From the IMG/VR virus record IMGVR_UViG_3300031722_000022: a stretch of 64,000 nt of DNA; one strand, 5' to 3'. Both the position numbers and the translations under genes were made by a program. The notes beneath the pieces are model-generated. The model worked only from the letters and a program-made list of their open reading frames with translations. It ran no database searches and was not told the DNA's origin. Each line of letters opens with the position of its first letter. Positions within the stretch are counted from its first letter, which is position 1. The DNA comes from an uncultured virus (IMG/VR IMGVR_UViG_3300031722_000022) (lineage: Duplodnaviria; Heunggongvirae; Uroviricota; Caudoviricetes). Below, piece by piece: positions 1-64,000 of the stretch.

Positions 1-201
1 GATTTCGACATTGAAACATTTGAAGTAGGTGGAGAGGACATTCTTGAGCAGTTGTCTATCATGCAAGTGCTTCGTGCCAATGGGAAATACGAAGACTATC
101 TCGATACAATCCTTGACATCGTCCTTGAGAAGGCCTATACTCAACACAGAGATGATTTCGAGGAACACTGTGGTAATGGCTACTACTCGAAATGGCATTG
201 A
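1..201 (+). CDS. 3' end of an acidic hypothetical phage protein (truncated by window edge)
   Basis: Frame 1 open from base 1 (DFDIETFEVGGEDIL...YYSKWH) to TGA at 199-201. Confidence 0.6.
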   Translation, partial: DFDIETFEVGGEDILEQLSIMQVLRANGKYEDYLDTILDIVLEKAYTQHRDDFEEHCGNGYYSKWH

Positions 202-249
202 AATAAATATTCAATTTATATTCTGATTATTTCACGGAGCGTACACAGA

Positions 250-426
250 ATGACTAAGAAGAAAGCTGCTACTAATAGGCCTGCCAAAGATGACGTAAGC
301 TACGTTGGCATTCCTTCTACAGGGTGTACAAGTAGCAAGCAGAATAATTGGTGGCGCTCTCATGAGAATGCCTTGCGGCGAGCGGCGTCCTATACAGACT
401 ACTCGCTTCCGTTCAAGATTAAATAA
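250..426 (+). CDS. hypothetical protein (58 aa)
   Basis: ATG at 250 after GGAG, open to TAA at 424-426; not in ORF track. Confidence 0.5.
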   Translation: MTKKKAATNRPAKDDVSYVGIPSTGCTSSKQNNWWRSHENALRRAASYTDYSLPFKIK

Positions 427-461
427 TATCTACGTAACACATACGATAAAGGAGAAGAATT

Positions 462-692
462 ATGAGTAAGTTTATTGAGTTGACTACCGGAAGAGATGAG
501 AAATTTCTAATTAATGTCGAGAGCATTGAGCAGATATGCAAACTTGATAAGGATTGGGCCTCTGGTTATGCTGTACACAGAGAATTCTTTAATGATATTA
601 CAAGTGTTGTGTATACTACACCACACATCGACTTGGATAATACTCAGTATGTTGTCGAAACATATGACCAAATCAAGACAATGTTGATGTAA
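462..692 (+). CDS. hypothetical protein
   Basis: AAGGAGA RBS; 76 aa ORF (FLINVESIEQI...VVETYDQI). Confidence 0.7.
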   Translation: MSKFIELTTGRDEKFLINVESIEQICKLDKDWASGYAVHREFFNDITSVVYTTPHIDLDNTQYVVETYDQIKTMLM

Positions 693-714
693 ATAATTTG
701 ACAGAAATAATTAT

Positions 715-743
715 AGCCACACTACAAATGTAGTGTGGCTTTC
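715..743 (+). terminator. intrinsic terminator
   Basis: AGCCACACTAC-AAAT-GTAGTGTGGCT followed by a short T/C run. Confidence 0.7.
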
Positions 744-895
744 TCCTATACCGGAAACTGGGAATATTATTTTGGTAAATCCTAGGAATTTCCTGCCGAA
801 ATTAAAAATTGGAAGTCCATTTTTCTTCCCAAATAGTGAGGGGCTATATTGAGAATTTTGCCACTGCTATAAAACTCTCTTTTGAAAAATGGGTC

Positions 896-1058
896 TGTGG
901 ATAACTTTTGTGGACAAATTGTGGATAACTTGATCGAAATAGTCAAAAACTGTCCACAGCCTGTGGATAAGTCGTATTCTGTCAACAGCTTCCCGCATTA
1001 TGAAATAATTAGTAAATTATCCACAGCAAGGCGTTGAAGTAGCAATTATTTATTCACA
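896..1058. promoter_or_regulatory. cluster of DnaA boxes
   Basis: Perfect TTATCCACA (either strand) at 896, 920, 962, 1017; near matches at 909 (TGTGGACAA), 950 (CTGTCCACA), 1050 (TTATTCACA). Confidence 0.85.
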
Positions 1059-1069
1059 ATTCCATATTC

Positions 1070-1085
1070 TGGCATATTTATTGCT
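1070..1085 (+). promoter_or_regulatory. sigma54 (RpoN) -24/-12 box
   Basis: TGGCAT-ATTTA-TTGCT. Confidence 0.6.
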
Positions 1086-1238
1086 CTGCAATGCTTAATA
1101 ATACACAGCTAGAATGCTATCCGCCGTCGGTCCTCCTGATCCGGCCTAAGCCGCGAAGGAACATGCCCATTGTACCATTGAAATTGTTGAATGCAATAGC
1201 CTGAGCTAAATTTATATGTGCCTGTTGAATGTCTATTC

Positions 1239-1254
1239 TGGCACAGTCTTTGCT
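1239..1254 (+). promoter_or_regulatory. sigma54 (RpoN) -24/-12 box
   Basis: TGGCAC-AGTCT-TTGCT matches TGGCAC-N5-TTGCW. Confidence 0.7.
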
Positions 1255-1306
1255 ACGCGTATGCGCGTCTATTGAATATAGAACGAAGGAAGAGCGAAGC
1301 TGTATT

Positions 1307-1361
1307 CTGTTACAAACTGTTACAATAAAGTGTTTGCCAATTGTCTAATTACCTTTATACT
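1307..1361 (+). promoter_or_regulatory. early sigma70-like promoter with upstream tandem TGTTACA repeat
   Basis: CTGTTACA x2 (10-bp period), then TTGCCA-16-TATACT. Confidence 0.55.
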
Positions 1362-1395
1362 TACGTTACACCTTAACTTTACCAGTGAGAACGAC

Positions 1396-1578
1396 ATGAA
1401 AAGCCTTTACGAACAGCTTGATTCCCTCGACGTACAATTGGTCGGCCTTCTTGTTGGAATTGATGCAGTAGGCCCAACATTCAGGAATAATTTGCGTGAT
1501 ATCCCTGCTATTGTTGGCGGGTATACGCTTTGTCAAGTTTCCAAAGCGTATCTTGAGCATATGCTTGCAAAGCAATAA
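1396..1578 (+). CDS. early hypothetical protein
   Basis: ATG at 1396 downstream of promoter, in frame with ORF 1330..1578. Confidence 0.55.
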   Translation: MKSLYEQLDSLDVQLVGLLVGIDAVGPTFRNNLRDIPAIVGGYTLCQVSKAYLEHMLAKQ

Positions 1579-1593
1579 TTGCTAGTGTAGAAT
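1565..1593 (+). promoter_or_regulatory. sigma70-like promoter
   Basis: TTGCAA-17-TAGAAT. Confidence 0.55.
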
Positions 1594-1781
1594 TCAATTC
1601 ATCAGCTAACGTTAAACATTCAACTAAGGGGCAACATCATGAAGCCAAAGACAGTAACGTTTTCCATCTCGTCAATTCGCTGGGCAATTCGCCACCATGT
1701 TGCAATCATCGTTTTCTGCTAGGAGAGAATCAGCGGATGCTGATTCCTTTCTCGACTAACATCTCGAAAGGTACTACTGCC

Positions 1782-1937
1782 ATGACAATCAACTATGACG
1801 AACAAACGGAGCTTGAAAGCATGAATGTTGAGACGTTGCTACATGAGCTTTCATTACTTGAGGATGACTGCGCAGAACGTGATACAATCGGCATTCTCGA
1901 TTTATCCTATCTTGGTGTATCACTGGACGACATGTAA
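1782..1937 (+). CDS. small acidic early protein
   Basis: MTINYDEQTELES..., D/E rich. Confidence 0.55.
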   Translation: MTINYDEQTELESMNVETLLHELSLLEDDCAERDTIGILDLSYLGVSLDDM

Positions 1938-2045
1938 ATGTGGAATCAAAAGAAAATTGTTGACACTTTAATTGTATGGATGATAGTATTCGTCCTGTTG
2001 GTCGTTCCGCAAATTATTCAACGTTCGTTCTAACTTACTGGAGTA

Positions 2046-2489
2046 TTGAAAATGAAATTCTCATCAATCAAGGGAGTTATCGAATTCTGTAACGACCTGT
2101 GCAGTTCACCAGATTGGCGGGAGGTCGTCGGATACATCGAATCGAACGATGATGATTTTGAAGTGGACAATGTCCGTTTCATTAAAGATGATGCAATCGA
2201 TAAGATTCAACAAGAAGAAATGGAAAACGACCTTTACATTCTTGGTTGTTTCAATGCTTGGTTTATCGCTGATTGTATCGGAATTGACACTGACGTTATC
2301 GCAGCAATGCAAAAGGCTGAAGCTTTCGAAGCCATTGGCAAGCGGATTATTTCAATGGGCAAGATCGAAGAAATGCAAGCGGCTTATGCTTCGTCAGATG
2401 GTTATGGGCACCATTTCAATAGCTACGATGGTATCGACGAAGAAATTGATATTGAAGGTGTTACATATCACGTTTTCGATAATCGTTAG
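2046..2489 (+). CDS. highly acidic early protein (possible DNA mimic)
   Basis: GGAG RBS; strongly D/E-rich 147 aa. Confidence 0.75.
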   Translation: MKMKFSSIKGVIEFCNDLCSSPDWREVVGYIESNDDDFEVDNVRFIKDDAIDKIQQEEMENDLYILGCFNAWFIADCIGIDTDVIAAMQKAEAFEAIGKRIISMGKIEEMQAAYASSDGYGHHFNSYDGIDEEIDIEGVTYHVFDNR

Positions 2490-2543
2490 ATAAATCTAAC
2501 GATTACATCGCTAACATTCAACAATCAACTAGGACTAAATATC

Positions 2544-2870
2544 ATGGCAAAGCTTACATTTGACGAAGCAATGGACAAAATCAATGACGGTATGCCCGCA
2601 TCTTGGAACGGCGTACAGGTGAAAGCGCTACGCCGGAAAGTATGGGTTGCAGAATGGCATATCCCCGGGTGCATGAGTGAATACCAAAGTTATTGCCTTA
2701 CGAAAGAAGAGGCAATCGAAACTTGCTGTATGTATGCTGAAGGCGAAGAGGGTATCCCGCGTGGCATGAAAACAGCATTGAGGAAGTACGGGCGATTCGA
2801 TAGTGAGTCAGTTTGTTTTGGCGATTGCATCAATACAATCGAGCGCTTGACGCTCAGTGACATTCTCTAA
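2544..2870 (+). CDS. early hypothetical protein
   Basis: AGGA RBS, 108 aa. Confidence 0.7.
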   Translation: MAKLTFDEAMDKINDGMPASWNGVQVKALRRKVWVAEWHIPGCMSEYQSYCLTKEEAIETCCMYAEGEEGIPRGMKTALRKYGRFDSESVCFGDCINTIERLTLSDIL

Positions 2871-2888
2871 CTAATTGGAGCATTCAAA

Positions 2889-3380
2889 ATGGAAATGATT
2901 AAATACCTTGCAAGCAATAACAAGCGGATTCCACTCATGGGTGATGACCTATCTGCTAACAAGATTGCACAATTGCCAGCAGTCAAGGGGCAAATTGGCA
3001 AAACAGGTATCCTTGAGCTTTTGCGTGGCGAGAAGAAACAAGTTAAGGGGTTCTCAATTGTTGAGGATAGAGCGCCCGACAGGGCTAACAAGATCGGCGT
3101 CGAGTACATTGGCACAGGCAAGATACGTCAGCGCAAGCCAATGGCAATCTACGTCAAGCCTTGCAAGGATAAAGGGCTTACAGGCCGCGAAGGGGGCGAT
3201 TTTAAGCGCTTCCTACTGGCAGTGTATAAGGGGGCTAACAAAAACCCTGCTGGCGTCGAATATGGAGCTTTGGCGGGTGAATTAGAAGGCTGGAGCCGCA
3301 ATATAGTAGCTGTCTACAGTGCGAGAGCTAAGGCACTAGGGTATGTCACAACAAGCCGCGAAAGCGGGAAGCTAAAGTAG
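2889..3380 (+). CDS. basic early protein, putative DNA-binding
   Basis: GGAG RBS; K/R rich with HTH-like segment (GKTGILELLRGEKKQVKGF). Confidence 0.6.
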   Translation: MEMIKYLASNNKRIPLMGDDLSANKIAQLPAVKGQIGKTGILELLRGEKKQVKGFSIVEDRAPDRANKIGVEYIGTGKIRQRKPMAIYVKPCKDKGLTGREGGDFKRFLLAVYKGANKNPAGVEYGALAGELEGWSRNIVAVYSARAKALGYVTTSRESGKLK

Positions 3381-3382
3381 CT

Positions 3383-3437
3383 TGTTACATACTGTTACAA
3401 TAAAGGGCTTGCACTCAATAGTTAAAGTATCTAGAAT
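3383..3437 (+). promoter_or_regulatory. early sigma70-like promoter with upstream tandem TGTTACA repeat
   Basis: TGTTACA at 3383 and 3393, then TTGCAC-17-TAGAAT. Confidence 0.6.
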
Positions 3438-3471
3438 GACTACATCAACTAACGCACAGGAAGCAAACATC

Positions 3472-3669
3472 ATGAAAACTTTTGATAACATCGAACAAAT
3501 AAGGCAAGCTGTTGATCGGGGCGATGAGGTCTACTGGCGTAATGACAGCTACCGGGTTATCAATGGATCAAGCGGCAAGGCTATCGTCTGGCGAGAGGAT
3601 AACCAGTATTGCGGTGGACATATCGATGACGATCAGCCAAAAGACTTCTATACAAAAGAGGAAAACTAA
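3472..3669 (+). CDS. early hypothetical protein
   Basis: AGGA RBS; MKTFDNIEQIRQAVDRGDEVYW. Confidence 0.65.
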   Translation: MKTFDNIEQIRQAVDRGDEVYWRNDSYRVINGSSGKAIVWREDNQYCGGHIDDDQPKDFYTKEEN

Positions 3670-3670
3670 A

Positions 3671-3820
3671 ATGCAACAATCCAAGAATGTAGAGAAACAA
3701 CAGCGTACACGCTTTAGCGAAGCTAACGAAATGATGCAACAGCGCGAAGCGCGTAAGCTTCAGCAAGAGCGAGAACGCCAAGAAGCAAGGGTTGCAAAGC
3801 AACAATTATTTGCTTGCTAA
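3671..3820 (+). CDS. small charged helical protein
   Basis: GAGG RBS; Q/R/E-rich 49 aa. Confidence 0.55.
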   Translation: MQQSKNVEKQQRTRFSEANEMMQQREARKLQQERERQEARVAKQQLFAC

Positions 3821-3875
3821 GGCGGAAGCTTTAGGCTAGAATCAGTTTTCTCACTCAACCAATGGACATGACATC

Positions 3876-4262
3876 ATGGAACTAAACATTACTGAATTTT
3901 TCAACAATTCTAACGCATTCGACTACTCGGCTTCAATTGCTGAAATGGGAGATAACGTAGGTATTGCTACGTGGCAGAATGCTTGCAATGCTGATTTTGT
4001 TCTATTGAGTAATGACGACGAATGCGAAAGTTTCCGCCAATATATCAAGGGCTTTGGTGCATGGAGTGACGAAGAAATTGCAGCATGGGACAATAATGAA
4101 TTGAATGCTTTGTGTATTCAGTTTGTCTCAGGTGAAATTAGGCAGTTCGAGGATGTAGCTGATAGTGACTGGGAAGAATACGAAAGGCTGTCTGAAGAAG
4201 GGCAATTAGGCGGATTGTGTAAAGGCGGTGACGATCAAGTTTATATTTATCTTAGTGAATAA
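3876..4262 (+). CDS. highly acidic early protein
   Basis: 128 aa, D/E and W rich. Confidence 0.75.
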   Translation: MELNITEFFNNSNAFDYSASIAEMGDNVGIATWQNACNADFVLLSNDDECESFRQYIKGFGAWSDEEIAAWDNNELNALCIQFVSGEIRQFEDVADSDWEEYERLSEEGQLGGLCKGGDDQVYIYLSE

Positions 4263-4275
4263 TTGAGGCTAGCAA

Positions 4276-4620
4276 ATGAAAATCAAAACTTCTGAATTGT
4301 CTGGTAATGCTTTAGATTATGCTGTCGCATTGTGCGAAGATGCGAGAGTAAATAAGGCGAGCTACCATACTGACTGGCTTATTAATGCTGATCGTAATTT
4401 TATGGCCTATGCGCCCTCTTCTGATTGGTCACAAGGCGGCCCGATTATTGATCGCGAGAAAATTAATATAAAATACGATAATTATATGTGGGGAGGTGAT
4501 CATCCCAGCGCTGTTTTTTATGAATACGCCAAAACTCCACTAATAGCAGCTATGTGTTGTTATGTAGCATCGAAGATTGGGGATTGTGTAGACATACCAG
4601 ACTCGCTTATTAACAATTAA
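4276..4620 (+). CDS. NinX/DUF2591-like phage protein
   Basis: KTSELSGNALDYAVA...YAPSSDWSQGGPII...TPLIAAM motifs recalled for this family. Confidence 0.7.
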   Translation: MKIKTSELSGNALDYAVALCEDARVNKASYHTDWLINADRNFMAYAPSSDWSQGGPIIDREKINIKYDNYMWGGDHPSAVFYEYAKTPLIAAMCCYVASKIGDCVDIPDSLINN

Positions 4621-4635
4621 TTGGAGCATTGAATA

Positions 4636-4827
4636 ATGAAAATCGAAATTAAGACCGATCCTTTGCATAAAAGCGTAGGTCACATTGTTGCACAAGTAGT
4701 AAATAACTCTTTTGCTTTCACAATGGAACGCTGGGTTAATCCTGAAGATGTAATCGAAACGATTCCCGCTGATCGAATGGCAAGGGAAGTATTTATGTTT
4801 TTCGAGCGGCAAGCAGAAAATAACTAA
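4636..4827 (+). CDS. hypothetical protein
   Basis: GGAG RBS, 63 aa. Confidence 0.55.
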   Translation: MKIEIKTDPLHKSVGHIVAQVVNNSFAFTMERWVNPEDVIETIPADRMAREVFMFFERQAENN

Positions 4828-4848
4828 TCAATCACTGGACATAATGTC

Positions 4849-5121
4849 ATGAACAAAATTACAGCATACGATGGTAATACACGCTTTGAACGTATATCAA
4901 AAGTCAAGGCGAAACAGTTGTTTAACGCTGGAAAGCCAATTGTGTTTTGTCCTGTTAAGCTTTATCCTTTTGGCGGGTTCCGCCCTTCGTGTATGATCCA
5001 AGGAGATGATGATCCTCATCAAGAGTTTGCAGACTACGTGCTACAATTTCAATGGTACAATTGCAATTGTTACGAAACAGGGTATTACACGGCGTTTTAT
5101 GTTAATAGCGAATTGATTTAA
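4849..5121 (+). CDS. hypothetical protein
   Basis: 90 aa ending YNCNCYETGYYTAFYV. Confidence 0.65.
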   Translation: MNKITAYDGNTRFERISKVKAKQLFNAGKPIVFCPVKLYPFGGFRPSCMIQGDDDPHQEFADYVLQFQWYNCNCYETGYYTAFYVNSELI

Positions 5122-5136
5122 TTGGAGCATAAAATA

Positions 5137-5333
5137 ATGAATAAGCATTCATTGCCAGGCGCGACGATGTCGCTATAGTAACCTATCATCGTAACCCTAC
5201 AAAGTATGAAATAAAATTTGGAGAAGGTGCTATTCATTATCGTGACTTTGACTCAGAAGAATGCTGTCATGATAATACAAGGATTCTTAAATCATGGTTT
5301 ATTGCTGATGATGGCTTACGTTATTATCGTTAG
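5137..5333 (+). pseudogene. frameshifted small phage gene
   Basis: GGAG RBS and ATG at 5137, but the protein-like body (AFIARRDDVAIVTYHRNPTKYEIKFGEGAIHYRDF...DDGLRYYR) is in the -1 frame; one extra base near 5143 would restore it. Confidence 0.6.
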
Positions 5334-5360
5334 ATAATGATCGGTAATAACATGATGCTA

Positions 5361-5387
5361 AAAGCCCTCGAAAGAGGGCTTTATTTT
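5361..5387 (+). terminator. intrinsic terminator ending early operon
   Basis: AAAGCCCTC-GAAA-GAGGGCTTT-ATTTT. Confidence 0.85.
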
Positions 5388-5399
5388 GCCTATAACAAT

Positions 5400-6450
5400 G
5401 ACAATAACGCACATAAACGCGCTATAACGCATTTGTTTATGCTTGGCTATACACTGCCATATGCAGCATGACAATAAGCCCTTACAGCGCCATAGCACAA
5501 GCCTGTAGGGCTATTCTACATGCTGCGTTAGCAGCCATTCCAGTTACTATTAAATGTTAGGCTATTCTAGGCTTATGTATAGAATTGTACATAAGGGCAG
5601 ATTCTATCGTGTAGTGTTATACATATAGCCCCTATGGGGCCAGCCTAACAAAGTGGCCTTCAGCCACATGGCGAGCATAGCCCATAGGGCCATTCATACA
5701 AGCGCTTCGCGCCAGGACCCCAGGCGCTTCAGCTTCGCCTAGTGCTATGAGACGAGACTATTAAATACCTGATTACTAACCCACCTACGGGGTTAAAAGG
5801 CTATCGCCTTGTTTGTGCATAAGGCGCTATGCGCTAGTAGGCAGGCACCTATGGTGCTATATGTACCAGCGCTTACAGCGCCATTAGACTGGCCCCTATG
5901 GGGCTATATAGCCATATGTGTAGATCATTATATATATGCTAATGAGTGTAGGACATGCCCCGTTAGGGGTTATATGTGGGCATGTAATGCAGTGTTATGA
6001 CTGGCTGCTATGCAGCTATTAACACGCGCCTATGGCGCTATATGTAATGACTGATAACAGTGTTATACGACGATGCGTGATACATCTATAGCAGGTTAAT
6101 AAGCGATAACTTAGTTGGTATCTTGATGCAAAGCATCTATTGGTTAAACCCCGTTACATTACACATACCCTACTACTATACTACACTATATTAACTATTA
6201 TTACATAACATATTCATTAATCATAGATTAATATTAAGCCTTAGCATTACAGATAATATTAAACACAATAACAGTTAATGTTATACACACGGCCCCATGG
6301 GGGCTAGTTCTATCCTATGCGAAGCATAGAGTATATCTATCATATGCTTATAGTTACATTTAACATAATGCTAGTTATACGTAGTTCAATGGTTACGAAG
6401 TAACAGACGATTGATAGCGCCTATGGCGCAGGGGCATGGTCGCCATGCGA
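5400..6450. repeat. array A of GC-stem, 3-nt-loop mini-hairpins
   Basis: GCCCCTATGGGGC, GCACCTATGGTGC, GCGCCTATGGCGC, GCTGCTATGCAGC, GCGCTTACAGCGC, GCGCTTCGCGC, CTATGCGAAGCATAG in a gene-free stretch. Confidence 0.85.
6358..6385 (-). promoter_or_regulatory. dif-like XerC/XerD site
   Basis: Minus strand ACTACGTATAA-CTAGCA-TTATGTTAAAT; 11-6-11 layout, XerD arm identical to E. coli dif. Confidence 0.75.
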
Positions 6451-6560
6451 CAAGGTATGTCTAACATTAAACAATATTAGTCTATTGATATTTTGGCTTT
6501 CATAAGGGATTGCTTATATAGGGTAGGGCGTGGATAAGCCACAACCCAGATAGATAACAA

Positions 6561-6584
6561 AATAGCCCTCAAAAGAGGGCTATT
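6561..6584 (-). terminator. intrinsic terminator (possibly bidirectional)
   Basis: AATAGCCCTC-AAAA-GAGGGCTATT. Confidence 0.7.
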
Positions 6585-6603
6585 GATATTGTTACACATG
6601 AAA

Positions 6604-8067
6604 TTACTTAAGTAATGTTATACTGTTACCCTCCAAAAATTTTTCAATTAAAATAGCAATCTCCGGAGGAGATGTTCCAACAAATGTTTCAGAACTTCCG
6701 TCAAAGATTTCGCTTGGTTGTTTATATTGCTGCCTTAGCAGCGTGAGTATTTCGTGTTCTGCGAACACAGCATCTTTGCCAATCATGTTCCAACTCTTAT
6801 AACACTTGAATAGAAACATTGCCCTTGTGCTCTTATGTATCTGTCTAATACGCCCCTCCGGGGTTTGATGAGTAATCCCAACTTTTACATACCCATTATC
6901 TGCAAGAAGAATATACAAGTTAGTTGGCCTACTTAGAGATAGTCCGTACTTAGCACAGTAAGGACAACCAACACCTTTGCCGTAGTTCCCATTGATATGA
7001 CCGGCAGCAGCTTGCTTGTAGGTATTCCCACATTCCTTGTGGGTAATCGTTACCTTCTCTCCAATAGACAAGTAGTCAGAGTATGAGTAGGCATCACCAT
7101 GCACAGCGAAAGCCCGCTGCTTGAACACATCAAGTGTTACTCTCTGTTCTGGGACACGAAGCACAAAGGGGCTGTTTGTTTTCTTCTTTAAATCCGTTAT
7201 GTTGTACGTCTTAATCTCACCAGTAGTAGTGTCTAAAAGTATATACCTATAATCCTCAGTAAAACCAAGGACTTCAACACCTTGTAGTATCTCCTTTTTC
7301 TCTTCTAGTAGGGCCAATCTCCAATCAACCAATTCACATGTTGGACATTTTCTTCCTTCAGTTAGTGACCTAATACTGCCTTCAAAGCTCCCGTGTTGTT
7401 CGCAGGTTGCAGCGACACATTGGTCTATTTCCCTTGTTCTTACTGAGTCTCTATCTATCTTGTATTGAGTCTTAGAGGATATCTCTCCATAGAAAGCATC
7501 TACCTCACTTGTTCTTTTACAGCTACAATGGCCTCCTCCGTTCATATGTAAAGCAGCATTGACAGAATAATTATTACCACAGTAGTTACAATGTATAAGA
7601 ATGTCCTGGTGATTATAAGGCTTCTCCTTGACATTTGAATAGTCATACCTTCCACTGTGTTTCTTGGTTGCGGTTTCTTTCCACCTCTCAAGTGTCCTTA
7701 CGTTGTAGAAATGTGGTGTTACCAACCCTCTTTCGATTGCATTCATTTGAGCAGTAACAAACTCATCGGGGTAGTCAATAAACTGTACTGTCACTTTCTT
7801 ATTGCCTTCGTATTTTGTGATGACTACCTTCCCAAATCTATTGGTATCATATACATCTCCTACTCGAACCTTTACTACAAGATTGTTATCGTCGGGATGA
7901 CAAGGAGGCCACAGTTTAAGAGTATTTGTTTCTCTATGGATTTCAACATCATCTTCAAATCTAATGACCACATCTTTACATCCATTATATTCTGTGATCT
8001 TACACTTCCTTCCCGTCTTAGATACCAATTCCATTCCCAACCAATAATCTCTAGCACTCTTTCCCAT
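6604..8067 (-). CDS. free-standing homing-endonuclease-like protein (Zn-finger repeats plus C-terminal GIY-YIG-like domain)
   Basis: HxxxYxYS and CxxC repeats; LYIL...VKVGIT...RIRQI...FDGSSETF. Confidence 0.75.
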   Translation of the reverse strand: MGKSARDYWLGMELVSKTGRKCKITEYNGCKDVVIRFEDDVEIHRETNTLKLWPPCHPDDNNLVVKVRVGDVYDTNRFGKVVITKYEGNKKVTVQFIDYPDEFVTAQMNAIERGLVTPHFYNVRTLERWKETATKKHSGRYDYSNVKEKPYNHQDILIHCNYCGNNYSVNAALHMNGGGHCSCKRTSEVDAFYGEISSKTQYKIDRDSVRTREIDQCVAATCEQHGSFEGSIRSLTEGRKCPTCELVDWRLALLEEKKEILQGVEVLGFTEDYRYILLDTTTGEIKTYNITDLKKKTNSPFVLRVPEQRVTLDVFKQRAFAVHGDAYSYSDYLSIGEKVTITHKECGNTYKQAAAGHINGNYGKGVGCPYCAKYGLSLSRPTNLYILLADNGYVKVGITHQTPEGRIRQIHKSTRAMFLFKCYKSWNMIGKDAVFAEHEILTLLRQQYKQPSEIFDGSSETFVGTSPPEIAILIEKFLEGNSITLLK

Positions 8068-8100
8068 TTATATTAAACCTCTTTTTATTAGTAACGTTTA

Positions 8101-8129
8101 ATTATACCATACAAAGCTGCTAAAGTCAA
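8101..8129 (-). promoter_or_regulatory. sigma70 promoter for endonuclease gene
   Basis: TTGACT-17-TATAAT on minus strand. Confidence 0.75.
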
Positions 8130-8159
8130 CAAGAGATTGTAAAGTTACTTGATATTCTT

Positions 8160-8570
8160 ACCCTACGGGTATATCTAAGGCCGCTTAGTGGCCCATCCCA
8201 AAAAAAAATTATTTTTTAATAAATTATGAATACGCCACAACATAAGTAATAGTCCTGTAAGGGCCAGTAATATCTTCCCTAGCGCATACGTATATTGAAA
8301 TGCCTATAGCCGCATAGCGGCCTGTTGTATAGCCCCTATGGGGTCAATTTAATAGCGCATAGCGCCTTACACACAAACATGTCTTACGACAAGTAAAGTC
8401 AAGAGCGAAGCGGGGCTGTGCTGAGTTTTATATTTAGTAGTTCTCCGTAGCCGAAGGCTGGCTAGGAACAGAGGCGGCTTACATGGCGCGAAGCGCTCAT
8501 TAGGCTGGCTGCTATGCAGCTATAGTCGCAACGTGGCGAAGGCCACCTCTACTGGCGCTTACAGCGCTAT
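8160..8570. repeat. array B of mini-hairpins
   Basis: ACCCTACGGGT, GCCGCATAGCGGC, GCGCATAGCGC, AGCCGAAGGCT, GCGCGAAGCGC, GCTGCTATGCAGC, GCGCTTACAGCGC. Confidence 0.85.
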
Positions 8571-8614
8571 ACAAATGTCCGAAGAAGGTATAGACAAAAT
8601 GGACACACAAAGAA

Positions 8615-8638
8615 ATAGCCCCTCTCACGAGGGGCTAT
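8615..8638 (-). terminator. intrinsic terminator
   Basis: ATAGCCCCTC-TCAC-GAGGGGCTAT, T-rich tail on minus strand. Confidence 0.75.
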
Positions 8639-8643
8639 GCTTG

Positions 8644-9570
8644 CTAGACTTCTTCTACAACATCCTGCAATTGAATTGTTTCCAGGAATGCCTTCTCCTT
8701 GTCTGTAACAATCCCTTTCAAGATATGTGCAATTACATCTACTGTCCAACCATTACCAATTGACTTATACCTCTCACGAGTGTGCACAGACATTGAATAA
8801 TTATCCGGTAATGTCTGAAGTCTTTCATACTCAACACAAGACAACTTACGATATTGCCCATTTTTCTCAATGTAATTACAATTCCAACTAGCATCACTTC
8901 TTGCCGTAAGACACGCTGCCTTAGTAGGGTTGATATTAGCATACCTCTTTGCGACACATGCTTGTCCCTTGTCACTTAGTAGCCAACGAAGCCTCCCCTC
9001 CGTTAGGATGCTTTCTGCTCCTGGCCAACTGACGAGAATATCTACAAGATTCGGAGAAGTTACTGGATATTTATTAGAGACTTCAATGTTTGTCCAATAC
9101 AACCTGGCCCTGCTCTGTGCAGAGAACAATGATGAACAAATCTTAATTGGCTCTACACCAACAAGCCTGGATATTTCATCTAGTGAGGATTTCTTACCAA
9201 CAACATTCTCAAGTAGAAAGTATTTAGGATTTACTTCGTTCTTAATGCGTAGCCAGTGATAGAACAATCCACTCTTACCCTCTAGCCCTTCTTTGTTGCC
9301 TAGATTACTAATCGACTGACAAGAACTCCCTCCTAGTACAAGATCAATCTTTCCAACATTGTAATTCCCGCTCTCGGTGTATAATACACCGTCTTTATAT
9401 GAAACTTTAGTCACATCCCCAATGTGGATAATGTCTTTCCAATTATCTTTGCTTACAGCAATTGCATGTTTGTCAATCTCTGAAGCATAATAATTATCTA
9501 CTTTGATGCCAGCCCTATCAAGGGCCACCCTCCCACAACTAATGCCATCAAACAACGATAGTACATTCAA
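8644..9570 (-). CDS. DNA (cytosine-5) methyltransferase
   Basis: Motif I LSLFDGI, motif IV GGSSCQ, motif VI LLENV, QSRARLYW, ERLQTLPD, IGNGW. Confidence 0.92.
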   Translation of the reverse strand: MNVLSLFDGISCGRVALDRAGIKVDNYYASEIDKHAIAVSKDNWKDIIHIGDVTKVSYKDGVLYTESGNYNVGKIDLVLGGSSCQSISNLGNKEGLEGKSGLFYHWLRIKNEVNPKYFLLENVVGKKSSLDEISRLVGVEPIKICSSLFSAQSRARLYWTNIEVSNKYPVTSPNLVDILVSWPGAESILTEGRLRWLLSDKGQACVAKRYANINPTKAACLTARSDASWNCNYIEKNGQYRKLSCVEYERLQTLPDNYSMSVHTRERYKSIGNGWTVDVIAHILKGIVTDKEKAFLETIQLQDVVEEV

Positions 9571-9690
9571 TATGTTTCTCCTTATTTGTAGTATCCATAC
9601 AAAATCCTCCGGGCTAATTCAGAAGCATTGTGTGCCTCCCCAAATTCTGCATACATCAGATTCTTAAGTTCACTACCACCGTAGTCTGCT

Positions 9691-9900
9691 TTAACCTTCG
9701 TAACCAATTTTATTAGAGAGATATTCATACATGTATTCTAGCCCACTAATTTCTGATTGCTGTTGCTCAATATAATCAGCAGCCTCTTCAAGCAAATCAG
9801 CAATCTTATCTGGCTTTCCTTCTTGTACACTCTTACGTGTAGAAATGCTTCTACGTATATTTGCACGGATGCGTAAGCGTTCAACTAGAGATTGTTCCAT
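9691..9900 (-). CDS. hypothetical phage protein
   Basis: AAGGAGA RBS; LVERLRIRANIRR...IADLLEEAA. Confidence 0.7.
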   Translation of the reverse strand: MEQSLVERLRIRANIRRSISTRKSVQEGKPDKIADLLEEAADYIEQQQSEISGLEYMYEYLSNKIGYEG

Positions 9901-9977
9901 CTTATTTCTCCTTAGTAAATTAGACAGAACACATAGTCTCATACATTTCATCGTTTGTCAAGCAATATGTAAAAGAA

Positions 9978-10005
9978 ATAGCCCTCTTCGTGAGAAGAGG
10001 GCTAT
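9978..10005 (-). terminator. intrinsic terminator
   Basis: ATAGCCCTCTTC-GTGA-GAAGAGGGCTAT. Confidence 0.75.
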
Positions 10006-10121
10006 AACATTAATTGTCATCAGCTATTGCGTCTGCAATCCAAATTTTAACTTTTGTCAATTGCCATATTCCAAATGTAGGAATACGTAGAATGTAGCAA
10101 CCAAGTATATAACGAAGTGTG

Positions 10122-10814
10122 CTAGTCTTCAGATACAGAATTATTAGTCTTGCTGCAAGCCATGCCACAAGAACAGCTAGAAGTTTCTTTAGCAGCCTCA
10201 TTATTATCTCCTTGTTGCATCTTGTCTACTTTAGCTTGTCGATATTCTACCATATTCTTAAAGCGATCACAAAATTCTTTTGAGTCCATCCAATGCTCAT
10301 ATCCTTGGTCAATGATCCGGGTAATCTCATCTTCTGTCAGAAATCCCTCATAATAATAATGAAGCATACTATCTGCTTGCTTATGCATGAAATCCACTTG
10401 TTGCTTTGTCTCCGACATCTTCCCTACAGCACCAAAGGAGGCGGAGTGGCAAAGTAGAACACAATGAGGGGAGATTTCAAAACTATCACAATTAAGAAGT
10501 ATAAATGTTGCAAAAGAAGCAATGCACCCACTTGCTTGAATATGCACCTCGGCCTCACAATTATTCATTGCTAACATAATTGCATCACCAACATAAATAG
10601 ACCCACCTAAACAGTTGAGATGAATTGTAATATGATCCTCTTCTTTAGCTGTCCCTAGAATAAAGAGCAAATCTTCTACATCAGAAAGGTTTTCAAGTGT
10701 GTCCCAAACATCGCAAATGTAGTGATTGCTCACTTCTTGTGTTGCACGAACACTAAATGGAACAGACATTTCTGATAGCTCTGCCCCCATTCGTGGTTGT
10801 TTGTATTTATTCAA
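10122..10814 (-). CDS. ClpP-like serine protease
   Basis: ITIHLNCLGGS, GCIASFATFI (catalytic Ser), LLCH; TTG start after AAGGAGA. Confidence 0.8.
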   Translation of the reverse strand: MNKYKQPRMGAELSEMSVPFSVRATQEVSNHYICDVWDTLENLSDVEDLLFILGTAKEEDHITIHLNCLGGSIYVGDAIMLAMNNCEAEVHIQASGCIASFATFILLNCDSFEISPHCVLLCHSASFGAVGKMSETKQQVDFMHKQADSMLHYYYEGFLTEDEITRIIDQGYEHWMDSKEFCDRFKNMVEYRQAKVDKMQQGDNNEAAKETSSCSCGMACSKTNNSVSED

Positions 10815-10824
10815 TATGTTCTCC

Positions 10825-11046
10825 TTATTCATGCTTGCAACCAGGACATTTACTCTTGACGAACTCATGTAGAATTTGTGAGGTGGAAATCTTCTGCTTA
10901 TCTGTGTCAACGATAACACTTGGATTAAATTCAGCACCTTTACAAAATCCAAGTTCTGTCGCAAGAGTAAGAATCTCCTCATAATCACCTTCCATATCAT
11001 ACGATTCCCAAGTTTCTCCTACTGTGCGTTCAATTTTTAGTTTCAT
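10825..11046 (-). CDS. hypothetical protein
   Basis: AAGGAGA RBS, 73 aa. Confidence 0.6.
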   Translation of the reverse strand: MKLKIERTVGETWESYDMEGDYEEILTLATELGFCKGAEFNPSVIVDTDKQKISTSQILHEFVKSKCPGCKHE

Positions 11047-11055
11047 TGGTTCTCC

Positions 11056-11781
11056 TTATTTTCCATGTTGCTCTGTGTATCCAGTACCGAGAAGGTTTAA
11101 TCGGCGAATATGAATATCTCGCCACTCTTCAGCAATGAAAGTAGCATACTCCAAACCCCACTTCTTTATAGACCATGATTTAGTAATAGGTTTTCCATCT
11201 AAACCATATACAGACGCATTCATCGTCTCCGTTCCAAAAGCGTTCGTACTGCACCAAACGCCGGTTATACCAGAGACGTTGTTCGCTTGTTTCTTCCTGT
11301 TTCTAACTTGCTGTGGAGGAGTTGCCTACCTTAAATTTCCTATTTCATAATTTTTTGTGGTATCAATTCTATCCACACTCCACTTAATTTCATTGTCAGG
11401 AGGGTTCCCAAGATGACTACACCACAACTCTGGATTTGATCTAAGTTCGTCAGACATCTTTATACCAATACCGCCGTACCTTTTATATTCCGGGTGATTT
11501 TCATTGTAACACCTTTGTTTGGCATCTGACCATGCTTGATACGCCTTGGTTCTACTCATATTATGTTTCGCAGATTGTCTACCTAGTTCTGATGCTCGTT
11601 CTTTTACTAGGCACCCACAACTTCTAACACCTTTAGATGACAACTCCACGGAAGCCTTTACACAAGTATTTCCACAGGAGCATATGCAATTCCACAGAAC
11701 TTGCCCCCGAACGTTTCTGCCATTTTCAGACACTACAGTTAATCTGCCAAATACCTTTCCAATCAACTTTAATTTACTCAT
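11056..11781 (-). pseudogene. HNH/AP2 homing endonuclease interrupted by in-frame TAG
   Basis: FGRLTV...CICSCG...SVDRIDTTKNYEIGNLR*ATPPQQVRNRKK...SGITGV...GYTEQHGK; TAG at 11326-11328 where Trp is expected. Confidence 0.8.
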
Positions 11782-12614
11782 TGCTTATAGTAGTACAACT
11801 TAGTAAGTGCCTTAACCATAGGACTACGTTGTACATCATCGAAAGTGAAGTGCGTGATTGCTACGTTATTGATAAACTCGTAGAGGTCATTTTCATCTAA
11901 GTAGTCTGGAGGAGTGTTCTTACGCACATTATCCAACATATTGAGGGTAGCCACCAATCCAGAAGTCCCACGCATGTCGTGCTGCGTTTGATCCCCTGTG
12001 AAGATCATCTGGCAATTCTCCCCAATACGGGTAAGCATCATCTCAAACTCATCTTCTGTAAAGTTCTGAGACTCTTCCGTTATGACTACGCAATCTTGAA
12101 AACTCATGCCACGCATGTGCTCAGCAGCGCACAACTCGATAATCTTCTTACTCAGACAGTAACCAGCAAACCCCTTACCAAGAAAACTCTCGAAATGATG
12201 AATGGTTTGTAGGAACCAAGGAAGCAACTTAGAATGCAAATCGCCCGGAATTAACCCGTTTGTCTTGCCACAAGACACAGCGGGGCGTACAAGATACACC
12301 TTATCAATCTTCTTTGATTTAATCAGATTACTGGCATGGTATGCTGCCAACATTGATTTTCCTGTTCCCGCAACTCCAACTAGATAATTAATTTGCTTCC
12401 CGCTTTTTAGTGCAGTGAGTGCTTTTCTCTGATTCTCCCCTCTCGGGTCAATATTAAGACCGTTAGAAGCCTTTGGAATAATATCCTCGATAAATTTCTC
12501 CTTAATAACAGGGGGCAGTTCCTGCTTAACTTTTACTGCCCGAGTCTTCTTACGGCTTCGCCGTGGCTTGCTACTCCCCAACATTTCACTATCCAAATCA
12601 TTCTCATAAGCCAT
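11778..12614 (-). CDS. phoH: PhoH family ATPase
   Basis: GVAGTGKS Walker A, LVRPAV, MRGMSF, EESQN, LTRIGE, GDQTQ, VQRS. Confidence 0.93.
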   Translation of the reverse strand: MAYENDLDSEMLGSSKPRRSRKKTRAVKVKQELPPVIKEKFIEDIIPKASNGLNIDPRGENQRKALTALKSGKQINYLVGVAGTGKSMLAAYHASNLIKSKKIDKVYLVRPAVSCGKTNGLIPGDLHSKLLPWFLQTIHHFESFLGKGFAGYCLSKKIIELCAAEHMRGMSFQDCVVITEESQNFTEDEFEMMLTRIGENCQMIFTGDQTQHDMRGTSGLVATLNMLDNVRKNTPPDYLDENDLYEFINNVAITHFTFDDVQRSPMVKALTKLYYYKQ

Positions 12615-12681
12615 CAGCAATTTCCTCCATATAATTACAGGAATACTACACACTAAAAGCCGCTAACGCGGCGTCGTACAA

Positions 12682-13005
12682 TTAGTCCTTCGTAATCGTT
12701 TGCAACGCTTCAGCAGGAAGCTTGCTACGCAAAGCCTCTTTAGCCTTATTGCTCTTAGTGTAGACACGCTTAGGAGTAACCCCTTGTTGTTCCTGAGTAG
12801 TGTCTTCAACAACGACAGTGGAAACTTCATCATCAAGGAGTAGCATGGTTGCCGTGAACAAACCTAGTTGCCATTGAGGGCAATGCTTATTTGATACATC
12901 CAAAATATATCCTTGCGAAGCAAGTTCTACAATTTCCTGCGTATAAGTAATAAAACCATTGCAGACAACTTGCTTTAAGTCTTTAATTTTCAATTCTTCA
13001 GCCAT
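12682..13005 (-). CDS. hypothetical protein
   Basis: GGAGGAG RBS, 107 aa. Confidence 0.65.
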   Translation of the reverse strand: MAEELKIKDLKQVVCNGFITYTQEIVELASQGYILDVSNKHCPQWQLGLFTATMLLLDDEVSTVVVEDTTQEQQGVTPKRVYTKSNKAKEALRSKLPAEALQTITKD

Positions 13006-13242
13006 TTATTTCTCCTCCTTAATGTAAATTTCATCTTCCAACGCTTTTGGCAAAGCCAGCCCATGTTTATCATAAAGATGAACAAGAACATCAGTCATTT
13101 GACCAGTGTTGCTTTGCATATTTGCTACTTTGTCTGCAAGGAAGTCTACTAGACCTGCTACCTTCCCCTCAACTTCAAAGTTTTGCTCAAGACAAGTTAC
13201 TGCTAGTAGATCAACAACAATAGATAAATCAGTAGGATTCAT
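13006..13242 (-). CDS. hypothetical protein
   Basis: AAGGAGA RBS, 78 aa. Confidence 0.65.
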   Translation of the reverse strand: MNPTDLSIVVDLLAVTCLEQNFEVEGKVAGLVDFLADKVANMQSNTGQMTDVLVHLYDKHGLALPKALEDEIYIKEEK

Positions 13243-13269
13243 TATCTCTCCTTTGTTATAAATTATTGA

Positions 13270-13350
13270 AGCGGGTTTGCAGAATCGAACTGCGGCTTGC
13301 CAGCACCCCTTCGGATTAGGTATCCGATGCTCTCCATAAGCTAAACCCGC
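13270..13350 (-). tRNA. atypical tRNA: CCT at anticodon position, Gly-like acceptor, long variable region
   Basis: GCGGGTT/AACCCGC acceptor + U73, D arm GCTT/GAGC, anticodon arm TCGGA-TACCTAA-TCCGA, T arm GCAG-TTCGATT-CTGC; no encoded CCA. Confidence 0.7.
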
Positions 13351-13356
13351 ATTGTT

Positions 13357-13431
13357 TGGTGGTCCGCCACGGTTACGATCCGTGCCCTACGACTTATGAG
13401 GTCGTTGTTCTCACCAGTGAACTATCAGACC
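13357..13431 (-). tRNA. tRNA with CAT anticodon (Met or Ile2)
   Basis: GGTCTGA...ACGAC-CTCATAA-GTCGT...CACGG-ATCGTAA-CCGTG-GCGGACC-ACCA. Confidence 0.85.
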
Positions 13432-13442
13432 AGTAAAACTAC

Positions 13443-13471
13443 ATTATACAGCAACTTTCAGAGCATGTCAA
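13443..13471 (-). promoter_or_regulatory. sigma70 promoter for tRNA pair
   Basis: TTGACA-17-TATAAT on minus strand. Confidence 0.85.
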
Positions 13472-13655
13472 CCATCTTCATATTAATCTTGTAATAACGA
13501 TTATTCGATTGCATATCTGCCTTAACATGTAGCCAAGCATTACGAAATACATTCTTCTGTGCGTGTAACACATCCATGATATACACAAGGGGCATGATAG
13601 CAATACACAAGATATAGGCGATGTGTATTTTTATGCGTTTAATTTGTTTGTTCAT
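13458..13655 (-). CDS. small membrane protein
   Basis: Hydrophobic segment IAYILCIAIMPLVYIM; directly follows rtcB. Confidence 0.5.
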   Translation of the reverse strand: MNKQIKRIKIHIAYILCIAIMPLVYIMDVLHAQKNVFRNAWLHVKADMQSNNRYYKINMKMVDML

Positions 13656-13656
13656 G

Positions 13657-14796
13657 TCAACCCTTGATATTAATAATAGGTTTTACGTGCGTAATTACTT
13701 CAACAAGTGGTTCTTGCAATCGTATTACATCGAAGATATTTTTATATGCAAAAGGTGCTTCGTCTAGCGTATCCTTCGTAACAAGCGCAGTAACTTGTCC
13801 CATTGTTGCACAAAAGTCTTCCATGTTCAACACACGTTGAGCCTCTTTACGTCCTAGCACGCGACCCGCACCGTGAGACGAAGAGTACAGCGAGGCGGGA
13901 TTGCCTTTTCCGCACACAATAAACGAGCCATCGCGCATGTTGCCGGGGATCACGCCCATCATGCCCTCTTCAGCGTGCGTAGCGCCCTTACGGTGAATCC
14001 AGACCTCGCAAATCACATCGGGGAGTTCGATGGACGTACATTCCGCATGGTTGTGATTGCGATTAATTGTTTCATCAAACAGTGCAGAACCTTCGCAAGT
14101 ACGTTGTACAGCCTTTTCTACACGTTGTAACATTTCATAACGATTAGCAAGAGCAAATTCGAGGCAGAAATTCAAATCCTTGATGTAATCCTTACCGTCT
14201 TGAGTGTTTACATCAAAGCCAAAGAACCCTTCTCGTGCTTTTCCGTCTCCAGAAGCAAGGCGCATATAATGAGTTGCAACAGCATGCCCAATTCCACGAG
14301 AACCTGAGTGAATAATAAACCACACTTGACCTTCACTGTTTGCACCAACTTCAATAAAGTGATTTCCTCCCCCAAGTGATCCAAGTTGTCGAAGCCCATT
14401 CTTTGCAAAGATTTTCTCTGTTGCAAGAGAACGTTCAATCCCCTCCCAATTCTTCCAGGGAGTGTCTTTCTGGTTGTGGGAGAATCCAACAGGAATATCT
14501 CGATAAATCTGGTCAAATATTTGCTTTGCATTGTTGCGAATGTCTTGTTCATTGAACGTGGTAGGAACAGCACACATGCCACAGCCAATGTCATAGCCAA
14601 CCATTGCAGGAAACACCGTGTCTTTACACGCAACGACAGCTCCAATGGGCAACGTGTAGCCTGCATGGGCGTCGGGCATTAGTGCTCCTTGCACAACACA
14701 ATCAAGTTGCATTGCTGCTTCGAATTGATTGAGAGCTTCTTGCTCAATTACTTCAGCAAAGATATTGTACGGCTTAGTTGTATTAATCTTTAGCAT
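13657..14796 (-). CDS. rtcB: RtcB RNA ligase
   Basis: MPDAHAG, VGYDIGCG, LGSLGGGNHFIE, HSGSRG, NHNH, HRKGA, SSSHGAGR, DEAPFAYK. Confidence 0.96.
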   Translation of the reverse strand: MLKINTTKPYNIFAEVIEQEALNQFEAAMQLDCVVQGALMPDAHAGYTLPIGAVVACKDTVFPAMVGYDIGCGMCAVPTTFNEQDIRNNAKQIFDQIYRDIPVGFSHNQKDTPWKNWEGIERSLATEKIFAKNGLRQLGSLGGGNHFIEVGANSEGQVWFIIHSGSRGIGHAVATHYMRLASGDGKAREGFFGFDVNTQDGKDYIKDLNFCLEFALANRYEMLQRVEKAVQRTCEGSALFDETINRNHNHAECTSIELPDVICEVWIHRKGATHAEEGMMGVIPGNMRDGSFIVCGKGNPASLYSSSHGAGRVLGRKEAQRVLNMEDFCATMGQVTALVTKDTLDEAPFAYKNIFDVIRLQEPLVEVITHVKPIINIKG

Positions 14797-14815
14797 ATCA
14801 TCTCCTTAAATAGTC

Positions 14816-14893
14816 ATAAACGCTCTATAATCGATTTGTTTAGTCCTCCCTATACACACGTAGCCACAATGTTGTAATAAGCGCTTACAGCGC
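14816..14893. repeat. 78-bp dispersed element, second copy at 5413-5490
   Basis: Ungapped alignment, 54/78 identities by hand count. Confidence 0.75.
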
Positions 14894-14919
14894 GTTTCTG
14901 TGCGTTGTAGAGGCATATT

Positions 14920-15204
14920 CTATTCTTTATATTGCTTCAATGTTCTCAGCACATCAAGAAACGCCTCATGTTTCCAATTATCAGCAATTTCTTCCTGTGT
15001 TGCTTTATCTCCACGTTTCCACTCAATATCTCCGTTATGATGATTCTCTCCATCATAGAGATACCAATATCCGTCTTTGCTGATGTGTGAGTAGCCATCA
15101 TATTTGCTTGGTGCTTTATAATACAATTTCTCAATTGCGTCAACAAGTTCATAAGCAGATACGTCAACTTTTACATTAGTTGTTTGTTTTCCTGATAGTT
15201 GCAT
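14920..15204 (-). CDS. hypothetical protein
   Basis: AAGGAG RBS, 94 aa. Confidence 0.65.
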   Translation of the reverse strand: MQLSGKQTTNVKVDVSAYELVDAIEKLYYKAPSKYDGYSHISKDGYWYLYDGENHHNGDIEWKRGDKATQEEIADNWKHEAFLDVLRTLKQYKE

Positions 15205-15213
15205 AATTACTCC

Positions 15214-15534
15214 TTAATTATACGGTGAATACTGTGTATCAATAATCTCTACAACATCTCCAACTTTACGACACAAAATAGCGCAATATTTATCTCCATG
15301 GGCGGTCTTATCCCAATCAATAAACATTCTAACATCCGACTTCTCTGCAACGTTGAGTTTCTTCTGCAGATCATCAATTTGTGATTGCATGTATTTGAGG
15401 TGTTGTTGTACTGCTGCAATGGTTTTATTAGAGATTGCGGCGTGATCGCCGCGCGCCTCATCATATCCACAACTATAACTCTCGTTAAGAGCATTTCCAA
15501 CAATCTTAATAATATCTTGATGGTCGTTATACAT
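15214..15534 (-). CDS. hypothetical protein (coiled coil)
   Basis: 106 aa, overlaps upstream stop. Confidence 0.6.
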   Translation of the reverse strand: MYNDHQDIIKIVGNALNESYSCGYDEARGDHAAISNKTIAAVQQHLKYMQSQIDDLQKKLNVAEKSDVRMFIDWDKTAHGDKYCAILCRKVGDVVEIIDTQYSPYN

Positions 15535-15769
15535 TTTGCTTATTCCTTTCTACAAGCATTGCATCTGCCATCGCATAAGCGTCTTTTGCAACTCCAATTC
15601 GCCAGCCTTCAACATATCCTTGAATATCTGCGTCCTTGCAATAATCAGAATATACGGCTGGAAGAATCTTAGCAGCAAAATAATCACGAATTGTAATCTC
15701 GTCAGTATTACTTTCCTTGGCCTTCTTAATTCTTGCAAAGGCTCGTTCATCAATGTCCATATTTAGCAC
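15527..15769 (-). CDS. small phage protein (RDYFAA family)
   Basis: ITIRDYFAAKIL...AYAMADAML motif common in proteobacterial phages. Confidence 0.7.
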   Translation of the reverse strand: MLNMDIDERAFARIKKAKESNTDEITIRDYFAAKILPAVYSDYCKDADIQGYVEGWRIGVAKDAYAMADAMLVERNKQNV

Positions 15770-15806
15770 CTTTCGAGATGTTAATCGAGAAAGGAAGTGA
15801 CGAATG

Positions 15807-16151
15807 TCACCCCTCCATATTCAGTTGTTCAATGCAGCCATTATTCGTTGTGTAGAAGACGTGCTCTATGCCATATTGCTTGATCGCCTCACAACACACA
15901 GGACAAGGCATAGCATTCATCATCTTTCCTTGCTTATTGTAACGGCTTACGTGTAAAGTATGAATAGATTGTCCTCGTGAGCGAATTATAGCAGAAATCT
16001 CAGCATGAAGATATTGTTTAGCTGGAAATCCTGCTTTACAAGCAAATAGTTTCTGCAATGGGTGCGTCTTGCTATAAGAATTAGTTGCGCTAGACAACAA
16101 CTTTCCATTCTTGCTATAGCATTGTGCTGAAAGAATATGTTTTGTGTTCAT
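15807..16151 (-). CDS. zinc-dependent cytidine-deaminase-like protein
   Basis: HAE...PCPVC motif. Confidence 0.8.
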   Translation of the reverse strand: MNTKHILSAQCYSKNGKLLSSATNSYSKTHPLQKLFACKAGFPAKQYLHAEISAIIRSRGQSIHTLHVSRYNKQGKMMNAMPCPVCCEAIKQYGIEHVFYTTNNGCIEQLNMEG

Positions 16152-16570
16152 TGCTCTTGCAGAAACTTACGTTGTTGCATTAGCAATTTACCAAGATTGT
16201 TACTACCTTTTCCGTTGCACACGCCCCAAAAGGTGTCTCCCCAACGGTTGCCTTCAACAATATTTACATCTCCAGTAGCAATCAGCTCCTTTGCAAGAAG
16301 GCTTCCTACTTTAAACTTCTGTTTAATCAAATCTGACATTACTTGAAGTTTAACTTGTTCCCACTCGGGCCTCATTGGAACTTTACGCCCGTCGCGCTTT
16401 GACTGTCCAGCAGTGCACCAAACAAAGTCTTCCCTATTTTCTGCGGAAGTCTTAGCTGCTTGGTATGCATTTTCTATGGAAGGGAAAGTAACTCCGTCAA
16501 GCTCTACACAGGCAGGCCAGAAGTTACTAAGCCAACGAAATTCTCCTTGAAACTCTTCAATATCTTTCAT
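16148..16570 (-). CDS. NADAR (YbiA-like) family hydrolase
   Basis: WLSNF, FPSIENAYQAAK, IVEGNRWGDTFWG, GSNNLGKLLM. Confidence 0.9.
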   Translation of the reverse strand: MKDIEEFQGEFRWLSNFWPACVELDGVTFPSIENAYQAAKTSAENREDFVWCTAGQSKRDGRKVPMRPEWEQVKLQVMSDLIKQKFKVGSLLAKELIATGDVNIVEGNRWGDTFWGVCNGKGSNNLGKLLMQQRKFLQEQ

Positions 16571-16743
16571 TTCTGTTCTCCTTCCGTTCCAACATTATCT
16601 AGATCCGCGTCTTCTTTAAGTGGCCCCATATAGTCCTCCCCAAAGAACAATTTATCTTGACAATGATATTTAGACGTAATCCACATATGGAACAAATATG
16701 GAAGGACAACAAGCAATGCAATTACAACAATGAATTCAAACAT
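16567..16743 (-). CDS. small membrane protein
   Basis: GGAG RBS; MFEFIVVIALLVVLPYLF. Confidence 0.55.
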   Translation of the reverse strand: MFEFIVVIALLVVLPYLFHMWITSKYHCQDKLFFGEDYMGPLKEDADLDNVGTEGEQK

Positions 16744-16823
16744 TTTATTTACTCCGTAGAATACTAAGTTTAACAATTATAACTCCGAACGATATTCCGA
16801 CAATAAAAGCAATTGCTGTCATG

Positions 16824-17045
16824 TTATTCCTCTTTAATAGACATCATAACAGGAAACTCTGACATTGAATAGTCGTATTCAACACCGACATCCATTTGTG
16901 GTGCTATATGGTCGTAATGCCCATGTGGATACGCCCAATTAAAACAATAGCGCTCAGCATCTTCCTTTCGGTCAAATGAATCTTGTTCCCATGAAGAGTA
17001 CCCATAGGACGAACAACGTTTTCCATCTTGATAGCATACAAACAT
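16824..17045 (-). CDS. hypothetical protein
   Basis: AAGGAGAG RBS; MFVCYQDG. Confidence 0.6.
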   Translation of the reverse strand: MFVCYQDGKRCSSYGYSSWEQDSFDRKEDAERYCFNWAYPHGHYDHIAPQMDVGVEYDYSMSEFPVMMSIKEE

Positions 17046-17046
17046 G

Positions 17047-17286
17047 TCAACTCTCCTTGTTAGCAATGTATTCGTTAATGTGTGCAGTAATCTGCAAGAT
17101 TGTATCTTCTCGCAATTTTACCAGTTTGTCAAGTGTTTCATCTTGTCGTAGAGAATCTCCTTTGTCACATGCAGCAGCCATTTCAACTCCAAGATATGCT
17201 GCTTGACGAGTTGCTTCATGTACAATTTGTTCCAATGTTTGCATGTTAGAGCCTTTCATTTCATGAAAGGGCTTGGCTACCGCCAA
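17047..17286 (-). CDS. hypothetical protein
   Basis: 79 aa ORF in operon context. Confidence 0.55.
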   Translation of the reverse strand: MAVAKPFHEMKGSNMQTLEQIVHEATRQAAYLGVEMAAACDKGDSLRQDETLDKLVKLREDTILQITAHINEYIANKES

Positions 17287-17296
17287 GTCTCCTTAG

Positions 17297-17782
17297 TTAT
17301 TCAATATTAAACGACGTTGTAACACTTCCTTCAGGAACAACCATCTCGATTACTTTGTGATTCCTGTTGGCCTTCATGTCAATAAGAGTAGTCCACCAGT
17401 TGACAACTACCTTCTCGTATTGAATAGTGACATGTGGAGTAATCTTGTTGTCTTCAATAATTGTAACAGGGCTTGCGTCAAATGTATACTTCTTTTTACC
17501 ATTTCCACTTTTAATGAACGTCGAATATTTATCAACGGAGTTGATTGAGCCACTTCCGAATACAAAGTTGCCATGCAGTTGGTCTTTTGATGTTGCTGAA
17601 TAAATATCAACAGTGTAATATCGTATGGTTGTTGGAGTTGTAATATATACAAGGCTCATTACCACAATTAGTAATGCTGCACCAATGAGAATACCAAACC
17701 CTACCCCAAAGAACAATCCATCATATCTGTTGGCATAAACAAACCACACAACAAAAATAATGTACAAACTAATCCAAAACAT
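17297..17782 (-). CDS. membrane protein
   Basis: Two N-terminal TM segments, then GNFVFGSGSI. Confidence 0.7.
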   Translation of the reverse strand: MFWISLYIIFVVWFVYANRYDGLFFGVGFGILIGAALLIVVMSLVYITTPTTIRYYTVDIYSATSKDQLHGNFVFGSGSINSVDKYSTFIKSGNGKKKYTFDASPVTIIEDNKITPHVTIQYEKVVVNWWTTLIDMKANRNHKVIEMVVPEGSVTTSFNIE

Positions 17783-17812
17783 ATTGGTTCCTTTCGTTAT
17801 ACGATATGAAGC

Positions 17813-17841
17813 ATTCTATATGATTATTTGTGCTGTGTCAA
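17813..17841 (-). promoter_or_regulatory. sigma70 promoter
   Basis: TTGACA-17-TAGAAT on minus strand. Confidence 0.7.
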
Positions 17842-18008
17842 GAGGAATGTTGCATCATGTAATATGCAAAGAACAATACTAGACATATTGAAGCAGAGTG
17901 CATACATCCGATAAGTGCACAGAGAAATGGATAAGTGTCATCAAGACTATTAAACATTAAGACCGAAAGGGTTGCTGCTATAATTATAAACAAAGCAATC
18001 CATATCAT
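17838..18008 (-). CDS. small two-TM membrane protein
   Basis: AAGGAGA RBS; two hydrophobic helices. Confidence 0.55.
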   Translation of the reverse strand: MIWIALFIIIAATLSVLMFNSLDDTYPFLCALIGCMHSASICLVLFFAYYMMQHSS

Positions 18009-18143
18009 AAAAATCTCCTTGTTAAAATGTGGTTTCTCATTCAAACAATCTAAACGACCATTCGTCACACAATGGACATGGCTGTATTACAGCTTGTTGA
18101 TCCGTTAGGATACGTTGACAGAAGGAACATGTCCATTCTTTGT

Positions 18144-18659
18144 CTAATTGTTCGTCTGCTTCGCTATCATGTTGGATTTGGGAGGATTGCATGTTAGGGC
18201 CACTCCTTTTTGCGTTAGTAAATCAACTGCTTCGTCTTCATCCACAGCATTGTCACCTGAAACAATAATCTCGTCAACATATTCAAGAAGATCGTGCTCA
18301 TCTGCAATTCCACCACTAATTACCTCATCACAAGACCTAAACATATTGCTCGGACACGTATATTCTTCGTAATAATATCTTTGGGAATCTGCATCTTTAT
18401 GAAAAGACCACTTGTTGCCGTCTGCGATAAAAACAACGTTCGTGTCTCTAATACGGAGTAATACTTTCGTCTTAAAGCATTCCTCATTGAGTACAACTTG
18501 ATTTGACGACAATCCACCGCTTGAAAATATAATAGAAATTCTCTTACCACAAGATGAGCATACCCAGTTGTACTCAACACCGCAGGAATGAGGCCCAACA
18601 ACAAAACTTAGTGTTTCTTCGTTGCATTGTATGCAGTTATGAGTGTAGGTCGTTCTCAT
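18144..18659 (-). CDS. zinc-ribbon hypothetical protein
   Basis: CIQC...CSSC; AAGGAGA RBS. Confidence 0.65.
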   Translation of the reverse strand: MRTTYTHNCIQCNEETLSFVVGPHSCGVEYNWVCSSCGKRISIIFSSGGLSSNQVVLNEECFKTKVLLRIRDTNVVFIADGNKWSFHKDADSQRYYYEEYTCPSNMFRSCDEVISGGIADEHDLLEYVDEIIVSGDNAVDEDEAVDLLTQKGVALTCNPPKSNMIAKQTNN

Positions 18660-18675
18660 GTTATTCTCCTTAATT

Positions 18676-19206
18676 TTAAAATGGCAAAACCATATCATCG
18701 TTTGAGTAGTTGTACTGTTTAACTCTCTTTGTAGGCAGTTCAGAGGCTGTCATATACCCTTGGTCACTATCTTCCAGTGCTTGCACTATTTCAATATCCT
18801 CTTTCACAGGCTTCGTACCAAATGCCCTAGTTTCAATCTCTGCAAACAGTCTGAAGTTGCTATTCAACACGTCCACAGCAGAATACACGTTCTTCCATGT
18901 GTCGTCAACTCTTTTCTTTGTCTTCACAACAAGCCCAACATCCTCAAGCTTCTTGATAGACCTGTTCACAGTCTTTCTGTCGAATCCTAACGTCATCGCT
19001 ACAGAATCTTGGGATTCAAACATGTCTTTCTTATTAACTTTAAACCAATTCGATTGCTGGTAAATATAAGAATACACCATCTTATCATGGACTGTTATTT
19101 CGCACTCAATTCCAGTATCTGTATTCAGCACAATACCAGCCATCAGAATTGGTTCATAGATTCTTATATAATTGTTTGCTACTACAACCTTCCGCTTCTT
19201 TTCCAT
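18676..19206 (-). CDS. winged-HTH protein, replication-initiator-like
   Basis: DKMVYSYI...FESQDSVAMTLGFDRKTVNRSIKKLEDVGLV...KNVY. Confidence 0.7.
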   Translation of the reverse strand: MEKKRKVVVANNYIRIYEPILMAGIVLNTDTGIECEITVHDKMVYSYIYQQSNWFKVNKKDMFESQDSVAMTLGFDRKTVNRSIKKLEDVGLVVKTKKRVDDTWKNVYSAVDVLNSNFRLFAEIETRAFGTKPVKEDIEIVQALEDSDQGYMTASELPTKRVKQYNYSNDDMVLPF

Positions 19207-19334
19207 CTTCTGCCCCCTTATGTGAGCCATCCATCTCTTTTTGTACAAGTTCAACAATGAAAGTGTGAATACTTCTATCTCCGCAGTTCTCTTTAAGCCA
19301 CAAGAACATCGGAGACTTAAATTTTACTTGCATG

Positions 19335-19556
19335 TCAGTTTCCCTCCAACATTTCTTTCTTTAGTTGATCCGCTTTAAGTATGATACGATACTTCTTTGC
19401 TAACTTTCTTGCCTCAATAATCTTATCAACAACCTCTCTTTTACCAAGCCTCTTGTGGTACTCAAGTTGAGAGTATGTGTTTGCTGCTGAAGTTGCAGCG
19501 ATGTGCCAAGCACACTGTTCTACATCAGAATTTATCCAATCAAACAATTTAGTCAC
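19335..19556 (-). CDS. hypothetical protein
   Basis: AGGAG RBS, GTG start, 73 aa. Confidence 0.6.
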   Translation of the reverse strand: MTKLFDWINSDVEQCAWHIAATSAANTYSQLEYHKRLGKREVVDKIIEARKLAKKYRIILKADQLKKEMLEGN

Positions 19557-19577
19557 TCCTATCTAAGTAGTACAACC

Positions 19578-19606
19578 ATTATACACCTTCTTCGTATTAA
19601 AGTCAA
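19578..19606 (-). promoter_or_regulatory. leftward sigma70 promoter
   Basis: TTGACT-17-TATAAT on minus strand. Confidence 0.75.
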
Positions 19607-19699
19607 TACCGGGATAAAAATAAATATGTGTCAGCAAGTACATAGTACCAGAAAAGGACTATGTATATTTATATCAATAGTACCTCACAGGTACCTTAG

Positions 19700-20125
19700 A
19701 AGTTAACGCGCTTACGGCGCTATGGAATAGCCGCTAAGCGGCCAGCATAAGGCGCTTCAGCCACGCACAGCGCTAGAAGGGAAGCCTACTAAATTATTGT
19801 GTACCAAACCACCTACGGGTTTGACCTTAACATGCGCCTATGGCGCTAGTAGTAGACTGGCCGCATAGCGGCTATATGCACAAACACATAGCTTCGCTAT
19901 AATTAAGGTCAAGAGCGAAGCGGTCTGTGGAGCATTAGTAATTTAGTAGTTCTCCGTGGATACGTAGTATCAGTCTGAGACACCGAAGGGCTAACGCGCT
20001 TACAGCGCATGTTGGAATACCGCTACGCGGTTATTGTTGGCCGCTAAGCGGCTAGTATACAATAGATATTGTGCAAAACAAGCGCAAGCGCGTTAGTCTA
20101 TTGTTGTGTGCAAAGCGAAGCAAGA
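19700..20125. repeat. array C of mini-hairpins with nested inverted repeats; candidate origin
   Basis: GCGCTTACGGCGC, GCCGCTAAGCGGC x2, GCGCCTATGGCGC, GCCGCATAGCGGC, GATACGTAGTATC, ACCGCTACGCGGT; lies between divergent promoters. Confidence 0.85.
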
Positions 20126-20165
20126 GCATTCACGTTGGGCTTTAATAATAGATATGCCAATCTAC

Positions 20166-20194
20166 TTGCTATTATAAGCAAAGTGTGATATAAT
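20166..20194 (+). promoter_or_regulatory. rightward sigma70 promoter
   Basis: TTGCTA-17-TATAAT with TG extension. Confidence 0.7.
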
Positions 20195-20283
20195 AATAGT
20201 ATGAGAAAATAGGCTGATGCCTATAAACTCTTCTTTCCTACTAATCTCACATAATAAAACACAACAAAGAGAAAAGGAATAGT

Positions 20284-21030
20284 ATGTCGATAGTTGTTAG
20301 TAGGTCTGTGCCAGTCAATAGTTTGGGTGAGGTCGTAGTACAAGTTGGTGTTGGCACACAAGAGGTTACAGGAAGCTTGTCTAGTGGATATTTCCCCGTA
20401 GACAGTGAAACACAACGAGTTGTAATGAATCTTCCATCTAGCGGAAGTAATGATGTCGGAGATATTACAAAGCTAGAAACAAATAATAAAGATAACGTTG
20501 TTGGGGCTATCAATTAGTTGAAGACAGATATTGGCCCTGGAAATATCTGGCAAACATATCTACCAAAAATCACAGCACAATACAATCCTGTTATAGATGC
20601 TAATGAAGAAATCAAGGGGGCGTACAAAGTAATTGGGGATACGTTGGAGTTGAATTTCTCAATGACCATCAAGGCTCCCGGATCAAATTCTGGAAGCGGG
20701 GCATATCTTATTGGAATACCTTCCGGTCTTAGAATCAATACAAGTGTTTCTGGTTATTTCAACCCAATTGGAGCAAGACTATTAGACTATATGGGAGAAC
20801 ACTCAATACCGCTTGGTACTGCAACAGTTTTTGCTGCTGTTGGAACAGGAATAACAGTGCACAACGCTTATGTTTTATCTGTTGATGAAACACATGTTGC
20901 AATCTTCATGGGATACTATACAGACTCAACAGGACTTCATCCATACAATTCATTGTGGAGCGATACTGTATTCCCACTAAGTACGCAAAATGCGGTAATT
21001 AAGTTTACAGCAAAAATCCCAGTTTACTAA
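20284..21030 (+). pseudogene. fibre/appendage-like gene split by in-frame TAG
   Basis: ORFs 20284..20517 and 20518..21030 are in one frame: KDNVVGAIN*LKT, where GAINEL is the usual phage fibre motif. Confidence 0.65.
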
Positions 21031-21046
21031 TTAACAAGGAAAAGAA

Positions 21047-22294
21047 ATGGCAGATACATTAGAACAACGTGGTTTTCCAGTTAACTCAGATGGCGAAATT
21101 GTAGCAGAAGCAGCAAGCGGAGATGATGTTATTGTTGGATGCCTTGCATCAGGATATTACCCAATTAATCCAGCAACAGGAAAGATGCCAATTAAACTTC
21201 CCGATACAATTCCTCTTGCATTCGTAACACAAGCACAACGTCAAGCCCTCACTCCCGACGAAGGAGATGTTGTCTATCAAACAGATGCTGTTGAAGGAAT
21301 GTACACCTACGAAGCCTCTGCATGGACAAATAGGCAAGTCCTTCCTGCTGATTATGTCTATGTCGCTAAGAATGGTAGCGATACAACAGGTAATGGTGCA
21401 GCAGGAAGGCCATATCTCACTGTTCAGCATGCAATTGATGTTGCTAATGCAGGCGATACAATCTTTATTTATCCTGGCTCATATACTGAAAGCATTACAT
21501 TCAAAGCTGGCGTTAATCTTGCTACAACAGCAAAATATTCTGTAACAATTACAGGTAATCATATTTGTTCTTTTAGTGGAACAGTTATGGTATATAACAT
21601 TATTCTTACTTCTGCATCGGGTATTACATTGCAGACTTCAGGGGCCAATGTTTATAACTTGCAATTGAATGGTAGTCACATTAACTCAATTAATGGTGAT
21701 GCTATTAATTGGGCAGGAACAAATGCTTCTGCTAAGATGCAAGTTGTAGACGGAAACATTGCTGTTGCAACAAGCGGAGCATCTGCTAGGGCATTTTATA
21801 GCACGACAGGAGCCGCAGGCTCAGTTATTCTTAATCGTGCAAGTGTTTCTGTAAATAATCCAAACAATGTTTGTATGTCAATTGGTGGCACAGTTTCTTT
21901 GACGCATACAGCAGATTCTGTTGTAGGTCAAATGGTTGTATCAGGAACAGCATCATTAACTTCTGCTATGGTAACACATACAACGACATCTGTTCCTGTA
22001 TTGACAACTAATTCATCTGGTATGTCAATGTTCCTTAACTGTGTTGATGTTACGACAGCAACTCCTGCTATTACTGGTGCTGGAGCATTCGCGTATTCAG
22101 CTATTGTTCTAGGCTCAACAGGCGCTGGAAGCGCATCAACATTGAACGGAGGTATTGGCTCTATTTGCTTGCAAATGGCTCCATTTAAACTTCGTTCAGG
22201 AACATTGAAGCCCGTTCCGCAGGATGGGCTATTTGAATATGACGGAACACACTTGTATTTTACAATTGGTTCTACTAGAAATACGTTAGTTTAA
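21047..22294 (+). CDS. putative beta-helix tailspike/appendage protein
   Basis: YVYVAKNGSDTTGNG...PYLTVQHAID...GDTIFIYPGSY (pectin-lyase-like lead-in), S/T/G-rich body. Confidence 0.7.
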   Translation: MADTLEQRGFPVNSDGEIVAEAASGDDVIVGCLASGYYPINPATGKMPIKLPDTIPLAFVTQAQRQALTPDEGDVVYQTDAVEGMYTYEASAWTNRQVLPADYVYVAKNGSDTTGNGAAGRPYLTVQHAIDVANAGDTIFIYPGSYTESITFKAGVNLATTAKYSVTITGNHICSFSGTVMVYNIILTSASGITLQTSGANVYNLQLNGSHINSINGDAINWAGTNASAKMQVVDGNIAVATSGASARAFYSTTGAAGSVILNRASVSVNNPNNVCMSIGGTVSLTHTADSVVGQMVVSGTASLTSAMVTHTTTSVPVLTTNSSGMSMFLNCVDVTTATPAITGAGAFAYSAIVLGSTGAGSASTLNGGIGSICLQMAPFKLRSGTLKPVPQDGLFEYDGTHLYFTIGSTRNTLV

Positions 22295-22303
22295 TAACTA
22301 AAT

Positions 22304-22326
22304 GGGACGGAGGTTATCTCCGTCCC
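22304..22326 (+). terminator. stem-loop (terminator or processing site)
   Basis: GGGACGGAG-GTTAT-CTCCGTCCC, no T tract. Confidence 0.45.
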
Positions 22327-22348
22327 TAACAATAATAAGGAGTGTATT

Positions 22349-22606
22349 TTGAATGACAAGGTTACTAATAGCGCCACATATGCTGGTAGCTTCGTAACAA
22401 TTTTTGGTGGGGTCTGGTCCCTGAACGAGTTTGCCATCGTCGGGGGCTTCCTCGTTGCCCTGATGAGTTTCCTCTACACAATCTTCTATAAAGAGCGACA
22501 AGCTCGTTCTGACAGAGAATATAAACAAGCACTCTTGGCAGAGATTAAGCACAAAGATATTGTTAGTCTTGCCACAGAGATTGCCAAAGTTAAAGACGAG
22601 GAGTAA
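22349..22606 (+). CDS. holin
   Basis: 85 aa, hydrophobic N-half, charged tail, directly before lysozyme. Confidence 0.75.
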   Translation: MNDKVTNSATYAGSFVTIFGGVWSLNEFAIVGGFLVALMSFLYTIFYKERQARSDREYKQALLAEIKHKDIVSLATEIAKVKDEE

Positions 22607-22612
22607 TGCCTA

Positions 22613-23179
22613 ATGGAAGTCAAGAAGATGCTCCTTCCGTGGATCGCCGCAGGAGCAATCGTAGCAGGAGGGAGTGTCTATCAACCAACCGATAGGCAGC
22701 TTGATTTTACATCTACATATGAAGGTTATGCGTCTGTCCCATATAAAGACATAGCTAATCCCGCAATTCTTACAGTTTGTCACGGATTGACGGATGCAGC
22801 AGCGGGTAAAGGGTGGGTCGTTAAAGATAAGCACTATACAGAAGATGAATGTAGGAACAAGGAAATTGAAGTTATAGGAGATATTGCAAAAGAAATGCAA
22901 CCACTAATTAAAGCCGATCTTGCCCAAGAGCAATACGAAATGTTAGTTGATTTCTCATTTAATCTTGGTGTTCCTAAGTTGAAGTCATCTACATTGTTAA
23001 AGAAGATCAATAAGAATGATTGTTTTGGTGCAGCAAATGAGTTTTCAAGGTGGGTAAGAAGTGGGAAGATTGTTTATCGTGGACTTGTTGTTAGGCGTTC
23101 TGCTGAGTCCGATAACTTTACTAAGTATTGTTTGCCCAATGGAACCTTTCCAACGAAAGGATTAGAATATGGAAATTAG
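22613..23179 (+). CDS. endolysin, GH24 lysozyme, probable SAR type
   Basis: EGYASVPYKD...TVCHG, DFSFNLG, SSTLLKKIN, GLVVRR; Ala/Gly-rich N-terminal anchor. Confidence 0.9.
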   Translation: MEVKKMLLPWIAAGAIVAGGSVYQPTDRQLDFTSTYEGYASVPYKDIANPAILTVCHGLTDAAAGKGWVVKDKHYTEDECRNKEIEVIGDIAKEMQPLIKADLAQEQYEMLVDFSFNLGVPKLKSSTLLKKINKNDCFGAANEFSRWVRSGKIVYRGLVVRRSAESDNFTKYCLPNGTFPTKGLEYGN

Positions 23180-23699
23180 GACAATGCTAATTGTTGCTGC
23201 TGTAACATGTTGCGCGGTAGCGCTTACAACAGGAACATTGACATATAAATATACAAGCCAACATTATGAATTGCAAATTAGCAATGAACATCTTAAACAG
23301 CAAACAGAGTTGGCTAATTTGAATGCTAAAGTTGTTATTAAGGAGAGAGATAATGCTAATATTAAAACAAAACTTGACAATTTGGCTATTGAATATGGCA
23401 AAGAAGTCGAAAAACTTAATGCTAGTCTTGCTAAGTACAAGTTGTCTAATGGTGGCTTGCTCATCAAGTCCACTCGTTGTGAAGCCAATGCAAGAGTTGC
23501 CAATCCAACCCCCGTCAGCAATTCTACAGGCACCTCCACAACTCCCGGAGGGTTTTGCGAGTTACAGTCAAGCCTTGGAGAGTTACTTACTAAAACCTTC
23601 AACGACGCAGACTCAATGAGAGGTAACTTGCTAATTTGCCAAGAATATGCTGAGGCTATTGACAAACAGCGTAAAGAGATATATAATAGTAAAGATTAA
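23169..23699 (+). CDS. i-spanin (Rz-like)
   Basis: N-terminal TM, coiled coil, ...DADSMRGNLLICQEY. Confidence 0.8.
   Translation: MEIRTMLIVAAVTCCAVALTTGTLTYKYTSQHYELQISNEHLKQQTELANLNAKVVIKERDNANIKTKLDNLAIEYGKEVEKLNASLAKYKLSNGGLLIKSTRCEANARVANPTPVSNSTGTSTTPGGFCELQSSLGELLTKTFNDADSMRGNLLICQEYAEAIDKQRKEIYNSKD
23395..23619 (+). CDS. o-spanin (Rz1-like lipoprotein) embedded in Rz
   Basis: +1 frame; signal peptide with lipobox LMVA-C, Pro-rich PPSAILQAPPQLP. Confidence 0.8.
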   Translation: MAKKSKNLMLVLLSTSCLMVACSSSPLVVKPMQELPIQPPSAILQAPPQLPEGFASYSQALESYLLKPSTTQTQ

Positions 23700-23757
23700 T
23701 AAGAATATGGCGACAAGAGGTAGCTCCTTTTCCTACACTGCATTGTAGGATAGCCAT
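23659..23757 (+). promoter_or_regulatory. sigma70 promoter plus three-way-junction leader of endonuclease gene
   Basis: TTGACA-17-TATAAT (23659-23687); ATGGC...GCCAT enclosing two hairpins (23707-23757). Confidence 0.7.
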
Positions 23758-23790
23758 GCAATTTTCTATGCAGAGGGGATAATAATAAAG

Positions 23791-25143
23791 ATGGGTAAGA
23801 GGGTTAGAGTAACGACAGAGATTTTCATTGAACGGTCTAAGGCAGTACATGGCGACAGATACGATTACAGCAAAGTTGAATTTACAAGGTGCAGAGACAA
23901 GGTATTGATTATCTGCCATGAGCATGGAGAGTTTTGGCAGACACCAGCGGCTCATATGGTTGGGCAAGGATGCTTCTTCTGCGCAGTCGCAGAAAATGCT
24001 AAGCAGAAAACAAAATCTACACAAGAATTCATAGAAAAGTCAAATGTAAAGCATAACAATAAGTATGATTACTCCCTTGTTGACTACAAGCACAGTAAGC
24101 AGAAAGTCAAGATAATCTGCCCTAAGCACGGGGTGTTTGAACAAAAACCTAATTCCCACTTAGACGGAAGAGGTTGTGTTAAGTGTAAAGAAGAATTTAT
24201 TGCAGACTTAAAGAGGATGACAACATCGCGGTTTATAGATAAAGCGAGGAGTGTCCACGGCGATACTTATAATTATGACTTAGTAAATTATTATCAGACA
24301 GAAGTCCCTGTTACAATAGTTTGTAATAAACACGGGGAGTTCGAACAATCCCCTCACTCACACCTTTCTGGGAACGGGTGTATGCTATGTAGGAACGAGA
24401 ACATAGGTATCCGTTGTAGGCACAACACGGAGTTGTTTATAAGCAAGGCAAGGAGCCTACATGGAGACTTGTTTGACTATTCACTAGTAGATTATAAAAC
24501 ATCAAAAGACAAGGTTGATATTAAGTGTTTTAAACATGGATTGTTCCAGCAATCTCCTAATGCACACTTAGCTGGACACACCTGCCCCACTTGTTGTGAT
24601 GAAAACTTAACTTATTTACTAAGAAGCAGCAAAGAAGAGTTTGTTGAAAAAGCAGTAAAATTACACGGCGAGAAGTATGATTATTCTGAGGTTGAATACC
24701 ATACAAGCAATGTAAAAGTTGCTATAAAGTGTAAAGAACACGGAGTATTTCTTCAAAGACCTGTGTCCCACCTAATAGGACAAGGTTGTCCATCTTGTGC
24801 AAAAATAGGGTTTGACCCATTGAAAGAAGGATTCGTATATCTTCTAGATTCTGATGATATTTTCAAAGTCGGCATAACAACAAAGCCAATAAAAGAAAGA
24901 ATATCAAAGATTAGTAGGACGACAAACATAAAATTCAAAAGCATCTTTACGAGGAGAATGGAAGGCGTTGTGGCACAGGAGGTTGAAAGAAGAATGTTAA
25001 GATGGCTCAAGGAGCAGCACCGGCAACCAAAAGAAAAATTTGATGGTTATACTGAGTGCTTTTACAAGCATAGTGACACCACAATTCCAAACATTGTTGA
25101 TAAGATAATTGAATTTGAAAAAGAGGTCTTTAATGGAAACTGA
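23791..25143 (+). CDS. homing-endonuclease-like protein (Zn-binding repeats plus GIY-YIG-like C-terminus)
   Basis: Five FIxK...HGxxYDYS...C..HG.F.Q.P..HL.G.GC..C repeats; VYLL...FKVGIT...FDGYTE. Confidence 0.8.
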   Translation: MGKRVRVTTEIFIERSKAVHGDRYDYSKVEFTRCRDKVLIICHEHGEFWQTPAAHMVGQGCFFCAVAENAKQKTKSTQEFIEKSNVKHNNKYDYSLVDYKHSKQKVKIICPKHGVFEQKPNSHLDGRGCVKCKEEFIADLKRMTTSRFIDKARSVHGDTYNYDLVNYYQTEVPVTIVCNKHGEFEQSPHSHLSGNGCMLCRNENIGIRCRHNTELFISKARSLHGDLFDYSLVDYKTSKDKVDIKCFKHGLFQQSPNAHLAGHTCPTCCDENLTYLLRSSKEEFVEKAVKLHGEKYDYSEVEYHTSNVKVAIKCKEHGVFLQRPVSHLIGQGCPSCAKIGFDPLKEGFVYLLDSDDIFKVGITTKPIKERISKISRTTNIKFKSIFTRRMEGVVAQEVERRMLRWLKEQHRQPKEKFDGYTECFYKHSDTTIPNIVDKIIEFEKEVFNGN

Positions 25144-25537
25144 AAAAGAAGATAACCCCGAGAGTATTAAAATCGTTCCAGCAACGAGTATTAATTTTGA
25201 TAGAAAAAATGATCTTATAAAAACACTTAAGAAGATTGATAAGTCTGTTGACAAATCAATTGAATTCCTTGAGCAAGTTATGCTAGATGGGAACAATGAA
25301 CTAAAAGTTAGAGTAGATTGTGCCAAAACAATCCTTGACAAAAAACTACAGATTAGTGATAGTGTAAATAAGGATAACCTCTCTCGCCTAATCGCACAGT
25401 CTAGATTATTCATGGCCCAACAAGCAGTTAATAATAAGCGTATTAAAGATGTTGGGGGAGAGGACGAAGATGAGTATAGCGTACCTCAGTACCTCCCATC
25501 CGTCATCCTCGACGCCTCAATGGTAAAGTCTATGTAG
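25133..25537 (+). CDS. putative terminase small subunit
   Basis: Helical 134 aa protein upstream of terL; position-based call. Confidence 0.5.
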   Translation: METEKEDNPESIKIVPATSINFDRKNDLIKTLKKIDKSVDKSIEFLEQVMLDGNNELKVRVDCAKTILDKKLQISDSVNKDNLSRLIAQSRLFMAQQAVNNKRIKDVGGEDEDEYSVPQYLPSVILDASMVKSM

Positions 25538-25559
25538 CAAATAAATTTACATATAGCTA

Positions 25560-25588
25560 TTGACATTGTAGAAAAGTAATGATATAAT
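25560..25588 (+). promoter_or_regulatory. consensus sigma70 promoter driving ncRNA locus
   Basis: TTGACA-17-TATAAT. Confidence 0.85.
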
Positions 25589-25594
25589 GGTTGT

Positions 25595-26265
25595 AAATGA
25601 AGTAAGAAACATGCAATCGTTATTGGGAGCAATCTCTATGTTCAGGTGTCTCTTCTACGAAGATAGTCCTGTCGATTGTTGTCTAAGCGTTTCTCCTTCG
25701 CTAAGGCACGTAATGTTCTCCGCGTCAGCGAGAACGATTGTCCAAGTCATAACTCGGGACATAAACAATAAGAGTATGCGTAGGTAGTCGACGTAATAAA
25801 CTATCGAGGCGTGTGACCAACACAGCGTAATGGTGTTCCCGCATACGGTAAGCGGGAAGAATAACAGAAGCGTTGAGACATATTCTTGTTATCTCAAGGC
25901 TGTTATATCGCGGAGTCATTCTCCGAAAGCTTATAACTTGGTTATCTCCCTCGTGTACATGACGGAATAACTCAAGTGGAATTGAATATAAGCAAGACTG
26001 TACTTCCTTGGGACAGTCGCCTTCTCACGAAGGCTCTAACACATGCTAATTATTCAAGGGCGTAGCCGTAATCTGACGGTTCAATAGTTAGCAGTTGTTA
26101 GGCGGATGTGTAGTGATCCTACACGGCGAAGATTGTAAGCCAAGAGGGAAAGGCGCATGTAGGATGCTATCCGTAATGTAGCCCCTCGGTAGTCACTGTC
26201 TAATCTACTTGATTCGCAATCAGGTAATACGGACTACAGCAGGAATTAATCTCCTGTCACCTATT
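25595..26265 (+). ncRNA. large structured ncRNA candidate (GOLLD/ROOL-like size and context)
   Basis: No credible ORF; many consecutive hairpins, nested helices and possible pseudoknots between promoter and tRNA-like element. Confidence 0.65.
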
Positions 26266-26270
26266 AATTT

Positions 26271-26345
26271 GCCATGAAAACATTGATAGTGATGTGCTAG
26301 TTTTGTACACTAGATAAGACGCTGCAAGTTCGTCTCGTGGCTCCA
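26271..26345 (+). tRNA. tRNA-Thr(TGT)-like element, non-canonical D and T loops
   Basis: GCCATGA/TCGTGGC acceptor + TCCA; CTAGT-TTTGTAC-ACTAG anticodon arm. Confidence 0.7.
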
Positions 26346-26451
26346 TGAGTGCAATAGTTTAGCAAAGTAAGATTAAACGTAGTGTGAGTACGTTGTTTCG
26401 TAATAATATAAACTCATAAAACAAGAAGCTCCGTGAGGAGACATTTCATTA

Positions 26452-26486
26452 GGGCTTCTTCCTTGCGGAAGAAGCCTTTCTTTATT
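26452..26486 (+). terminator. intrinsic terminator closing ncRNA unit
   Basis: GGCTTCTTCC-TTGC-GGAAGAAGCC-TTTCTTT. Confidence 0.85.
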
Positions 26487-26499
26487 GTAGGAACATATA

Positions 26500-26715
26500 A
26501 TGAATATTCGTATTGTATCTGAGAACGGCAAGCATAAGTTATATTACGTAGAGTATAACGAGGATGGTTACGTGGAGAATATAAAAGACGAGGTCACCTT
26601 CGTCAGTAAAGAGTTTTCTGTATTTAGACAGATTCTAGCCGCAGCATCTGCTGCAATTCTGCTACCTGTCATAATGGTGAATTCCTGCAACAAAAAAATG
26701 CTAATGAAACAATAA
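26500..26715 (+). CDS. hypothetical protein
   Basis: AGGA RBS, 71 aa. Confidence 0.5.
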   Translation: MNIRIVSENGKHKLYYVEYNEDGYVENIKDEVTFVSKEFSVFRQILAAASAAILLPVIMVNSCNKKMLMKQ

Positions 26716-26717
26716 TA

Positions 26718-27833
26718 ATGCAGACTAAGATTAACGATGTGAAAATAGAAGTAGGGGGCGTGTACAAAACATGCGTTGATGGGGACATAATTGTATTGTC
26801 AAAGAGCGGTGAGTTTTCTAACATCATGTTTTTGGAAACATCCAATGAGTACTGTACGCAGACAAATAAAATAAAGTATGGGAATATAAAAGACAAAAAT
26901 AAAGACAGAACCCCACACTTTATAAAAGATTGCGTGGATGTTCACGGTGAAAAGTACTCGTATGAAAAAACAGTATTTACTATTCAATCAAACAACATAA
27001 TTGTAACTTGTCCTATTCACGGTGACTTCGAGATTCGAGCGAGTTGCCACAAGCAGGGCCAAGGCTGCGCGGCTTGTGCTCGTGATATGCATTCTTCGAA
27101 AATCACTAAAACAACGGCAGATTTCATCGCCGCGTCTAAAGTTAAGTTCGGGGACAAGTTTGTTTATACAAAAACAGAATATCAAGGGACGGATATACCT
27201 GTTATTTTAACATGCCCTGCTCATGGGGACATTGAAATAACACCAGCATCCCACAACAGGTGCATGACTGGCTGTTTGTTATGCAGTTCCGATACGATGA
27301 GTGCTCGTAGGTCTATGGAGTTTAGTGACTTTGTAATGTTGTCAAAAGAGAGGTATGGTGACGTATACTCTTATGATCCTTCAACATATATAAATATGTC
27401 TAGCAAAGCATATGTTACCTGTAAAAGACACGGTGCATGGGGAGTAATAGCTAATAGCCACGTTCATAGGACTTCTGGTTGTCCACAATGCTTGGAGGAG
27501 AGGCGTGGGCATAAAAGAAATCGAAAATGGATACTATATCTATTAGAGTCTGACGGGTTGTTTAAGGTTGGAGTATCCAGCAGGGAAAGTGCTATTGGAA
27601 GGGTAAGAGAAATAAACTCATCAGCATATCCTTTGGTATTCAAGCACGTAATGTCGTTCCAGATGCTAAGGAATGACTGCCTTGATTTAGAGGGTAAATT
27701 ACTTGCTAAATTTAGAGCGCTTGGGTGTAAAAATCCAGAGATGAAGTTTGGTGGGTACACTGAGACATTTAGTGGCCTTCCATTGAATTATGTTATTAAG
27801 ATATTCGAGGACACTGTAAGGAAAGAACAATAA
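26718..27833 (+). CDS. homing-endonuclease-like protein (Zn repeats plus GIY-YIG-like)
   Basis: HGEKYSY...CPIHG...GCxxC repeats; LYLL...FKVGVS...FGGYTETF. Confidence 0.8.
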   Translation: MQTKINDVKIEVGGVYKTCVDGDIIVLSKSGEFSNIMFLETSNEYCTQTNKIKYGNIKDKNKDRTPHFIKDCVDVHGEKYSYEKTVFTIQSNNIIVTCPIHGDFEIRASCHKQGQGCAACARDMHSSKITKTTADFIAASKVKFGDKFVYTKTEYQGTDIPVILTCPAHGDIEITPASHNRCMTGCLLCSSDTMSARRSMEFSDFVMLSKERYGDVYSYDPSTYINMSSKAYVTCKRHGAWGVIANSHVHRTSGCPQCLEERRGHKRNRKWILYLLESDGLFKVGVSSRESAIGRVREINSSAYPLVFKHVMSFQMLRNDCLDLEGKLLAKFRALGCKNPEMKFGGYTETFSGLPLNYVIKIFEDTVRKEQ

Positions 27834-29245
27834 TGGCTAAAAAGAAACTTCCTGTATATGGCCCTGCCTCTGAGACACAAAGACAATTCTTAACGCATGA
27901 AGCACAGTTTGTAATATACGGCGGAGGAGCTGGATCAGGGAAGTCTCACTTAGCTTTGATGTATTCCCTAGCCTTCAAGGATGATCCAGAGTTCCGTGCT
28001 GTCTACATCAGGCAATCTTCCGTGCAACTTTCACAAGCAGGTGGTTTATGGATGGAAATGCAATCCATGTATAAGCCATTCAATCCAGCATTCCGACAAG
28101 ATCGCATGTCTGCAACATTTCCTACTGGTGCATTCGTACAGTGTAAAACTCTTGGTGCTGACAGAGAAATTACTAACTTCGATGGTGGACAATATAGCCT
28201 TGTAGTATTTGATGAGTGCCAATGGCATTCCCAAGAGCAGGTTATGTATTTGCTCTCTCGTATTCGTTCTAAGGCTAAAGGCCCACACAAACTCATAGCA
28301 ACTTGCAATCCGCACCCCGATTCCTTCTTACTGAAATTTGTGACTTGGTATCTGGATCAAGAGACAGGTATTCCAATCCACGAAAGGTCTGGTGTAACTA
28401 GGTATTTCTCGCAGTACCGTGGGGATTTGGTATTTGCTGATACAGCAGAAGAAATGCTTGAGAAGTATCCAAATACAACACCAATGACCTACACATTCGT
28501 TGCTGCTAATATTTATAGCAATCCTGTATTAATGCAACGTGATCCAGAATATGTTCGTCGTCTTGAGAATCTTAAACGTGCTGAACGTGATCGTCTGCTT
28601 TTAGGATCATGGTTTGCTAGAGAAACAGCAAGCAAGTATTGGCAACGTGAATGGGTAGAACTTGTAGACTTTCCTCCTGATGACGCTGTGCGTCGTGTTA
28701 GAGCATGGGACTTAGCTGCAACACTTCCGAGTGAGAGCAACAAAGACCCGGATTATACTTGCGGTGTGAAAGTATCACGCAATAAATTTGGTGTCTATAC
28801 GGTGGAGGATGCCTATCGCTTCAGAAAGTTATCCGGCGATGTCCTCGATGAAATTGTTAAAACAGCAAGAGATGATGGTGTTGATGAGGTTCAAGTAATG
28901 ATTCCTGGGGAAATCGGCGCAGGCCGCTCTTGGTCACAGCACGTTATCCGCGTTCTATCTGAGAATGGTATTCCTGCAAGGCTCGTCCAAGTGTCGGGGC
29001 ATAAAGGAAAGATTTCAAGATTTCTTCCATTCTCTAGCATGTCGGAAGTAGGTAATGTTAAGGTTGTTAGAGGTGACTGGAATGATTGGTTTTATAATGA
29101 GTTAGAATCCTTTGACGGGGGTAGAAAAGGCCATGACGATGCTGTTGACGCATGTGCTGACGCTTTCAGCACACTTGCTAAAACATCTGTGTTGCCAATG
29201 TTTATTCTCCCCTCCATGACAAAGGAGTCCCCTCTCGTCCATTAA
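27833..29245 (+). CDS. terL: terminase large subunit
   Basis: YGGGAGSGKS Walker A, VVFDE Walker B, ATCNP, RAWDLA and HDDAVDA nuclease motifs. Confidence 0.95.
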   Translation: MAKKKLPVYGPASETQRQFLTHEAQFVIYGGGAGSGKSHLALMYSLAFKDDPEFRAVYIRQSSVQLSQAGGLWMEMQSMYKPFNPAFRQDRMSATFPTGAFVQCKTLGADREITNFDGGQYSLVVFDECQWHSQEQVMYLLSRIRSKAKGPHKLIATCNPHPDSFLLKFVTWYLDQETGIPIHERSGVTRYFSQYRGDLVFADTAEEMLEKYPNTTPMTYTFVAANIYSNPVLMQRDPEYVRRLENLKRAERDRLLLGSWFARETASKYWQREWVELVDFPPDDAVRRVRAWDLAATLPSESNKDPDYTCGVKVSRNKFGVYTVEDAYRFRKLSGDVLDEIVKTARDDGVDEVQVMIPGEIGAGRSWSQHVIRVLSENGIPARLVQVSGHKGKISRFLPFSSMSEVGNVKVVRGDWNDWFYNELESFDGGRKGHDDAVDACADAFSTLAKTSVLPMFILPSMTKESPLVH

Positions 29246-29294
29246 CAACATAACACACAATTCATCATTATTCAATTATATTTTCACTTACTAC

Positions 29295-29323
29295 TTGCAA
29301 TTTGGTGAAAAGTGTGTTATAAT
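29295..29323 (+). promoter_or_regulatory. sigma70 promoter for head genes
   Basis: TTGCAA-17-TATAAT with TG extension. Confidence 0.7.
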
Positions 29324-29371
29324 ATTATGTATAAAGAAAATGAAATCATTTAATAATAAATAGGAGGCTTC

Positions 29372-30874
29372 TTGGCAAAGACAACTAAACAAGATGCTAC
29401 GCTAAACGCATCTCTGCTAACGCCAGATGCAGAAGCCCCTGCCTCTCCTCGTATTGCTCTAGGGGAACAAGGTTATCCGGGATTGCGCGTAGCGCTAGGT
29501 AACATTACAGAAGAAGCAAATAGAAAACTTAGAATGCCTTATCTCGTAAGAGAAATTAACGAGATGAAGAAAGACTCAGCAGTTGCTGCTGCATTGTCAT
29601 TTTATAAGACAATGTTAGGACGAGTCAAATGGAATGTTAAAGCCCCCGTGGGGGCAGATGATACACTTATTGAACGTACAGCATTTGTTCGATCATGTAT
29701 GAATGACATGGAACATAGTTGGTTTGATTTCATCTCTAGCATGATGTCTGTTATTGACTATGGCTGGTGCGTCAATGAGAAAGTATATAAGCGTCGTACT
29801 AAGAAAACATCAAAATATAATGATGGCTTAGTTGGCTGGAAAGCATTGCCTGTACGTGCACAATCATCTTGGTACAAATGGCGATTCACAGATGATGGCC
29901 GTTACCTTACTCATTTTGTTCAAGACTTGAATGCTCTTAATCAGAGCGGACAGTATAACACATTGATGGGCAAGTATGGGGCCTTCGTAGAGATTCCTCG
30001 TGAAAAATTTATGTTGTTTCGCACAAGTCCTGAGAATGGAAACATTGAGGGAGCACCAGCACTAAAGAGTGCATGGGTTGCTTGGCGATATAAGAAAGAA
30101 ATTGAAACACAAGAGATGATTGGTATTGGGCGAGACTTAGGTGGCTTGCTGAATATTGAGATTCCTGCGGCATACATGTCTCCTGACGCATCTCCTGCAC
30201 ACAAGGCAGTTTATGAAGACTATAAGAAAGCTGTTCGTAATGTTGCTGTTGGTGAGCAGTCTGGAATTATCACCCCTTCGGATGTGGATGAGACAACCAA
30301 GGCCAAACTATTTAAAGTTGATCTGCTCACGTCCCAAGGTGGTAAGAGCTACGACACTAGCACTATTATTCAGCGCTACACTAGCAATATCCTTGTTTGT
30401 CTCTTTGCTGACTTGCTTCAGCTTGGCAATAATTCTACTGGCAGTTTTGCTCTAGCAGGAAGCAAGGAAAACATTGTTACCTATGCGCTAGACTTTAGGC
30501 TTAGAGAAATTAAGAATGTGCTAGATAATGATCTTATCAAGCAGACATTTGAAATGAATCAGTGGGACACTTCTGTGTTGCCTGAGTTTGTTTATGAGCC
30601 TTTGGATAGTGTAGATATTGAAAGTTTAGGCAAGTTTATCCAACAAACAATGGCCGTAGGCGCACTAGAAGCGAATCGTGAAGTCCTTAACATTGTTAGA
30701 ACCACTATTGGAGCTACAGCATTTCCTGACGATAAAGAACCAATGTTGGAGTATATGAATAAGCCAACGTCAAGGGCCGGTGATGGATATGCGACGGATA
30801 CTGGTGGTTTAAATGGAACATCTGATTCTGCTCCAACAAAAGATAATACTGCTTCAAACAAAGCAAATAAATAA
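29372..30874 (+). CDS. portal protein
   Basis: 500 aa after terL; YGWCVNEKVY, GSFALA motifs. Confidence 0.85.
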   Translation: MAKTTKQDATLNASLLTPDAEAPASPRIALGEQGYPGLRVALGNITEEANRKLRMPYLVREINEMKKDSAVAAALSFYKTMLGRVKWNVKAPVGADDTLIERTAFVRSCMNDMEHSWFDFISSMMSVIDYGWCVNEKVYKRRTKKTSKYNDGLVGWKALPVRAQSSWYKWRFTDDGRYLTHFVQDLNALNQSGQYNTLMGKYGAFVEIPREKFMLFRTSPENGNIEGAPALKSAWVAWRYKKEIETQEMIGIGRDLGGLLNIEIPAAYMSPDASPAHKAVYEDYKKAVRNVAVGEQSGIITPSDVDETTKAKLFKVDLLTSQGGKSYDTSTIIQRYTSNILVCLFADLLQLGNNSTGSFALAGSKENIVTYALDFRLREIKNVLDNDLIKQTFEMNQWDTSVLPEFVYEPLDSVDIESLGKFIQQTMAVGALEANREVLNIVRTTIGATAFPDDKEPMLEYMNKPTSRAGDGYATDTGGLNGTSDSAPTKDNTASNKANK

Positions 30875-30882
30875 GGAGGAAC

Positions 30883-31980
30883 ATGGCTGAAGTTTATTGG
30901 ATTCACTTACCAGAACACACAAACATGTTCTCTCAAGGATATATAGGAGTTAGCAATAGGAACGCGAAAATTAGGTACAATGAACACTTAAACCTTGCAA
31001 GACTAGGGCATACGAGTACGCTTTATAATGCTATGAGAAAATACGCAGACACGGTGTCTTTGAGTGTTGTCTGCGTGTGTGTAGAAGAGTACGCTTATTA
31101 TCTAGAAGAGAAGGTTCGCCCAATTAAGCATACCGGCTGGAACATACAAAAAGGTGGATTTGCACCTCCTAGCCAAACTGGTAAGAAACGAGTTGCGCGT
31201 CGTAGAATAAAGGGCACTCCAGCACATAGACTTTCTGTTTCAAAAAGAATGAAAGAAATGTGGGCAGGAAGAACAAAAGAAGAAAGAATTAGTGCAACTT
31301 CCCACTTAGCAAAATATGCGGGAACACCAGATAATATTGCAAAAATATTAGCTTCTAAAAAGGGGTATAAAGTAACAGAAGATACTCGTAAGCATATGTG
31401 TGCTGCACAGAAGTTACGTGCAGCTAGAGATAGGGAAGATGTTCTTCGTGTAATTAGTATCGCTAAACAAATGTCTAATAATACTCCTTGGCTAGTATCA
31501 GACGCAAGAAAAGACGTTTGGTCAGAAGCAAATGAAATATATAATATTTACTCAAATTGCCCTCACCCAATAAAAGCGCAAGTAGCAAAAGAACATGGAA
31601 TATTTCGCGCCATTGAATTGTCCGCTTTATGGAGAAACTTTGTTGATGGGTGGGTTCCGGCAGAAGATGTGCTATGGCAGGATTGGAAAAACTCATATAA
31701 GCTCCCTGCCAAGATTACAAGGGAAGATTCACCAAAACGAAAGTCTAAATGGGAACACCCCAATGCCAATGTAGAGGTGTGGGCAAAAGCGGATATTCTA
31801 TTTGAAGTGTTTTCAGCAAAAAGTAGGTGTGGAACAAGGGCTTTATCAGGTGATTTTAATGGGTTAACAAGGAACTCTTTCGACTCTATTCTAGATTCTT
31901 TTAAGAGTGGTTGGAACCCACTAATAGATAATAAATGGGCAGAATGGAAAGCCTCAATCAAATGGAGTGAAAATGCTTAA
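30883..31980 (+). CDS. GIY-YIG homing endonuclease with NUMOD3-like repeats
   Basis: VYWI...GYIGVS...RYNEH...LYNAMRKY...GWNIQKGG. Confidence 0.8.
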   Translation: MAEVYWIHLPEHTNMFSQGYIGVSNRNAKIRYNEHLNLARLGHTSTLYNAMRKYADTVSLSVVCVCVEEYAYYLEEKVRPIKHTGWNIQKGGFAPPSQTGKKRVARRRIKGTPAHRLSVSKRMKEMWAGRTKEERISATSHLAKYAGTPDNIAKILASKKGYKVTEDTRKHMCAAQKLRAARDREDVLRVISIAKQMSNNTPWLVSDARKDVWSEANEIYNIYSNCPHPIKAQVAKEHGIFRAIELSALWRNFVDGWVPAEDVLWQDWKNSYKLPAKITREDSPKRKSKWEHPNANVEVWAKADILFEVFSAKSRCGTRALSGDFNGLTRNSFDSILDSFKSGWNPLIDNKWAEWKASIKWSENA

Positions 31981-32821
31981 ACAACTGCTTAGATTTTCTT
32001 CACAAGTATTTAACCAACCTCAATTAATTACTGCTGAAGAATTCTCCCCCATTGTTGATTATCTCTCCAAACGAAATCTTGGAGAGATTTCTATGATGGA
32101 GGATAACGAGGGTGACTATCCAGATAAAGAAAACGAGATTGAAATTACTAACGGTGTAGCCTTCATTAAGATCGAGGGTGCGCTAAGTTACAAACCGGTA
32201 AAGATGATGTGCTCTCCAGAAGGCACAAGTTATGTTGGTCTTGTGGAGCAAGTTACTGAAGCAATCTCCGCAGGAGCAGACACAATCGTGTTTGAACACA
32301 GTTCCGGGGGTGGTCAGGCATTGGGCTGCTTCCTCATGGCTAATGAGGTGCGAATGCTAATGGACGAAGCAGGAGTTAAGTCATATAGCTACATTGACGA
32401 AGGAAGTTATTCGGCGAGTTACGCTTGGGCATGTATCTCTGACGAAGTGATTATCTCTCCAGAGGCATCCTGCGGCAGTATCGGATGTATTTGTGCAATG
32501 ATCGACAACTCTGAGGCAATGGCTAAAGAAGGCTATCGTAGAGTTGTTATTTCAAGCACACCGGGCAAGTCTCCATATAATGAGGATGGCGGCTTCTCTG
32601 AGCAATTCCTTGCAAAGATGCAGGAAGATGTTACACGACTTGGCAATACTTTTGCGGAGCATGTAGCAAAATATACCGGTTTGCCGGTTGACGATATTCT
32701 TGCAATGGATGCTCAAACATTCTATGCAGAGAAGGCTCTTGAAATTGGATTAGTTAATTCAATCATGACACCAAGGGAGTTTATGAATTATTTGATGACG
32801 AAGGGAAGTAACTATGCTTAA
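31973..32821 (+). CDS. prohead protease (S49 family)
   Basis: SSGGG, SYSASYAWA, CGSIGC, KALEIGLVN. Confidence 0.9.
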   Translation: MLKQLLRFSSQVFNQPQLITAEEFSPIVDYLSKRNLGEISMMEDNEGDYPDKENEIEITNGVAFIKIEGALSYKPVKMMCSPEGTSYVGLVEQVTEAISAGADTIVFEHSSGGGQALGCFLMANEVRMLMDEAGVKSYSYIDEGSYSASYAWACISDEVIISPEASCGSIGCICAMIDNSEAMAKEGYRRVVISSTPGKSPYNEDGGFSEQFLAKMQEDVTRLGNTFAEHVAKYTGLPVDDILAMDAQTFYAEKALEIGLVNSIMTPREFMNYLMTKGSNYA

Positions 32822-33347
32822 GGCTGTAATGAAAGCGCTTGGCGCAGATACGGAGCAGGTTGCTCCTGTTGAAGCAAATCAAGATTTGACTAATTTGAAT
32901 ATCAATGAGCAACTTACTGTTGCCTTGGATGAGATTGTTGCTAAAGACAATATGCTTGGTGAATTCACTGCTAAGTTTGACACTATGGCAAAAGAAATCG
33001 AAGGCTACAAGGAGCAACTTGCTAATTTGCAATCTTATGCAGATGAGGCGCAAGCCAAGGCATTGGCTGCTGCTGAAGAATTGAAGGCTAAGGAACTTAG
33101 CGATAAACGTGAGCAACTAGCCGATGTAATCGGCAAGGATAATCCCGGCTTCGATGTTACCTTTGCTGCGTTGCAATCGTTGAATGCGGAAGCATTCGGA
33201 GTTGTGCTTAGTGGCTTTAAGGCTTCATTTGAGACTGAAGCAAAGGGTGCCATGTTTAATGAAGTAGGCATTAGTGGCGAAGCAGAAGTTAAGGCAGAAG
33301 AAGAATCTGAAACTGCACGTATCATCAAACAAACTTACAATAAATAA
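32814..33347 (+). CDS. putative scaffolding protein
   Basis: Acidic Ala-rich coiled coil between protease and capsid genes. Confidence 0.6.
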   Translation: MLKAVMKALGADTEQVAPVEANQDLTNLNINEQLTVALDEIVAKDNMLGEFTAKFDTMAKEIEGYKEQLANLQSYADEAQAKALAAAEELKAKELSDKREQLADVIGKDNPGFDVTFAALQSLNAEAFGVVLSGFKASFETEAKGAMFNEVGISGEAEVKAEEESETARIIKQTYNK

Positions 33348-33362
33348 GAAAAGGAATTACAA

Positions 33363-33782
33363 ATGACTGTTATTGCTACTCGTGGCGACATTTTTAGCGC
33401 AGTTTTCCAGGACGAATACGATCCTTCTAGCTCGATTACTCGTGACGTTGTTACCGTAAATCTAGCCGCAGGCGCTACGCTTGTCCAAGGAACTGTCTTG
33501 GCAAAAGTCACTGCCACTGGCAAGTACATTGTTCAAGACTCAACTCTTGGTGCTGGCGCTGGCCTTGAGGCCGCAGGCGTTCTTATTGGTGCTGACGAAC
33601 TTACTTCAAGTGTTGTTTGTGCGACTACGACAGATACTAAAGTTTTGATGTTGGCAAGGGGGCCAGCAAAAATTGTCGCTGGAAAACTTGTCTATGGTGC
33701 TGGTACGACTACTGCTGCTCATAAACTTGCTGTCCAGAACACCCTTGCTGACAAGGGCATCGTCCAAGTTGCTGCGCTTTAA
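33363..33782 (+). CDS. head decoration protein
   Basis: GTVLAKVTATGKY...AAGVL...LARGP; precedes major capsid gene. Confidence 0.8.
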   Translation: MTVIATRGDIFSAVFQDEYDPSSSITRDVVTVNLAAGATLVQGTVLAKVTATGKYIVQDSTLGAGAGLEAAGVLIGADELTSSVVCATTTDTKVLMLARGPAKIVAGKLVYGAGTTTAAHKLAVQNTLADKGIVQVAAL

Positions 33783-33810
33783 TATAAAATAAGATAAGGA
33801 AATATAACAA

Positions 33811-34821
33811 ATGATTATCCGTAAATTTGGTAGTAGCTTTGAGGTAGCCGACTACACTGGTGAAGTGTTGATGATTCCGAACCAGTGGGGGCTACTCAAC
33901 CAGTCCGGTTTGTTCATGGATGAAGGGGTTAGTGAGTATTCGGTTCAATTTGAACAAACCACTAAAGACGGCGCGCTGATCGTTGACAAGGTTCGTGGTG
34001 AGCGCGCAAGCGCTGGCAAGGATTCTACCAGTAAACTGTTTAGCTGGGCAGTTCCACATTTCCCTTATGACGATGCAATTTTCCCACAAGACATCAAGGG
34101 TAAACGCGCATACGGCAGCGCGGATCAAGAAGAAACGCTCGCCGCCGTTCGCGCACGTAAGCTGGCACGTATTGTTCAAAACCACGCTTGGACTCTCGAA
34201 TACGCACGTTTTCAACTACTGACTGCCGGTACAGTCTACGCCCCAAATGGCACGGTGAGTATGAACTACTTTACTGAAATGGGTGTTAGTCAGACCGTTG
34301 TTAACTTTGATCTAGCTACTAGCACGACCGATGTTATCTCTAAGGTTGAGGCAGTTATTTCGTCTATCCAAGATAATGCAAGTGGTGAGAATGTACAGAG
34401 TGTTATTGGTTACTGTTCTCCTGGCTTTTTTGCCGCCCTAATTTCACATCCTAACGTTAAGGCTGCATATACATACTATGCTTCCACTCAAGACCCGCTT
34501 CGTTCACGGCTGGGTGGAAACACTGCTATGTATCGTACCTTCGATTACGCGGGTATTCAGTTTGTTGAAGTCCGTGGTAACTACGCGGGCAATTTGTTCA
34601 TTCCTGCTAAGGATGCAGTATTTGTCCCGGTTGGTACTTCCTCATTTTTGACTTTCACCGCGCCAGCAAATAAGTTTGACTTGCTGGGAACCGTTGGGGA
34701 GCGTGTTTACGCGTTCGAGTATCCTTCAGAACGAGGGGATAAGATTGTTATTGAGTCAGAAGCCAATTTCTTGAACGCATGTACTCGCCCCGCTCTAATT
34801 GTGCGAGGATATACGGCGTAA
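33811..34821 (+). CDS. major capsid protein (lambda E-like)
   Basis: IPNQWGLL...PHFPYDD...IESEANFLNACTRP. Confidence 0.9.
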   Translation: MIIRKFGSSFEVADYTGEVLMIPNQWGLLNQSGLFMDEGVSEYSVQFEQTTKDGALIVDKVRGERASAGKDSTSKLFSWAVPHFPYDDAIFPQDIKGKRAYGSADQEETLAAVRARKLARIVQNHAWTLEYARFQLLTAGTVYAPNGTVSMNYFTEMGVSQTVVNFDLATSTTDVISKVEAVISSIQDNASGENVQSVIGYCSPGFFAALISHPNVKAAYTYYASTQDPLRSRLGGNTAMYRTFDYAGIQFVEVRGNYAGNLFIPAKDAVFVPVGTSSFLTFTAPANKFDLLGTVGERVYAFEYPSERGDKIVIESEANFLNACTRPALIVRGYTA

Positions 34822-34840
34822 TTAGATAGTCTGCTTTACA

Positions 34841-34962
34841 AAGGGGGCAAAATGCCCCCTTGCTAAAGTTGATTAATTATGATATAATGTTTGTTTTTAA
34901 TGAATTGGGCGAACGGACTGATCCTCCTTCTTGTGCCACTACACAAGATAGCCCACCAATTC
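34841..34962 (+). promoter_or_regulatory. hairpin, sigma70 promoter and three-way-junction leader
   Basis: AAGGGGGC-AAAAT-GCCCCCTT; TTGCTA-17-TATAAT (34860-34888); structured leader 34902-34962. Confidence 0.65.
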
Positions 34963-34977
34963 TTAGTGGGGAACAAT

Positions 34978-35733
34978 ATGAGAAAGCTAACAAGAGAAGA
35001 GTTTATTGCAAAGGTGACTCTCGCAAACAAAGATAAAGGATATGACTACTCCAGTGTTGTATATGTAAACAACAACATAAAGGTAGAGATCATTTGTCCG
35101 ATACACGGTTCGTTCATGTCTAGACCAGATCATTTAACAAAAGGGCGTGGATGCAAAAAGTGTTGTGATGCAGAACGAGGACTTAATAATCGGCTCACTA
35201 AACAAGAAGGTATTTATAAGTTAGAGCAAGTTGTTGACCAAACAAAGTACGATTTATCAAAAGTAGAATATGTGACTTATGACGAAAAAGTTATTGTAAC
35301 GTGTAAAGTACACGGGGATTTTCTAATTGCCCCTAGAACACTACTTAGAGGCTGTGGCTGTAGCCTGTGTATGGATACTGGGTTCAATCCAGGCAAGCCA
35401 GCAAAATTATACATCCACAATATCGTAAATTGCCAGCACAGTTTCACTGGATTTGGTATAACAAGAAACCTAAAGGCTAGGACGAGAAGCCACACTAAAA
35501 ACTTAAATCGTGAAGGTTATTTAATTACAGAGTCCTTTGTTAGTGATGAAATGGATGGTAAGTTTATTCAGCAACTAGAGAATACCCTGAAAGAGACATT
35601 CACAGCTGATTCTGCTACTTCGCATCTAGAAGGTTTTAAACGAGAAAGCACAACAGCCCCATACCACGAAGTAGTAGCATTCGTACAACAATACATAGCA
35701 AACAATAATAAGGAGCCACATGGCGACACTTGA
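34978..35733 (+). CDS. homing-endonuclease-like protein (Zn repeats plus GIY-YIG-like)
   Basis: YDYS...CPIHG...GCKKC repeats; LYIH...GFGIT...EGFKRES. Confidence 0.75.
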   Translation: MRKLTREEFIAKVTLANKDKGYDYSSVVYVNNNIKVEIICPIHGSFMSRPDHLTKGRGCKKCCDAERGLNNRLTKQEGIYKLEQVVDQTKYDLSKVEYVTYDEKVIVTCKVHGDFLIAPRTLLRGCGCSLCMDTGFNPGKPAKLYIHNIVNCQHSFTGFGITRNLKARTRSHTKNLNREGYLITESFVSDEMDGKFIQQLENTLKETFTADSATSHLEGFKRESTTAPYHEVVAFVQQYIANNNKEPHGDT

Positions 35734-36184
35734 CCTAAGCACAGCAGAAGACAGGGTACGCCTTAATATTGGGGACACTTCAGATATTGCATTCTTAACT
35801 ACTGCTGAAATTACGTACTCATTATCTGTAAATAACAACAACGAGAATGCAGCAACTAAGCAATGTGCACAATTTATTCTTGCCAGAATGGCCTACTCGG
35901 GCCATGAGCGCCTAGATAAGCTGGAATTTTATGGTGACACTGTTTTCAACCAGTATATGCGCTTCCTGAAGGAAGTAGTAAACAACCCAACATATAATGC
36001 TACAGCAGGAATTTATGTAGGAGGCCAAGACCTTTTGGATGTCCAAGCCAATCTACAAGATTCTACCCTTGTACAAAAACGCATCATCAATTATCCGAAG
36101 GATAGCTACCGTGATGATGATAAGTCGCTATACAATGTTCCCGACGTCGAAGAAGACGGCTATAACTACTTCAGTAACTATTAA
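35720..36184 (+). CDS. head-tail adaptor
   Basis: DRVRLNIGDT...LTTAEITY; position. Confidence 0.7.
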   Translation: MATLDLSTAEDRVRLNIGDTSDIAFLTTAEITYSLSVNNNNENAATKQCAQFILARMAYSGHERLDKLEFYGDTVFNQYMRFLKEVVNNPTYNATAGIYVGGQDLLDVQANLQDSTLVQKRIINYPKDSYRDDDKSLYNVPDVEEDGYNYFSNY

Positions 36185-36193
36185 GGAGACATA

Positions 36194-36586
36194 ATGCTTT
36201 CTAGTCTCTATAGAATGGTCTACGGTATCCTTGCAAGAGAAGGCGCTACAGCCACACTTACGCAACTTGGAGCCACAGGCACCTATGACCCAACTACATC
36301 GTCCTACACGCCTGCTACGCCAGTTACAACCACTGTTAAAGTTGTCCTACTAGACTACTCTGCTACAACTAGCGGACTAACTACTAGAGATGGATGCCTA
36401 ATTGAAGACGGCGATAAACAATGTTATATGGATGCAAAAACTAATGGTGTTGACCTCACAGTTAAGCCCTCCCCTGCTGGGGATACAATTACTGTTGCTG
36501 GCGTAGTCTGGAGGATTATGGGTGTTAAAGAGTATAACCCTTCGGGTAGTTATACAATTATGTACGACCTACTGCTGAGAAGCTAA
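36194..36586 (+). CDS. head closure protein
   Basis: GTYDPTT...IEDGDK...GDTI...W...YDLLLR. Confidence 0.7.
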   Translation: MLSSLYRMVYGILAREGATATLTQLGATGTYDPTTSSYTPATPVTTTVKVVLLDYSATTSGLTTRDGCLIEDGDKQCYMDAKTNGVDLTVKPSPAGDTITVAGVVWRIMGVKEYNPSGSYTIMYDLLLRS

Positions 36587-36587
36587 T

Positions 36588-37022
36588 ATGGCCTCAGATT
36601 TCTTTAGTGACATAAAATTGTGGACAGAAGAGGCTACCACAGAAGTAGCCGCAGAAGTTGCAGCCACAACAAGAACAATTTTCACCATGGTCATAGATAG
36701 ATCACCAAAATTGACTGGTCGATTCTTAAATAATTGGCATGTTGGGCCAACAGATGTTAATTACTCTGTAATGGGGGTGTCCGATTGGGATGCAAAAATT
36801 GCGGAGATTAACGCAACAATCACCGCAGATTATTTCCTAACTCACAAACAAGCCTACTTAGTCAATAATGTATTCTACGCAGATAAAGTTGAGTATGGCT
36901 GGCCAGGTGGTCGGATGGGATATGCCCCTGTGGGAGACACTATTATGAAACTAGCAAAGATTGGCGATGGCTCTGCTCCAGTTGGACAAACACTTGGGGC
37001 TATTATGGGAGGGATTGTTTAA
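36588..37022 (+). CDS. neck protein (HK97 gp10-like)
   Basis: SPKLTGRFLNNW...NNVFYADKVEYG. Confidence 0.75.
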   Translation: MASDFFSDIKLWTEEATTEVAAEVAATTRTIFTMVIDRSPKLTGRFLNNWHVGPTDVNYSVMGVSDWDAKIAEINATITADYFLTHKQAYLVNNVFYADKVEYGWPGGRMGYAPVGDTIMKLAKIGDGSAPVGQTLGAIMGGIV

Positions 37023-37438
37023 TGTCTCAGTTAAATGTGCGTAATGCCTTGGAGACTAAACTAAAAGAATTTGCGCAATCAAAGAGTGTTGGCGTGTGTT
37101 GGGAGAATATAAAATTTATACCAACAGACCCTAAATTTCTAAGAGCAACAATATTTCCTTCTCCAACACAAGACCCCTCCTTTGGTAATAGGCATCGTCG
37201 TTACTTCGGATTGCTTAGAGTGACATATTATACTAAGGACTTCAATAGTGGAATGGGATCAACTATAGCATTTGTTGATAGCCTAGTAGATTATTTTCCA
37301 AGGGGTTTGCAAGTTACAGCGGGAACTCTTACTACCAACATAACTAACACCGCAAGTGTGACTATGCCTGGATATGAAGGTGCCTACATGTTTATTGTTG
37401 TAGACATCCCCTACCGAGCAGATGAGATTTCTGCATAG
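37022..37438 (+). CDS. tail terminator (DUF4128-like)
   Basis: WENIKF.P...G...YFPRG...VDIPYRA. Confidence 0.7.
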   Translation: MSQLNVRNALETKLKEFAQSKSVGVCWENIKFIPTDPKFLRATIFPSPTQDPSFGNRHRRYFGLLRVTYYTKDFNSGMGSTIAFVDSLVDYFPRGLQVTAGTLTTNITNTASVTMPGYEGAYMFIVVDIPYRADEISA

Positions 37439-37472
37439 CAATATCTTAATAATAATAAATTCTCTCACAGCC

Positions 37473-37501
37473 TTGACATACTGTTAAAGTTGTGGTATAA
37501 T
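37473..37501 (+). promoter_or_regulatory. consensus sigma70 promoter
   Basis: TTGACA-17-TATAAT. Confidence 0.8.
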
Positions 37502-37528
37502 TGTTGTATAACAATTGAAGAGGATGCC

Positions 37529-38224
37529 ATGACAAAACGTAAAGACTATGCCGGTAATAAATATGGCCGACTCACAGCAAAAGAGTTTTCTCATTCAGAG
37601 AATGGCACGACATTCTGGGTATTCGTTTGTGAGTGTGGAACAGAGGTTACGCGTAGAGTTAATAATGTAACCTCTGGAAATACAACAAGTTGTGGCTGCT
37701 ATAAGACAGAAGTTATGTCTGAATACGATAGAACAACCCACGGCCTTTACTACACACCGTTTTGGCATTGTTTTCATGGGGCTAGACACCGTTGTGAGAA
37801 TACCAATGACACCGACTACAAAGACTATGGTGGTCGTGGAATTAAGTTTTGTTGGGAATCCTTAGAAGAATTTGCTGGAGATTTGCAGGACACGTATTTT
37901 ACAGGCGCAACATTAGAGCGTATTGATGTAGATGGGAACTACTGCAAAGAAAACTGTAAATGGGAAACACGAAAGAAACAGGCAAGGAATAGGAGGAAAA
38001 CAAAGTCCAACACATCTGGAGTTACAGGTGTTGGCTTTAATGCAGAAGATAATAGGTGGTTTGCTCACTGGAGGTCATTAGACGGTAAGCACGAATCAAA
38101 ATCATTTTCTGCTAGGAAGTACGGTAATAACGTTGCCTTTGAACTTGCATGCGCTGCAAGAACACACGCAATTGAGAAACTTAATTCCGATGGTGCGGGA
38201 TATTCTGAAAAACATGGTTTATAA
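37529..38224 (+). CDS. HNH/AP2 homing endonuclease
   Basis: YGRLT...CECG...YGGRGI...LERIDVDGNY...NCKW...NTSGVTGV. Confidence 0.85.
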   Translation: MTKRKDYAGNKYGRLTAKEFSHSENGTTFWVFVCECGTEVTRRVNNVTSGNTTSCGCYKTEVMSEYDRTTHGLYYTPFWHCFHGARHRCENTNDTDYKDYGGRGIKFCWESLEEFAGDLQDTYFTGATLERIDVDGNYCKENCKWETRKKQARNRRKTKSNTSGVTGVGFNAEDNRWFAHWRSLDGKHESKSFSARKYGNNVAFELACAARTHAIEKLNSDGAGYSEKHGL

Positions 38225-38238
38225 CAAAAGGAAATGAT

Positions 38239-39435
38239 ATGAGCATACCTTCCGGGGTCAATAAAAGCTGCATCTATAGTAAAGAAACTGTTTGGGGTAC
38301 AGCCCCTCTTGCCAATTCAGGTAAGTACATTCGTCGTACAACTCTTGATCTTAATCTTACACGAGATAGTTTTCAGAGTGCTGAAATTAGCTCTACTGCG
38401 CAGACCTCTGATATGCGACTTGGTAGTGACAAAGTAGACGGCACACTAAATGGTGAATTGTCTCCTGGCAGCTATAGCGACTTCTTCGCGTCGCTTCTTC
38501 GCGGAACGTGGGCATCAGTTGTCACAGCTACAGCACTAACTATTGCGTCGGCAGCAACTGGCAATAAGTTGATTCGTAGCGCAGGTAGCTGGATTACCCT
38601 TGGCTTCAAAGTTGGTGACTTAGTTAATGTTAGTGGCTTTACAACTACTGCTGTTGGTAATAACAAATCTGCTCTCATTACAGTGCTTACTGCTACAGAT
38701 ATGTCGCTTGACATTAATAGTGTTACCCTTGTTACTAAAGCAGAGGGGGATAGTGTTACAGTAGCAGTTGCAGGTAAGAAGTTGATTGTTCCGCTTACCC
38801 CTTCGGGGCGTACTGACGAATCATACACTATTGAACAGTTCTATGACAACATTGGTGTTAGCCGCCTTGCTACTGGTGTGAAGATTAGCACTGCTGCTGT
38901 CAAGGTTGCACCTAATGCAATGACCACAGTCGATTTTGGACTTACTGGTAAGAATGTTGAATCCACCAGTTCTGCGTATTTTACCACGCCTACTGCTGCT
39001 TCAACTACCTCTATCTTCTCTGGTAATTCTGGTTTGCTGCTGGTTGATGGTGTTCCACAGGCAGTTGTTACAGGTCTTAATTTTACCATTACAGGTAATA
39101 CAGAGGCTGGTGTTGTTATTGGTAACCGTAATCCAGCAGCGATCTTCCTCGGTCGTGTTGGGGCAACTGGTGAATTTACTGCATACTTTACAGACGATAC
39201 TATCTTTACTAAGTTCAAGAATGAACAAGGTATCTCGCTTGTGTATAAGTTTGTTGGGGATACCAACGAGACAATGGTTATTAAGTTCCCACGAATCAAG
39301 CTCAGTGGATCGTCTGTTGACGATAAGGAAGTTGGTGGTTGTATTCAGACTATCCCATTCACTGCGTTGCTGAACAATGGCGTTGATACCACTATTGAAC
39401 AAAGCACTGTCGTTATTATTGATTCTGTAGCATAA
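38239..39435 (+). CDS. major tail tube protein
   Basis: KETVWGT...SAEI...GTLNGEL...SYTIEQ...GEFTAYF; siphovirus-type. Confidence 0.8.
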   Translation: MSIPSGVNKSCIYSKETVWGTAPLANSGKYIRRTTLDLNLTRDSFQSAEISSTAQTSDMRLGSDKVDGTLNGELSPGSYSDFFASLLRGTWASVVTATALTIASAATGNKLIRSAGSWITLGFKVGDLVNVSGFTTTAVGNNKSALITVLTATDMSLDINSVTLVTKAEGDSVTVAVAGKKLIVPLTPSGRTDESYTIEQFYDNIGVSRLATGVKISTAAVKVAPNAMTTVDFGLTGKNVESTSSAYFTTPTAASTTSIFSGNSGLLLVDGVPQAVVTGLNFTITGNTEAGVVIGNRNPAAIFLGRVGATGEFTAYFTDDTIFTKFKNEQGISLVYKFVGDTNETMVIKFPRIKLSGSSVDDKEVGGCIQTIPFTALLNNGVDTTIEQSTVVIIDSVA

Positions 39436-39439
39436 CATT

Positions 39440-39471
39440 ATAGCGGGGCATTGCCCCGCTATTTCTTTCTT
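39440..39471 (+). terminator. intrinsic terminator
   Basis: ATAGCGGGGC-ATT-GCCCCGCTAT-TTCTTT. Confidence 0.8.
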
Positions 39472-39487
39472 AACATAAGGAGTAAAC

Positions 39488-39880
39488 ATGGACTTTAAAA
39501 AGAATTTTGATACCATTTCTGCCGCTGAAAAAGGAATGGACTATGTTGTAAAAGATTTCGATGAAATTGAGACAGATGTTGTAGTTTCAATTATCGGGGT
39601 TGGTAGTCGCGTGTTTAAGCAGGCCAAGTCAAAGATTGATAACCAAGAGTCCATTTATGCTCGCAAGGGCAAGAAAATGGATGATGATGTTAGTAATGAA
39701 TTGTGGGTAGAACTTTTGGCTAAATGTACTAAGGGATGGATCAATGTTGAAGAGGGCGGAAAGCCGGTGGAATTCTCTTATGACAACGCTATTCATATGT
39801 ACACTGCGTATCCATTTCTTCGTAATCAGATTCTTGCAGCGATTCACGACGTAAAGGCAATGCTTGAGGGAAACTCCTAG
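39488..39880 (+). CDS. tail assembly chaperone (G-like)
   Basis: Between tail tube and tape measure; LAKCTKGW...FSYDNA...YPFLRNQI. Confidence 0.8.
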   Translation: MDFKKNFDTISAAEKGMDYVVKDFDEIETDVVVSIIGVGSRVFKQAKSKIDNQESIYARKGKKMDDDVSNELWVELLAKCTKGWINVEEGGKPVEFSYDNAIHMYTAYPFLRNQILAAIHDVKAMLEGNS

Positions 39881-40224
39881 AGCTACGCCACTATGCTGAA
39901 GAGACATTCAAGATTCATAAAGCAGATAAGAGTGGCGTAGCCCCAATAGTAACCTTTAATAAAGTTAAAGAGATAACCAATATTACACCTCCCGAATTAC
40001 AAGAATACCTTGACTTAGAAATGCCTGTTGAGTTTCATTCTTATTGGGAGGACTTCTTGCAACTTACCAGCAAGAGGCATTGTTCTGAGTCTGGATTCTC
40101 TCCTATAACATTTGTTGATATAGCTGCTTGGTGTAGAGTTGTTAATGTAGAGGTTAGCCAGCTGTGGTTAGATGTTATAGACGCCTTAGATCAAGTATGG
40201 CTTAGAGTGCAATCACAAAAATAA
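39488..40224 (+). CDS. frameshifted tail chaperone (GT-like)
   Basis: Slippery G GGA AAC at 39868-39874; -1 frame open through 40224 (PITFVDIAAW...IDALD). Confidence 0.85.
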
Positions 40225-40271
40225 ACAAGAATCTTGGAGATGCCTAAAGGCTTCCTTCGTAAAGGACTAAA

Positions 40272-43200
40272 ATGGACGTAAAGAAACTTAGTGTAGTTGT
40301 AGAGCAGACTGGTATTGCTCCTACAGCCAAGAATCTTGAAAGCCTTGCAAAAGCCTCCGATAACGCCGCCCCGGCTGTCGAGAGGCTTTCTTCTTCGCTA
40401 AAAGGGTTCAAATCAGTTAATATTGACTCTTTTGCTACGCAACTACAGCAATTAGCCACAGCAATTAAAGATATCAAGACAAGCACTTCAGGCATGGCAG
40501 ATATTGCTAAAAACATTGGTGGTTTATCTGTTAACCTAACTAATATTGCAAATGCTACTGATCGATTATCTGCAAAGACTAGCGATGTGTCTGCATATGT
40601 AGCACAGATTAAAGCATTACGAGTTGAACTAGAGGGAATGAAGGGTCTTAGTGTAAATATTGGTAAGGTAACAACTTCAGGCTCTAGTTCTAGTAAAGCC
40701 TCCTCTGTTGTCTCTTCAGCTAATACTGAAGCAACAGACTCTTTGACTAAGGCACAACAGCGCTTGGCAACGCAGATTGAGCGAACTGCCATGATGGTTG
40801 GCAAGCAAAAGAGCGAGTATCTTGCTCTACGTGCTGCCCAAGAGGGCATTACAGATATCACAGCAAAACATATTACAACTATTGCATCTGCTGAAAAGAC
40901 TACTGGTAAATATGTAATGTCAACAAGGGAACTAAATGCGGCAATGCGCATGGTTCCTGCACAGTTTACAGATATTGCAACACAGTTGGCGGGTGGACAG
41001 AGTCCTATGCTTATTATGTTGCAACAAGGTGGACAGTTGAAGGACATGTTTCATGGGCTAGGGCCAATGCTGAAGAATGTTGGCGGGATGGTGCTTAATT
41101 TTATAGTTAGTCCATTTACTCTTGCCATAGGAGCAATTGCAGGAGTCGTATACGCACTTTATACAAGTCAGTCTGAACTGTCTGCATTTAATAAAGTAAT
41201 GACTACTACTAATGGAATCTCTGGTATGTCTACAGAGAATTTCTATAAGATGAGAGATTCAATTTCATCAGTTGCAGGAACGCAAGGAAAGGCATCCGAT
41301 GCATTGCTTGCAATTGCTGGAAGCAGTAAGTTAGCAGGACTTAATGTGGAATCCATTGGCATAGCTGCCGTTAAGATGGAGGCATTAACGGGCCAGTCGG
41401 TTGAGGATACAGTAAAGCAGTTTGAGTCTCTTGGAGAAAAGCCATCAGAGGCAATATTAAAATTAAATGATAAGTATCATTTCTTAACAGCATCTACTTA
41501 CGACAATATTACAGCCTTGGAAAAACAGGGCAATATGTTTGGGGCTACAAAAGCAGCGGCGCAAGCCTTTCAAGACGCTATTGATAAAATGACTACAGAA
41601 TCAATTGCTAAGGCAGGCTATATTGAGCGCAGTTGGTACGCCATCAAGAAGGCAATCGTTGGTGCAAAGGATGCAGCCCTTTCTTGGGGATCAGACGATC
41701 CCAATAAGCCTATTGCAGCACTAGATAGAACTATTGCTAATATTCAGAAAAATATTAGTGAGATGAAAAGAACAGGTTCTGTAGAGTTATTTGGAGTTGG
41801 ATTGAATGAAAGTGAATCTCAATTAGCCTCTCTTATGAAACAACGAGAGCAGTTGAGAATTAACCTGTCAACCCAAACGTCTATGGTTAAGGCGCAGTCT
41901 GATGAAGTAAAAGAAGCCGAGAGAGCTAATAAATCACGCTCAGAGTTTGGCAAGATTACAGAATCAAACATGTCCAAAGAGGCAAAGAAGCTAAAAGAAA
42001 TAAATGATCTTAAGAAGTCATATGAAGGACTTGGTAATAAAACCTCTCAAGACAAAACAGACTATCAAGCAAATTTAGAAGCTATCAACGAAAAGTATAA
42101 AGACAAGTCTACCTCTGGAGCTAAGAATGACATGGCCCAGATTTATTCTGCTCGTATAGCTGAAGCCAAAGATTATTCAGAAACACAAATTAAGATTGTT
42201 AAGGATAGGCTCACAGAGCAGAAAATTACAGAAGAAACAGCAGCTAGTGATATTCTTATTCTTCAAACACAGTCCTCTGATAAGCGTGTAAAACTTCTTG
42301 AGGAGCAATACAGCAAGACTAAGGATATTGGAGACAAGGCAAAAATTAACGAAGGTATTAAGGCTGCTCTTAATGAGTCAGAAAAAGCATGGGCAGATTA
42401 TACAGCAGCTTTAGCTAAAATGTCTAAAGAGTATCAATCATACCAGAACAGTGTTGTTGGCAATGCATCAAAAGTTGCAGATAAGCTTGAAGAAGAAAAT
42501 GATGCTATTCGCCTACAGATTGATAATCTGGGAGTTAGTGAAGCACAGCAAGGTAGGAATGAGGCCCAGAAGCTCAGGGTGGCCGCTGCTGCTGATTACG
42601 CTGCTGCGGCAATACTACGAGAGGCGTATGCCATTAGAGAGGCTACAGGGGCCTCTATGGAGGCTATTAGCCACTATCCTGCCCTTGCAGATGCTATAGA
42701 AAAAACTGGTGATAAGATCACAGCACAGGCTGACCTTCGTTTAGAAAAAGGAATGAAGGAAAACCAAGCAGAGATAGAAAAGGGCTGGAAGAAGACAAAC
42801 GAAAAGATTTCTGACAATATCACGGATGCTTTAATGAAGGGGTTTGAAAAAGGAAAGACGCTTGCTCAGAATTTCCGTGATACCCTTACAAATATGTTTA
42901 AAACGCTTGTGTTGCGACCAACTGTTCAAGCAATTGTTACAGGAGGTATGGGGCTAGTTGGTATGTCTACTGCACAAGCAGCAGGATCAACGGCGTCTAC
43001 TGTTGGTGGTATTGGTAATATTGCTTCTATGGGGAATAGTGCTTGGGGAGCTTATACAGGTGGAATCGGATCGGCATATGGAGCTTTTGCTAACTCAAGT
43101 GTTGGGGCAGGATTAGGGCTGTCTACTGCACAAGCAGCAGGGTATATGGCCCCTGTGTACGGCGAAGGTGGGGCATTGCTGTCAGCAGGCACAGGGACTG

Positions 43201-45401
43201 CTGCTGGTGGATTGACAGGGGCTGGTGCAACGATTGGGGCAGCCCTCCCTTATGTTGGAGCAGCCTTAGCTGCTGTAACTCTTATTACTAGCCTAATGAA
43301 AAAAGGCGGAGGCCCGAAGACAGAAGGTGATGCCTACGCAACACTATCAAATAGTGGAATCTCATCATTGTCTACACAAGATGCAAAAGGTAATAACTAC
43401 ATCACAGGAACAGGTAGCAATAATATTGTAGAGAGCCTTGTAACTCCGATTGGTAAATCTGTAGCAAGTTTAATTACTAGTCTTGGTGGAAATGCTGCCG
43501 GTATTGGCCTGAACTTGGGTTTTAGTACTGATCCTAAAGGTACAGCTAAAGACAATATCCAATCTGGTGTTATGGATGCTCAAGGTAATTATGTTTACCG
43601 TAATGGTAGAAATGCCGAGAGGGGCACATATGATACAGAGTTGCAACTAGAAACACAAAGAATGTTAGTGGCTGCAGTTAAAGCTTCTGATGTTTCTCAA
43701 GTGTATAAAGATGTAGCAAATAGTGTTGATTTATACACTGCCAGTGCTGAAGAATTGCAAACTGTGCTGTCTAATCTAACAGCGATCACCACATTAAGAA
43801 CAGCCTTTGATACACTTGGTTTTGGTGCAGATAAGCTTTCTACATCATTAATCACTGCCGCTGGTGGTGCTGAAACTCTTAATACCAATCTTAACAGCTA
43901 CTATGATAATTATTATTCTACTGCTGAGAAGAATGCAAACATAACGAAGCAGGTAACTAAGGCTCTTAATGATGTTGGTGTTGCAATGCCTGCTAGTAAA
44001 GCAGCATTCCGAAGTGTCGTAGAAGGATTGGATTTAACAACTTCATCTGGGCAGGCTGCTTTTGCAGCAATGATGTCTGTCTCTGCTTCGTTCTCATCGC
44101 TTATTGATTCAGCAGCAACTGTAAAACAAGCCGCAGACGAAGCCGCGAAAACTTCTGCTGACCTACTAGCAACACGTATTAAGGCTTCTTATGATCTGGT
44201 TGATGCTGCATATTCTAAGTTGGAAGACTCGGTTACAGCACAGAAGAAAACATTGCAGGATGCTTATGAGATACAAGCAGCTATTTACAAAAGTTCTATA
44301 GAGGCTGCAACAGCAACAAAAGAAACATTAACAAGTTTAAACGATGCACTTGAGACAGCAGTAAAGACAGTAGAGTTGGAAAGTGATACAAAGCTTGCAT
44401 TGCTTCGTGCCGAAGCACAGGCTGCACTTAACACTGCATTAACTGCGTCAAAAAGTGGTTCATCATTAACCGCCTATAGTGAGAGTATTTCTACAGCTAT
44501 TGAGGATCTGTCGAAGCCGTCCGAGCAACTATACTCTAGTTTTGAGGATTATGCAAGGGATCAAGGCAGAGCTAGTGCAACACTCTCGGCACTCAAGACG
44601 GTTGCAGGATCACAGAAGAGTCTTGCTGAACAAACGCTTAATGAAATAACTAATGCAGCAGACTTAGCTGAGTTACAGAACAATAGGGCACAAGACGCTT
44701 TAGATAAGATTTTAACAGATGCTACTGCTCAGATTAATGAGTTGAAAGGTATTAACACAAGTGTCTTATCCGTTGCAGCAGCAATTGCAAATCTTGGCTC
44801 TGTTATTGCTATGTCTAAAGCAGTAGGTGGGGGGTTAGGTGGCAGCATCTCCCAAGCAGGAACAATGGGTGCAGCAGCAGGCTACTCTACAAATGATGCC
44901 GGAGTTATCACACAGAAGTTTAGTGGCTCTTGGGATCAAAGTCTAGTTAAGGACACATGGGCTGCTAATCCTGGTGCTTATGCAGCCGTATATCAGTCAG
45001 CAGCACTTAATGGGCAATCTCTTGCAACTCTTGACACAATCTTTGGGCAACCTGCCGGAACAGCCGCAGCAGCGGCAGACAAGTATGGTCTTACAAAGTT
45101 TGCTGTTGGCACAAATTATGTTCCAGAGGATATGCTTGCAATGGTGCACAAGGGCGAACGCATTACGCCTGCTGGGGATAATAAGCAACTAATAGGGCGG
45201 TTATCTACTCCGTCAAATAAGAGTGAATCGTTTAATGCTGAAGCTTTGTTGACAACGATGGAAGCCATGAAGCAGGAAATGGTTATGCTTCGTTTTGAAG
45301 CAAGAGCAATTGTTGTCAATACAAGCGAAAATGTAAAACTTATCAAGAGAGTAATGCCAGATGGCGATGCTATTTCTACTAGGGAGGCTGCACCAGTATG
45401 A
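40272..45401 (+). CDS. tape measure protein
   Basis: 1709 aa Ala-rich; QFTDIATQLAGGQSPMLIMLQQGGQLKD; C-terminal FAVGTNYVP...VHKGERITP. Confidence 0.93.
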   Translation: MDVKKLSVVVEQTGIAPTAKNLESLAKASDNAAPAVERLSSSLKGFKSVNIDSFATQLQQLATAIKDIKTSTSGMADIAKNIGGLSVNLTNIANATDRLSAKTSDVSAYVAQIKALRVELEGMKGLSVNIGKVTTSGSSSSKASSVVSSANTEATDSLTKAQQRLATQIERTAMMVGKQKSEYLALRAAQEGITDITAKHITTIASAEKTTGKYVMSTRELNAAMRMVPAQFTDIATQLAGGQSPMLIMLQQGGQLKDMFHGLGPMLKNVGGMVLNFIVSPFTLAIGAIAGVVYALYTSQSELSAFNKVMTTTNGISGMSTENFYKMRDSISSVAGTQGKASDALLAIAGSSKLAGLNVESIGIAAVKMEALTGQSVEDTVKQFESLGEKPSEAILKLNDKYHFLTASTYDNITALEKQGNMFGATKAAAQAFQDAIDKMTTESIAKAGYIERSWYAIKKAIVGAKDAALSWGSDDPNKPIAALDRTIANIQKNISEMKRTGSVELFGVGLNESESQLASLMKQREQLRINLSTQTSMVKAQSDEVKEAERANKSRSEFGKITESNMSKEAKKLKEINDLKKSYEGLGNKTSQDKTDYQANLEAINEKYKDKSTSGAKNDMAQIYSARIAEAKDYSETQIKIVKDRLTEQKITEETAASDILILQTQSSDKRVKLLEEQYSKTKDIGDKAKINEGIKAALNESEKAWADYTAALAKMSKEYQSYQNSVVGNASKVADKLEEENDAIRLQIDNLGVSEAQQGRNEAQKLRVAAAADYAAAAILREAYAIREATGASMEAISHYPALADAIEKTGDKITAQADLRLEKGMKENQAEIEKGWKKTNEKISDNITDALMKGFEKGKTLAQNFRDTLTNMFKTLVLRPTVQAIVTGGMGLVGMSTAQAAGSTASTVGGIGNIASMGNSAWGAYTGGIGSAYGAFANSSVGAGLGLSTAQAAGYMAPVYGEGGALLSAGTGTAAGGLTGAGATIGAALPYVGAALAAVTLITSLMKKGGGPKTEGDAYATLSNSGISSLSTQDAKGNNYITGTGSNNIVESLVTPIGKSVASLITSLGGNAAGIGLNLGFSTDPKGTAKDNIQSGVMDAQGNYVYRNGRNAERGTYDTELQLETQRMLVAAVKASDVSQVYKDVANSVDLYTASAEELQTVLSNLTAITTLRTAFDTLGFGADKLSTSLITAAGGAETLNTNLNSYYDNYYSTAEKNANITKQVTKALNDVGVAMPASKAAFRSVVEGLDLTTSSGQAAFAAMMSVSASFSSLIDSAATVKQAADEAAKTSADLLATRIKASYDLVDAAYSKLEDSVTAQKKTLQDAYEIQAAIYKSSIEAATATKETLTSLNDALETAVKTVELESDTKLALLRAEAQAALNTALTASKSGSSLTAYSESISTAIEDLSKPSEQLYSSFEDYARDQGRASATLSALKTVAGSQKSLAEQTLNEITNAADLAELQNNRAQDALDKILTDATAQINELKGINTSVLSVAAAIANLGSVIAMSKAVGGGLGGSISQAGTMGAAAGYSTNDAGVITQKFSGSWDQSLVKDTWAANPGAYAAVYQSAALNGQSLATLDTIFGQPAGTAAAAADKYGLTKFAVGTNYVPEDMLAMVHKGERITPAGDNKQLIGRLSTPSNKSESFNAEALLTTMEAMKQEMVMLRFEARAIVVNTSENVKLIKRVMPDGDAISTREAAPV

Positions 45402-46312
45402 TTGAACTGTCAACAAAGGTAATAAGCCCTATAGCATTAACAGATGCAATATTAATCTCTAGCACCGCCCCAGAAACAGATTATGCTGTCTGGGCCGCTG
45501 CAACTGCTTATACACTAGGGCAGAAATGTATCAGAGTTTCAACACATAGGATATACGAGAGACTTATCGCAGGAACAACTGCTACTCCTCCTGAAACAGA
45601 CCCAACTAATTGGCTAGATATTGGCCCAACAAACCGTTGGGCCATGTTTGACAATGTTGTTGGAACTGCTACAACAATTACTACTCCTTTAACAGTTGTG
45701 CTTAAACCAGGAAGTATCTCTGGTTTAGCACTTCTAGAATTGGTAGGCAAGACCGCAACAATAACAATGAAGGAGTCTACAGGGGGGGCTGTAGCATACA
45801 ACAAGGTCGTAACTCTGGATGGAACAATCATTACAAGTTTTTACGACTGGTTTTACACTCCGTATGCCCAAGAAGAATCAGTAGCCCTTACAGACTTGCC
45901 GTTTCATTTTCCTAATTGTGAATTAACAGTCTCAATATCCTCTACATCTGGTAGTGTTTCTTGTGGCGTGTGTAAATTTGGAGAGGTCATAGGGATTGGT
46001 GCAACAGAATATGGAGCTACTTCTGGTGCTATTGATTATAGCGTAAAAACAGTTGATGCCTTTGGGAGATATACAATTGTTAAGCGCGGCTACTCTAAGA
46101 AAATGTCTCTTAAGGTAATCACTGAACAAGTTGATTATCCTCGTATCTCGCGTGCCCTTGCCGATTTACGCGCCACGCCTGCTGTTTGGATTGCTACAGA
46201 TGTTTATGGGTATGAGCCTTTGACAGTATACGGCTTTTACAAAGAGTTTTCCATAGAAGTGGCCTACCCAACAATGAATTACTGCTCACTTGAAATTGAA
46301 GGATTAATATGA
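45398..46312 (+). CDS. tail tip/baseplate protein
   Basis: Follows tape measure gene; WLDIGPTNRWAMFD, DYSVKTVDAFG, CSLEIEGLI. Confidence 0.65.
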   Translation: MIELSTKVISPIALTDAILISSTAPETDYAVWAAATAYTLGQKCIRVSTHRIYERLIAGTTATPPETDPTNWLDIGPTNRWAMFDNVVGTATTITTPLTVVLKPGSISGLALLELVGKTATITMKESTGGAVAYNKVVTLDGTIITSFYDWFYTPYAQEESVALTDLPFHFPNCELTVSISSTSGSVSCGVCKFGEVIGIGATEYGATSGAIDYSVKTVDAFGRYTIVKRGYSKKMSLKVITEQVDYPRISRALADLRATPAVWIATDVYGYEPLTVYGFYKEFSIEVAYPTMNYCSLEIEGLI

Positions 46313-47313
46313 CAATTGCCACACTTCCATCCTTAGACAGAACATCACCTACATTTAAAACTGATGTAGATACGTTCTTCGCAACACAGTTGCCAACATT
46401 CTCTACAGACATAAATGCTCTACAGGTGGACGTCTCAGCTAAACAAGCAATAGCTACTAATGCGGCCAACACTGCTACAACACAGGCAGGTATAGCCACT
46501 ACGCAAGCGGGTTTGGCTACAACTAATGGGGCTGCTCAAGTATCGCTTGCAACAGTGCAAGCTAACAATGCACAAGGCTCAGCATATGCCGCAGCAGCAA
46601 GCGCAGCAAGCGCCTTAAACGCGCCAGGAACATCCGCAACAAGCACTACCAGTTTGCCTATTAGTTTAGGGAGTCACTCACTAACTATCCAAACAGGGAA
46701 GGCATATGCTGTTGGGCAGTTTGTTGTTATAGCAAATACTCCTACACCAAGTAATTATATGTTTGGGCAGATTACTTCATTTACTAGTGGAACTGGAGCC
46801 TTGGTTGTAAGTGTATCTACTATAAGTGGAAGCGGAACATTTACGGATTGGACAGTTGCATTATCTGCGGTGGCAAGTAATACGGGAGCAAGTTTAGGCA
46901 CAAATACATTTACTGGTGCTCAAATCTACTCTGACCAGCAACTAAGCAGAGGGTTGATTAAAGATTTTGGTTATGTATTCCTTGACAAAGGAAACTCTGG
47001 AACTACTAATCAAGTAATTGACTATACAGCAGGGAGCCACCAAAAGATCACTGTAACAGGAAGCCACATTATTAGTACAACTAATTGGCCCCCAAGTGGG
47101 AATCTTGGGGATGTTCTATTAGAACTTACTAATGCAGGATCGGCCACTTTGACATTTTCTCTTGGGACAACTACCAATTGGATTAAATCTGATGGTAGCT
47201 ATAGTACAACATTTGCAGGGGCGGGTGTCACATTGCAAACATCTGGAACAGACTGGATTTGTATGTGGACAAGAGATGCTGGTGTTACTGTGTTTGTAAA
47301 GGTGATTAGATAA
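46309..47313 (+). CDS. tail fibre-like protein
   Basis: Ala/Thr coiled coil, ATSTTSLPISLG...NYMFGQITSF. Confidence 0.65.
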   Translation: MTIATLPSLDRTSPTFKTDVDTFFATQLPTFSTDINALQVDVSAKQAIATNAANTATTQAGIATTQAGLATTNGAAQVSLATVQANNAQGSAYAAAASAASALNAPGTSATSTTSLPISLGSHSLTIQTGKAYAVGQFVVIANTPTPSNYMFGQITSFTSGTGALVVSVSTISGSGTFTDWTVALSAVASNTGASLGTNTFTGAQIYSDQQLSRGLIKDFGYVFLDKGNSGTTNQVIDYTAGSHQKITVTGSHIISTTNWPPSGNLGDVLLELTNAGSATLTFSLGTTTNWIKSDGSYSTTFAGAGVTLQTSGTDWICMWTRDAGVTVFVKVIR

Positions 47314-49241
47314 TGTTAAATAAACTATTATCTGCATCTAGTGGAGCACAAAAATTATACTCAGACGATGTTTTCAGTGCGTATACCTACACCGGAAATG
47401 GCGCAACGCAGCCGATCAACAATGGGATTGATCTTGCGGGTAAGGGCGGGATGGTTTGGGCAAAACAAAGAACTTCTACTAACTCGCATACTTTAGTTGA
47501 CTCTATACGTGGAGTAGATAAGTTTATACGAACAAATACCACCGACGCACAACAGAGTTTTAGTGGTAGTGGGTTAACAGCACCAGTGTTTCTAAATAAT
47601 GGTTATGTCACAAGCAATTATGCAGGTGATAATGGTGCTTCCACAGGTTACGTGGGATGGACATTCCGCCGCGCCCCGGAATTTTTCGATGTGGTTACTT
47701 ATACGGGGAATGGTACGACACAAAACATTGCACATTCGCTCGGTATTGCACCGGGTATGATTATCGTAAAACAGACTAGCGGGGCTAATGCTTGGTACGT
47801 ATATCATCAAAGTCTTGGAAACACGGGCTATCTTTTTCTTAACACTACAGCGGCGGTTGAAACAAGTGTTACAGGAAATGTATGGGGGAATGGATCAATT
47901 CCTGTTTCCCCAACAGCAGCACAGTTTTCTATTGGGGCTGATGGGGGTTTAAACACTAGCGGACAAACCTACGTCGCCTACCTATTCGCCCACGATACTT
48001 CAGCAGATGGGATTATTCAGGCAGGCAGCTTTACTACGGATGCGAGTGGTAATGCTACGGTTAATCTCGGGTGGGAGCCGCAGTATTTGATGGTGAAAGA
48101 TATCACCGTCGGTGGGTCTTGGCACATACTGGATACGTCGAGGGCATTTAGTCAGTCAGCGGAATTACGTATCACAGCTAACTGGCCAGCGGCGGAAGTT
48201 AATGATGGAACAATATATTCAAGCCCGACAGCTACCGGGTTTGTGATTAGGAGTGGTTTGGTTTCAGCAGGATCAAATACGGTCTACCTCGCCATCCGTC
48301 GCCCCAACAAGCCCCCAACACTCGGCACGCAGGTTTATAACGCGATTGCACGAACGGGTACTGGTGCTGCTGCTGTGGTGACAGGGGTGGGGTTTGCGCC
48401 GGATTTACTAGGAACTACTTCTAGGACAGGTGGATTTTATTCCTTCGTAGATAAAAACCGTGGGCATACACAATCCCTTTATGCACATTCAAACACGACA
48501 GAGGCCACAAGTTCATCGTCACAAGATCTAGTCAGCTTTGATATGAATGGTATATCTGTTGGAGTTCAAAACAATATATATATAAATGGAAGTGGTATTT
48601 CTCTTATTCATCATTTTTTTCATAGGGCCCAGGGGGTATTTGATATTGTTTGTGACACAGGTACTGGCATATCAAAACAGGTTGCACATAACCTCTCTGC
48701 CACTCCAGAATTGATCATAAGAAAATGCCGAACATTTGCCTATAACTGGCAAGTTTACTGCTCATACGCATCCGGGAATCTTGTGCTACAGCAAACATCA
48801 GCCCAAGCCGCTAGTATGAACTTATGGACAAATGGGTCAGTTAATATGACACCCTCCACGTTTTCAGTCTCTTCTATTGGGGAGATTAATGCTGGTTCTG
48901 ACACTTTCATATCTTATCTTTTTGCATCACGATCTGGAATTAGTAAGATTGGGAGTTATGTGGGGAATGGTTCTTCACAAGTTATCAATTGTGGATTCAC
49001 AACTGGTGCTAGATATATGTTTATAAAATCTATTGATAATGTAGGGGACTGGTTTTATTGGGACTCTGCACGTGGAATTATTTCTGGAGATGACCCGCAC
49101 CTTTCATTAAACACCAGTGTTGCGGAAGTTACCACAGATGACAGTGTAGACGTGGATATCTCCGGGTTTATAGTTAATCAAGTTGCTGCTACCAATATCA
49201 ATATTACAGGTGGTACTTATATTTTCTTAGCATTTGCTTAA
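47313..49241 (+). CDS. putative receptor-binding/tail protein with duplicated beta-rich module
   Basis: FFDVVTYTGNG...IAHSLGIAPGMIIVK and VFDIVCDTGTG...VAHNLSATPELIIRK. Confidence 0.65.
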   Translation: MLNKLLSASSGAQKLYSDDVFSAYTYTGNGATQPINNGIDLAGKGGMVWAKQRTSTNSHTLVDSIRGVDKFIRTNTTDAQQSFSGSGLTAPVFLNNGYVTSNYAGDNGASTGYVGWTFRRAPEFFDVVTYTGNGTTQNIAHSLGIAPGMIIVKQTSGANAWYVYHQSLGNTGYLFLNTTAAVETSVTGNVWGNGSIPVSPTAAQFSIGADGGLNTSGQTYVAYLFAHDTSADGIIQAGSFTTDASGNATVNLGWEPQYLMVKDITVGGSWHILDTSRAFSQSAELRITANWPAAEVNDGTIYSSPTATGFVIRSGLVSAGSNTVYLAIRRPNKPPTLGTQVYNAIARTGTGAAAVVTGVGFAPDLLGTTSRTGGFYSFVDKNRGHTQSLYAHSNTTEATSSSSQDLVSFDMNGISVGVQNNIYINGSGISLIHHFFHRAQGVFDIVCDTGTGISKQVAHNLSATPELIIRKCRTFAYNWQVYCSYASGNLVLQQTSAQAASMNLWTNGSVNMTPSTFSVSSIGEINAGSDTFISYLFASRSGISKIGSYVGNGSSQVINCGFTTGARYMFIKSIDNVGDWFYWDSARGIISGDDPHLSLNTSVAEVTTDDSVDVDISGFIVNQVAATNINITGGTYIFLAFA

Positions 49242-49251
49242 AAGGAGTCTT

Positions 49252-49710
49252 ATGTCATACATCAATCTAGTAACAAAACAGTATCCTGTCTCCGAACAGG
49301 ATATCCGCAACTCTCTTCCTAACACATCATTTGCTACTCCATTCAATCCTGATGGGTATGCTTATGTGTTTCCGTCCCCACAGCCAACATATAACTCCTT
49401 GACTCAAGTTGTCCAAGAGACAACTCCCGTTCTTACGGTAAAGGGAACATATGAGCAGCAATGGGAAGTTATTAACCTTCCAACAGATGTTGCAGCAGCT
49501 AATAAGAATAGGCAGAAATTAGCAGAACTCGCTACTCTTGCAGATGATTATAAAGCAACTACCACAAATTTGCAATTAACATGGCTAACAGCAATGGTTA
49601 ATGATGGAACGAGTGAAGTGGGAAAGAAGGCAATTGTAATGTCAAATATTGCAGCAGCAAAATCAAAATATACATCCGATGTTGCTGCTATTATCTCAAA
49701 ATACGCATAG
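49252..49710 (+). CDS. tail-fibre-associated protein
   Basis: AGGAG RBS; YPVSEQDIR...PNTSF...YEQQW. Confidence 0.6.
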   Translation: MSYINLVTKQYPVSEQDIRNSLPNTSFATPFNPDGYAYVFPSPQPTYNSLTQVVQETTPVLTVKGTYEQQWEVINLPTDVAAANKNRQKLAELATLADDYKATTTNLQLTWLTAMVNDGTSEVGKKAIVMSNIAAAKSKYTSDVAAIISKYA

Positions 49711-49718
49711 AGGGAATT

Positions 49719-49880
49719 ATGGATACCAATGTCAATGTAGAAGTTCCAGAAGCTTCGGCTGTAAATTATCGATTTTGCCCAATCTGTGCTGGTCAGATGT
49801 ATTGGGTAGAGTCCCTTACGATGGTCCCAGGAGTTGCAGGGTTTGAATGTGAAGAGTGTTTCTTCTTTGAATTTACCTAA
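49719..49880 (+). CDS. small zinc-ribbon protein (53 aa)
   Basis: GAGG RBS; FCPIC...FECEEC; not in ORF track. Confidence 0.6.
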   Translation: MDTNVNVEVPEASAVNYRFCPICAGQMYWVESLTMVPGVAGFECEECFFFEFT

Positions 49881-49897
49881 TGTTTAATTAACAATAA

Positions 49898-49924
49898 AAG
49901 CCCTACGTCATTGACGTAGGGCTT
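49898..49924. terminator. bidirectional terminator between convergent arms
   Basis: AAGCCCTACGTC-ATT-GACGTAGGGCTT. Confidence 0.85.
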
Positions 49925-49940
49925 ATTGCTTATCTACTAC

Positions 49941-50180
49941 TTAGTCATTCAAGAATTCAACAACACTTGCCTCATCAGATAATGCCTTAACCTTGTCAGC
50001 AAAGAATGTCTTAAACGACTTGCCAATTTCCTTCTTTGACAACTTAGTTGTCTCTGCCGCAGCAGTAACAATTTCCTTATATTGTTCCATTGCACTTGCT
50101 GCTTCAGTAAGACGCTCAATTGCTTCGTTACGATAACCTTGATAAACAGTCTTTTGTTCTGGACTAATTTGAATACTCAT
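49941..50180 (-). CDS. small helical protein, possibly T4 DsbA-like DNA-binding
   Basis: 79 aa; YKEIVTAAAETTKLSKKEIGK; weak resemblance only. Confidence 0.5.
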   Translation of the reverse strand: MSIQISPEQKTVYQGYRNEAIERLTEAASAMEQYKEIVTAAAETTKLSKKEIGKSFKTFFADKVKALSDEASVVEFLND

Positions 50181-50208
50181 TTGTGTTTCTCCTTTTTTAG
50201 TTAATAAA

Positions 50209-50775
50209 TTAGATTACGTCTGCTTCGTTTGCTTCTTTGATTGCTACAACTAAATCATTAGTGTACCACACATCTTCATCTGGATGCAAGAAGCCTCTAA
50301 TTCCTTTTTGAATATCTTGCAATGCTGCAATTGTACTACGATCTTCTTCCCATGTTTCACTTTCATCTTTCTTTACGCTTCGCGTAGTTCCCTCTGCTTT
50401 AAAACTAGCCATGCACATAGCTCTAAAACCTGACTCACCCATGCCTTCAGCACTACTGCGTACCATATCATTTGCCAACTCATTGTCTGTCTGAGAGTTA
50501 ATACGTGCGCTCATGGAGAAGTTACGATTAGCCTTCCATTCTTTATCATAGCGCTCAGTACAAACATAACGATAGCCTGTAACGATCTTCAAGTCAATTG
50601 TTCTATGGACGCAAGCCTGAAGCTTAAGTCCATTATCAACAAATCCTCCAAGTTTAAAAATATATGGGGCAACAATATTATCCATCTTTGGCTGAAGCAA
50701 ATCAAATTGGCTTTCTGCAATAGTTGAAATTTCTGGAATCTTGAGAATATCTAGGAAGCTAAAATAGACTAGCAC
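50209..50775 (-). CDS. hypothetical protein
   Basis: 188 aa ORF, GGAGG RBS. Confidence 0.7.
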   Translation of the reverse strand: MLVYFSFLDILKIPEISTIAESQFDLLQPKMDNIVAPYIFKLGGFVDNGLKLQACVHRTIDLKIVTGYRYVCTERYDKEWKANRNFSMSARINSQTDNELANDMVRSSAEGMGESGFRAMCMASFKAEGTTRSVKKDESETWEEDRSTIAALQDIQKGIRGFLHPDEDVWYTNDLVVAIKEANEADVI

Positions 50776-51275
50776 AAGTCACCTCCAACATCATCAAGTT
50801 TCACTTTCGGCAAGATTCCTTTTGGCGTATAACTAGCAACAGAACACTTCTTGTATCCCGAAGGCTTCACAACTTTGCCATGTTCATTTTTGATTACAAA
50901 CACATTATAATCAAGATTCTCTTCTCCATAAACCTTAATACCTTTGTCCTCAAATTCTTGAATAGTCAAGTTAGCAATATTAGCACTAGGCGTGAACTTG
51001 CTCAAATTATTAATGTTCACTTCATTGAACGCCCCAATAACATCGTACCCTTGTTCCTCAAGCATTTTAACAAAGCCATGAATTGTTACAAGAACATCTA
51101 CAGCTTCCTTTAGGATTTCATTTGGATTGCCTTCGGCTACCGCTTCAAGAAGTTCATTACCTTCTTCAGCAACAACTTTAGCTTGTGCAATAAGGCCTTC
51201 ATGTGACACATTACTAAGATTACCAGCAATCTCGTTGAAAATTACTACTTGGTCAATACAATCATTGATATTCAT
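50769..51275 (-). CDS. MazG-like nucleotide pyrophosphohydrolase
   Basis: AEEGNELLEA...KEAVDVLV...NNLSK...GKVVKP. Confidence 0.8.
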   Translation of the reverse strand: MNINDCIDQVVIFNEIAGNLSNVSHEGLIAQAKVVAEEGNELLEAVAEGNPNEILKEAVDVLVTIHGFVKMLEEQGYDVIGAFNEVNINNLSKFTPSANIANLTIQEFEDKGIKVYGEENLDYNVFVIKNEHGKVVKPSGYKKCSVASYTPKGILPKVKLDDVGGDLC

Positions 51276-51553
51276 TTGTTGTCTCCTTTAGTCCAAATAA
51301 ATCCTTGCTCAGTATAATGATTGCCTTGTTTATACTGTTGCTTATCTTGATCTTCCCTCCAACACTTATCACACTGAGGACACTTGAAGTTTACCCAATA
51401 ACTATTGTCACTGCTGCAATAGTTGCCAGTGTTTGCCCCATACTCTCCAAGAAGCCCTTCATGAGTACACTGAGATTTAAGAAGTTCTTGTTTAGCGTAT
51501 AACTTATCCATTTGCTTTAACATCTTATCCATCTGTTGCTTAACAGTTGCCAT
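51272..51553 (-). CDS. zinc-ribbon hypothetical protein
   Basis: CTH...CPQC. Confidence 0.6.
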   Translation of the reverse strand: MATVKQQMDKMLKQMDKLYAKQELLKSQCTHEGLLGEYGANTGNYCSSDNSYWVNFKCPQCDKCWREDQDKQQYKQGNHYTEQGFIWTKGDNK

Positions 51554-51562
51554 ATATTCTCC

Positions 51563-51826
51563 TTAAATATCTTGCAGGCTTTCCCTAAGAACTTCCCTAA
51601 AGTAATCCTTCAACTCTGGATTATCTTCAACAATTGTCCAAATGTTATATTTGTATTCCTTTGGGCCAATACAAAGAGCATCACGAGTCCAAGCAACCAT
51701 ATCTTGACCAGATTGATAATCAATGAAATTGCCATTTCCATGCTTCACAAAAAGGATTGCTTTGTTTTCCTTGTTGCAGAATACAGTAGCAGGCACCATT
51801 GGAAGATTACATTGTAAGGCTCGCAT
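51563..51826 (-). CDS. hypothetical protein
   Basis: AGGAG RBS, 87 aa. Confidence 0.6.
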   Translation of the reverse strand: MRALQCNLPMVPATVFCNKENKAILFVKHGNGNFIDYQSGQDMVAWTRDALCIGPKEYKYNIWTIVEDNPELKDYFREVLRESLQDI

Positions 51827-51846
51827 TTGTATTGGCTCCTGTTAAG

Positions 51847-52818
51847 TTAAGAAATCGTTGCCATCGTGACGTTGTTTCGTTGTTCCTTAGTTGTATTCGT
51901 CTTACGCCCACGGCTATACGCTCCACAATCCTCGCAACGATACAAGTCATAAACAGACAACGAAGTATGCCAATCACCAGAATTACTCAAGTGTGTTCCA
52001 CCACAGACACGGCACGTAAGTTGGTCACTACCTTGTGCCAGTGCGACATTAGGATGCTTGTTGGAGAAAGGCTTAATAATATCATACAACTCTTCCAATG
52101 CCAAGACATCATGAATGTTGTATTCCTTCATCTCTGCCCATGCTTCAGTATTACCCTTCATTACTTCTGTCCACAAAGTATGTCCAGGGAACTTCTTGTG
52201 CAACAGTTTCTTATACTTCTTACACAGTTTGTCAGTCATGTACTCCAACTTATTTGACGTAAATCCAAACTCACGTTTTGCTATTTCCAACGTGTCAATT
52301 ACTCGTGAAGGCTTTGCTGGCGGAAGCCCATTAATAACAAAGCGAGCATTAATCTTCTTAAGGTCAAATTTTCGTCCATTTTGAGTTAAAGTGGCATCGC
52401 TTTGATTAAGAAGATCATAGAGAACATGACACAGATTGAAATCATCTTCAATATCTCGTTCATCAGATTGGTCATAGTAGAATACTTCCTCTTCGCCATA
52501 CCACTTAGCAGCGAATGAGAGAAGATGCCAATCCTTCTGCACTTGATTGAGTCCTACGCCGTGTTGCCAGATGCTCCAGAGGTCAGACACAAGCGGGGCT
52601 GTCTCAATATCAAGCACAAGGATTTTCATCTTGTTATATGGCTTTACAACAACCCCATTAAATTCTTTATCTCGCAAATAGTCTGAAACAGAAGACTTTG
52701 GAAGGTTCAACTTATATGCAACTTGTCGCTTTGAAAACCCCTTGACGAGTAGATCATCAATCTTATCTGCATACTCTTCAATATACGAAGCACGTTTTTG
52801 CGTAGTAATACTTACCAT
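51847..52818 (-). CDS. RNase H-like/DnaQ-type exonuclease with N-terminal HTH and C-terminal Zn ribbon
   Basis: LVLDIETAP, NGRKFD, IDTL, YNIHDV; CRVC...CEDC. Confidence 0.85.
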   Translation of the reverse strand: MVSITTQKRASYIEEYADKIDDLLVKGFSKRQVAYKLNLPKSSVSDYLRDKEFNGVVVKPYNKMKILVLDIETAPLVSDLWSIWQHGVGLNQVQKDWHLLSFAAKWYGEEEVFYYDQSDERDIEDDFNLCHVLYDLLNQSDATLTQNGRKFDLKKINARFVINGLPPAKPSRVIDTLEIAKREFGFTSNKLEYMTDKLCKKYKKLLHKKFPGHTLWTEVMKGNTEAWAEMKEYNIHDVLALEELYDIIKPFSNKHPNVALAQGSDQLTCRVCGGTHLSNSGDWHTSLSVYDLYRCEDCGAYSRGRKTNTTKEQRNNVTMATIS

Positions 52819-52833
52819 TAGTTTTGTTCTCCC

Positions 52834-53046
52834 TTATTGTACTGCATCAAAATTAAACAATGGATCATCAAAGTCTTCGTCGTCTAAATGGACAAGCTTT
52901 ACATCAACTCCCATGAAGTTGAGCATGAACTCCCAATCGTGTAACGAGATACTGTGTCCTGATCGACCAACCATGTCATCGATATACACACATGCGTAAT
53001 CACCACTCCCTTTATTATTTGTAACAATCCTAACTTTGTGTTTCAT
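52834..53046 (-). CDS. hypothetical protein
   Basis: GGGAGA RBS, 70 aa. Confidence 0.6.
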   Translation of the reverse strand: MKHKVRIVTNNKGSGDYACVYIDDMVGRSGHSISLHDWEFMLNFMGVDVKLVHLDDEDFDDPLFNFDAVQ

Positions 53047-53060
53047 ATTTATTCTCCCTG

Positions 53061-53324
53061 TTAATTCAACTTACCAGACATAGCCACAACACTAGGCGTA
53101 GCCGACATAATCATTTGCTTCAGTACATGCTCCACTTTCTCATTTGTAATATCAACAGATGCTTTATCAAGCATATCTCCATACTCATCAAAATGATAGC
53201 CTGTTGCATTAATAGCAAACGTTAATGCTTGAATGTCTTCAAGAATATACATGTAGCCTGCTGTAGCAATTCCGATAAGAATGATATTACGCTCTTGTTC
53301 TGTTACGATGATGTTGTTAGTCAT
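53061..53324 (-). CDS. hypothetical protein
   Basis: AAGGAGA RBS, 87 aa. Confidence 0.6.
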   Translation of the reverse strand: MTNNIIVTEQERNIILIGIATAGYMYILEDIQALTFAINATGYHFDEYGDMLDKASVDITNEKVEHVLKQMIMSATPSVVAMSGKLN

Positions 53325-53333
53325 TTGTTCTCC

Positions 53334-53657
53334 TTAATCTGGTTTCTTTGCAAGATAAATAGTCTTAGTGACTTCTTGTGGAAACACTTCACAGATAGTT
53401 GGCTCATCTCGTTCACTATCTGACCAATAACCACTATTGCTACGCGAACAAGTTACCTCGAAATAAACGCCGCCAATAAGATATACATTTGAATTATAAA
53501 CTGTCTTATACTCTACAATATCGACTCCTGCATCTACACAAGTTATGTTATCTTTAACATAGTCTTGAGCATTATATGGGCATTCCTCTTCTGCGTAATC
53601 ATCAGCATACCACAAAACAATCTCAGCAATTTGCTTCTTAGTAAATTGTTCATTCAT
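53334..53657 (-). CDS. acidic hypothetical protein
   Basis: RSNSGYWSD...EVFPQEVTKTIY. Confidence 0.65.
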   Translation of the reverse strand: MNEQFTKKQIAEIVLWYADDYAEEECPYNAQDYVKDNITCVDAGVDIVEYKTVYNSNVYLIGGVYFEVTCSRSNSGYWSDSERDEPTICEVFPQEVTKTIYLAKKPD

Positions 53658-53789
53658 GAGTTTTCTCCTTTATTTAAAGACGCTACTTAGCCAGATAGTA
53701 TACACCAATACACATTGAAAGTATTAAACAAGAAATTCCGCACACTCCCATGGCTATAAAAACGTAGTGAAAGAATTCTCCCATGTTGA

Positions 53790-53990
53790 TCACCCCTCTG
53801 CCAGCAGGTTAATGCTGCTACACATTTTCTCGTATGCTGAACCACATTCCGTGCAGCGTAACTCTTTGCTGACACTAGCAAAGTCCTGCAAAGACAGAAG
53901 TACGACTCCCCTACTTGGGCGAGAAGTAAATCTACAGTATGATCTAGTTCCAGATTTTTGTAAGTGAATCTTTTTAATCTTCGTTGCCAC
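53790..53990 (-). CDS. hypothetical protein
   Basis: AAGGAGAG RBS, H..C..CTEC. Confidence 0.5.
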   Translation of the reverse strand: MATKIKKIHLQKSGTRSYCRFTSRPSRGVVLLSLQDFASVSKELRCTECGSAYEKMCSSINLLAEG

Positions 53991-54540
53991 TGTTTCTCTC
54001 CTTCAAGTAGTTGCGGTACGCTGCCACCCTCTTTGCTGCTGTGGAAAGCATTATACTATCAACTCCAAGTGAAGTCAATGTTTCTTTCTGTTTCTCTGAA
54101 TTAAGTTTTTTGAATGGCAGAATGTATTTCTTCTCGAACATTGCGTCTTCAAACGACATTCCCTGCCTCTCAGAATAACTCTTAATTTTATGAGCCTCAA
54201 CTTCTACGAGTTGCATATTATCATCATTTGTACATAAGTGTCTAGCAAATGATTCAATGTCACACCAATCTCGCAATGATGCTTCTCCAACAATGTGATC
54301 CACTTGCAACTTGCTATTACCAGTCCAAACACCTGTTAAAGCACACACAGCACCAGACTTAGCCTTTCCTGTGTAGCCCTCTGGTGGTTTAGTTAAGTGT
54401 GACTTCTTGTAGATAATTTTTCCTGGGTATTTTTCCCATATTGCTCTACGAAGACCTCCACGTAGCCAACTAAAAAAGGATGCCCTAGTGGGCCATACTT
54501 CGGGGTAATATTCCCAAGGCTCTATGCTGTTTTTATTCAT
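53974..54540 (-). CDS. HNH-fold nuclease (replication-module type)
   Basis: FFSWLRGGLRR...CALTG...LQVDHI...MQLV...HKIKS. Confidence 0.75.
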   Translation of the reverse strand: MNKNSIEPWEYYPEVWPTRASFFSWLRGGLRRAIWEKYPGKIIYKKSHLTKPPEGYTGKAKSGAVCALTGVWTGNSKLQVDHIVGEASLRDWCDIESFARHLCTNDDNMQLVEVEAHKIKSYSERQGMSFEDAMFEKKYILPFKKLNSEKQKETLTSLGVDSIMLSTAAKRVAAYRNYLKERNSGNED

Positions 54541-54541
54541 G

Positions 54542-55105
54542 TCAAGTTCCGTGCCCATTTATATAACCTGCACCCTGTGCATTCAGTTCCTTAATCATTT
54601 CCTCGCGGTACTCACCCGCCAAACGAAAGGATACATCATAACCGAGTTTGTTAATTGAAAACCTTTTTCTATGTTTGTTACCCATCAAGTCTTGCCATTG
54701 AGATACAAAATACTCATAAATTTTTCCATCCCTATTAGTAACTACGTCCTTAGAGACTCCAGTAACACCTGTTGAATTTCTTTTATGTTTTGATTTGTTT
54801 CTGCCACTAAGATTATTATCGACAAGTCTCAAATTCTCTACTCTATTATTTGATTTGTTTCTATCTATGTGGTCAACCAATAAATCATAACATTTTGTTC
54901 CGTTTAATACCATTACAACCCTATGAGAACGATATAATTTACCTTTGAGTGCTACACACCAGTAACCACTCCTTGTCGAACAATAGCCTGCAACCGCTCC
55001 GGCCCTCATCCTTTTACTGATATTTACTTTCCATCTCAACCCTCCCGGAGAATTTTCATCATAGTAAAGGAATTCACCAAAATCAACGTTATATTTTTCT
55101 TCCAT
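54542..55105 (-). CDS. HNH/AP2 homing endonuclease
   Basis: HRVV...VDHIDRNKSNNRVENLR...STGVTGV...KRFSINKLG. Confidence 0.85.
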   Translation of the reverse strand: MEEKYNVDFGEFLYYDENSPGGLRWKVNISKRMRAGAVAGYCSTRSGYWCVALKGKLYRSHRVVMVLNGTKCYDLLVDHIDRNKSNNRVENLRLVDNNLSGRNKSKHKRNSTGVTGVSKDVVTNRDGKIYEYFVSQWQDLMGNKHRKRFSINKLGYDVSFRLAGEYREEMIKELNAQGAGYINGHGT

Positions 55106-55122
55106 GTATCACTCCCAAAAGA

Positions 55123-55452
55123 TCATTTGATTTTTATCAAGATAGCACTACAAAACAACAGTGCAACCCCAACCCAGTTGACAATGCTCAATGTCTCTCC
55201 AATGAAGTGGCAAACAACCACTCGCATTGAGACATTAATACACGAGAAGATTGCCGCTGCAAGGAAAAGAGAATCAGCCCTCCTAAACCCCTCGAACAGA
55301 CCAAGTTGTCCAATTAATATAGGCACAATAATATATGGCAAGGCTTGTAGGAATGTATCATAGTTTCCTGAGCGATAGGTATATTCAATGAAGGCTATTG
55401 CTATGTTGGATAATAGGAGCCATAGGCTCCATGTTGGAATGGCGAAAGCCAT
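55123..55452 (-). CDS. small four-TM membrane protein, DMT/SMR-like
   Basis: Four hydrophobic helices; GETLSIVNWVGVALL. Confidence 0.55.
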   Translation of the reverse strand: MAFAIPTWSLWLLLSNIAIAFIEYTYRSGNYDTFLQALPYIIVPILIGQLGLFEGFRRADSLFLAAAIFSCINVSMRVVVCHFIGETLSIVNWVGVALLFCSAILIKIK

Positions 55453-55784
55453 CAACTCACACAAACTTCATGAATCAAATCATATGTCTCGTCTTTGAAA
55501 TACTTCTGCCAAGTGGTAATAGCCTTGGCGTAGTCATTATGAAATGTAGATGGCTTAGGATAACTAAGATCAATACCAAGAATATAACCATATCCAGAGT
55601 AATGATTTAGAATGCTTCCAGAAATTTCCTTTTGACCATACATAAACTCATTAAACCCGTCTTCTTCAATCAATTCAAGATCGTCTTCAGACAACACAAT
55701 ATATTGCTTATAAAATTCTTCAGCTTCACTTTGGTCATCAAATGATTTGCCAAGGTAAAGTAGTGGACTATAACTTGTACTCAT
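55452..55784 (-). CDS. acidic hypothetical protein
   Basis: AAGGAGA RBS, 110 aa. Confidence 0.65.
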   Translation of the reverse strand: MSTSYSPLLYLGKSFDDQSEAEEFYKQYIVLSEDDLELIEEDGFNEFMYGQKEISGSILNHYSGYGYILGIDLSYPKPSTFHNDYAKAITTWQKYFKDETYDLIHEVCVS

Positions 55785-55795
55785 GTTGTTCTCCT

Positions 55796-56737
55796 TTAAT
55801 ATGTTACACCAAGATGTTCAAGATGCTCTCTTAGCACATACATTTGTCCTTCACGCTTACGCAGCCACAGGAAGAAAGCCATGTCGCTAAGACGATCAAC
55901 TCCATCTTCAGGCCATGCCAATTTGTAGGCATCAACAACTCTTTGTGCTGCTTCTTTCTCTGTCTTTACATCACAGAGAATCTTTGCCCCTGCAACCTTA
56001 CCACAAGTGTTTGTCTTAATACCGTACTTCTTTTTTGTTTCATCAGACAGCTTAAGAATACCGTCGATGTTATCTGCTGTGTCTCCCACAAGACAACTTC
56101 CCCAAAAGCCTTTATACTGCATCTTCCGTGTGTTCCAGAATACTCCTCCATCTGGTTGCTTATAGTTATACAAAGCCCCAACAGAATTTTGGTGAATATC
56201 CTTGTCGCAGAAAGCTACAACAATGTTGCTGTCTTCTACATTACCTTTTGGATTAAAATTATTCCAGCTACTGTAGCAGACGAAGTCATCAACTTCTTCT
56301 GAATCAACAACAATAACATTCTTGTTCCACTTGCTCAAAACATATTGGTATGTATCCTTGAACAGCAATGGTTTGTCACCTCGTTGACCTTTATAGGCAA
56401 CGTACTTTGCTGGATAGTCCATCCTATAATTACCAGTTCCTTGAATACAAATTTTGTAATCAGTGTGTGGAACTGCTTCAAGGATAGCAGAAATCTTTCG
56501 CTTTACAGATGAACAAGCATATGAAGTTTCTCCGACTAACTCTTTGACAACAGTAAATGAATAGTCCTCTTTAGGGTACTTTGAGTATTCCTTGTGCCAC
56601 TCATTAAATGCGCTCTTGGAGGGAAACATTTGTGATTTCCCATTATTATTATTTGTTGCTAGACACTTGTTAATCTCTTCTGTTGCAGCACTTGCATAAA
56701 CAATTGTATCTGCATCAATTAGAAGTAGTTTACTCAT
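55796..56737 (-). CDS. 5'-3' exonuclease (T7 gp6-like)
   Basis: LLIDAD, NYR...YKGQR, EVDD, DKD, GDTADNI. Confidence 0.9.
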   Translation of the reverse strand: MSKLLLIDADTIVYASAATEEINKCLATNNNNGKSQMFPSKSAFNEWHKEYSKYPKEDYSFTVVKELVGETSYACSSVKRKISAILEAVPHTDYKICIQGTGNYRMDYPAKYVAYKGQRGDKPLLFKDTYQYVLSKWNKNVIVVDSEEVDDFVCYSSWNNFNPKGNVEDSNIVVAFCDKDIHQNSVGALYNYKQPDGGVFWNTRKMQYKGFWGSCLVGDTADNIDGILKLSDETKKKYGIKTNTCGKVAGAKILCDVKTEKEAAQRVVDAYKLAWPEDGVDRLSDMAFFLWLRKREGQMYVLREHLEHLGVTY

Positions 56738-56750
56738 GCAATCTCCTTAT

Positions 56751-56772
56751 GCCCACTCCGTTTGGAGTGGGC
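56751..56772 (-). terminator. stem-loop after SSB gene
   Basis: GCCCACTCC-GTTT-GGAGTGGGC. Confidence 0.5.
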
Positions 56773-56787
56773 TATGTTTAGTCTACA

Positions 56788-57720
56788 TCAAAATGGAATA
56801 TCATCAAAGTCATCATCGTCTACAGGCGGCTCAGGAACCTTCTTGGTAGTCTTTTTCGCTGCTTCCTTAGCTGCTTGCTTAGGGGGAACCTGCGGTTCTC
56901 CCTTCTTAGCCTCACCTTGCCCCTCAGAAGCCCCTTGCTGACCATTCTGTTGCTTCTCAAACTCCTTGATTGCTGCTTCCATAGAACTGCCAGCATAATT
57001 CTTAGCCAACTTAATCTTAGCAATAAGATTCTTACGCAAGAATTTAATCTGACTTGCTTCAGCATCATCAAAGCTAATAATCATTGCAGGAGTAGCCAGT
57101 GGCTTAATCTTCATTGGAGCCTCATTGCCATCGTCGTCCTCTACCATAGGAACCTCCGAGGCTCCACGATAATTTACATTGGTGTAGACAACAGGATTAC
57201 CGTCGTCATCCTTCTTGTCTTTGCTTTCAGTCTTCTTAACTTCAACTTGCGCCATCAGAGCCTCGTTCAAGAATTCCTCAATGTCCATACTCTCAATTAC
57301 TTCCGGCTTCTGAATAGCCTTAGCAATCTTTGTGAGAAGATTCTGTGGATGAAAGCCCCAAGCCTTGCCTTGAATCTGATTACCATCAGCATCACGAGGG
57401 GGAACAGCCGTAAAGTTCACACCTTGAGTCTCCCCTTGGAAAGTCTTGTTAAGGCAAAGACGATAGGGCATCTTGCCAATTGCATCACCATAATCAACTA
57501 CGTCGTTAACAAGATCAGCAAAGACAACAACTTGTTGAACAGGCTTTTGTGGTTTTACCTCACCAGTTTTTTGATCCTCAAAGTCTTCACGCTCTTGGAT
57601 ACCCAAGTCTACTATGAGCGAAATTCTCGCAGGACGACTACCAGCCTTCGGTGTAGGATAATTATGCTTCTCAAATGTAGTAGTGATGCTGTGATTTTGT
57701 TGCTTAGGAACAAATGCCAT
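56788..57720 (-). CDS. putative single-stranded DNA-binding/recombination protein
   Basis: ARISLIVDLG N-terminus; acidic tail DDDDFDDIPF. Confidence 0.75.
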   Translation of the reverse strand: MAFVPKQQNHSITTTFEKHNYPTPKAGSRPARISLIVDLGIQEREDFEDQKTGEVKPQKPVQQVVVFADLVNDVVDYGDAIGKMPYRLCLNKTFQGETQGVNFTAVPPRDADGNQIQGKAWGFHPQNLLTKIAKAIQKPEVIESMDIEEFLNEALMAQVEVKKTESKDKKDDDGNPVVYTNVNYRGASEVPMVEDDDGNEAPMKIKPLATPAMIISFDDAEASQIKFLRKNLIAKIKLAKNYAGSSMEAAIKEFEKQQNGQQGASEGQGEAKKGEPQVPPKQAAKEAAKKTTKKVPEPPVDDDDFDDIPF

Positions 57721-57747
57721 AGTTAGTTCTCCTTTGTTGTTAATAAA

Positions 57748-58014
57748 TTATTTATTGCAAAATGTTACAGCCTTGTTGTAAGGCTTCCAATATTCTTCGT
57801 CCTCAAATGAAATCCAATCGTCGTCAATTCTACCAACCAATGATTCATCAAATGTGTTAACCAACGGGATGCCAGAATATTCACTCAATGCCAAAATAAT
57901 ACAAATGTGCTCATTGTAGCGAGGATCAGGATCAATACTTTTCATCAAACAAGGATAGTCAATGATATATTCCTCTTGTTTATCTTCGTCTTCACTAATA
58001 ATCTTCAGTGCCAT
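57748..58014 (-). CDS. acidic hypothetical protein
   Basis: GAGGAG RBS. Confidence 0.6.
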   Translation of the reverse strand: MALKIISEDEDKQEEYIIDYPCLMKSIDPDPRYNEHICIILALSEYSGIPLVNTFDESLVGRIDDDWISFEDEEYWKPYNKAVTFCNK

Positions 58015-58088
58015 AGTTATCTCCTCTAGTAATGAACATAACACCTTGTTCGTAGAACAAGGGCTTCTTCACTTGAAGAAGCATTATC

Positions 58089-58790
58089 TCATACTTCAAC
58101 ACTCTTGTCAAGCATTTCTTTAGCAATCTTTGTTGTACCGTTGGGTCTGTCGCCGTATAACTGCTCCGAGCGATTGTCGTAGGCTGTGGCTGCATCAAGC
58201 TCATTCAGAAAATAGCCAAGATTTTCCCTTGTCTTATTGTAAGTGATTTGTGCACCATACTTACCAAAATCTTTATAATAATAAAATACCATGTGCTTTG
58301 AAGAGCAGCCACCACGCTTTCTCTTATTATGCATCTGTATATCCCACTCTACCCAACGACAATTTTCTTTGCAATAATTTCCGTTAGTGTCGATACGATC
58401 TAGCGAAAGCCCTTCACGATATGTATCTCCCATGTCTGTCCAAAAGTTTTTAAAAGAATCTTCCCACTCCCGACACATAGTAATGCCTCTTCCACCATAG
58501 TCTTTCCATGCAGGATTATCTTTGTTATACACTCGACCTCTAATATTTGCCCACGCATTATAAGCACTGTGCTTGTACATTCCATGCTTTGTCCTACTCG
58601 GCATGCCTCTATTTAAACACCCACAGGACTTACAACTTCCTGCTAATAGACAGTACATGTCGACAATGTGTATATTACCACATTCACACTTGCATATCCA
58701 CAAAGGTTTATTGCGCCTATTTCTTCCCACATATTCTAAAGCAACCAACCTACCAAACACATCTCCGGTAATGTCCTTTATTTCTCGCAT
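58089..58790 (-). CDS. HNH/AP2 homing endonuclease
   Basis: FGRLV...CKCECG...YGGRGI...LDRIDTNGNY...LGYFLNELDAATAYD. Confidence 0.85.
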   Translation of the reverse strand: MREIKDITGDVFGRLVALEYVGRNRRNKPLWICKCECGNIHIVDMYCLLAGSCKSCGCLNRGMPSRTKHGMYKHSAYNAWANIRGRVYNKDNPAWKDYGGRGITMCREWEDSFKNFWTDMGDTYREGLSLDRIDTNGNYCKENCRWVEWDIQMHNKRKRGGCSSKHMVFYYYKDFGKYGAQITYNKTRENLGYFLNELDAATAYDNRSEQLYGDRPNGTTKIAKEMLDKSVEV

Positions 58791-59470
58791 AACTCAACAG
58801 TCTCCTTTTTATTTTCATTAATGGTGCTTTTACTGTATCTTCTCTTCCCTTGTTTACCAATAGAAGAATTTATAATATCGGAATATAATTCAAGTATGCT
58901 CTGATCTACCGCTACATCATTATATAATTGGATTTTTTCTTGTTCTTGCAAAATACCCCACATACTCTTCCGCAAAGATTGTGAATCATAATGTGAATAT
59001 CCTTTTGCGTATAACCAATCTATGATTCTGTTTACCCTCCATGAGACAAAGATATTAAAATCCTCATATCCTAATATGAAACATCTTGGTAAAGTTTTAT
59101 CATAAAAAGATTTGAAATTAAACGGCAGTTTAACATAAACATTAACATAATCAAGTCTCTGAGATGTATCATACCAAGCATGAACTAATGCTTCTGTACA
59201 TGCTAATACAAGTTTCTCATAGTCATTCTTAGTTGCTACTCTCATTTGGCTAGTTTTCCATTTAGGCATCTTCCCCACAGGACGCCTCATTTTGGCTAGT
59301 TCACATTGTTCTGTTACGGATAGGCCCAAGTATACGCTCCCTTCGGGATGGAGAAAATATGGGCCTTTGTCAACGAGAGTAGCATTAACAATTTGTTGTG
59401 TCCAATTTCCATCTGGTAACTTGTAAGGGAAGCCCTCTGGCGTAGGAATTTTAATTTCGGAGTGTTTCAT
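58778..59470 (-). CDS. hypothetical protein
   Basis: 230 aa, start overlaps polymerase stop. Confidence 0.6.
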   Translation of the reverse strand: MKHSEIKIPTPEGFPYKLPDGNWTQQIVNATLVDKGPYFLHPEGSVYLGLSVTEQCELAKMRRPVGKMPKWKTSQMRVATKNDYEKLVLACTEALVHAWYDTSQRLDYVNVYVKLPFNFKSFYDKTLPRCFILGYEDFNIFVSWRVNRIIDWLYAKGYSHYDSQSLRKSMWGILQEQEKIQLYNDVAVDQSILELYSDIINSSIGKQGKRRYSKSTINENKKETVELCEK

Positions 59471-61575
59471 TAGTGCACAGCCTTCCAAGAATTTCCTACT
59501 TTTCCTTCTCCTGCCAGAGCAACCTTCATCTTAAAATACTCCCCTGCCTCCTTAATGCTTAGTTCTGCCATGACCTTAACCTCCTCTGCAATTTCTGCAT
59601 CACATTCAAAGGAATATTCGTCGTGATAATAAATCACTCGCTTAACTTCTTTTCCTTTATGCAGATAATATGGCCTTCCAAGATCGTCGATATACATTGT
59701 GCCCAACTTTGCATCCATGATACAACAAGCCAAGTCCATAACAATTGCACCAAGACTCTGAAGGATATTATTCAGCAAAGAATGCTTAGAGCGTGTTCTA
59801 ATAAGCCTGCCATCAACTGCTGGCACCCATGTTTTCTTTCCTGCTGTTTCCCAATACTTGCCAATGTTTTCTACAAGCTGCTTTAGCGCAGGGTTTGCAT
59901 CCCAAAAAGCTTTGTGTAGGCGCTTCCCTTCCTTCTCTGGCTTTCCTAGGGTCTTAGCCAACTTAGACGGTGCGCAACCATAGATAACCGCATAGCCTCC
60001 AGTCTTTCCTTTCCCACGGAACGGCTTAAACTTCCTGTCTTCCTTATCAAAATGTTCTGGTGTAAATCCGAGTCTCAACAATTCTGAAGGAAACCATGCA
60101 AAAGCTACCTTGGAGTGCACGTCACCATGCAGCAATTCTTCCGCATACGCCCCATTGTCATACTTGAAAGTCATGTGTCCAGCGCAGCGTTGCTCCAGGC
60201 CAGATGCATCTGCTGCTGCAATCAACTTTCCTTCTTCAGAACAGAACAAATCCCTGAACTCGTCTCCATAAATACTTTGTCCTCCGGCGCGTGGGACATT
60301 ACACACAACTGCGTGGCATTGTCGATGAGAGTTTGCAATCTTAGAGGATGCTGTTGGAAGCCTTCCATCAAAAGCAAGTCTAGGGTTTGATAACCAGCCT
60401 TGCAGTACGCTCCGTCTATTCCTCAGCGAAAGAAACTTGACAACTTCCTTTACTGTATCTCCCTCAAGTTCAAGTAGGTTAGGACAAATTACACCTTGTT
60501 CTTGCAACTTAGGTGAAGTCTCAATGTAGTTTCCACGATCATCTCTAAGAGGCTTCCCATCTGGCCCTCGTTGGTAATTCCAAAATGTAGGAACCCACCC
60601 TTGTTCCATTAGCCATTCTTTGAACTGCTTCTGGTCGCCAATAACCATTGGGAGCTTAATGTCCAAGATCGTCTTACTAACAACTGGATAGTCTTTCCCA
60701 TAAAACTCAACGATGTTTCCTTCTTTAACTACTCCGCTGTGCTTTGTAATGAAGTTTTCCATGTGGCTACTAAAAGACCCGTCCAACTTATAAGGTTTCG
60801 CCGGCATTGTATAGTTTGCTTGCTCAGTCTTCTTTAATGAACGAGGAGGAAGTTTTGGAAGAACCTCTACTTCTAGTGCTGCCATATCAGTTTCAAGATT
60901 TTGCATCACTTCTTCAGCAAGCGGTCGATTAAAACCATGCCCTGTGTGTTCTTGGGCCTTCATAAGAAACTGTGACTTTGTTCCCATCTTCAAGCAAGGA
61001 GGTTTAACTTCCCCGTACAGTTCCTTCAACTCGCTCATTTGCTTTAGCATAAGGATACGAGTAGCTTCAACGTCAGCATCGCAATACTCGTCCATTAGTG
61101 GATTGTAGAATCCGAACTCGAAGCCCTTACACTCGTCCCCTGTCATTACACCAGCATTAATCAAACTCTGTCGATAATCAATCTTCTCTGCGCTTGACCC
61201 TCGTGACAAGGCAGCAAGAGAGAACTCAGGGAGATTAGGATTAAGGAATTGTGCAACATAGAACGAGTCGAAGAAGGATACCAACTTGCTTCCAAAGTAG
61301 TCCTTCCCCTTCTTGCCAACAGTCGGCTTAATTCCAAGCAATTTCCACAGCACAAAGTGATCGTAGGAGAGGCCGTTAAAGGAGCCACACAAAGCCCCAT
61401 CAGGGAAACTGTCAGCCCAGTCAATAATCTTCTGTTGTGAGGCGTCTACGCCCTCTCTGAAAGGGTATACGGACATAGCGCGTGTGCCATCAAGTGACTT
61501 GAAATTCCCGTACCAAATATCAGTGCAGCCTAGATAGAGGTCATTTCCCTCAAGGTCGAATACCCATCCTTCCAT
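59470..61575 (-). CDS. DNA polymerase, family A (T7-like)
   Basis: ExoI FDLE; motif A DASGLE; motif B RGKGKTGGYAVIYG (Tyr at T7 Y526 position); motif C YHDE. Confidence 0.95.
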   Translation of the reverse strand: MEGWVFDLEGNDLYLGCTDIWYGNFKSLDGTRAMSVYPFREGVDASQQKIIDWADSFPDGALCGSFNGLSYDHFVLWKLLGIKPTVGKKGKDYFGSKLVSFFDSFYVAQFLNPNLPEFSLAALSRGSSAEKIDYRQSLINAGVMTGDECKGFEFGFYNPLMDEYCDADVEATRILMLKQMSELKELYGEVKPPCLKMGTKSQFLMKAQEHTGHGFNRPLAEEVMQNLETDMAALEVEVLPKLPPRSLKKTEQANYTMPAKPYKLDGSFSSHMENFITKHSGVVKEGNIVEFYGKDYPVVSKTILDIKLPMVIGDQKQFKEWLMEQGWVPTFWNYQRGPDGKPLRDDRGNYIETSPKLQEQGVICPNLLELEGDTVKEVVKFLSLRNRRSVLQGWLSNPRLAFDGRLPTASSKIANSHRQCHAVVCNVPRAGGQSIYGDEFRDLFCSEEGKLIAAADASGLEQRCAGHMTFKYDNGAYAEELLHGDVHSKVAFAWFPSELLRLGFTPEHFDKEDRKFKPFRGKGKTGGYAVIYGCAPSKLAKTLGKPEKEGKRLHKAFWDANPALKQLVENIGKYWETAGKKTWVPAVDGRLIRTRSKHSLLNNILQSLGAIVMDLACCIMDAKLGTMYIDDLGRPYYLHKGKEVKRVIYYHDEYSFECDAEIAEEVKVMAELSIKEAGEYFKMKVALAGEGKVGNSWKAVH

Positions 61576-61576
61576 T

Positions 61577-62245
61577 TTAGATTCCTCCTCCTGTTGCTAG
61601 TCTAGTTTCCTCAATCTTCTCTTTATAGTATTCTTGCTCTGCTTCTTTTCTTGCTAATACATCCTCATCAAAGTCAAAGAAGGTTTCTCTAAGGACAGTC
61701 TCTCCTTCTTTGTGGAGAGTAGCGACCCATTTACCTTTATATTTATCAAAAGATACACCTGTTACACCTGATTTGTTATTTTTAAACAACTCTCTATTAA
61801 ATGCCTGATTACTTGGTGTGTCCCATTTGCAGTTCTCTGGTGAGTAGTTTCCGTTTGTGTCTTTACGCTCAAGTGTTCTTCCTTCTGGCCTCTCTCCCAT
61901 GTCGTCTAAAAAGTTAAAGAATCCAGTTGGAGACAATTCCCACTTCTCACAGACAACAATTCCTTTTCTAAGGTAATCCCCGCGCTTATCTTCTCCATCA
62001 CACCGCTGATGCATTGATCTGAAAGACGACCACGTAGGGGTCTGTGACCAACCATCAAGAACATCACATTCTTTTCTATAACAACCACATGACAGCACAT
62101 TACCGACTTTTAAGTGAAAGGTATTTTGATACGTAGTGTTTCCACAATCGCAAATGCATTCCCATCCTTGCTTATCTTTACGCCAGCCTACAACAACCAA
62201 TCGTCCATACCTCTCACCAACAAAAACAGTTTGCGGCAATGCCAT
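61577..62245 (-). CDS. HNH/AP2 homing endonuclease
   Basis: YGRLV...CICDCG...LERKDTNGNYSPENCKW...NKSGVTGV. Confidence 0.85.
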   Translation of the reverse strand: MALPQTVFVGERYGRLVVVGWRKDKQGWECICDCGNTTYQNTFHLKVGNVLSCGCYRKECDVLDGWSQTPTWSSFRSMHQRCDGEDKRGDYLRKGIVVCEKWELSPTGFFNFLDDMGERPEGRTLERKDTNGNYSPENCKWDTPSNQAFNRELFKNNKSGVTGVSFDKYKGKWVATLHKEGETVLRETFFDFDEDVLARKEAEQEYYKEKIEETRLATGGGI

Positions 62246-62260
62246 AACACCTCCTAATAA

Positions 62261-62797
62261 TTAACCAAACATCAACGTCTTAACCAAAGACTCACCATAC
62301 TCAGGCTTAACCCCATATCCAACAAGTTCTTTAGTATGCTCTCGAATAGTCTTCTTAGAGGGCTTCCTATAGTTTGCCATAGCACGAATCATTAAGCAAC
62401 CTGCTTCTATATAGTCTGCGAAGTTCTCACAATACCAAGCAGCAAATTCTTCTGCATGTGTGTAGCCCTGCTTCTCTTCAAACTCTTTTGTCTCTCGACT
62501 ATAATCGTCTAGTGACCACTTATGAAGAGGAAGGAATGTATATCTACGATACTGAGGATCAATGTATTCAAGTGTGTCTTTATCTTGCAACAGGAAATGA
62601 TAACAGAATACACTTGAACTGTCAAATGATCTTCCTCCAATAGATAGAACAATGTCCATTTGCTTATTCAGAGCAGCGTAATGTTTCTCAAACATGAATA
62701 CATTATTAAAGCAAGCACCAGCTACACCATCTGGACACTTTGGACACTCGCCAAAATGCTTCATATCATAGTGATATGTATCAGCTTGAAAAATCAT
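62261..62797 (-). CDS. hypothetical protein
   Basis: GGAGG RBS, 178 aa. Confidence 0.65.
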   Translation of the reverse strand: MIFQADTYHYDMKHFGECPKCPDGVAGACFNNVFMFEKHYAALNKQMDIVLSIGGRSFDSSSVFCYHFLLQDKDTLEYIDPQYRRYTFLPLHKWSLDDYSRETKEFEEKQGYTHAEEFAAWYCENFADYIEAGCLMIRAMANYRKPSKKTIREHTKELVGYGVKPEYGESLVKTLMFG

Positions 62798-63256
62798 ACA
62801 ATTCCTCCTTCAAATATTTCTTACATTGAACATCAGCCTTAGCCCTGCAAACATGCTTGCCATGTTTATCCTCATGTTGAACATTACGAGATTGCCTAAG
62901 CATGTCATTCAACAATTTATGTCGTGGAGTCTTTGTACGTTGCATGTTAATAATCCTTAATTAATATTACCACAACAATCACAATAATCCATGATAATGG
63001 GCTCAACATATGTTTGCTCTGCTACAAGCATTTCTTCACAATGTTCACAAATTTCATAGCCATTATTATCAAGGCTTCCACACACTGCACAGAATAGGCA
63101 CATTGTTGTGTCTTCCATTACGAGCATCCCGTGGAGGCGAGTATCTTAAGCAAGTAGCCAACAATTACACCTGCCCAAAATCCATATACAAGGCTAATTG
63201 TCCACGTAGGAACAGGGCTACGTTGTGGAATAATGTGATATGTTCCAATAGGCTGA

Positions 63257-63727
63257 TTAGTTTTCATTGATAGGCTCCAAGTCTTCTGCTGAATGAAAAT
63301 CACAATCAAGGTTAATATTGGACATCATAGTTGTTGAACTATCATTAACTGGATTGTCTACACGAAACACTTTAGTTCCTTCAGTACATCCCCACTTAGA
63401 CATAAAATATGTCTTCTTAGGAATAAGCCTAGCATCCTCTTTGGCAATGTCTAATTGTTCCTGTGTTCCATTCTGCCATTTCTTTTGCTTAGGCTTCTTA
63501 TCTTTATTTGCTGGAAGAAGCATGCTCAATGGGTACCATCCACAATATCTACCGGTTGCTTCAACATTTAGTGGGATCATAAATATTGTATATGGGTCGT
63601 CTAGGGCATGTACTTGTCGGATAACCTCCTCGCCATCATACATAAACACAGTGTCAAATGGCAACAATGTTGCATCATTCTTTGCTGCATCCAAGTCTGC
63701 TTGTGTGCCTTTTGCATATTTAGCCAT
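63257..63727 (-). CDS. hypothetical protein with internal duplication
   Basis: KYAKGTQADLDAAKNDATLLP vs KWQNGTQEQLDIAKEDARLIP. Confidence 0.65.
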   Translation of the reverse strand: MAKYAKGTQADLDAAKNDATLLPFDTVFMYDGEEVIRQVHALDDPYTIFMIPLNVEATGRYCGWYPLSMLLPANKDKKPKQKKWQNGTQEQLDIAKEDARLIPKKTYFMSKWGCTEGTKVFRVDNPVNDSSTTMMSNINLDCDFHSAEDLEPINEN

Positions 63728-64000
63728 GTTAGTTCTCCTTTACTGATTGTGTGCACCAATTATAGCAACTATTAGCATCATAATGTCAAGTAAAACAAAT
63801 GCAATAATAGCTGGCCTATGAAATGGATGAATCCTGCTCCATAACACCTTTAACTTTGACATTTACAAACCTCTCCATTGCACCAAATTAACAAGGCACT
63901 CTTGTTATGGAGTGCTCTTACAAGAGACTGATAGCTAAACTTAGTTTCCATTCTGCTCTCCTCAGTTATTAACACAATGAAAGCATTCTATCAGGAAGAA

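What the first reader, a model, noticed from the sequence alone, without database searches (positions are those of the whole stretch)
780..6560. Early block carries several kinds of host protein-binding site (DnaA, RpoN, OmpR-like, XerCD)
Seen: one ~5.8 kb block has a DnaA-box cluster at its left edge, two sigma54 boxes, OmpR-like repeats on two promoters, a mini-hairpin array and a dif-like site near its right edge, around small acidic genes. Known: the T5 terminal repeat has an injection-stop region with repeats, palindromes and DnaA boxes. Inference: this is the first-entering DNA or terminal repeat, and it recruits or titrates abundant host DNA-binding proteins, for example as an ejection ratchet, a decoy that shuts down host replication, or an oriC/dif mimic. 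I know of no description of this combined arrangement.
Basis: partly seen in the sequence, partly recalled or inferred. Interest (0 to 1): 0.8.

Follow-up and report, generated by a model that had tools for sequence, protein, structure and literature searches.

The report
Phage DnaA-box and sigma-54 control hub
A gene-free stretch of this uncultured peat phage holds tight clusters of perfect docking sites for two host proteins, the replication starter DnaA and the sigma-54 RNA polymerase; the pairing recurs in related phages, one of them cultured, and is most likely the phage's replication start or a host-sensing switch.

Summary
Partly confirmed. The window is a novel myovirus from peat metagenomes, distantly related to Pakpunavirus-like phages. 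The DnaA-box cluster (896-1058) and two sigma-54-type -24/-12 boxes (1070, 1239) are real and non-random. They form one conserved non-coding module. Limnohabitans phage DC31 and 16 IMG/VR contigs carry an invariant three-box DnaA core at the syntenic place where I could check (DC31, G002, G003, G006, G011, G019). DC31 and 12 of those 16 contigs also have sigma-54 boxes beside it, mostly facing away. The module is single-copy and can be inverted relative to its flanking genes. I read it as a DnaA-scaffolded, promoter-flanked control element, most likely a replication origin (0.4). Rivals are a DnaA-modulated promoter hub, a host-factor decoy and a T5-like injection stop.

The "OmpR-like" element is real: an exact 23-nt tandem-repeat box on two sigma-70-type promoters. 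Its binder is unknown. The mini-hairpin array is real but not block-specific (two more clusters elsewhere) and is absent from relatives. The dif-like site is one chance half-site.

A terminal position could not be tested; contigs run across the block.

The 5.8-kb block is therefore not one unit. Earlier notes of this scan report sigma-54 arrays and DnaA clusters separately in other phages.

The parts
715..740 (.). 11-bp-stem hairpin terminator that ends the upstream small-gene operon and marks the left boundary of the control hub
   Evidence: One search lists it on the minus strand; read. Relatives have an equivalent terminator at the same place.
896..1058 (.). DnaA-box cluster. Perfect boxes at 896, 920, 962 (minus orientation) and 1017 (plus). 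TTATTCACA at 1050. Near-boxes at 909 (1 mismatch) and 950 (2 mismatches).
   Evidence: Syntenic clusters in DC31 and in IMG/VR records G002, G003, G006, G011, G019.
1044..1103 (.). AT-richest 60-mer of the hub (75% AT, top 1% of the window). Overlaps the last DnaA box and the first sigma-54 box. Candidate unwinding element.
1070..1085 (+). Sigma-54-type -24/-12 box 1 (TGGCATATTTATTGCT), facing the small-gene operon
   Evidence: (D18).
1169..1187 (.). Left arm of a 19-nt perfect inverted repeat. The right arm is 5043-5061, inside the last gene of the block.
   Evidence: I5. About 7e-5 such pairs expected in 6.1 kb (my estimate).
1239..1254 (+). Sigma-54-type box 2 (TGGCACAGTCTTTGCT), a perfect consensus match. 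Homologous to the DC31 box; it is the only clearly alignable stretch of the two gaps.
1255..1268 (+). 14-nt alternating purine-pyrimidine tract directly after box 2. Equivalent tracts follow the box in DC31, G006, L235, L138 and L147.
1308..1361 (+). Tandem TGTTACA repeats (10-bp register) abutting a sigma-70-like promoter (TTGCCA-16-TATACT)
   Evidence: (D9).
1396..5121 (+). Operon of about 12 small, mostly acidic genes of unknown function. The only Pfam hit is NinX (4276-4620). Gene content differs between relatives.
3383..3437 (+). Second copy of the tandem-repeat box plus a sigma-70-like promoter (TTGCAC-17-TAGAAT), internal to the operon
5043..5061 (.). Right arm of the 19-nt perfect inverted repeat
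   Evidence: I5.
5361..5382 (+). Intrinsic terminator of the small-gene operon
5470..6450 (.). Mini-hairpin array in the spacer between the two convergent terminators. Stems of 4-6 bp starting GC, loops mostly TAT, often followed by TATAT. Stems co-vary between copies.
   Evidence: (D2-D4). Absent from 6 relatives.
6177..6236 (.). AT-richest 60-mer of the whole window (85% AT)
6358..6368 (-). 11-nt match to the XerD arm of dif. Judged to be chance.
6561..6584 (.). Bidirectional hairpin terminator at the end of the minus-strand gene block (HNH endonuclease gene 6604-8067)

Best explanation
The real and conserved object is the 650-nt gene-free hub at 740-1396, not the whole 5.8-kb block. An array of high-affinity DnaA boxes is flanked by one or more sigma-54-type promoters that mostly fire outward. 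I propose that host DnaA assembles on the boxes, and that a poised host sigma-54 RNA polymerase supplies regulated outward transcription. Together they would open the adjacent AT-rich DNA, or prime it by an R-loop, to start phage replication. That makes it an oriC-like, transcription-activated origin.

Shown: the sites, their clustering, their conservation, their single copy, and their independence of orientation.
Inferred: DnaA and sigma-54 binding, and the origin function.

The genes 1396-5121 are an exchangeable accessory operon with its own two sigma-70-type promoters. The hairpin spacer is a separate, lineage-specific feature.
For: 1. Clustering in the window: 4 perfect boxes within 130 nt.

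2. Conservation. DC31 has 5 perfect boxes at the syntenic place. G002, G003, G006, G011 and G019 have 3-5 boxes each, 3-4 kb beyond the ClpP-like gene. A three-box core occurs in 67 IMG/VR contigs. 16 of these share the central palindrome, and in an alignment of those 16 plus DC31 the boxes, the palindrome and (apart from an insertion in L218) their spacing are kept while the flanks do not align.

3. Coupling to sigma-54 boxes. In whole records, the boxes that lie at the DnaA gap number 7 of 8 (G002), 2 of 3 (G006), 1 of 3 (G011), 2 of 2 (G019) and 2 of 2 (DC31). 19 of the 67 core-bearing contigs have a strict box within 700 nt, where I estimate about 0.4 by chance. 14 of the 25 boxes that lie downstream of the core on its strand start 45-110 nt after the tandem box pair.

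4. The reverse test. 5 of 80 loci chosen only for tandem sigma-54 boxes have 2 or more perfect DnaA boxes. Three of the five have module layouts unlike this clade's.

5. Behaviour as an autonomous cis element. The core is inverted relative to its flanking genes in G002, G003 and G011, so there the boxes point antisense to the neighbouring operon. It lies at one locus in the 3 complete IMG/VR records that carry it (G006, G011, G019) and in DC31.

6. Origin-like company. AT-rich TTATATAAGC tandem repeats abut the boxes in DC31, G006 and G019. Lineage-specific direct repeats (iteron-like) fill the rest of the gap. In the window an AT-rich 60-mer adjoins the boxes.

7. The outward promoter is the conserved feature. 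L212 and L233 have TATAAT where the others have the sigma-54 box.
Against: - No experiment and no transcript or replication data exist.
- These phages encode their own polymerase and an initiator-like protein (window 18676-19257 and 59470-61575), so DnaA need not be required.
- No clear DnaA-trio run or 13-mer-type unwinding element was seen; there are only two TAG triplets after the box pair.
- The module is optional in the wider group. There are no boxes in KPP10 or PseuGes_254 and no cluster in the 98%-complete record G004.
- GC skew follows gene direction and shows no switch at the hub.
- No enhancer-binding activator is encoded: 0 of 29 records.
- In one unrelated contig (L133) the sigma-54 boxes point toward the DnaA boxes.
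- The window's own version lacks the central palindrome and has a different box order.
Confidence: 0.4

Rival explanations
1. Regulated promoter hub only. The sigma-54 (and nearby sigma-70) promoters drive the downstream accessory operon or a short leader RNA. DnaA bound to the boxes acts as a repressor or activator, tying expression to the host's replication and growth state. There is no role in replication.
For: - In the window, DC31, G006, G019, L138 and L147 the sigma-54 box faces the downstream genes and is followed by a conserved leader and then a sigma-70 promoter.
- The boxes sit at an activator-like distance of 45-110 nt.
- A terminator isolates the hub from the upstream operon.
- A phage sigma-54 promoter has a precedent in YuA (PMC10914365, passages seen).
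- DnaA as a transcription factor is established knowledge (recalled).
Against: - In G002, G003 and G011 the module is inverted, so the boxes (7 in tandem in G002) point antisense into the end of the upstream operon. A terminator separates the hub from the downstream gene.
- Seven promoters at 26-nt spacing make little sense as ordinary promoters.
- No activator gene was found.
Confidence: 0.25
2. Host-factor decoy. As the phage DNA multiplies, the clusters soak up DnaA and sigma-54 polymerase. This shuts down host initiation and sigma-54-dependent stress responses.
For: - The sites are perfect, high-affinity and packed too tightly for all to be used as promoters: G002 has 7 in about 230 nt.
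- Dense sigma-54 arrays on both strands recur in more than 122 viral contigs, with up to 12 per 2.4 kb.
- No activator is encoded.
- Earlier notes of this scan describe similar arrays; these are leads, not evidence.
Against: - The window and most clade members have only 1-2 sigma-54 boxes and 3-7 DnaA boxes, which is a small sink.
- The fixed geometry of boxes, palindrome and promoter is more than a sponge would need.
- The mainly outward orientation suggests that transcription matters.
Confidence: 0.15
3. T5-like injection stop. The block is first-step-transfer DNA next to a genome end. Membrane-bound DnaA holds the boxes until genes of the block are expressed.
For: - T5-like phages have about 8 DnaA boxes at the inner edge of their first-transferred 8% (10.1101/866236).
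- Here the boxes lie about 5 kb (about 6% of an estimated 87.7-kb genome) from an untranscribed spacer between convergent terminators. That topology is where the relative PseuGes_254 has its mapped terminal repeats.
- The promoters of the block lie on the spacer side of the boxes.
- A 19-nt inverted repeat brackets the block.
- Record G001 starts at 5883.
Against: - No terminus is shown. A contig runs straight through.
- Contig ends in relatives fall in tandem repeats where I looked at the sequence (G006, G004).
- Two-step injection is known only from T5-like siphoviruses, whereas this phage is myovirus-like (recalled).
- The T5 box pairing and large inverted repeats are absent.
- No protein of the block matched any annotated family other than NinX, so no A1- or A2-like function was seen.
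Confidence: 0.07

Closest known systems
Injection-stop (iss) region of T5-like phages (Davison, bioRxiv 10.1101/866236)
   Same: A conserved cluster of consensus DnaA boxes in a repeat-rich, untranslated region among early small genes of a virulent phage. Its author calls it oriC-like.
   Different: T5 boxes come in pairs 3 bp apart inside 131-bp inverted repeats within a 10-kb terminal repeat. Here there is a convergent 1+2 (or 2-3+2) arrangement around a 15-nt palindrome, no long inverted repeat, no shown terminal repeat, and sigma-54 boxes that T5 is not reported to have.
Bacterial oriC with flanking promoters (gidA, mioC), and iteron origins with DnaA boxes such as P1 oriR (recalled, not looked up)
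   Same: A DnaA-box array beside AT-rich repeats, direct repeats and outward transcription; single copy.
   Different: No dnaA or rep gene adjoins the module. No DnaA-trios or 13-mers were recognised. The promoters are of the sigma-54 class. The host is unknown.
Phage T4 oriF/oriG: promoter plus downstream unwinding element giving an R-loop primer
   Same: The promoter is an integral part of a phage origin, with a conserved sequence just downstream of the start.
   Different: T4 uses MotA-dependent sigma-70 promoters and no DnaA boxes. Here the sequence after the promoter is a GC-rich alternating tract and not AT-rich.
Enhancer-dependent sigma-54 promoters (glnAp2, pspA); the sigma-54-like promoter of Pseudomonas phage YuA (PMC10914365, passages)
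   Same: An exact -24 GG / -12 GC consensus with the correct spacing, and conservation confined to the positions that sigma-54 contacts.
   Different: No activator gene and no recognisable activator site. What lies 45-110 nt upstream is a DnaA-box array. Tandem copies occur at 26-nt spacing in some relatives.

Membership tests
T5-type injection-stop signal | Lies in a long direct terminal repeat at the boundary of first-step-transfer DNA | not testable with these tools
   Only assembled contigs of 4 runs could be laid. One spans 1-12000. No raw reads were available.
T5-type injection-stop signal | About 8 DnaA or variant boxes in pairs 3 bp apart, inside two 131-bp inverted repeats | tested here: not met
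   Box spacings are 13, 11, 30, 12, 55 and 33 nt. The only long-range inverted repeat is 19 nt. The T5 features come from section 3.3 of 10.1101/866236.
T5-type injection-stop signal | A1/A2-type pre-early genes in the transferred block | tested here: inconclusive
   Of the 14 block and flank proteins scanned, 3 matched PHROGs families, all of unknown function. Of 15 scanned against Pfam, only NinX matched. I made no direct comparison with A1 or A2.
DnaA-dependent (oriC-like) origin | Cluster of consensus DnaA boxes in both orientations | tested here: met
   conserved in relatives.
DnaA-dependent (oriC-like) origin | Adjacent AT-rich unwinding element or DnaA-trios | tested here: inconclusive
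   A 75%-AT 60-mer lies at 1044-1103. AT-rich TTATATAAGC repeats adjoin the boxes in DC31, G006 and G019. Only two TAG triplets follow the box pair.
DnaA-dependent (oriC-like) origin | Single copy per genome | tested here: met
   The clustered perfect boxes lie at one locus in DC31, G006, G011 and G019. The window has one further isolated box at 9423.
DnaA-dependent (oriC-like) origin | Supports initiation of replication | not testable with these tools
   Needs bench work. GC skew is uninformative.
Sigma-54 (RpoN) dependent promoter | -24 TGGCAC / -12 TTGCW with 5-nt spacer | tested here: met
   1239-1254 is perfect and 1070-1085 has one mismatch. The conserved positions across relatives are the consensus ones, and the spacers vary.
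Sigma-54 (RpoN) dependent promoter | A cognate AAA+ enhancer-binding activator and its upstream site | tested here: not met
   Sigma54_activat is found in 0 of 29 phage records, and there is no Pfam hit of that kind among the 47 window proteins scanned. A host activator cannot be excluded, because the host is unknown.
Sigma-54 (RpoN) dependent promoter | Transcript start about 12 nt downstream, dependent on rpoN | not testable with these tools
   All 24 runs found are DNA and are kept as contigs.
dif / XerCD recombination site | 28-nt site: XerC arm, 6-nt centre, XerD arm | tested here: not met
   0 matches at up to 3 mismatches. Only the XerD arm is present, at the chance rate. 0 of 6 relatives have it.
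OmpR/PhoB-type response-regulator site | Two direct hexamer repeats one helical turn apart, abutting the -35 | tested here: met
   GTTACA-N4-GTTACA lies at 1309 and 3384, directly upstream of the -35 hexamers. Among 6 relatives only G011 has one, inside its hub.
OmpR/PhoB-type response-regulator site | Bound by OmpR or another winged-helix regulator | not testable with these tools
   The resemblance to OmpR sites is recalled. The host is unknown.

The most novel reading that the evidence does not exclude
The DnaA array and the sigma-54 promoters work as one device. The DnaA oligomer is itself an AAA+ ATPase and sits at enhancer distance (45-110 nt). It gates or replaces the missing enhancer-binding activator of the poised sigma-54 polymerase. 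Phage replication or transcription would then fire only in hosts rich in DnaA-ATP. This direct coupling of the replication initiator to sigma-54 would have arisen repeatedly in unrelated phages.
Probability: 0.1. Interest if true: 0.9.

Novelty: new variant of a known kind. Interest (0 to 1): 0.62.

Why it matters
Origins and early control regions of most virulent phages are unmapped. Sigma-54 is almost unstudied in phage biology.

Two host-factor site types are locked here into one conserved geometry, in a whole clade that includes a cultured phage-host pair (Limnohabitans phage DC31 and strain DCL3). That turns a metagenomic curiosity into something testable at the bench.

The same pairing appears in contigs whose modules look unlike this clade's: 5 of 80 loci chosen for sigma-54 tandems have two or more perfect DnaA boxes, three of them (L105, L113, L133) of that kind. 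This hints at a general way for phages to read or exploit host replication and stress status.

If the module is an origin, it would be a portable, host-dependent replicon element.

Tried and rejected
- DNA searches of the 'phages' collection with 780-6560 (near) and 1-8000 (distant): no match.
- The window's own assembly is not held. The nearest record, G001, covers only window 5883 onward.
- The search for related loci with single proteins (2889-3380; the ClpP-like protein): no relatives. A two-sequence alignment then worked.
- Exact pattern of sigma-54 box plus following tract in viral contigs: 0 matches.
- Rfam on 1-9000: only a sub-threshold Qrr hit at 647-748 (25.9 bits against a gathering score of 50; E 0.24). 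It is probably driven by the terminator hairpin.
- Termini from reads: all 24 runs are kept as contigs, so read starts cannot be seen.
- In run X3 a contig at 5839-6890 has depth 14.3 against 6.4-8.4 beside it. This could be a collapsed terminal repeat or two co-assembled strains. I do not count it either way.
- Contig ends of 8 of 18 related records fall 0.7-2.3 kb past the end of the ClpP-like match. I first read this as termini. I printed five of those ends: G006 ends in a 63-nt-unit tandem array and the far end of G004 starts with a 25-nt-unit array, which look like assembly breaks; G015, G008 and G009 showed no obvious repeat.
- The 'direct terminal repeats' that IMG/VR lists for G006 and G019 are only 63- and 26-nt end overlaps.
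- A phage-encoded sigma-54 activator or sigma-54 DNA-binding domain: none in 29 and 18 records.
- A conserved 140-aa gene next to the module in 5 relatives (phrog_10415): no homologue in the window.
- A 256-aa gene (phrog_2554, DUF7227) near the relatives' second gap: function unknown, and not in the window.
- Hairpin arrays in relatives: none.
- The search of earlier findings by place: nothing on this genome.

Full report
**What the window is.** The 64-kb window encodes a myovirus-like phage: terminase, portal, major capsid, a 1709-aa tail protein, DNA polymerase A, RtcB, PhoH, a ClpP-like protease, two tRNAs and three HNH-type endonuclease genes. Its capsid protein is at most 50% identical to any named phage. 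The nearest are Limnohabitans phage DC31 and Pseudomonas phages of the PAK_P1/KPP10 kind. No DNA-level match exists in the phage collection. The same DNA is held by 24 peat-metagenome runs, and the longest contig in one run is 87,700 nt, my estimate of the genome size. The layout is as follows:
- small plus-strand genes run from before position 1 to 5121;
- a gene-free spacer lies at 5121-6600;
- minus-strand genes follow from 6604.

**Checking the five motif classes.**
- *DnaA boxes.* TTATCCACA occurs 5 times in the window, four of them at 896-1025 (0.78 expected; 0 of 100 shuffles reach 5). TTATTCACA lies at 1050, and two near-boxes at 909 and 950 can be read.
- *Sigma-54 boxes.* There is a perfect TGGCAC-N5-TTGCT at 1239 and a one-mismatch copy at 1070. 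The window-wide count is ordinary (6 against 3.17 expected). But both sit in the same 650-nt gap, on the gene strand, inside a 21-nt direct repeat (D18).
- *OmpR-like repeats.* A 23-nt element with two TGTTACA units one helical turn apart is exact at 1308 and 3383 (0.01 expected). Each copy abuts a sigma-70-like promoter. Which protein binds it cannot be told.
- *Mini-hairpins.* My script finds 17 GC-stem, 3-4-nt-loop hairpins between 5161 and 6584, two of them the terminators, against about one per kb elsewhere. The same kind also clusters at 8309-8567 (7) and 19730-20052 (6), both intergenic. The stems differ between copies while pairing is kept (GCCCC, GCGCC, GCACC, GCGCT, GCTGC, GCCGC). 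This points to a folded single strand, not a protein site on duplex DNA.
- *dif-like site.* Only the 11-nt XerD arm matches, at 6358-6368, and it does so at the chance rate. No full site exists.
- *Acidic genes.* 10 of the 15 listed reading frames have pI below 5.6.

**Relatives show which part is a conserved object.**
- DC31 has five perfect DnaA boxes within 120 nt, in a 930-nt gene-free gap inside its run of small genes.
- Gene order matches the window: PhoH, the ClpP-like gene, a gap, 2-3 kb of small genes, then the DnaA gap. The window has an HNH endonuclease and a methyltransferase inserted.
- A two-sequence alignment of the ClpP-like protein fetched 18 IMG/VR loci. Box clusters lie 3-4 kb beyond that gene in G002, G003, G006, G011 and G019. 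G004, which is 98% complete, has only one isolated box.
- KPP10 and PseuGes_254 have no boxes, and Curvibacter phage P26059A has two scattered ones.
- The genes between the hub and the ClpP-like gene are mostly different in each phage.
- The hairpins are absent from all six relatives examined, and so is the XerD arm.

**The sigma-54 boxes travel with the DnaA boxes.**
- The two gaps of the window and DC31 do not align, except for CTGGCACAG-NN-TTTGCT and a following TGCGCGT.
- In whole records, the boxes of form GGCA-N6-TTGC that lie at the DnaA gap number 7 of 8 in G002, 2 of 3 in G006, 1 of 3 in G011 and 2 of 2 in G019. In G004 the count is 0 of 4.
- DC31 has 2 of 2 at the gap and the window 2 of 4, counted with TGGCA-N6-TTGCW.
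- An unbiased test used the core TTATCCACA-N24-34-TGTGGATAA-N11-15-TGTGGATAA. It occurs in 67 viral contigs. 19 of them have a strict sigma-54 box within 700 nt, where I estimate about 0.4 by chance.
- 14 of the 25 boxes that lie downstream of the core on its strand start 45-110 nt after the tandem box pair. Five loci have an opposite-strand box inside the cluster.
- 16 of the 67 contigs share the central palindrome AGTCTTATATAAGAG, and 12 of those 16 have a sigma-54 box.
- I aligned those 16 modules plus DC31. The three boxes, the palindrome and (apart from an insertion in L218) their spacing are kept, while the flanks cannot be aligned. L212 and L233 carry TATAAT where the others carry the sigma-54 box.
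- The reverse test started from tandem sigma-54 boxes. 5 of 80 such loci have two or more perfect DnaA boxes. L138 and L147 repeat the window's layout: DnaA boxes, three tandem sigma-54 boxes, an alternating CG/TG tract, a sigma-70 promoter, then a gene. L105, L113 and L133 are arranged differently.

**Architecture.**
- In DC31, G006 and G019 the order is: terminator; 3-4 copies of an AAAAGCCG-type repeat (a different repeat in DC31); AT-rich TTATATAAGC tandem repeats; 2-3 boxes; the palindrome; two boxes 22 nt apart; about 90 nt; a sigma-54 box facing the downstream genes; then an alternating purine-pyrimidine tract.
- In G002, G003 and G011 the core is inverted relative to the flanking genes. 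The sigma-54 boxes then point antisense toward the end of the upstream operon: seven in tandem at about 26-nt spacing in G002, four in G003. A terminator separates the hub from the downstream gene.
- Within the clade the boxes almost always point away from the DnaA cluster. The exceptions are one box at a contig end in G003 and single opposite-strand boxes in L234 and L261.
- The conserved positions are exactly those of the sigma-54 consensus, and the 4-5-nt spacers vary freely. This fits sigma-54 better than a phage iteron-binding protein.
- No record encodes a sigma-54 activator (0 of 29) or a sigma-54 DNA-binding domain (0 of 18).

**Interpretation.** The hub behaves as an autonomous, single-copy cis element whose function does not depend on its orientation to neighbouring genes. 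It is built from host-factor sites, AT-rich repeats and lineage-specific direct repeats. My best reading (0.4) is a DnaA-assisted origin activated by transcription. Outward promoters are also found at oriC, and a promoter is part of the T4 oriF/oriG origins (both recalled). Three rivals remain:
- A pure DnaA-modulated promoter hub (0.25) fits the window, DC31 and L138/L147. It does not fit the inverted and arrayed versions well.
- A decoy for DnaA and sigma-54 (0.15) fits the packed arrays. It does not explain the fixed geometry.
- A T5-like injection stop (0.07) cannot be excluded, because the termini are unknown. But the defining T5 arrangement is absent.

**Terminal position.**
- One contig covers window 1-12000 without a break.
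- G001 starts at 5883, inside the hairpin repeats.
- Eight of 18 related contigs end 0.7-2.3 kb past the end of the ClpP-like match. I printed five of those ends: G006 ends in a tandem-repeat array and the far end of G004 starts with one, while G015, G008 and G009 show no obvious repeat. The end overlaps of G006 and G019 are only 63 and 26 nt. This looks more like assembly breaks than proof of termini.
- The relative PseuGes_254 has 628-nt terminal repeats mapped by PhageTerm (PMC11512268, passages). I confirmed that the record's first 628 nt recur at its end. The repeats sit between a long run of small genes heading for the right end and minus-strand genes that begin with an endonuclease.
- The window's spacer at 5390-6560 has that same topology. 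It lies between two convergent terminators and holds the AT-richest 60-mer of the window. A terminus there is plausible but not shown.

**Literature and earlier notes.**
- Four full-text searches found no paper on a combined DnaA and sigma-54 module, or on sigma-54 arrays, in phages.
- The DC31 genome paper has no occurrence of 'DnaA' or 'sigma' in its main text (PMC12195039, term search).
- The PseuGes_254 paper predicts an origin with DnaA boxes elsewhere in that genome, using Ori-Finder.
- Phage YuA is reported to use a sigma-54-like promoter (PMC10914365, passages).
- Earlier AI notes of this scan report sigma-54 arrays and DnaA-box clusters separately in other phages. I re-found the arrays independently. 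I treat the notes as leads only.

**Verdict.** The finding is partly right. Two of the five motif classes form a real, conserved and apparently undescribed module. One is a real promoter element with an unknown binder. One is a real but unrelated repeat family. One is chance. The whole-block reading as terminal DNA is unproven.

Noticed in passing
window 8309-8567 and 19730-20052 (also 14881-14893): Further clusters of the same GC-stem, 3-nt-loop mini-hairpins (often followed by TATAT) in two other gene-free spacers. The stems co-vary. Two copies are the GCGAAGC-type hairpin. The function is unknown and the hairpins are absent from relatives.
   Followed up: partly
window 1169-1187 and 5043-5061: A 19-nt perfect inverted repeat brackets the small-gene operon. 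One arm lies in the hub upstream of sigma-54 box 2, the other inside the last gene. It could allow inversion, or long-range pairing of a leader RNA with the 3' gene.
   Followed up: no
60 of 80 fetched loci have 3 or more boxes, with up to 12 per 2.4 kb. In complete genomes the boxes sit almost entirely in one locus (G030: 8 of 8 within 424 nt). None of the records searched encodes an activator.
   Followed up: partly
IMG/VR loci L200, L201, L206, L211, L214, L219, L237, L245, L249, L250, L252, L254, L260: 13 higher-GC viral contigs have the same 2+2 convergent DnaA-box frame around a different central palindrome, GCACCA-N3-TGGTGC. From memory this resembles an NtrC-type site. None has a sigma-54 box within 700 nt.
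   Followed up: no
window 6604-8067, 23791-25143, 26718-27833: Three paralogous HNH/homing-type endonuclease genes (phrog_681). One, together with a C-5 cytosine methyltransferase (8644-9570), is inserted between the spacer and the ClpP-like gene relative to DC31. Two lie just upstream of the large terminase gene.
   Followed up: no
window 6571-6574: In runs X1 and X3 the loop of the terminator hairpin reads TTTT where the window reads AAAA. This is a flipped hairpin loop: either strain variation or an assembly ambiguity of the palindrome.
   Followed up: no
L026 end with L067 end (G006); L074 start (G004): Long tandem arrays lie next to the small-gene block of relatives: a 63-nt unit carrying TTATATAAGC in G006 and a 25-nt unit in G004. 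The TTATATAAGC motif also flanks the DnaA boxes, so a phage protein may bind both places, in the manner of an origin plus a control locus.
   Followed up: partly
L067:7303-7725 (G006) and orthologues in DC31, G002, G011, G019: A conserved 140-aa protein of unknown function (phrog_10415) is encoded immediately upstream of the hub in 5 relatives, but not in the window.
   Followed up: partly
window 13657-14796, 13270-13431, 16148-16570: The phage carries RtcB RNA ligase, tRNA-Arg(CCT) and tRNA-Met, and a NADAR-domain protein. In enterobacteria the host rtcBA operon is sigma-54-dependent (recalled). Whether that links to the sigma-54 boxes is unknown.
   Followed up: no

What the first reader, a model, noticed from the sequence alone, without database searches (positions are those of the whole stretch)
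25560..26486. Large ornate ncRNA transcription unit between the putative terS and terL
Seen: a consensus promoter, ~670 nt with no credible ORF, a tRNA-like element and a strong terminator. Helices include GCAATCG/CGATTGT (25613/25673) enclosing a GCAA tetraloop, TTCCCGC/GCGGGAA (25836/25852), ATAACAG/CTGTTAT (25861/25900), GACTGT/ACAGTC, GCCTTC/GAAGGC and TGCTAATTATT/AATAGTTAGCA (26044/26083). Crossing pairings TTGAATA/TATTCAA (25982/26051) and TCCGTA/TACGGA (26170/26228) are also possible. Known: GOLLD and ROOL are large phage-associated, often tRNA-adjacent RNAs of unknown function. This is either a divergent member or a new class.
Basis: partly seen in the sequence, partly recalled or inferred. 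Interest (0 to 1): 0.85.

Follow-up and report, generated by a model that had tools for sequence, protein, structure and literature searches.

The report
Phage tRNA operon with giant structured leader
This is a real non-coding RNA unit in a phage: its tRNA operon, where a weak threonine tRNA sits behind about 675 bases of conserved hairpins that match no known RNA family.

Summary
A perfect sigma-70 promoter (25560-25588) and a strong terminator (26451-26478) bracket about 890 nt with no credible ORF. All six named hairpin helices appear in the predicted fold.

The "tRNA-like element" is a low-scoring tRNA-Thr(UGU) at 26271-26342. It scores 35.4 bits on Rfam's tRNA model, whose cut-off is 29.

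Flanking-gene orthology and 12 of 18 TerL relatives show that this slot is the lineage's tRNA operon. The 70% TerL relative L018 carries Met, Tyr and Thr tRNAs there.

In the window phage and its 93% relative L002, about 600-675 nt of hairpin modules precede the tRNA. I curated 15 helices with 90 pairs: 13 pairs changed on both sides and kept pairing, against 0-2 when the partner was slid out of register. Loops stay fixed while stems are swapped in up to four alleles.

Wastewater contigs show that some modules come and go.

No GOLLD, ROOL or other Rfam family matches, but those scans' filters also missed this tRNA. One globally folded "ornate" RNA is not shown; a modular, probably processed, stable-RNA array fits better. 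Expression is untested. I rate it a new variant of a known kind, of moderate interest.

The parts
25560..25588 (+). Sigma-70 promoter with extended -10; the transcript start near 25595 is inferred
   Evidence: 12 of 12 matches with TG. The same perfect promoter is in L002 at 4198-4226; L018 has an 11 of 12 match at 4153-4180.
25613..25679 (+).
   Evidence: Present in local and full folds. Replaced by a shorter, unlike stretch in L002. Kept at 4-7 differences in two wastewater contigs.
25680..25708 (+). Hairpin B: 9-nt loop ending CTCCTT (the anti-Shine-Dalgarno-like word)
   Evidence: Four alleles keep the loop on different stems: window, L002, and loose ends in X2 and X3. Of 10 pairs, 3 are compensatory versus L002.
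25715..25735 (+). Hairpin C: loop GCGTCAGC
   Evidence: 3 of 6 pairs are compensatory versus L002. A third stem appears in an X3 loose end, and X4 shows 25719 T>G together with 25731 A>C.
25739..25761 (+). Hairpin D
   Evidence: 2 of 5 pairs are compensatory versus L002.
25777..25834 (+). Module E (two weak hairpins)
   Evidence: Local fold. Part of the block 25737-25859, which four wastewater contigs keep at 4-14 differences. L002 lacks about 45 nt of it (my reading).
25836..25858 (+).
   Evidence: 1 compensatory pair and 1 end pair lost versus L002.
25859..25909 (+).
   Evidence: Present in the fold. L002 has an unlike 67-nt hairpin in its place. It is skipped in two wastewater contigs, at joints 25857>25905 and 25864>25930.
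25911..25925 (+). Hairpin H: loop TCATT
   Evidence: 2 of 5 pairs are compensatory versus L002. A third stem lies in the letters between an X3 joint.
25929..25993 (+). Core I: the 65-nt long hairpin that is the best-conserved non-tRNA part
   Evidence: 92% column identity with L002. There is 1 compensatory pair in the closing helix and 3 pairs broken on one side. A covariance model finds it only in the window and L002 among 69 sources.
25996..26034 (+).
   Evidence: Present in folds. L002 has hairpins at the same places with other stems and shifted register, so they were not counted.
26035..26257 (+).
   Evidence: Present in folds. Only L and N align with L002. One wastewater contig joins 26018 to 26281 with 20 other letters, so the block is dispensable there.
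26271..26345 (+). tRNA-Thr(UGU), low-scoring, with encoded CCA (26343-26345)
   Evidence: Rfam tRNA model: 35.4 bits, cut-off 29, at 26271-26342. ARAGORN calls it only at an 80% threshold. The ortholog in L002 at 4817-4889 scores 53.4 bits.
26357..26440 (+). Trailer hairpins O1, O2 and P
   Evidence: Present in folds. 87% identical to L002. Stems do not vary, so there is no covariation test.
26451..26486 (+). Intrinsic terminator
   Evidence: Versus L002, 1 pair is compensatory and 3 are one-sided changes that keep pairing. L018 has a like terminator at 4812-4838.
25109..25537 (+).
   Evidence: No Pfam or PHROG family. 37% identical to the gene before L018's tRNA operon, E 1e-24.
26500..26715 (+). 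Downstream flanking gene (71 aa)
   Evidence: 34% identical to the gene after L018's tRNA operon, E 7e-10.

Best explanation
The unit is this phage's tRNA operon, in a form where nearly all of the transcript is non-tRNA RNA.

Proposed mechanism (inferred steps are marked):
1. Host RNA polymerase starts at the consensus extended -10 promoter. This is inferred from the sequence.
2. It makes about 890 nt: a roughly 675-nt untranslated leader of at least 15 hairpin modules, then a low-scoring tRNA-Thr(UGU) with encoded CCA, then a roughly 105-nt trailer, and it stops at the intrinsic terminator.
3. I infer that host tRNA-processing enzymes cut out the tRNA.
4. I infer that the hairpin modules survive as one or several stable RNAs, like the abundant processed ncRNA2 inside the tRNA cluster of phage PAK_P3.

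Shown: stems are kept by compensatory change while loops stay fixed, so the loops are the likely contact sites. The CTCCTT loop of hairpin B and the core hairpin I are the best candidates.

What the loops bind is unknown. My best guess is the translation or transcription machinery.
For: Boundaries:
- The perfect promoter and the terminator are kept in L002 and L018.

Slot identity:
- Both flanking genes are orthologous to those around L018's tRNA operon, which carries Met, Tyr and Thr.
- 12 of 18 TerL-relative loci examined have tRNAs upstream of terL; 8 of those 18 include Thr(tgt).
- A further 5 of 7 loci have tRNAs there; 4 of those 7 include Thr(tgt).

tRNA:
- 35.4 bits in the window and 53.4 bits in L002.

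Selection on structure:
- Across 15 helices and 90 pairs: 62 unchanged, 13 compensatory, 7 one-sided changes that keep pairing, 8 broken.
- 13 of 14 double changes keep pairing.
- With the partner slid by 1-3 positions there are 0-2 compensatory pairs, and 27-34 pairs formed in both sequences instead of 82.
- Third and fourth alleles of hairpins B, C and H in wastewater contigs carry new stems on the same loops.

Strand:
- 12 G.T pairs against 2 A.C juxtapositions.

Not coding.

Precedent:
- PAK_P3 ncRNA2 lies between tRNA-Tyr and tRNA-Gln upstream of terL.
- It is an abundant processed species of about 120 nt on northern blots (PMC10914365, passages read).
Against: - There is no transcript evidence of any kind. 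No listed run is on record as RNA.
- Only two distinct full-length sequences exist.
- The wastewater contigs come from one study, are probably DNA, and could be read only as printed fragments.
- I chose the 15 helices by eye because they form in both sequences, which favours pairing.
- Hairpins J and K1 shift register and were dropped before the count.
- H1, G, K2 and M have no alignable partner in L002.
- 8 of 90 pairs are broken, 3 of them inside the conserved core.
- The minus strand folds further below its shuffles (z -8.02) than the plus strand (z -4.39).
- Processing into small RNAs, and any trans function, are inferences.
- The tRNA lacks the usual U8, A14, G18-G19 and U55 (read from the alignment), so it may not decode.
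Confidence: 0.6

Rival explanations
1. The roughly 675-nt part is one globally folded, possibly multimeric large RNA with a covalently linked tRNA. It would be a new class that works like GOLLD or ROOL.
For: - It is phage-encoded, 600-700 nt, and joined to a tRNA. GOLLD and ROOL are described as encoded in phages and prophages, often near tRNA islands; GOLLD has a less conserved 5' region and sometimes tRNAs in its linker (bioRxiv 10.1101/2024.12.08.627333, passages read).
- The stems covary.
- The consensus promoter fits high abundance.
Against: - No GOLLD or ROOL match.
- No long-range, junction or crossing helix is supported; all covarying helices are local hairpins.
- Whole modules are absent or replaced in relatives: hairpin G, and the block 26019-26280. 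That is hard to square with one compact fold.
Confidence: 0.2
2. The leader acts only in cis. Its dense hairpins and a leader element (hairpin B) protect a long untranslated transcript from Rho termination and nucleases, and so set tRNA-Thr output. It has no trans-acting product.
For: - Hairpins with CT-rich loops lie 44-189 nt after sigma-70-like promoters in the TerL-relative loci (66 returned; the scripts also read a few other fetched loci): 9 on the terL strand against 2.97 expected, and 0 on the other strand against 1.28 expected.
- L049 and L061 versus L051 carry the same loop on different stems, ahead of ordinary tRNA clusters.
Against: - 675 nt is far more than the roughly 150-nt leader that serves three called tRNAs (plus one uncalled tRNA-like) in L018.
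- Several other loops and the core hairpin are conserved too.
- The 9 hits include near-duplicate loci and two overlapping hits, so the enrichment is weak.
Confidence: 0.12
3. It is the decaying remnant of a larger tRNA cluster: dead tRNAs and spacers with no function of their own.
For: - The slot holds 3-21 tRNAs in relatives.
- The window's tRNA-Thr scores 18 bits lower than L002's.
- Much of the leader is barely alignable between phages whose TerL is 93% identical.
Against: - 13 of 14 double changes keep pairing, and loops are fixed across up to four alleles.
- No part outside 26271-26342 matches the tRNA model, even in scans of 161-261 nt.
- The core is 92% identical where terL third codon positions are 61% identical.
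Confidence: 0.05
4. It is a DNA-level element beside the terminase genes, such as a packaging site, an origin or a homing-endonuclease target.
For: - It lies upstream of terL between two homing-endonuclease-like genes.
- The minus strand also folds well.
Against: - The promoter, tRNA and terminator all point the same way.
- G.T pairs outnumber A.C juxtapositions 12 to 2, which fits a + strand RNA rather than duplex DNA.
- In relatives the slot is a tRNA operon.
Confidence: 0.03

Closest known systems
GOLLD RNA (Rfam RF02032)
   Same: Phage-encoded, several hundred nt, next to or joined with tRNAs, with a variable 5' part (passages read).
   Different: The model has no match in the window's twin record or in the two relatives' records, nor in the Rfam scans. 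No conserved multi-helix 3' domain or pseudoknot is seen here; only local hairpins covary.
ROOL RNA (Rfam RF03087)
   Same: Phage or prophage RNA near tRNA islands, of unknown function and reported as very abundant (passages read).
   Different: No match. The control genomes also gave no hit, so that negative is weak. No pseudoknots are supported here.
PAK_P3 ncRNA2 / sRNA2 in the Nankokuvirus tRNA cluster
   Same: A non-tRNA stable RNA inside the tRNA operon upstream of terL in a phage with 43% TerL identity. It is abundant and processed (PMC10914365).
   Different: It is about 120 nt, not 675. By my reading it is itself tRNA-like (acceptor stem, T arm, CCA). I ran no direct sequence comparison with the window's leader. 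The core-hairpin model found nothing in the PAK_P3 locus.
Ordinary phage tRNA operons of TerL relatives (L018, L015, L049, L051)
   Same: Same slot, same flanking genes (L018), a consensus promoter, a hairpin-rich leader and trailer, a terminator, and tRNA-Thr(UGU).
   Different: They carry 3-8 tRNAs and leaders of about 150-230 nt. The window carries one weak tRNA and a 675-nt leader.
Stable RNA species 1 and 2 of the phage T4 tRNA region
   Same: Small non-tRNA RNAs co-transcribed and processed with phage tRNAs. This is recalled; no call or paper was consulted.
   Different: No sequence or structure comparison was made here.
Phage K long non-coding RNAs
   Same: [quoted passage not shown]
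   Different: Staphylococcus phage; no comparison was made here.

Membership tests
GOLLD (RF02032) | Match to the family covariance model at or above its 150-bit cut-off | tested here: not met
   No match in G001 (identical to the window here) or G002. G003 gave only 4.9 bits. Nothing appeared in the Rfam scans.
GOLLD (RF02032) | Phage or prophage location near tRNAs | tested here: met
   The unit ends in tRNA-Thr. The phage context is terminase, portal and lysis genes.
GOLLD (RF02032) | Universally conserved, elaborate 3' domain | tested here: inconclusive
   Only two full sequences are available. The conserved parts are single hairpins.
ROOL (RF03087) | Match to the family covariance model at or above its 99.1-bit cut-off | tested here: not met
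   0 of 3 records matched at E <= 10 (the controls gave no hit anywhere). Nothing appeared.
tRNA (RF00005) | Covariance-model score at or above the 29-bit cut-off, over the full length | tested here: met
   35.4 bits, model positions 1-71, at 26271-26342. Filters lost this match in the larger scans.
tRNA (RF00005) | Detection by ARAGORN at default settings | tested here: not met
   Not called at default or with -ps. Called Thr(tgt) at the 80% threshold, in another acceptor register.
tRNA (RF00005) | Conserved tertiary nucleotides (U8, A14, G18-G19, U55, G53-C61) | tested here: not met
   Read from the alignment: A at position 8, no GG in the D loop, G at position 55, and a marked non-standard pair in the T stem.
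Phage tRNA operon of this TerL lineage | Same slot between orthologous flanking genes | tested here: met
   Upstream gene 37% identical (E 1e-24) and downstream gene 34% identical (E 7e-10) to those around L018's tRNA operon.
Phage tRNA operon of this TerL lineage | Own promoter and intrinsic terminator | tested here: met
Any other Rfam 15 family (introns, ribozymes, tmRNA, RNase P, riboswitches, sRNAs) | Match at the gathering score | tested here: not met
   0 matches in the window at gathering. Chunk scans at E <= 5 gave only far-sub-threshold hits, mostly on the terminator.

The most novel reading that the evidence does not exclude
The roughly 675-nt leader is a new class of large phage RNA covalently linked to a tRNA, functionally akin to GOLLD and ROOL. 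Its conserved loops, such as the anti-Shine-Dalgarno-like CTCCTT loop, would engage the host translation machinery or a defence nuclease that targets it, and its tRNA-shaped end would tether or process it.
Probability: 0.2. Interest if true: 0.8.

Novelty: new variant of a known kind. Interest (0 to 1): 0.5.

Why it matters
Phage tRNA clusters are now read as counter-defence tools. I saw only the search listing and abstract starts for eLife 2023, PMC10264068, and Nat Commun 2024, PMC11555353. The large RNAs that sit beside such clusters (GOLLD, ROOL) still have no known function.

Here a tRNA operon has been almost wholly given over to non-tRNA hairpins that are kept by selection. The phage clade is small and tractable, and natural variants already show which modules can be lost.

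If the RNA is expressed, it gives a simple system to ask what non-tRNA passengers of phage tRNA operons do. It also lets one test whether the CT-rich leader hairpin shared with distant relatives is a general control element of such operons.

Tried and rejected
Searches for more relatives:
- DNA search of GenBank phages with the window unit found no match. With the L002 unit it found only tRNA-sized matches.
- Exact-word scans gave only L002's contig in viral contigs or nothing, and nothing in genome contigs.
- The TerL scan of metagenome contigs gave only copies identical to the window.
- blastn of both units against 65 relatives' loci found only tRNA matches.
- The core-hairpin covariance model found no relative beyond the window and L002 in 69 sources.

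Expression:
- No RNA holder was listed.
- The four wastewater runs were laid as contigs and are probably DNA.
- Parts without cover, and the higher depth over the unit than over its flanks, are not used as evidence.

Alignment:
- MAFFT misaligned the diverged hairpins.
- mafft-qinsi was not usable.
- My two structure-weighted alignments were still partly wrong. I therefore anchored helices on their loops and counted by coordinates.

Other ideas dropped:
- Internal repeats: none of note.
- Copies of the modules elsewhere in the window: none beyond promoter similarity with 37454-37530.
- A simple motif search for the loop words was swamped by the antisense of ribosome-binding sites.
- A 5'-3' closing helix (25596-25603 with 26443-26450) is invariant or loses a pair in L002, so it is untestable.
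- terS identity of the 142-aa gene: no family hit and no similarity to the PAK_P3 gene in the same position.

Full report
**What is there**

The window is a lytic-type phage genome. Around the finding lie these genes:
- a lysozyme at 22613-23179 and a spanin-like gene
- a homing-endonuclease-like gene at 23791-25143
- a 142-aa gene with no family hit at 25109-25537
- the finding itself
- a 71-aa gene at 26500-26715
- a second endonuclease-like gene at 26718-27833
- terL at 27833-29245 and the portal gene from 29372

The promoter at 25560-25588 matches the sigma-70 consensus at 12 of 12 positions, with TG upstream of the -10 box. The terminator at 26451-26478 has a 12-bp stem and a T-rich tail. 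Sites within one mismatch of this consensus number 11 in the window, against 0.73 expected. One of them drives the phage's other tRNA pair, Met and Arg, at 13270-13431 on the minus strand.

Between promoter and terminator the longest ORFs are 66, 64 and 46 aa. The + frames carry 18-24 stops each. Six small ORFs from the window and L002 hit no Pfam family and only one PHROG, at E 0.086.

The region folds below its shuffles on both strands: z -4.39 on + and -8.02 on -, from 20 shuffles each.

**The tRNA-like element is a tRNA**

The whole-window Rfam scan and a 1.2-kb scan at E <= 10 reported no tRNA here. ARAGORN at default settings called none either. When only 106 nt were searched, the Rfam tRNA model matched 26271-26342 over its full length at 35.4 bits. 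Its cut-off is 29.

The filters of the larger scans had lost this match. That softens every other Rfam negative in this report.

The gene has these features:
- a 7-bp acceptor stem
- a UGU anticodon
- an encoded CCA

It lacks the usual U8, A14, G18-G19 and U55 (read). ARAGORN calls it Thr(tgt) only at an 80% threshold.

**Relatives**

One held virus record (G001) and two metagenome contigs are 100% identical over the unit. The only distinct close relative is L002, an 80-kb IMG/VR contig with 93% TerL identity. It has:
- the same perfect promoter and a terminator
- a clean tRNA-Thr(UGU) at 53.4 bits
- a leader of about 585 nt

Sequence identity to the window is about 87% in two blocks, 25905-25994 and 26372-26519. 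Elsewhere it is poor.

A TerL-profile scan of IMG/VR returned 66 loci. Of the 18 closest that I examined, 12 have tRNAs upstream of terL, and 8 of the 18 include Thr(tgt). The six without tRNAs include one locus with no upstream sequence. Of 7 further loci, 5 have tRNAs and 4 include Thr(tgt).

L018 (70% TerL identity) shows the same architecture gene for gene:
- a 141-aa gene
- an 11 of 12 promoter
- a leader of about 150 nt
- tRNA-Met, tRNA-Tyr, an uncalled tRNA-like stretch, and tRNA-Thr
- a trailer and terminator
- an 80-aa gene, an endonuclease-sized gene, then terL

Its two flanking genes are 37% (E 1e-24) and 34% (E 7e-10) identical to the window's. The finding therefore sits in the tRNA-operon slot of this lineage.

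**Is the leader under selection?**

MAFFT and my own structure-weighted alignments misplaced the diverged hairpins. I therefore anchored 15 helices on their loops and counted by coordinates.

| Class of pair (90 in all) | Count |
|---|---|
| Unchanged | 62 |
| Changed on both sides, still paired | 13 |
| Changed on one side, still paired | 7 |
| Broken, one side changed | 7 |
| Broken, both sides changed | 1 |

So 13 of 14 double changes keep pairing. The binomial p is 2.6e-5 against a chance rate of 6/16. This is not corrected for my choice of helices.

With the 3' partner slid by 1-3 positions there are 0-2 compensatory pairs, and 27-34 pairs formed in both sequences instead of 82. G.T pairs outnumber A.C juxtapositions 12 to 2, which fits the + strand as the RNA. 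terL third codon positions are 61% identical, so the two phages are diverged enough for this test.

I dropped hairpins J and K1 because their register shifts. I dropped H1, G, K2 and M because L002 has no alignable partner.

**Independent alleles**

Four wastewater runs from one study (contigs, probably DNA) hold relatives of every module from 25612 to 26534 at 80-100% identity. The printed fragments add these alleles:
- Hairpin B: two further 10-bp stems, unlike each other and unlike the window and L002, on a loop that again ends CTCCTT.
- Hairpin C: a third stem on the same loop. Another contig carries the paired change 25719 T>G with 25731 A>C.
- Hairpin H: a third stem on the loop TCATT.

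The same contigs show modules coming and going:
- Hairpin G is skipped in two contigs.
- One contig joins 26018 to 26281 and then 26345 to 26418.
- In others, the 3' end of a canonical tRNA, or a terminator-like hairpin, directly precedes the tRNA-Thr.

**One fold or many modules?**

Every helix with covariation is a local hairpin. A possible 5'-3' closing helix is invariant or weakened in L002. Together with the module turnover, this favours an array of semi-independent hairpins around a conserved core, hairpin I at 25929-25993 (92% identical to L002).

A covariance model of that core found nothing beyond the window and L002 in 69 sources totalling 777 kb. The leader family is therefore confined to this small clade.

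**Known families**

- GOLLD (RF02032) gave no match in the three records.
- ROOL (RF03087) also gave none, but its control genomes gave no hit either.
- Chunk scans of the leader and trailer at E <= 5 gave only far-sub-threshold hits.

By the passages I read, GOLLD and ROOL are phage or prophage RNAs that often lie near tRNA islands. GOLLD has a less conserved 5' region and sometimes tRNAs in its linker. The resemblance here is in setting and size, not in sequence or demonstrated architecture.

The nearest experimental precedent is PAK_P3, which has 43% TerL identity. Its tRNA cluster upstream of terL holds ncRNA2 between tRNA-Tyr and tRNA-Gln. That RNA is reported as an abundant processed species of about 120 nt late in infection (PMC10914365, passages read).

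**A shared leader element**

Hairpins with CT-rich loops also follow sigma-70-like promoters at the head of ordinary tRNA operons in distant relatives. L049 and L061 carry the same 9-nt loop as L051 on a different stem. L050, L016 and L070 have similar hairpins.

Across the TerL-relative loci fetched by then, such hairpins within 200 nt after a promoter number 9 on the terL strand against 2.97 expected, and 0 on the other strand against 1.28 expected. Near-duplicate loci inflate this count, so I treat it as suggestive only. The loop resembles the anti-Shine-Dalgarno end of 16S rRNA (recalled). What it binds is unknown.

**Verdict**

The unit is real, non-coding and under selection for RNA structure. 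It is best described as a phage tRNA-Thr operon with an exceptionally long, modular, covarying leader.

It is not a detectable member of GOLLD, ROOL or any other Rfam family. A new large-RNA class remains possible at about 0.2. Expression and function are untested.

Noticed in passing
window 23791-25143 and 26718-27833; L002 5271-6008: Free-standing homing-endonuclease-like genes flank the unit. They carry DUF723 and treble-clef zinc-finger domains, and match PHROG endonuclease and HNH families. L002 has a different HNH gene in the slot before terL, so this neighbourhood is a hot spot for selfish genes.
   Followed up: partly
L002 about 6095-6327; L018 about 6366-6535: terL of the relatives is split into two ORFs by an insert of about 170-230 nt near codon 40. 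The window's terL is uninterrupted. The L002 insert matched no Rfam intron family at E <= 5, so it could be a small unclassified intron.
   Followed up: partly
window 13270-13471 (minus strand): The phage's two clean tRNAs, Met(cat) and Arg(cct), sit directly behind another 12 of 12 consensus promoter. Both stable-RNA units of this phage therefore use perfect promoters.
   Followed up: no
window 5122-6603: A 1.5-kb stretch has no ORF of 70 aa or more. It holds several terminator-like hairpins on both strands and lies between convergently arranged coding blocks.
   Followed up: no
L018 about 4515-4600: A cloverleaf-like stretch between tRNA-Tyr and tRNA-Thr has a T arm, an encoded CCA and an anticodon loop reading CTTAAAA. 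ARAGORN does not call it.
   Followed up: no
L076 (PAK_P3) 1808-1927: The published sRNA2 reads as a tRNA-like RNA: a 7-bp acceptor stem, a canonical T arm, CCA, and a long insert in place of the anticodon arm. I did not check whether this is already in print.
   Followed up: no
window 26271-26342 (method note): A 35.4-bit tRNA above Rfam's cut-off was missed by the 64-kb gathering scan and by the 1.2-kb E-value scan. It was found only when 106 nt were searched. Negative Rfam scans of long stretches can hide odd tRNAs.
   Followed up: yes
L049 2417-2435, L051 2858-2888, L061 2894-2912, L050 2640-2668, L016 5855-5877, L070 2006-2031: Hairpins with CT-rich loops follow consensus promoters at the head of tRNA operons or of the terL-proximal operon in distant TerL relatives. 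The stems differ while the loop is kept. This may be a shared leader element.
   Followed up: partly
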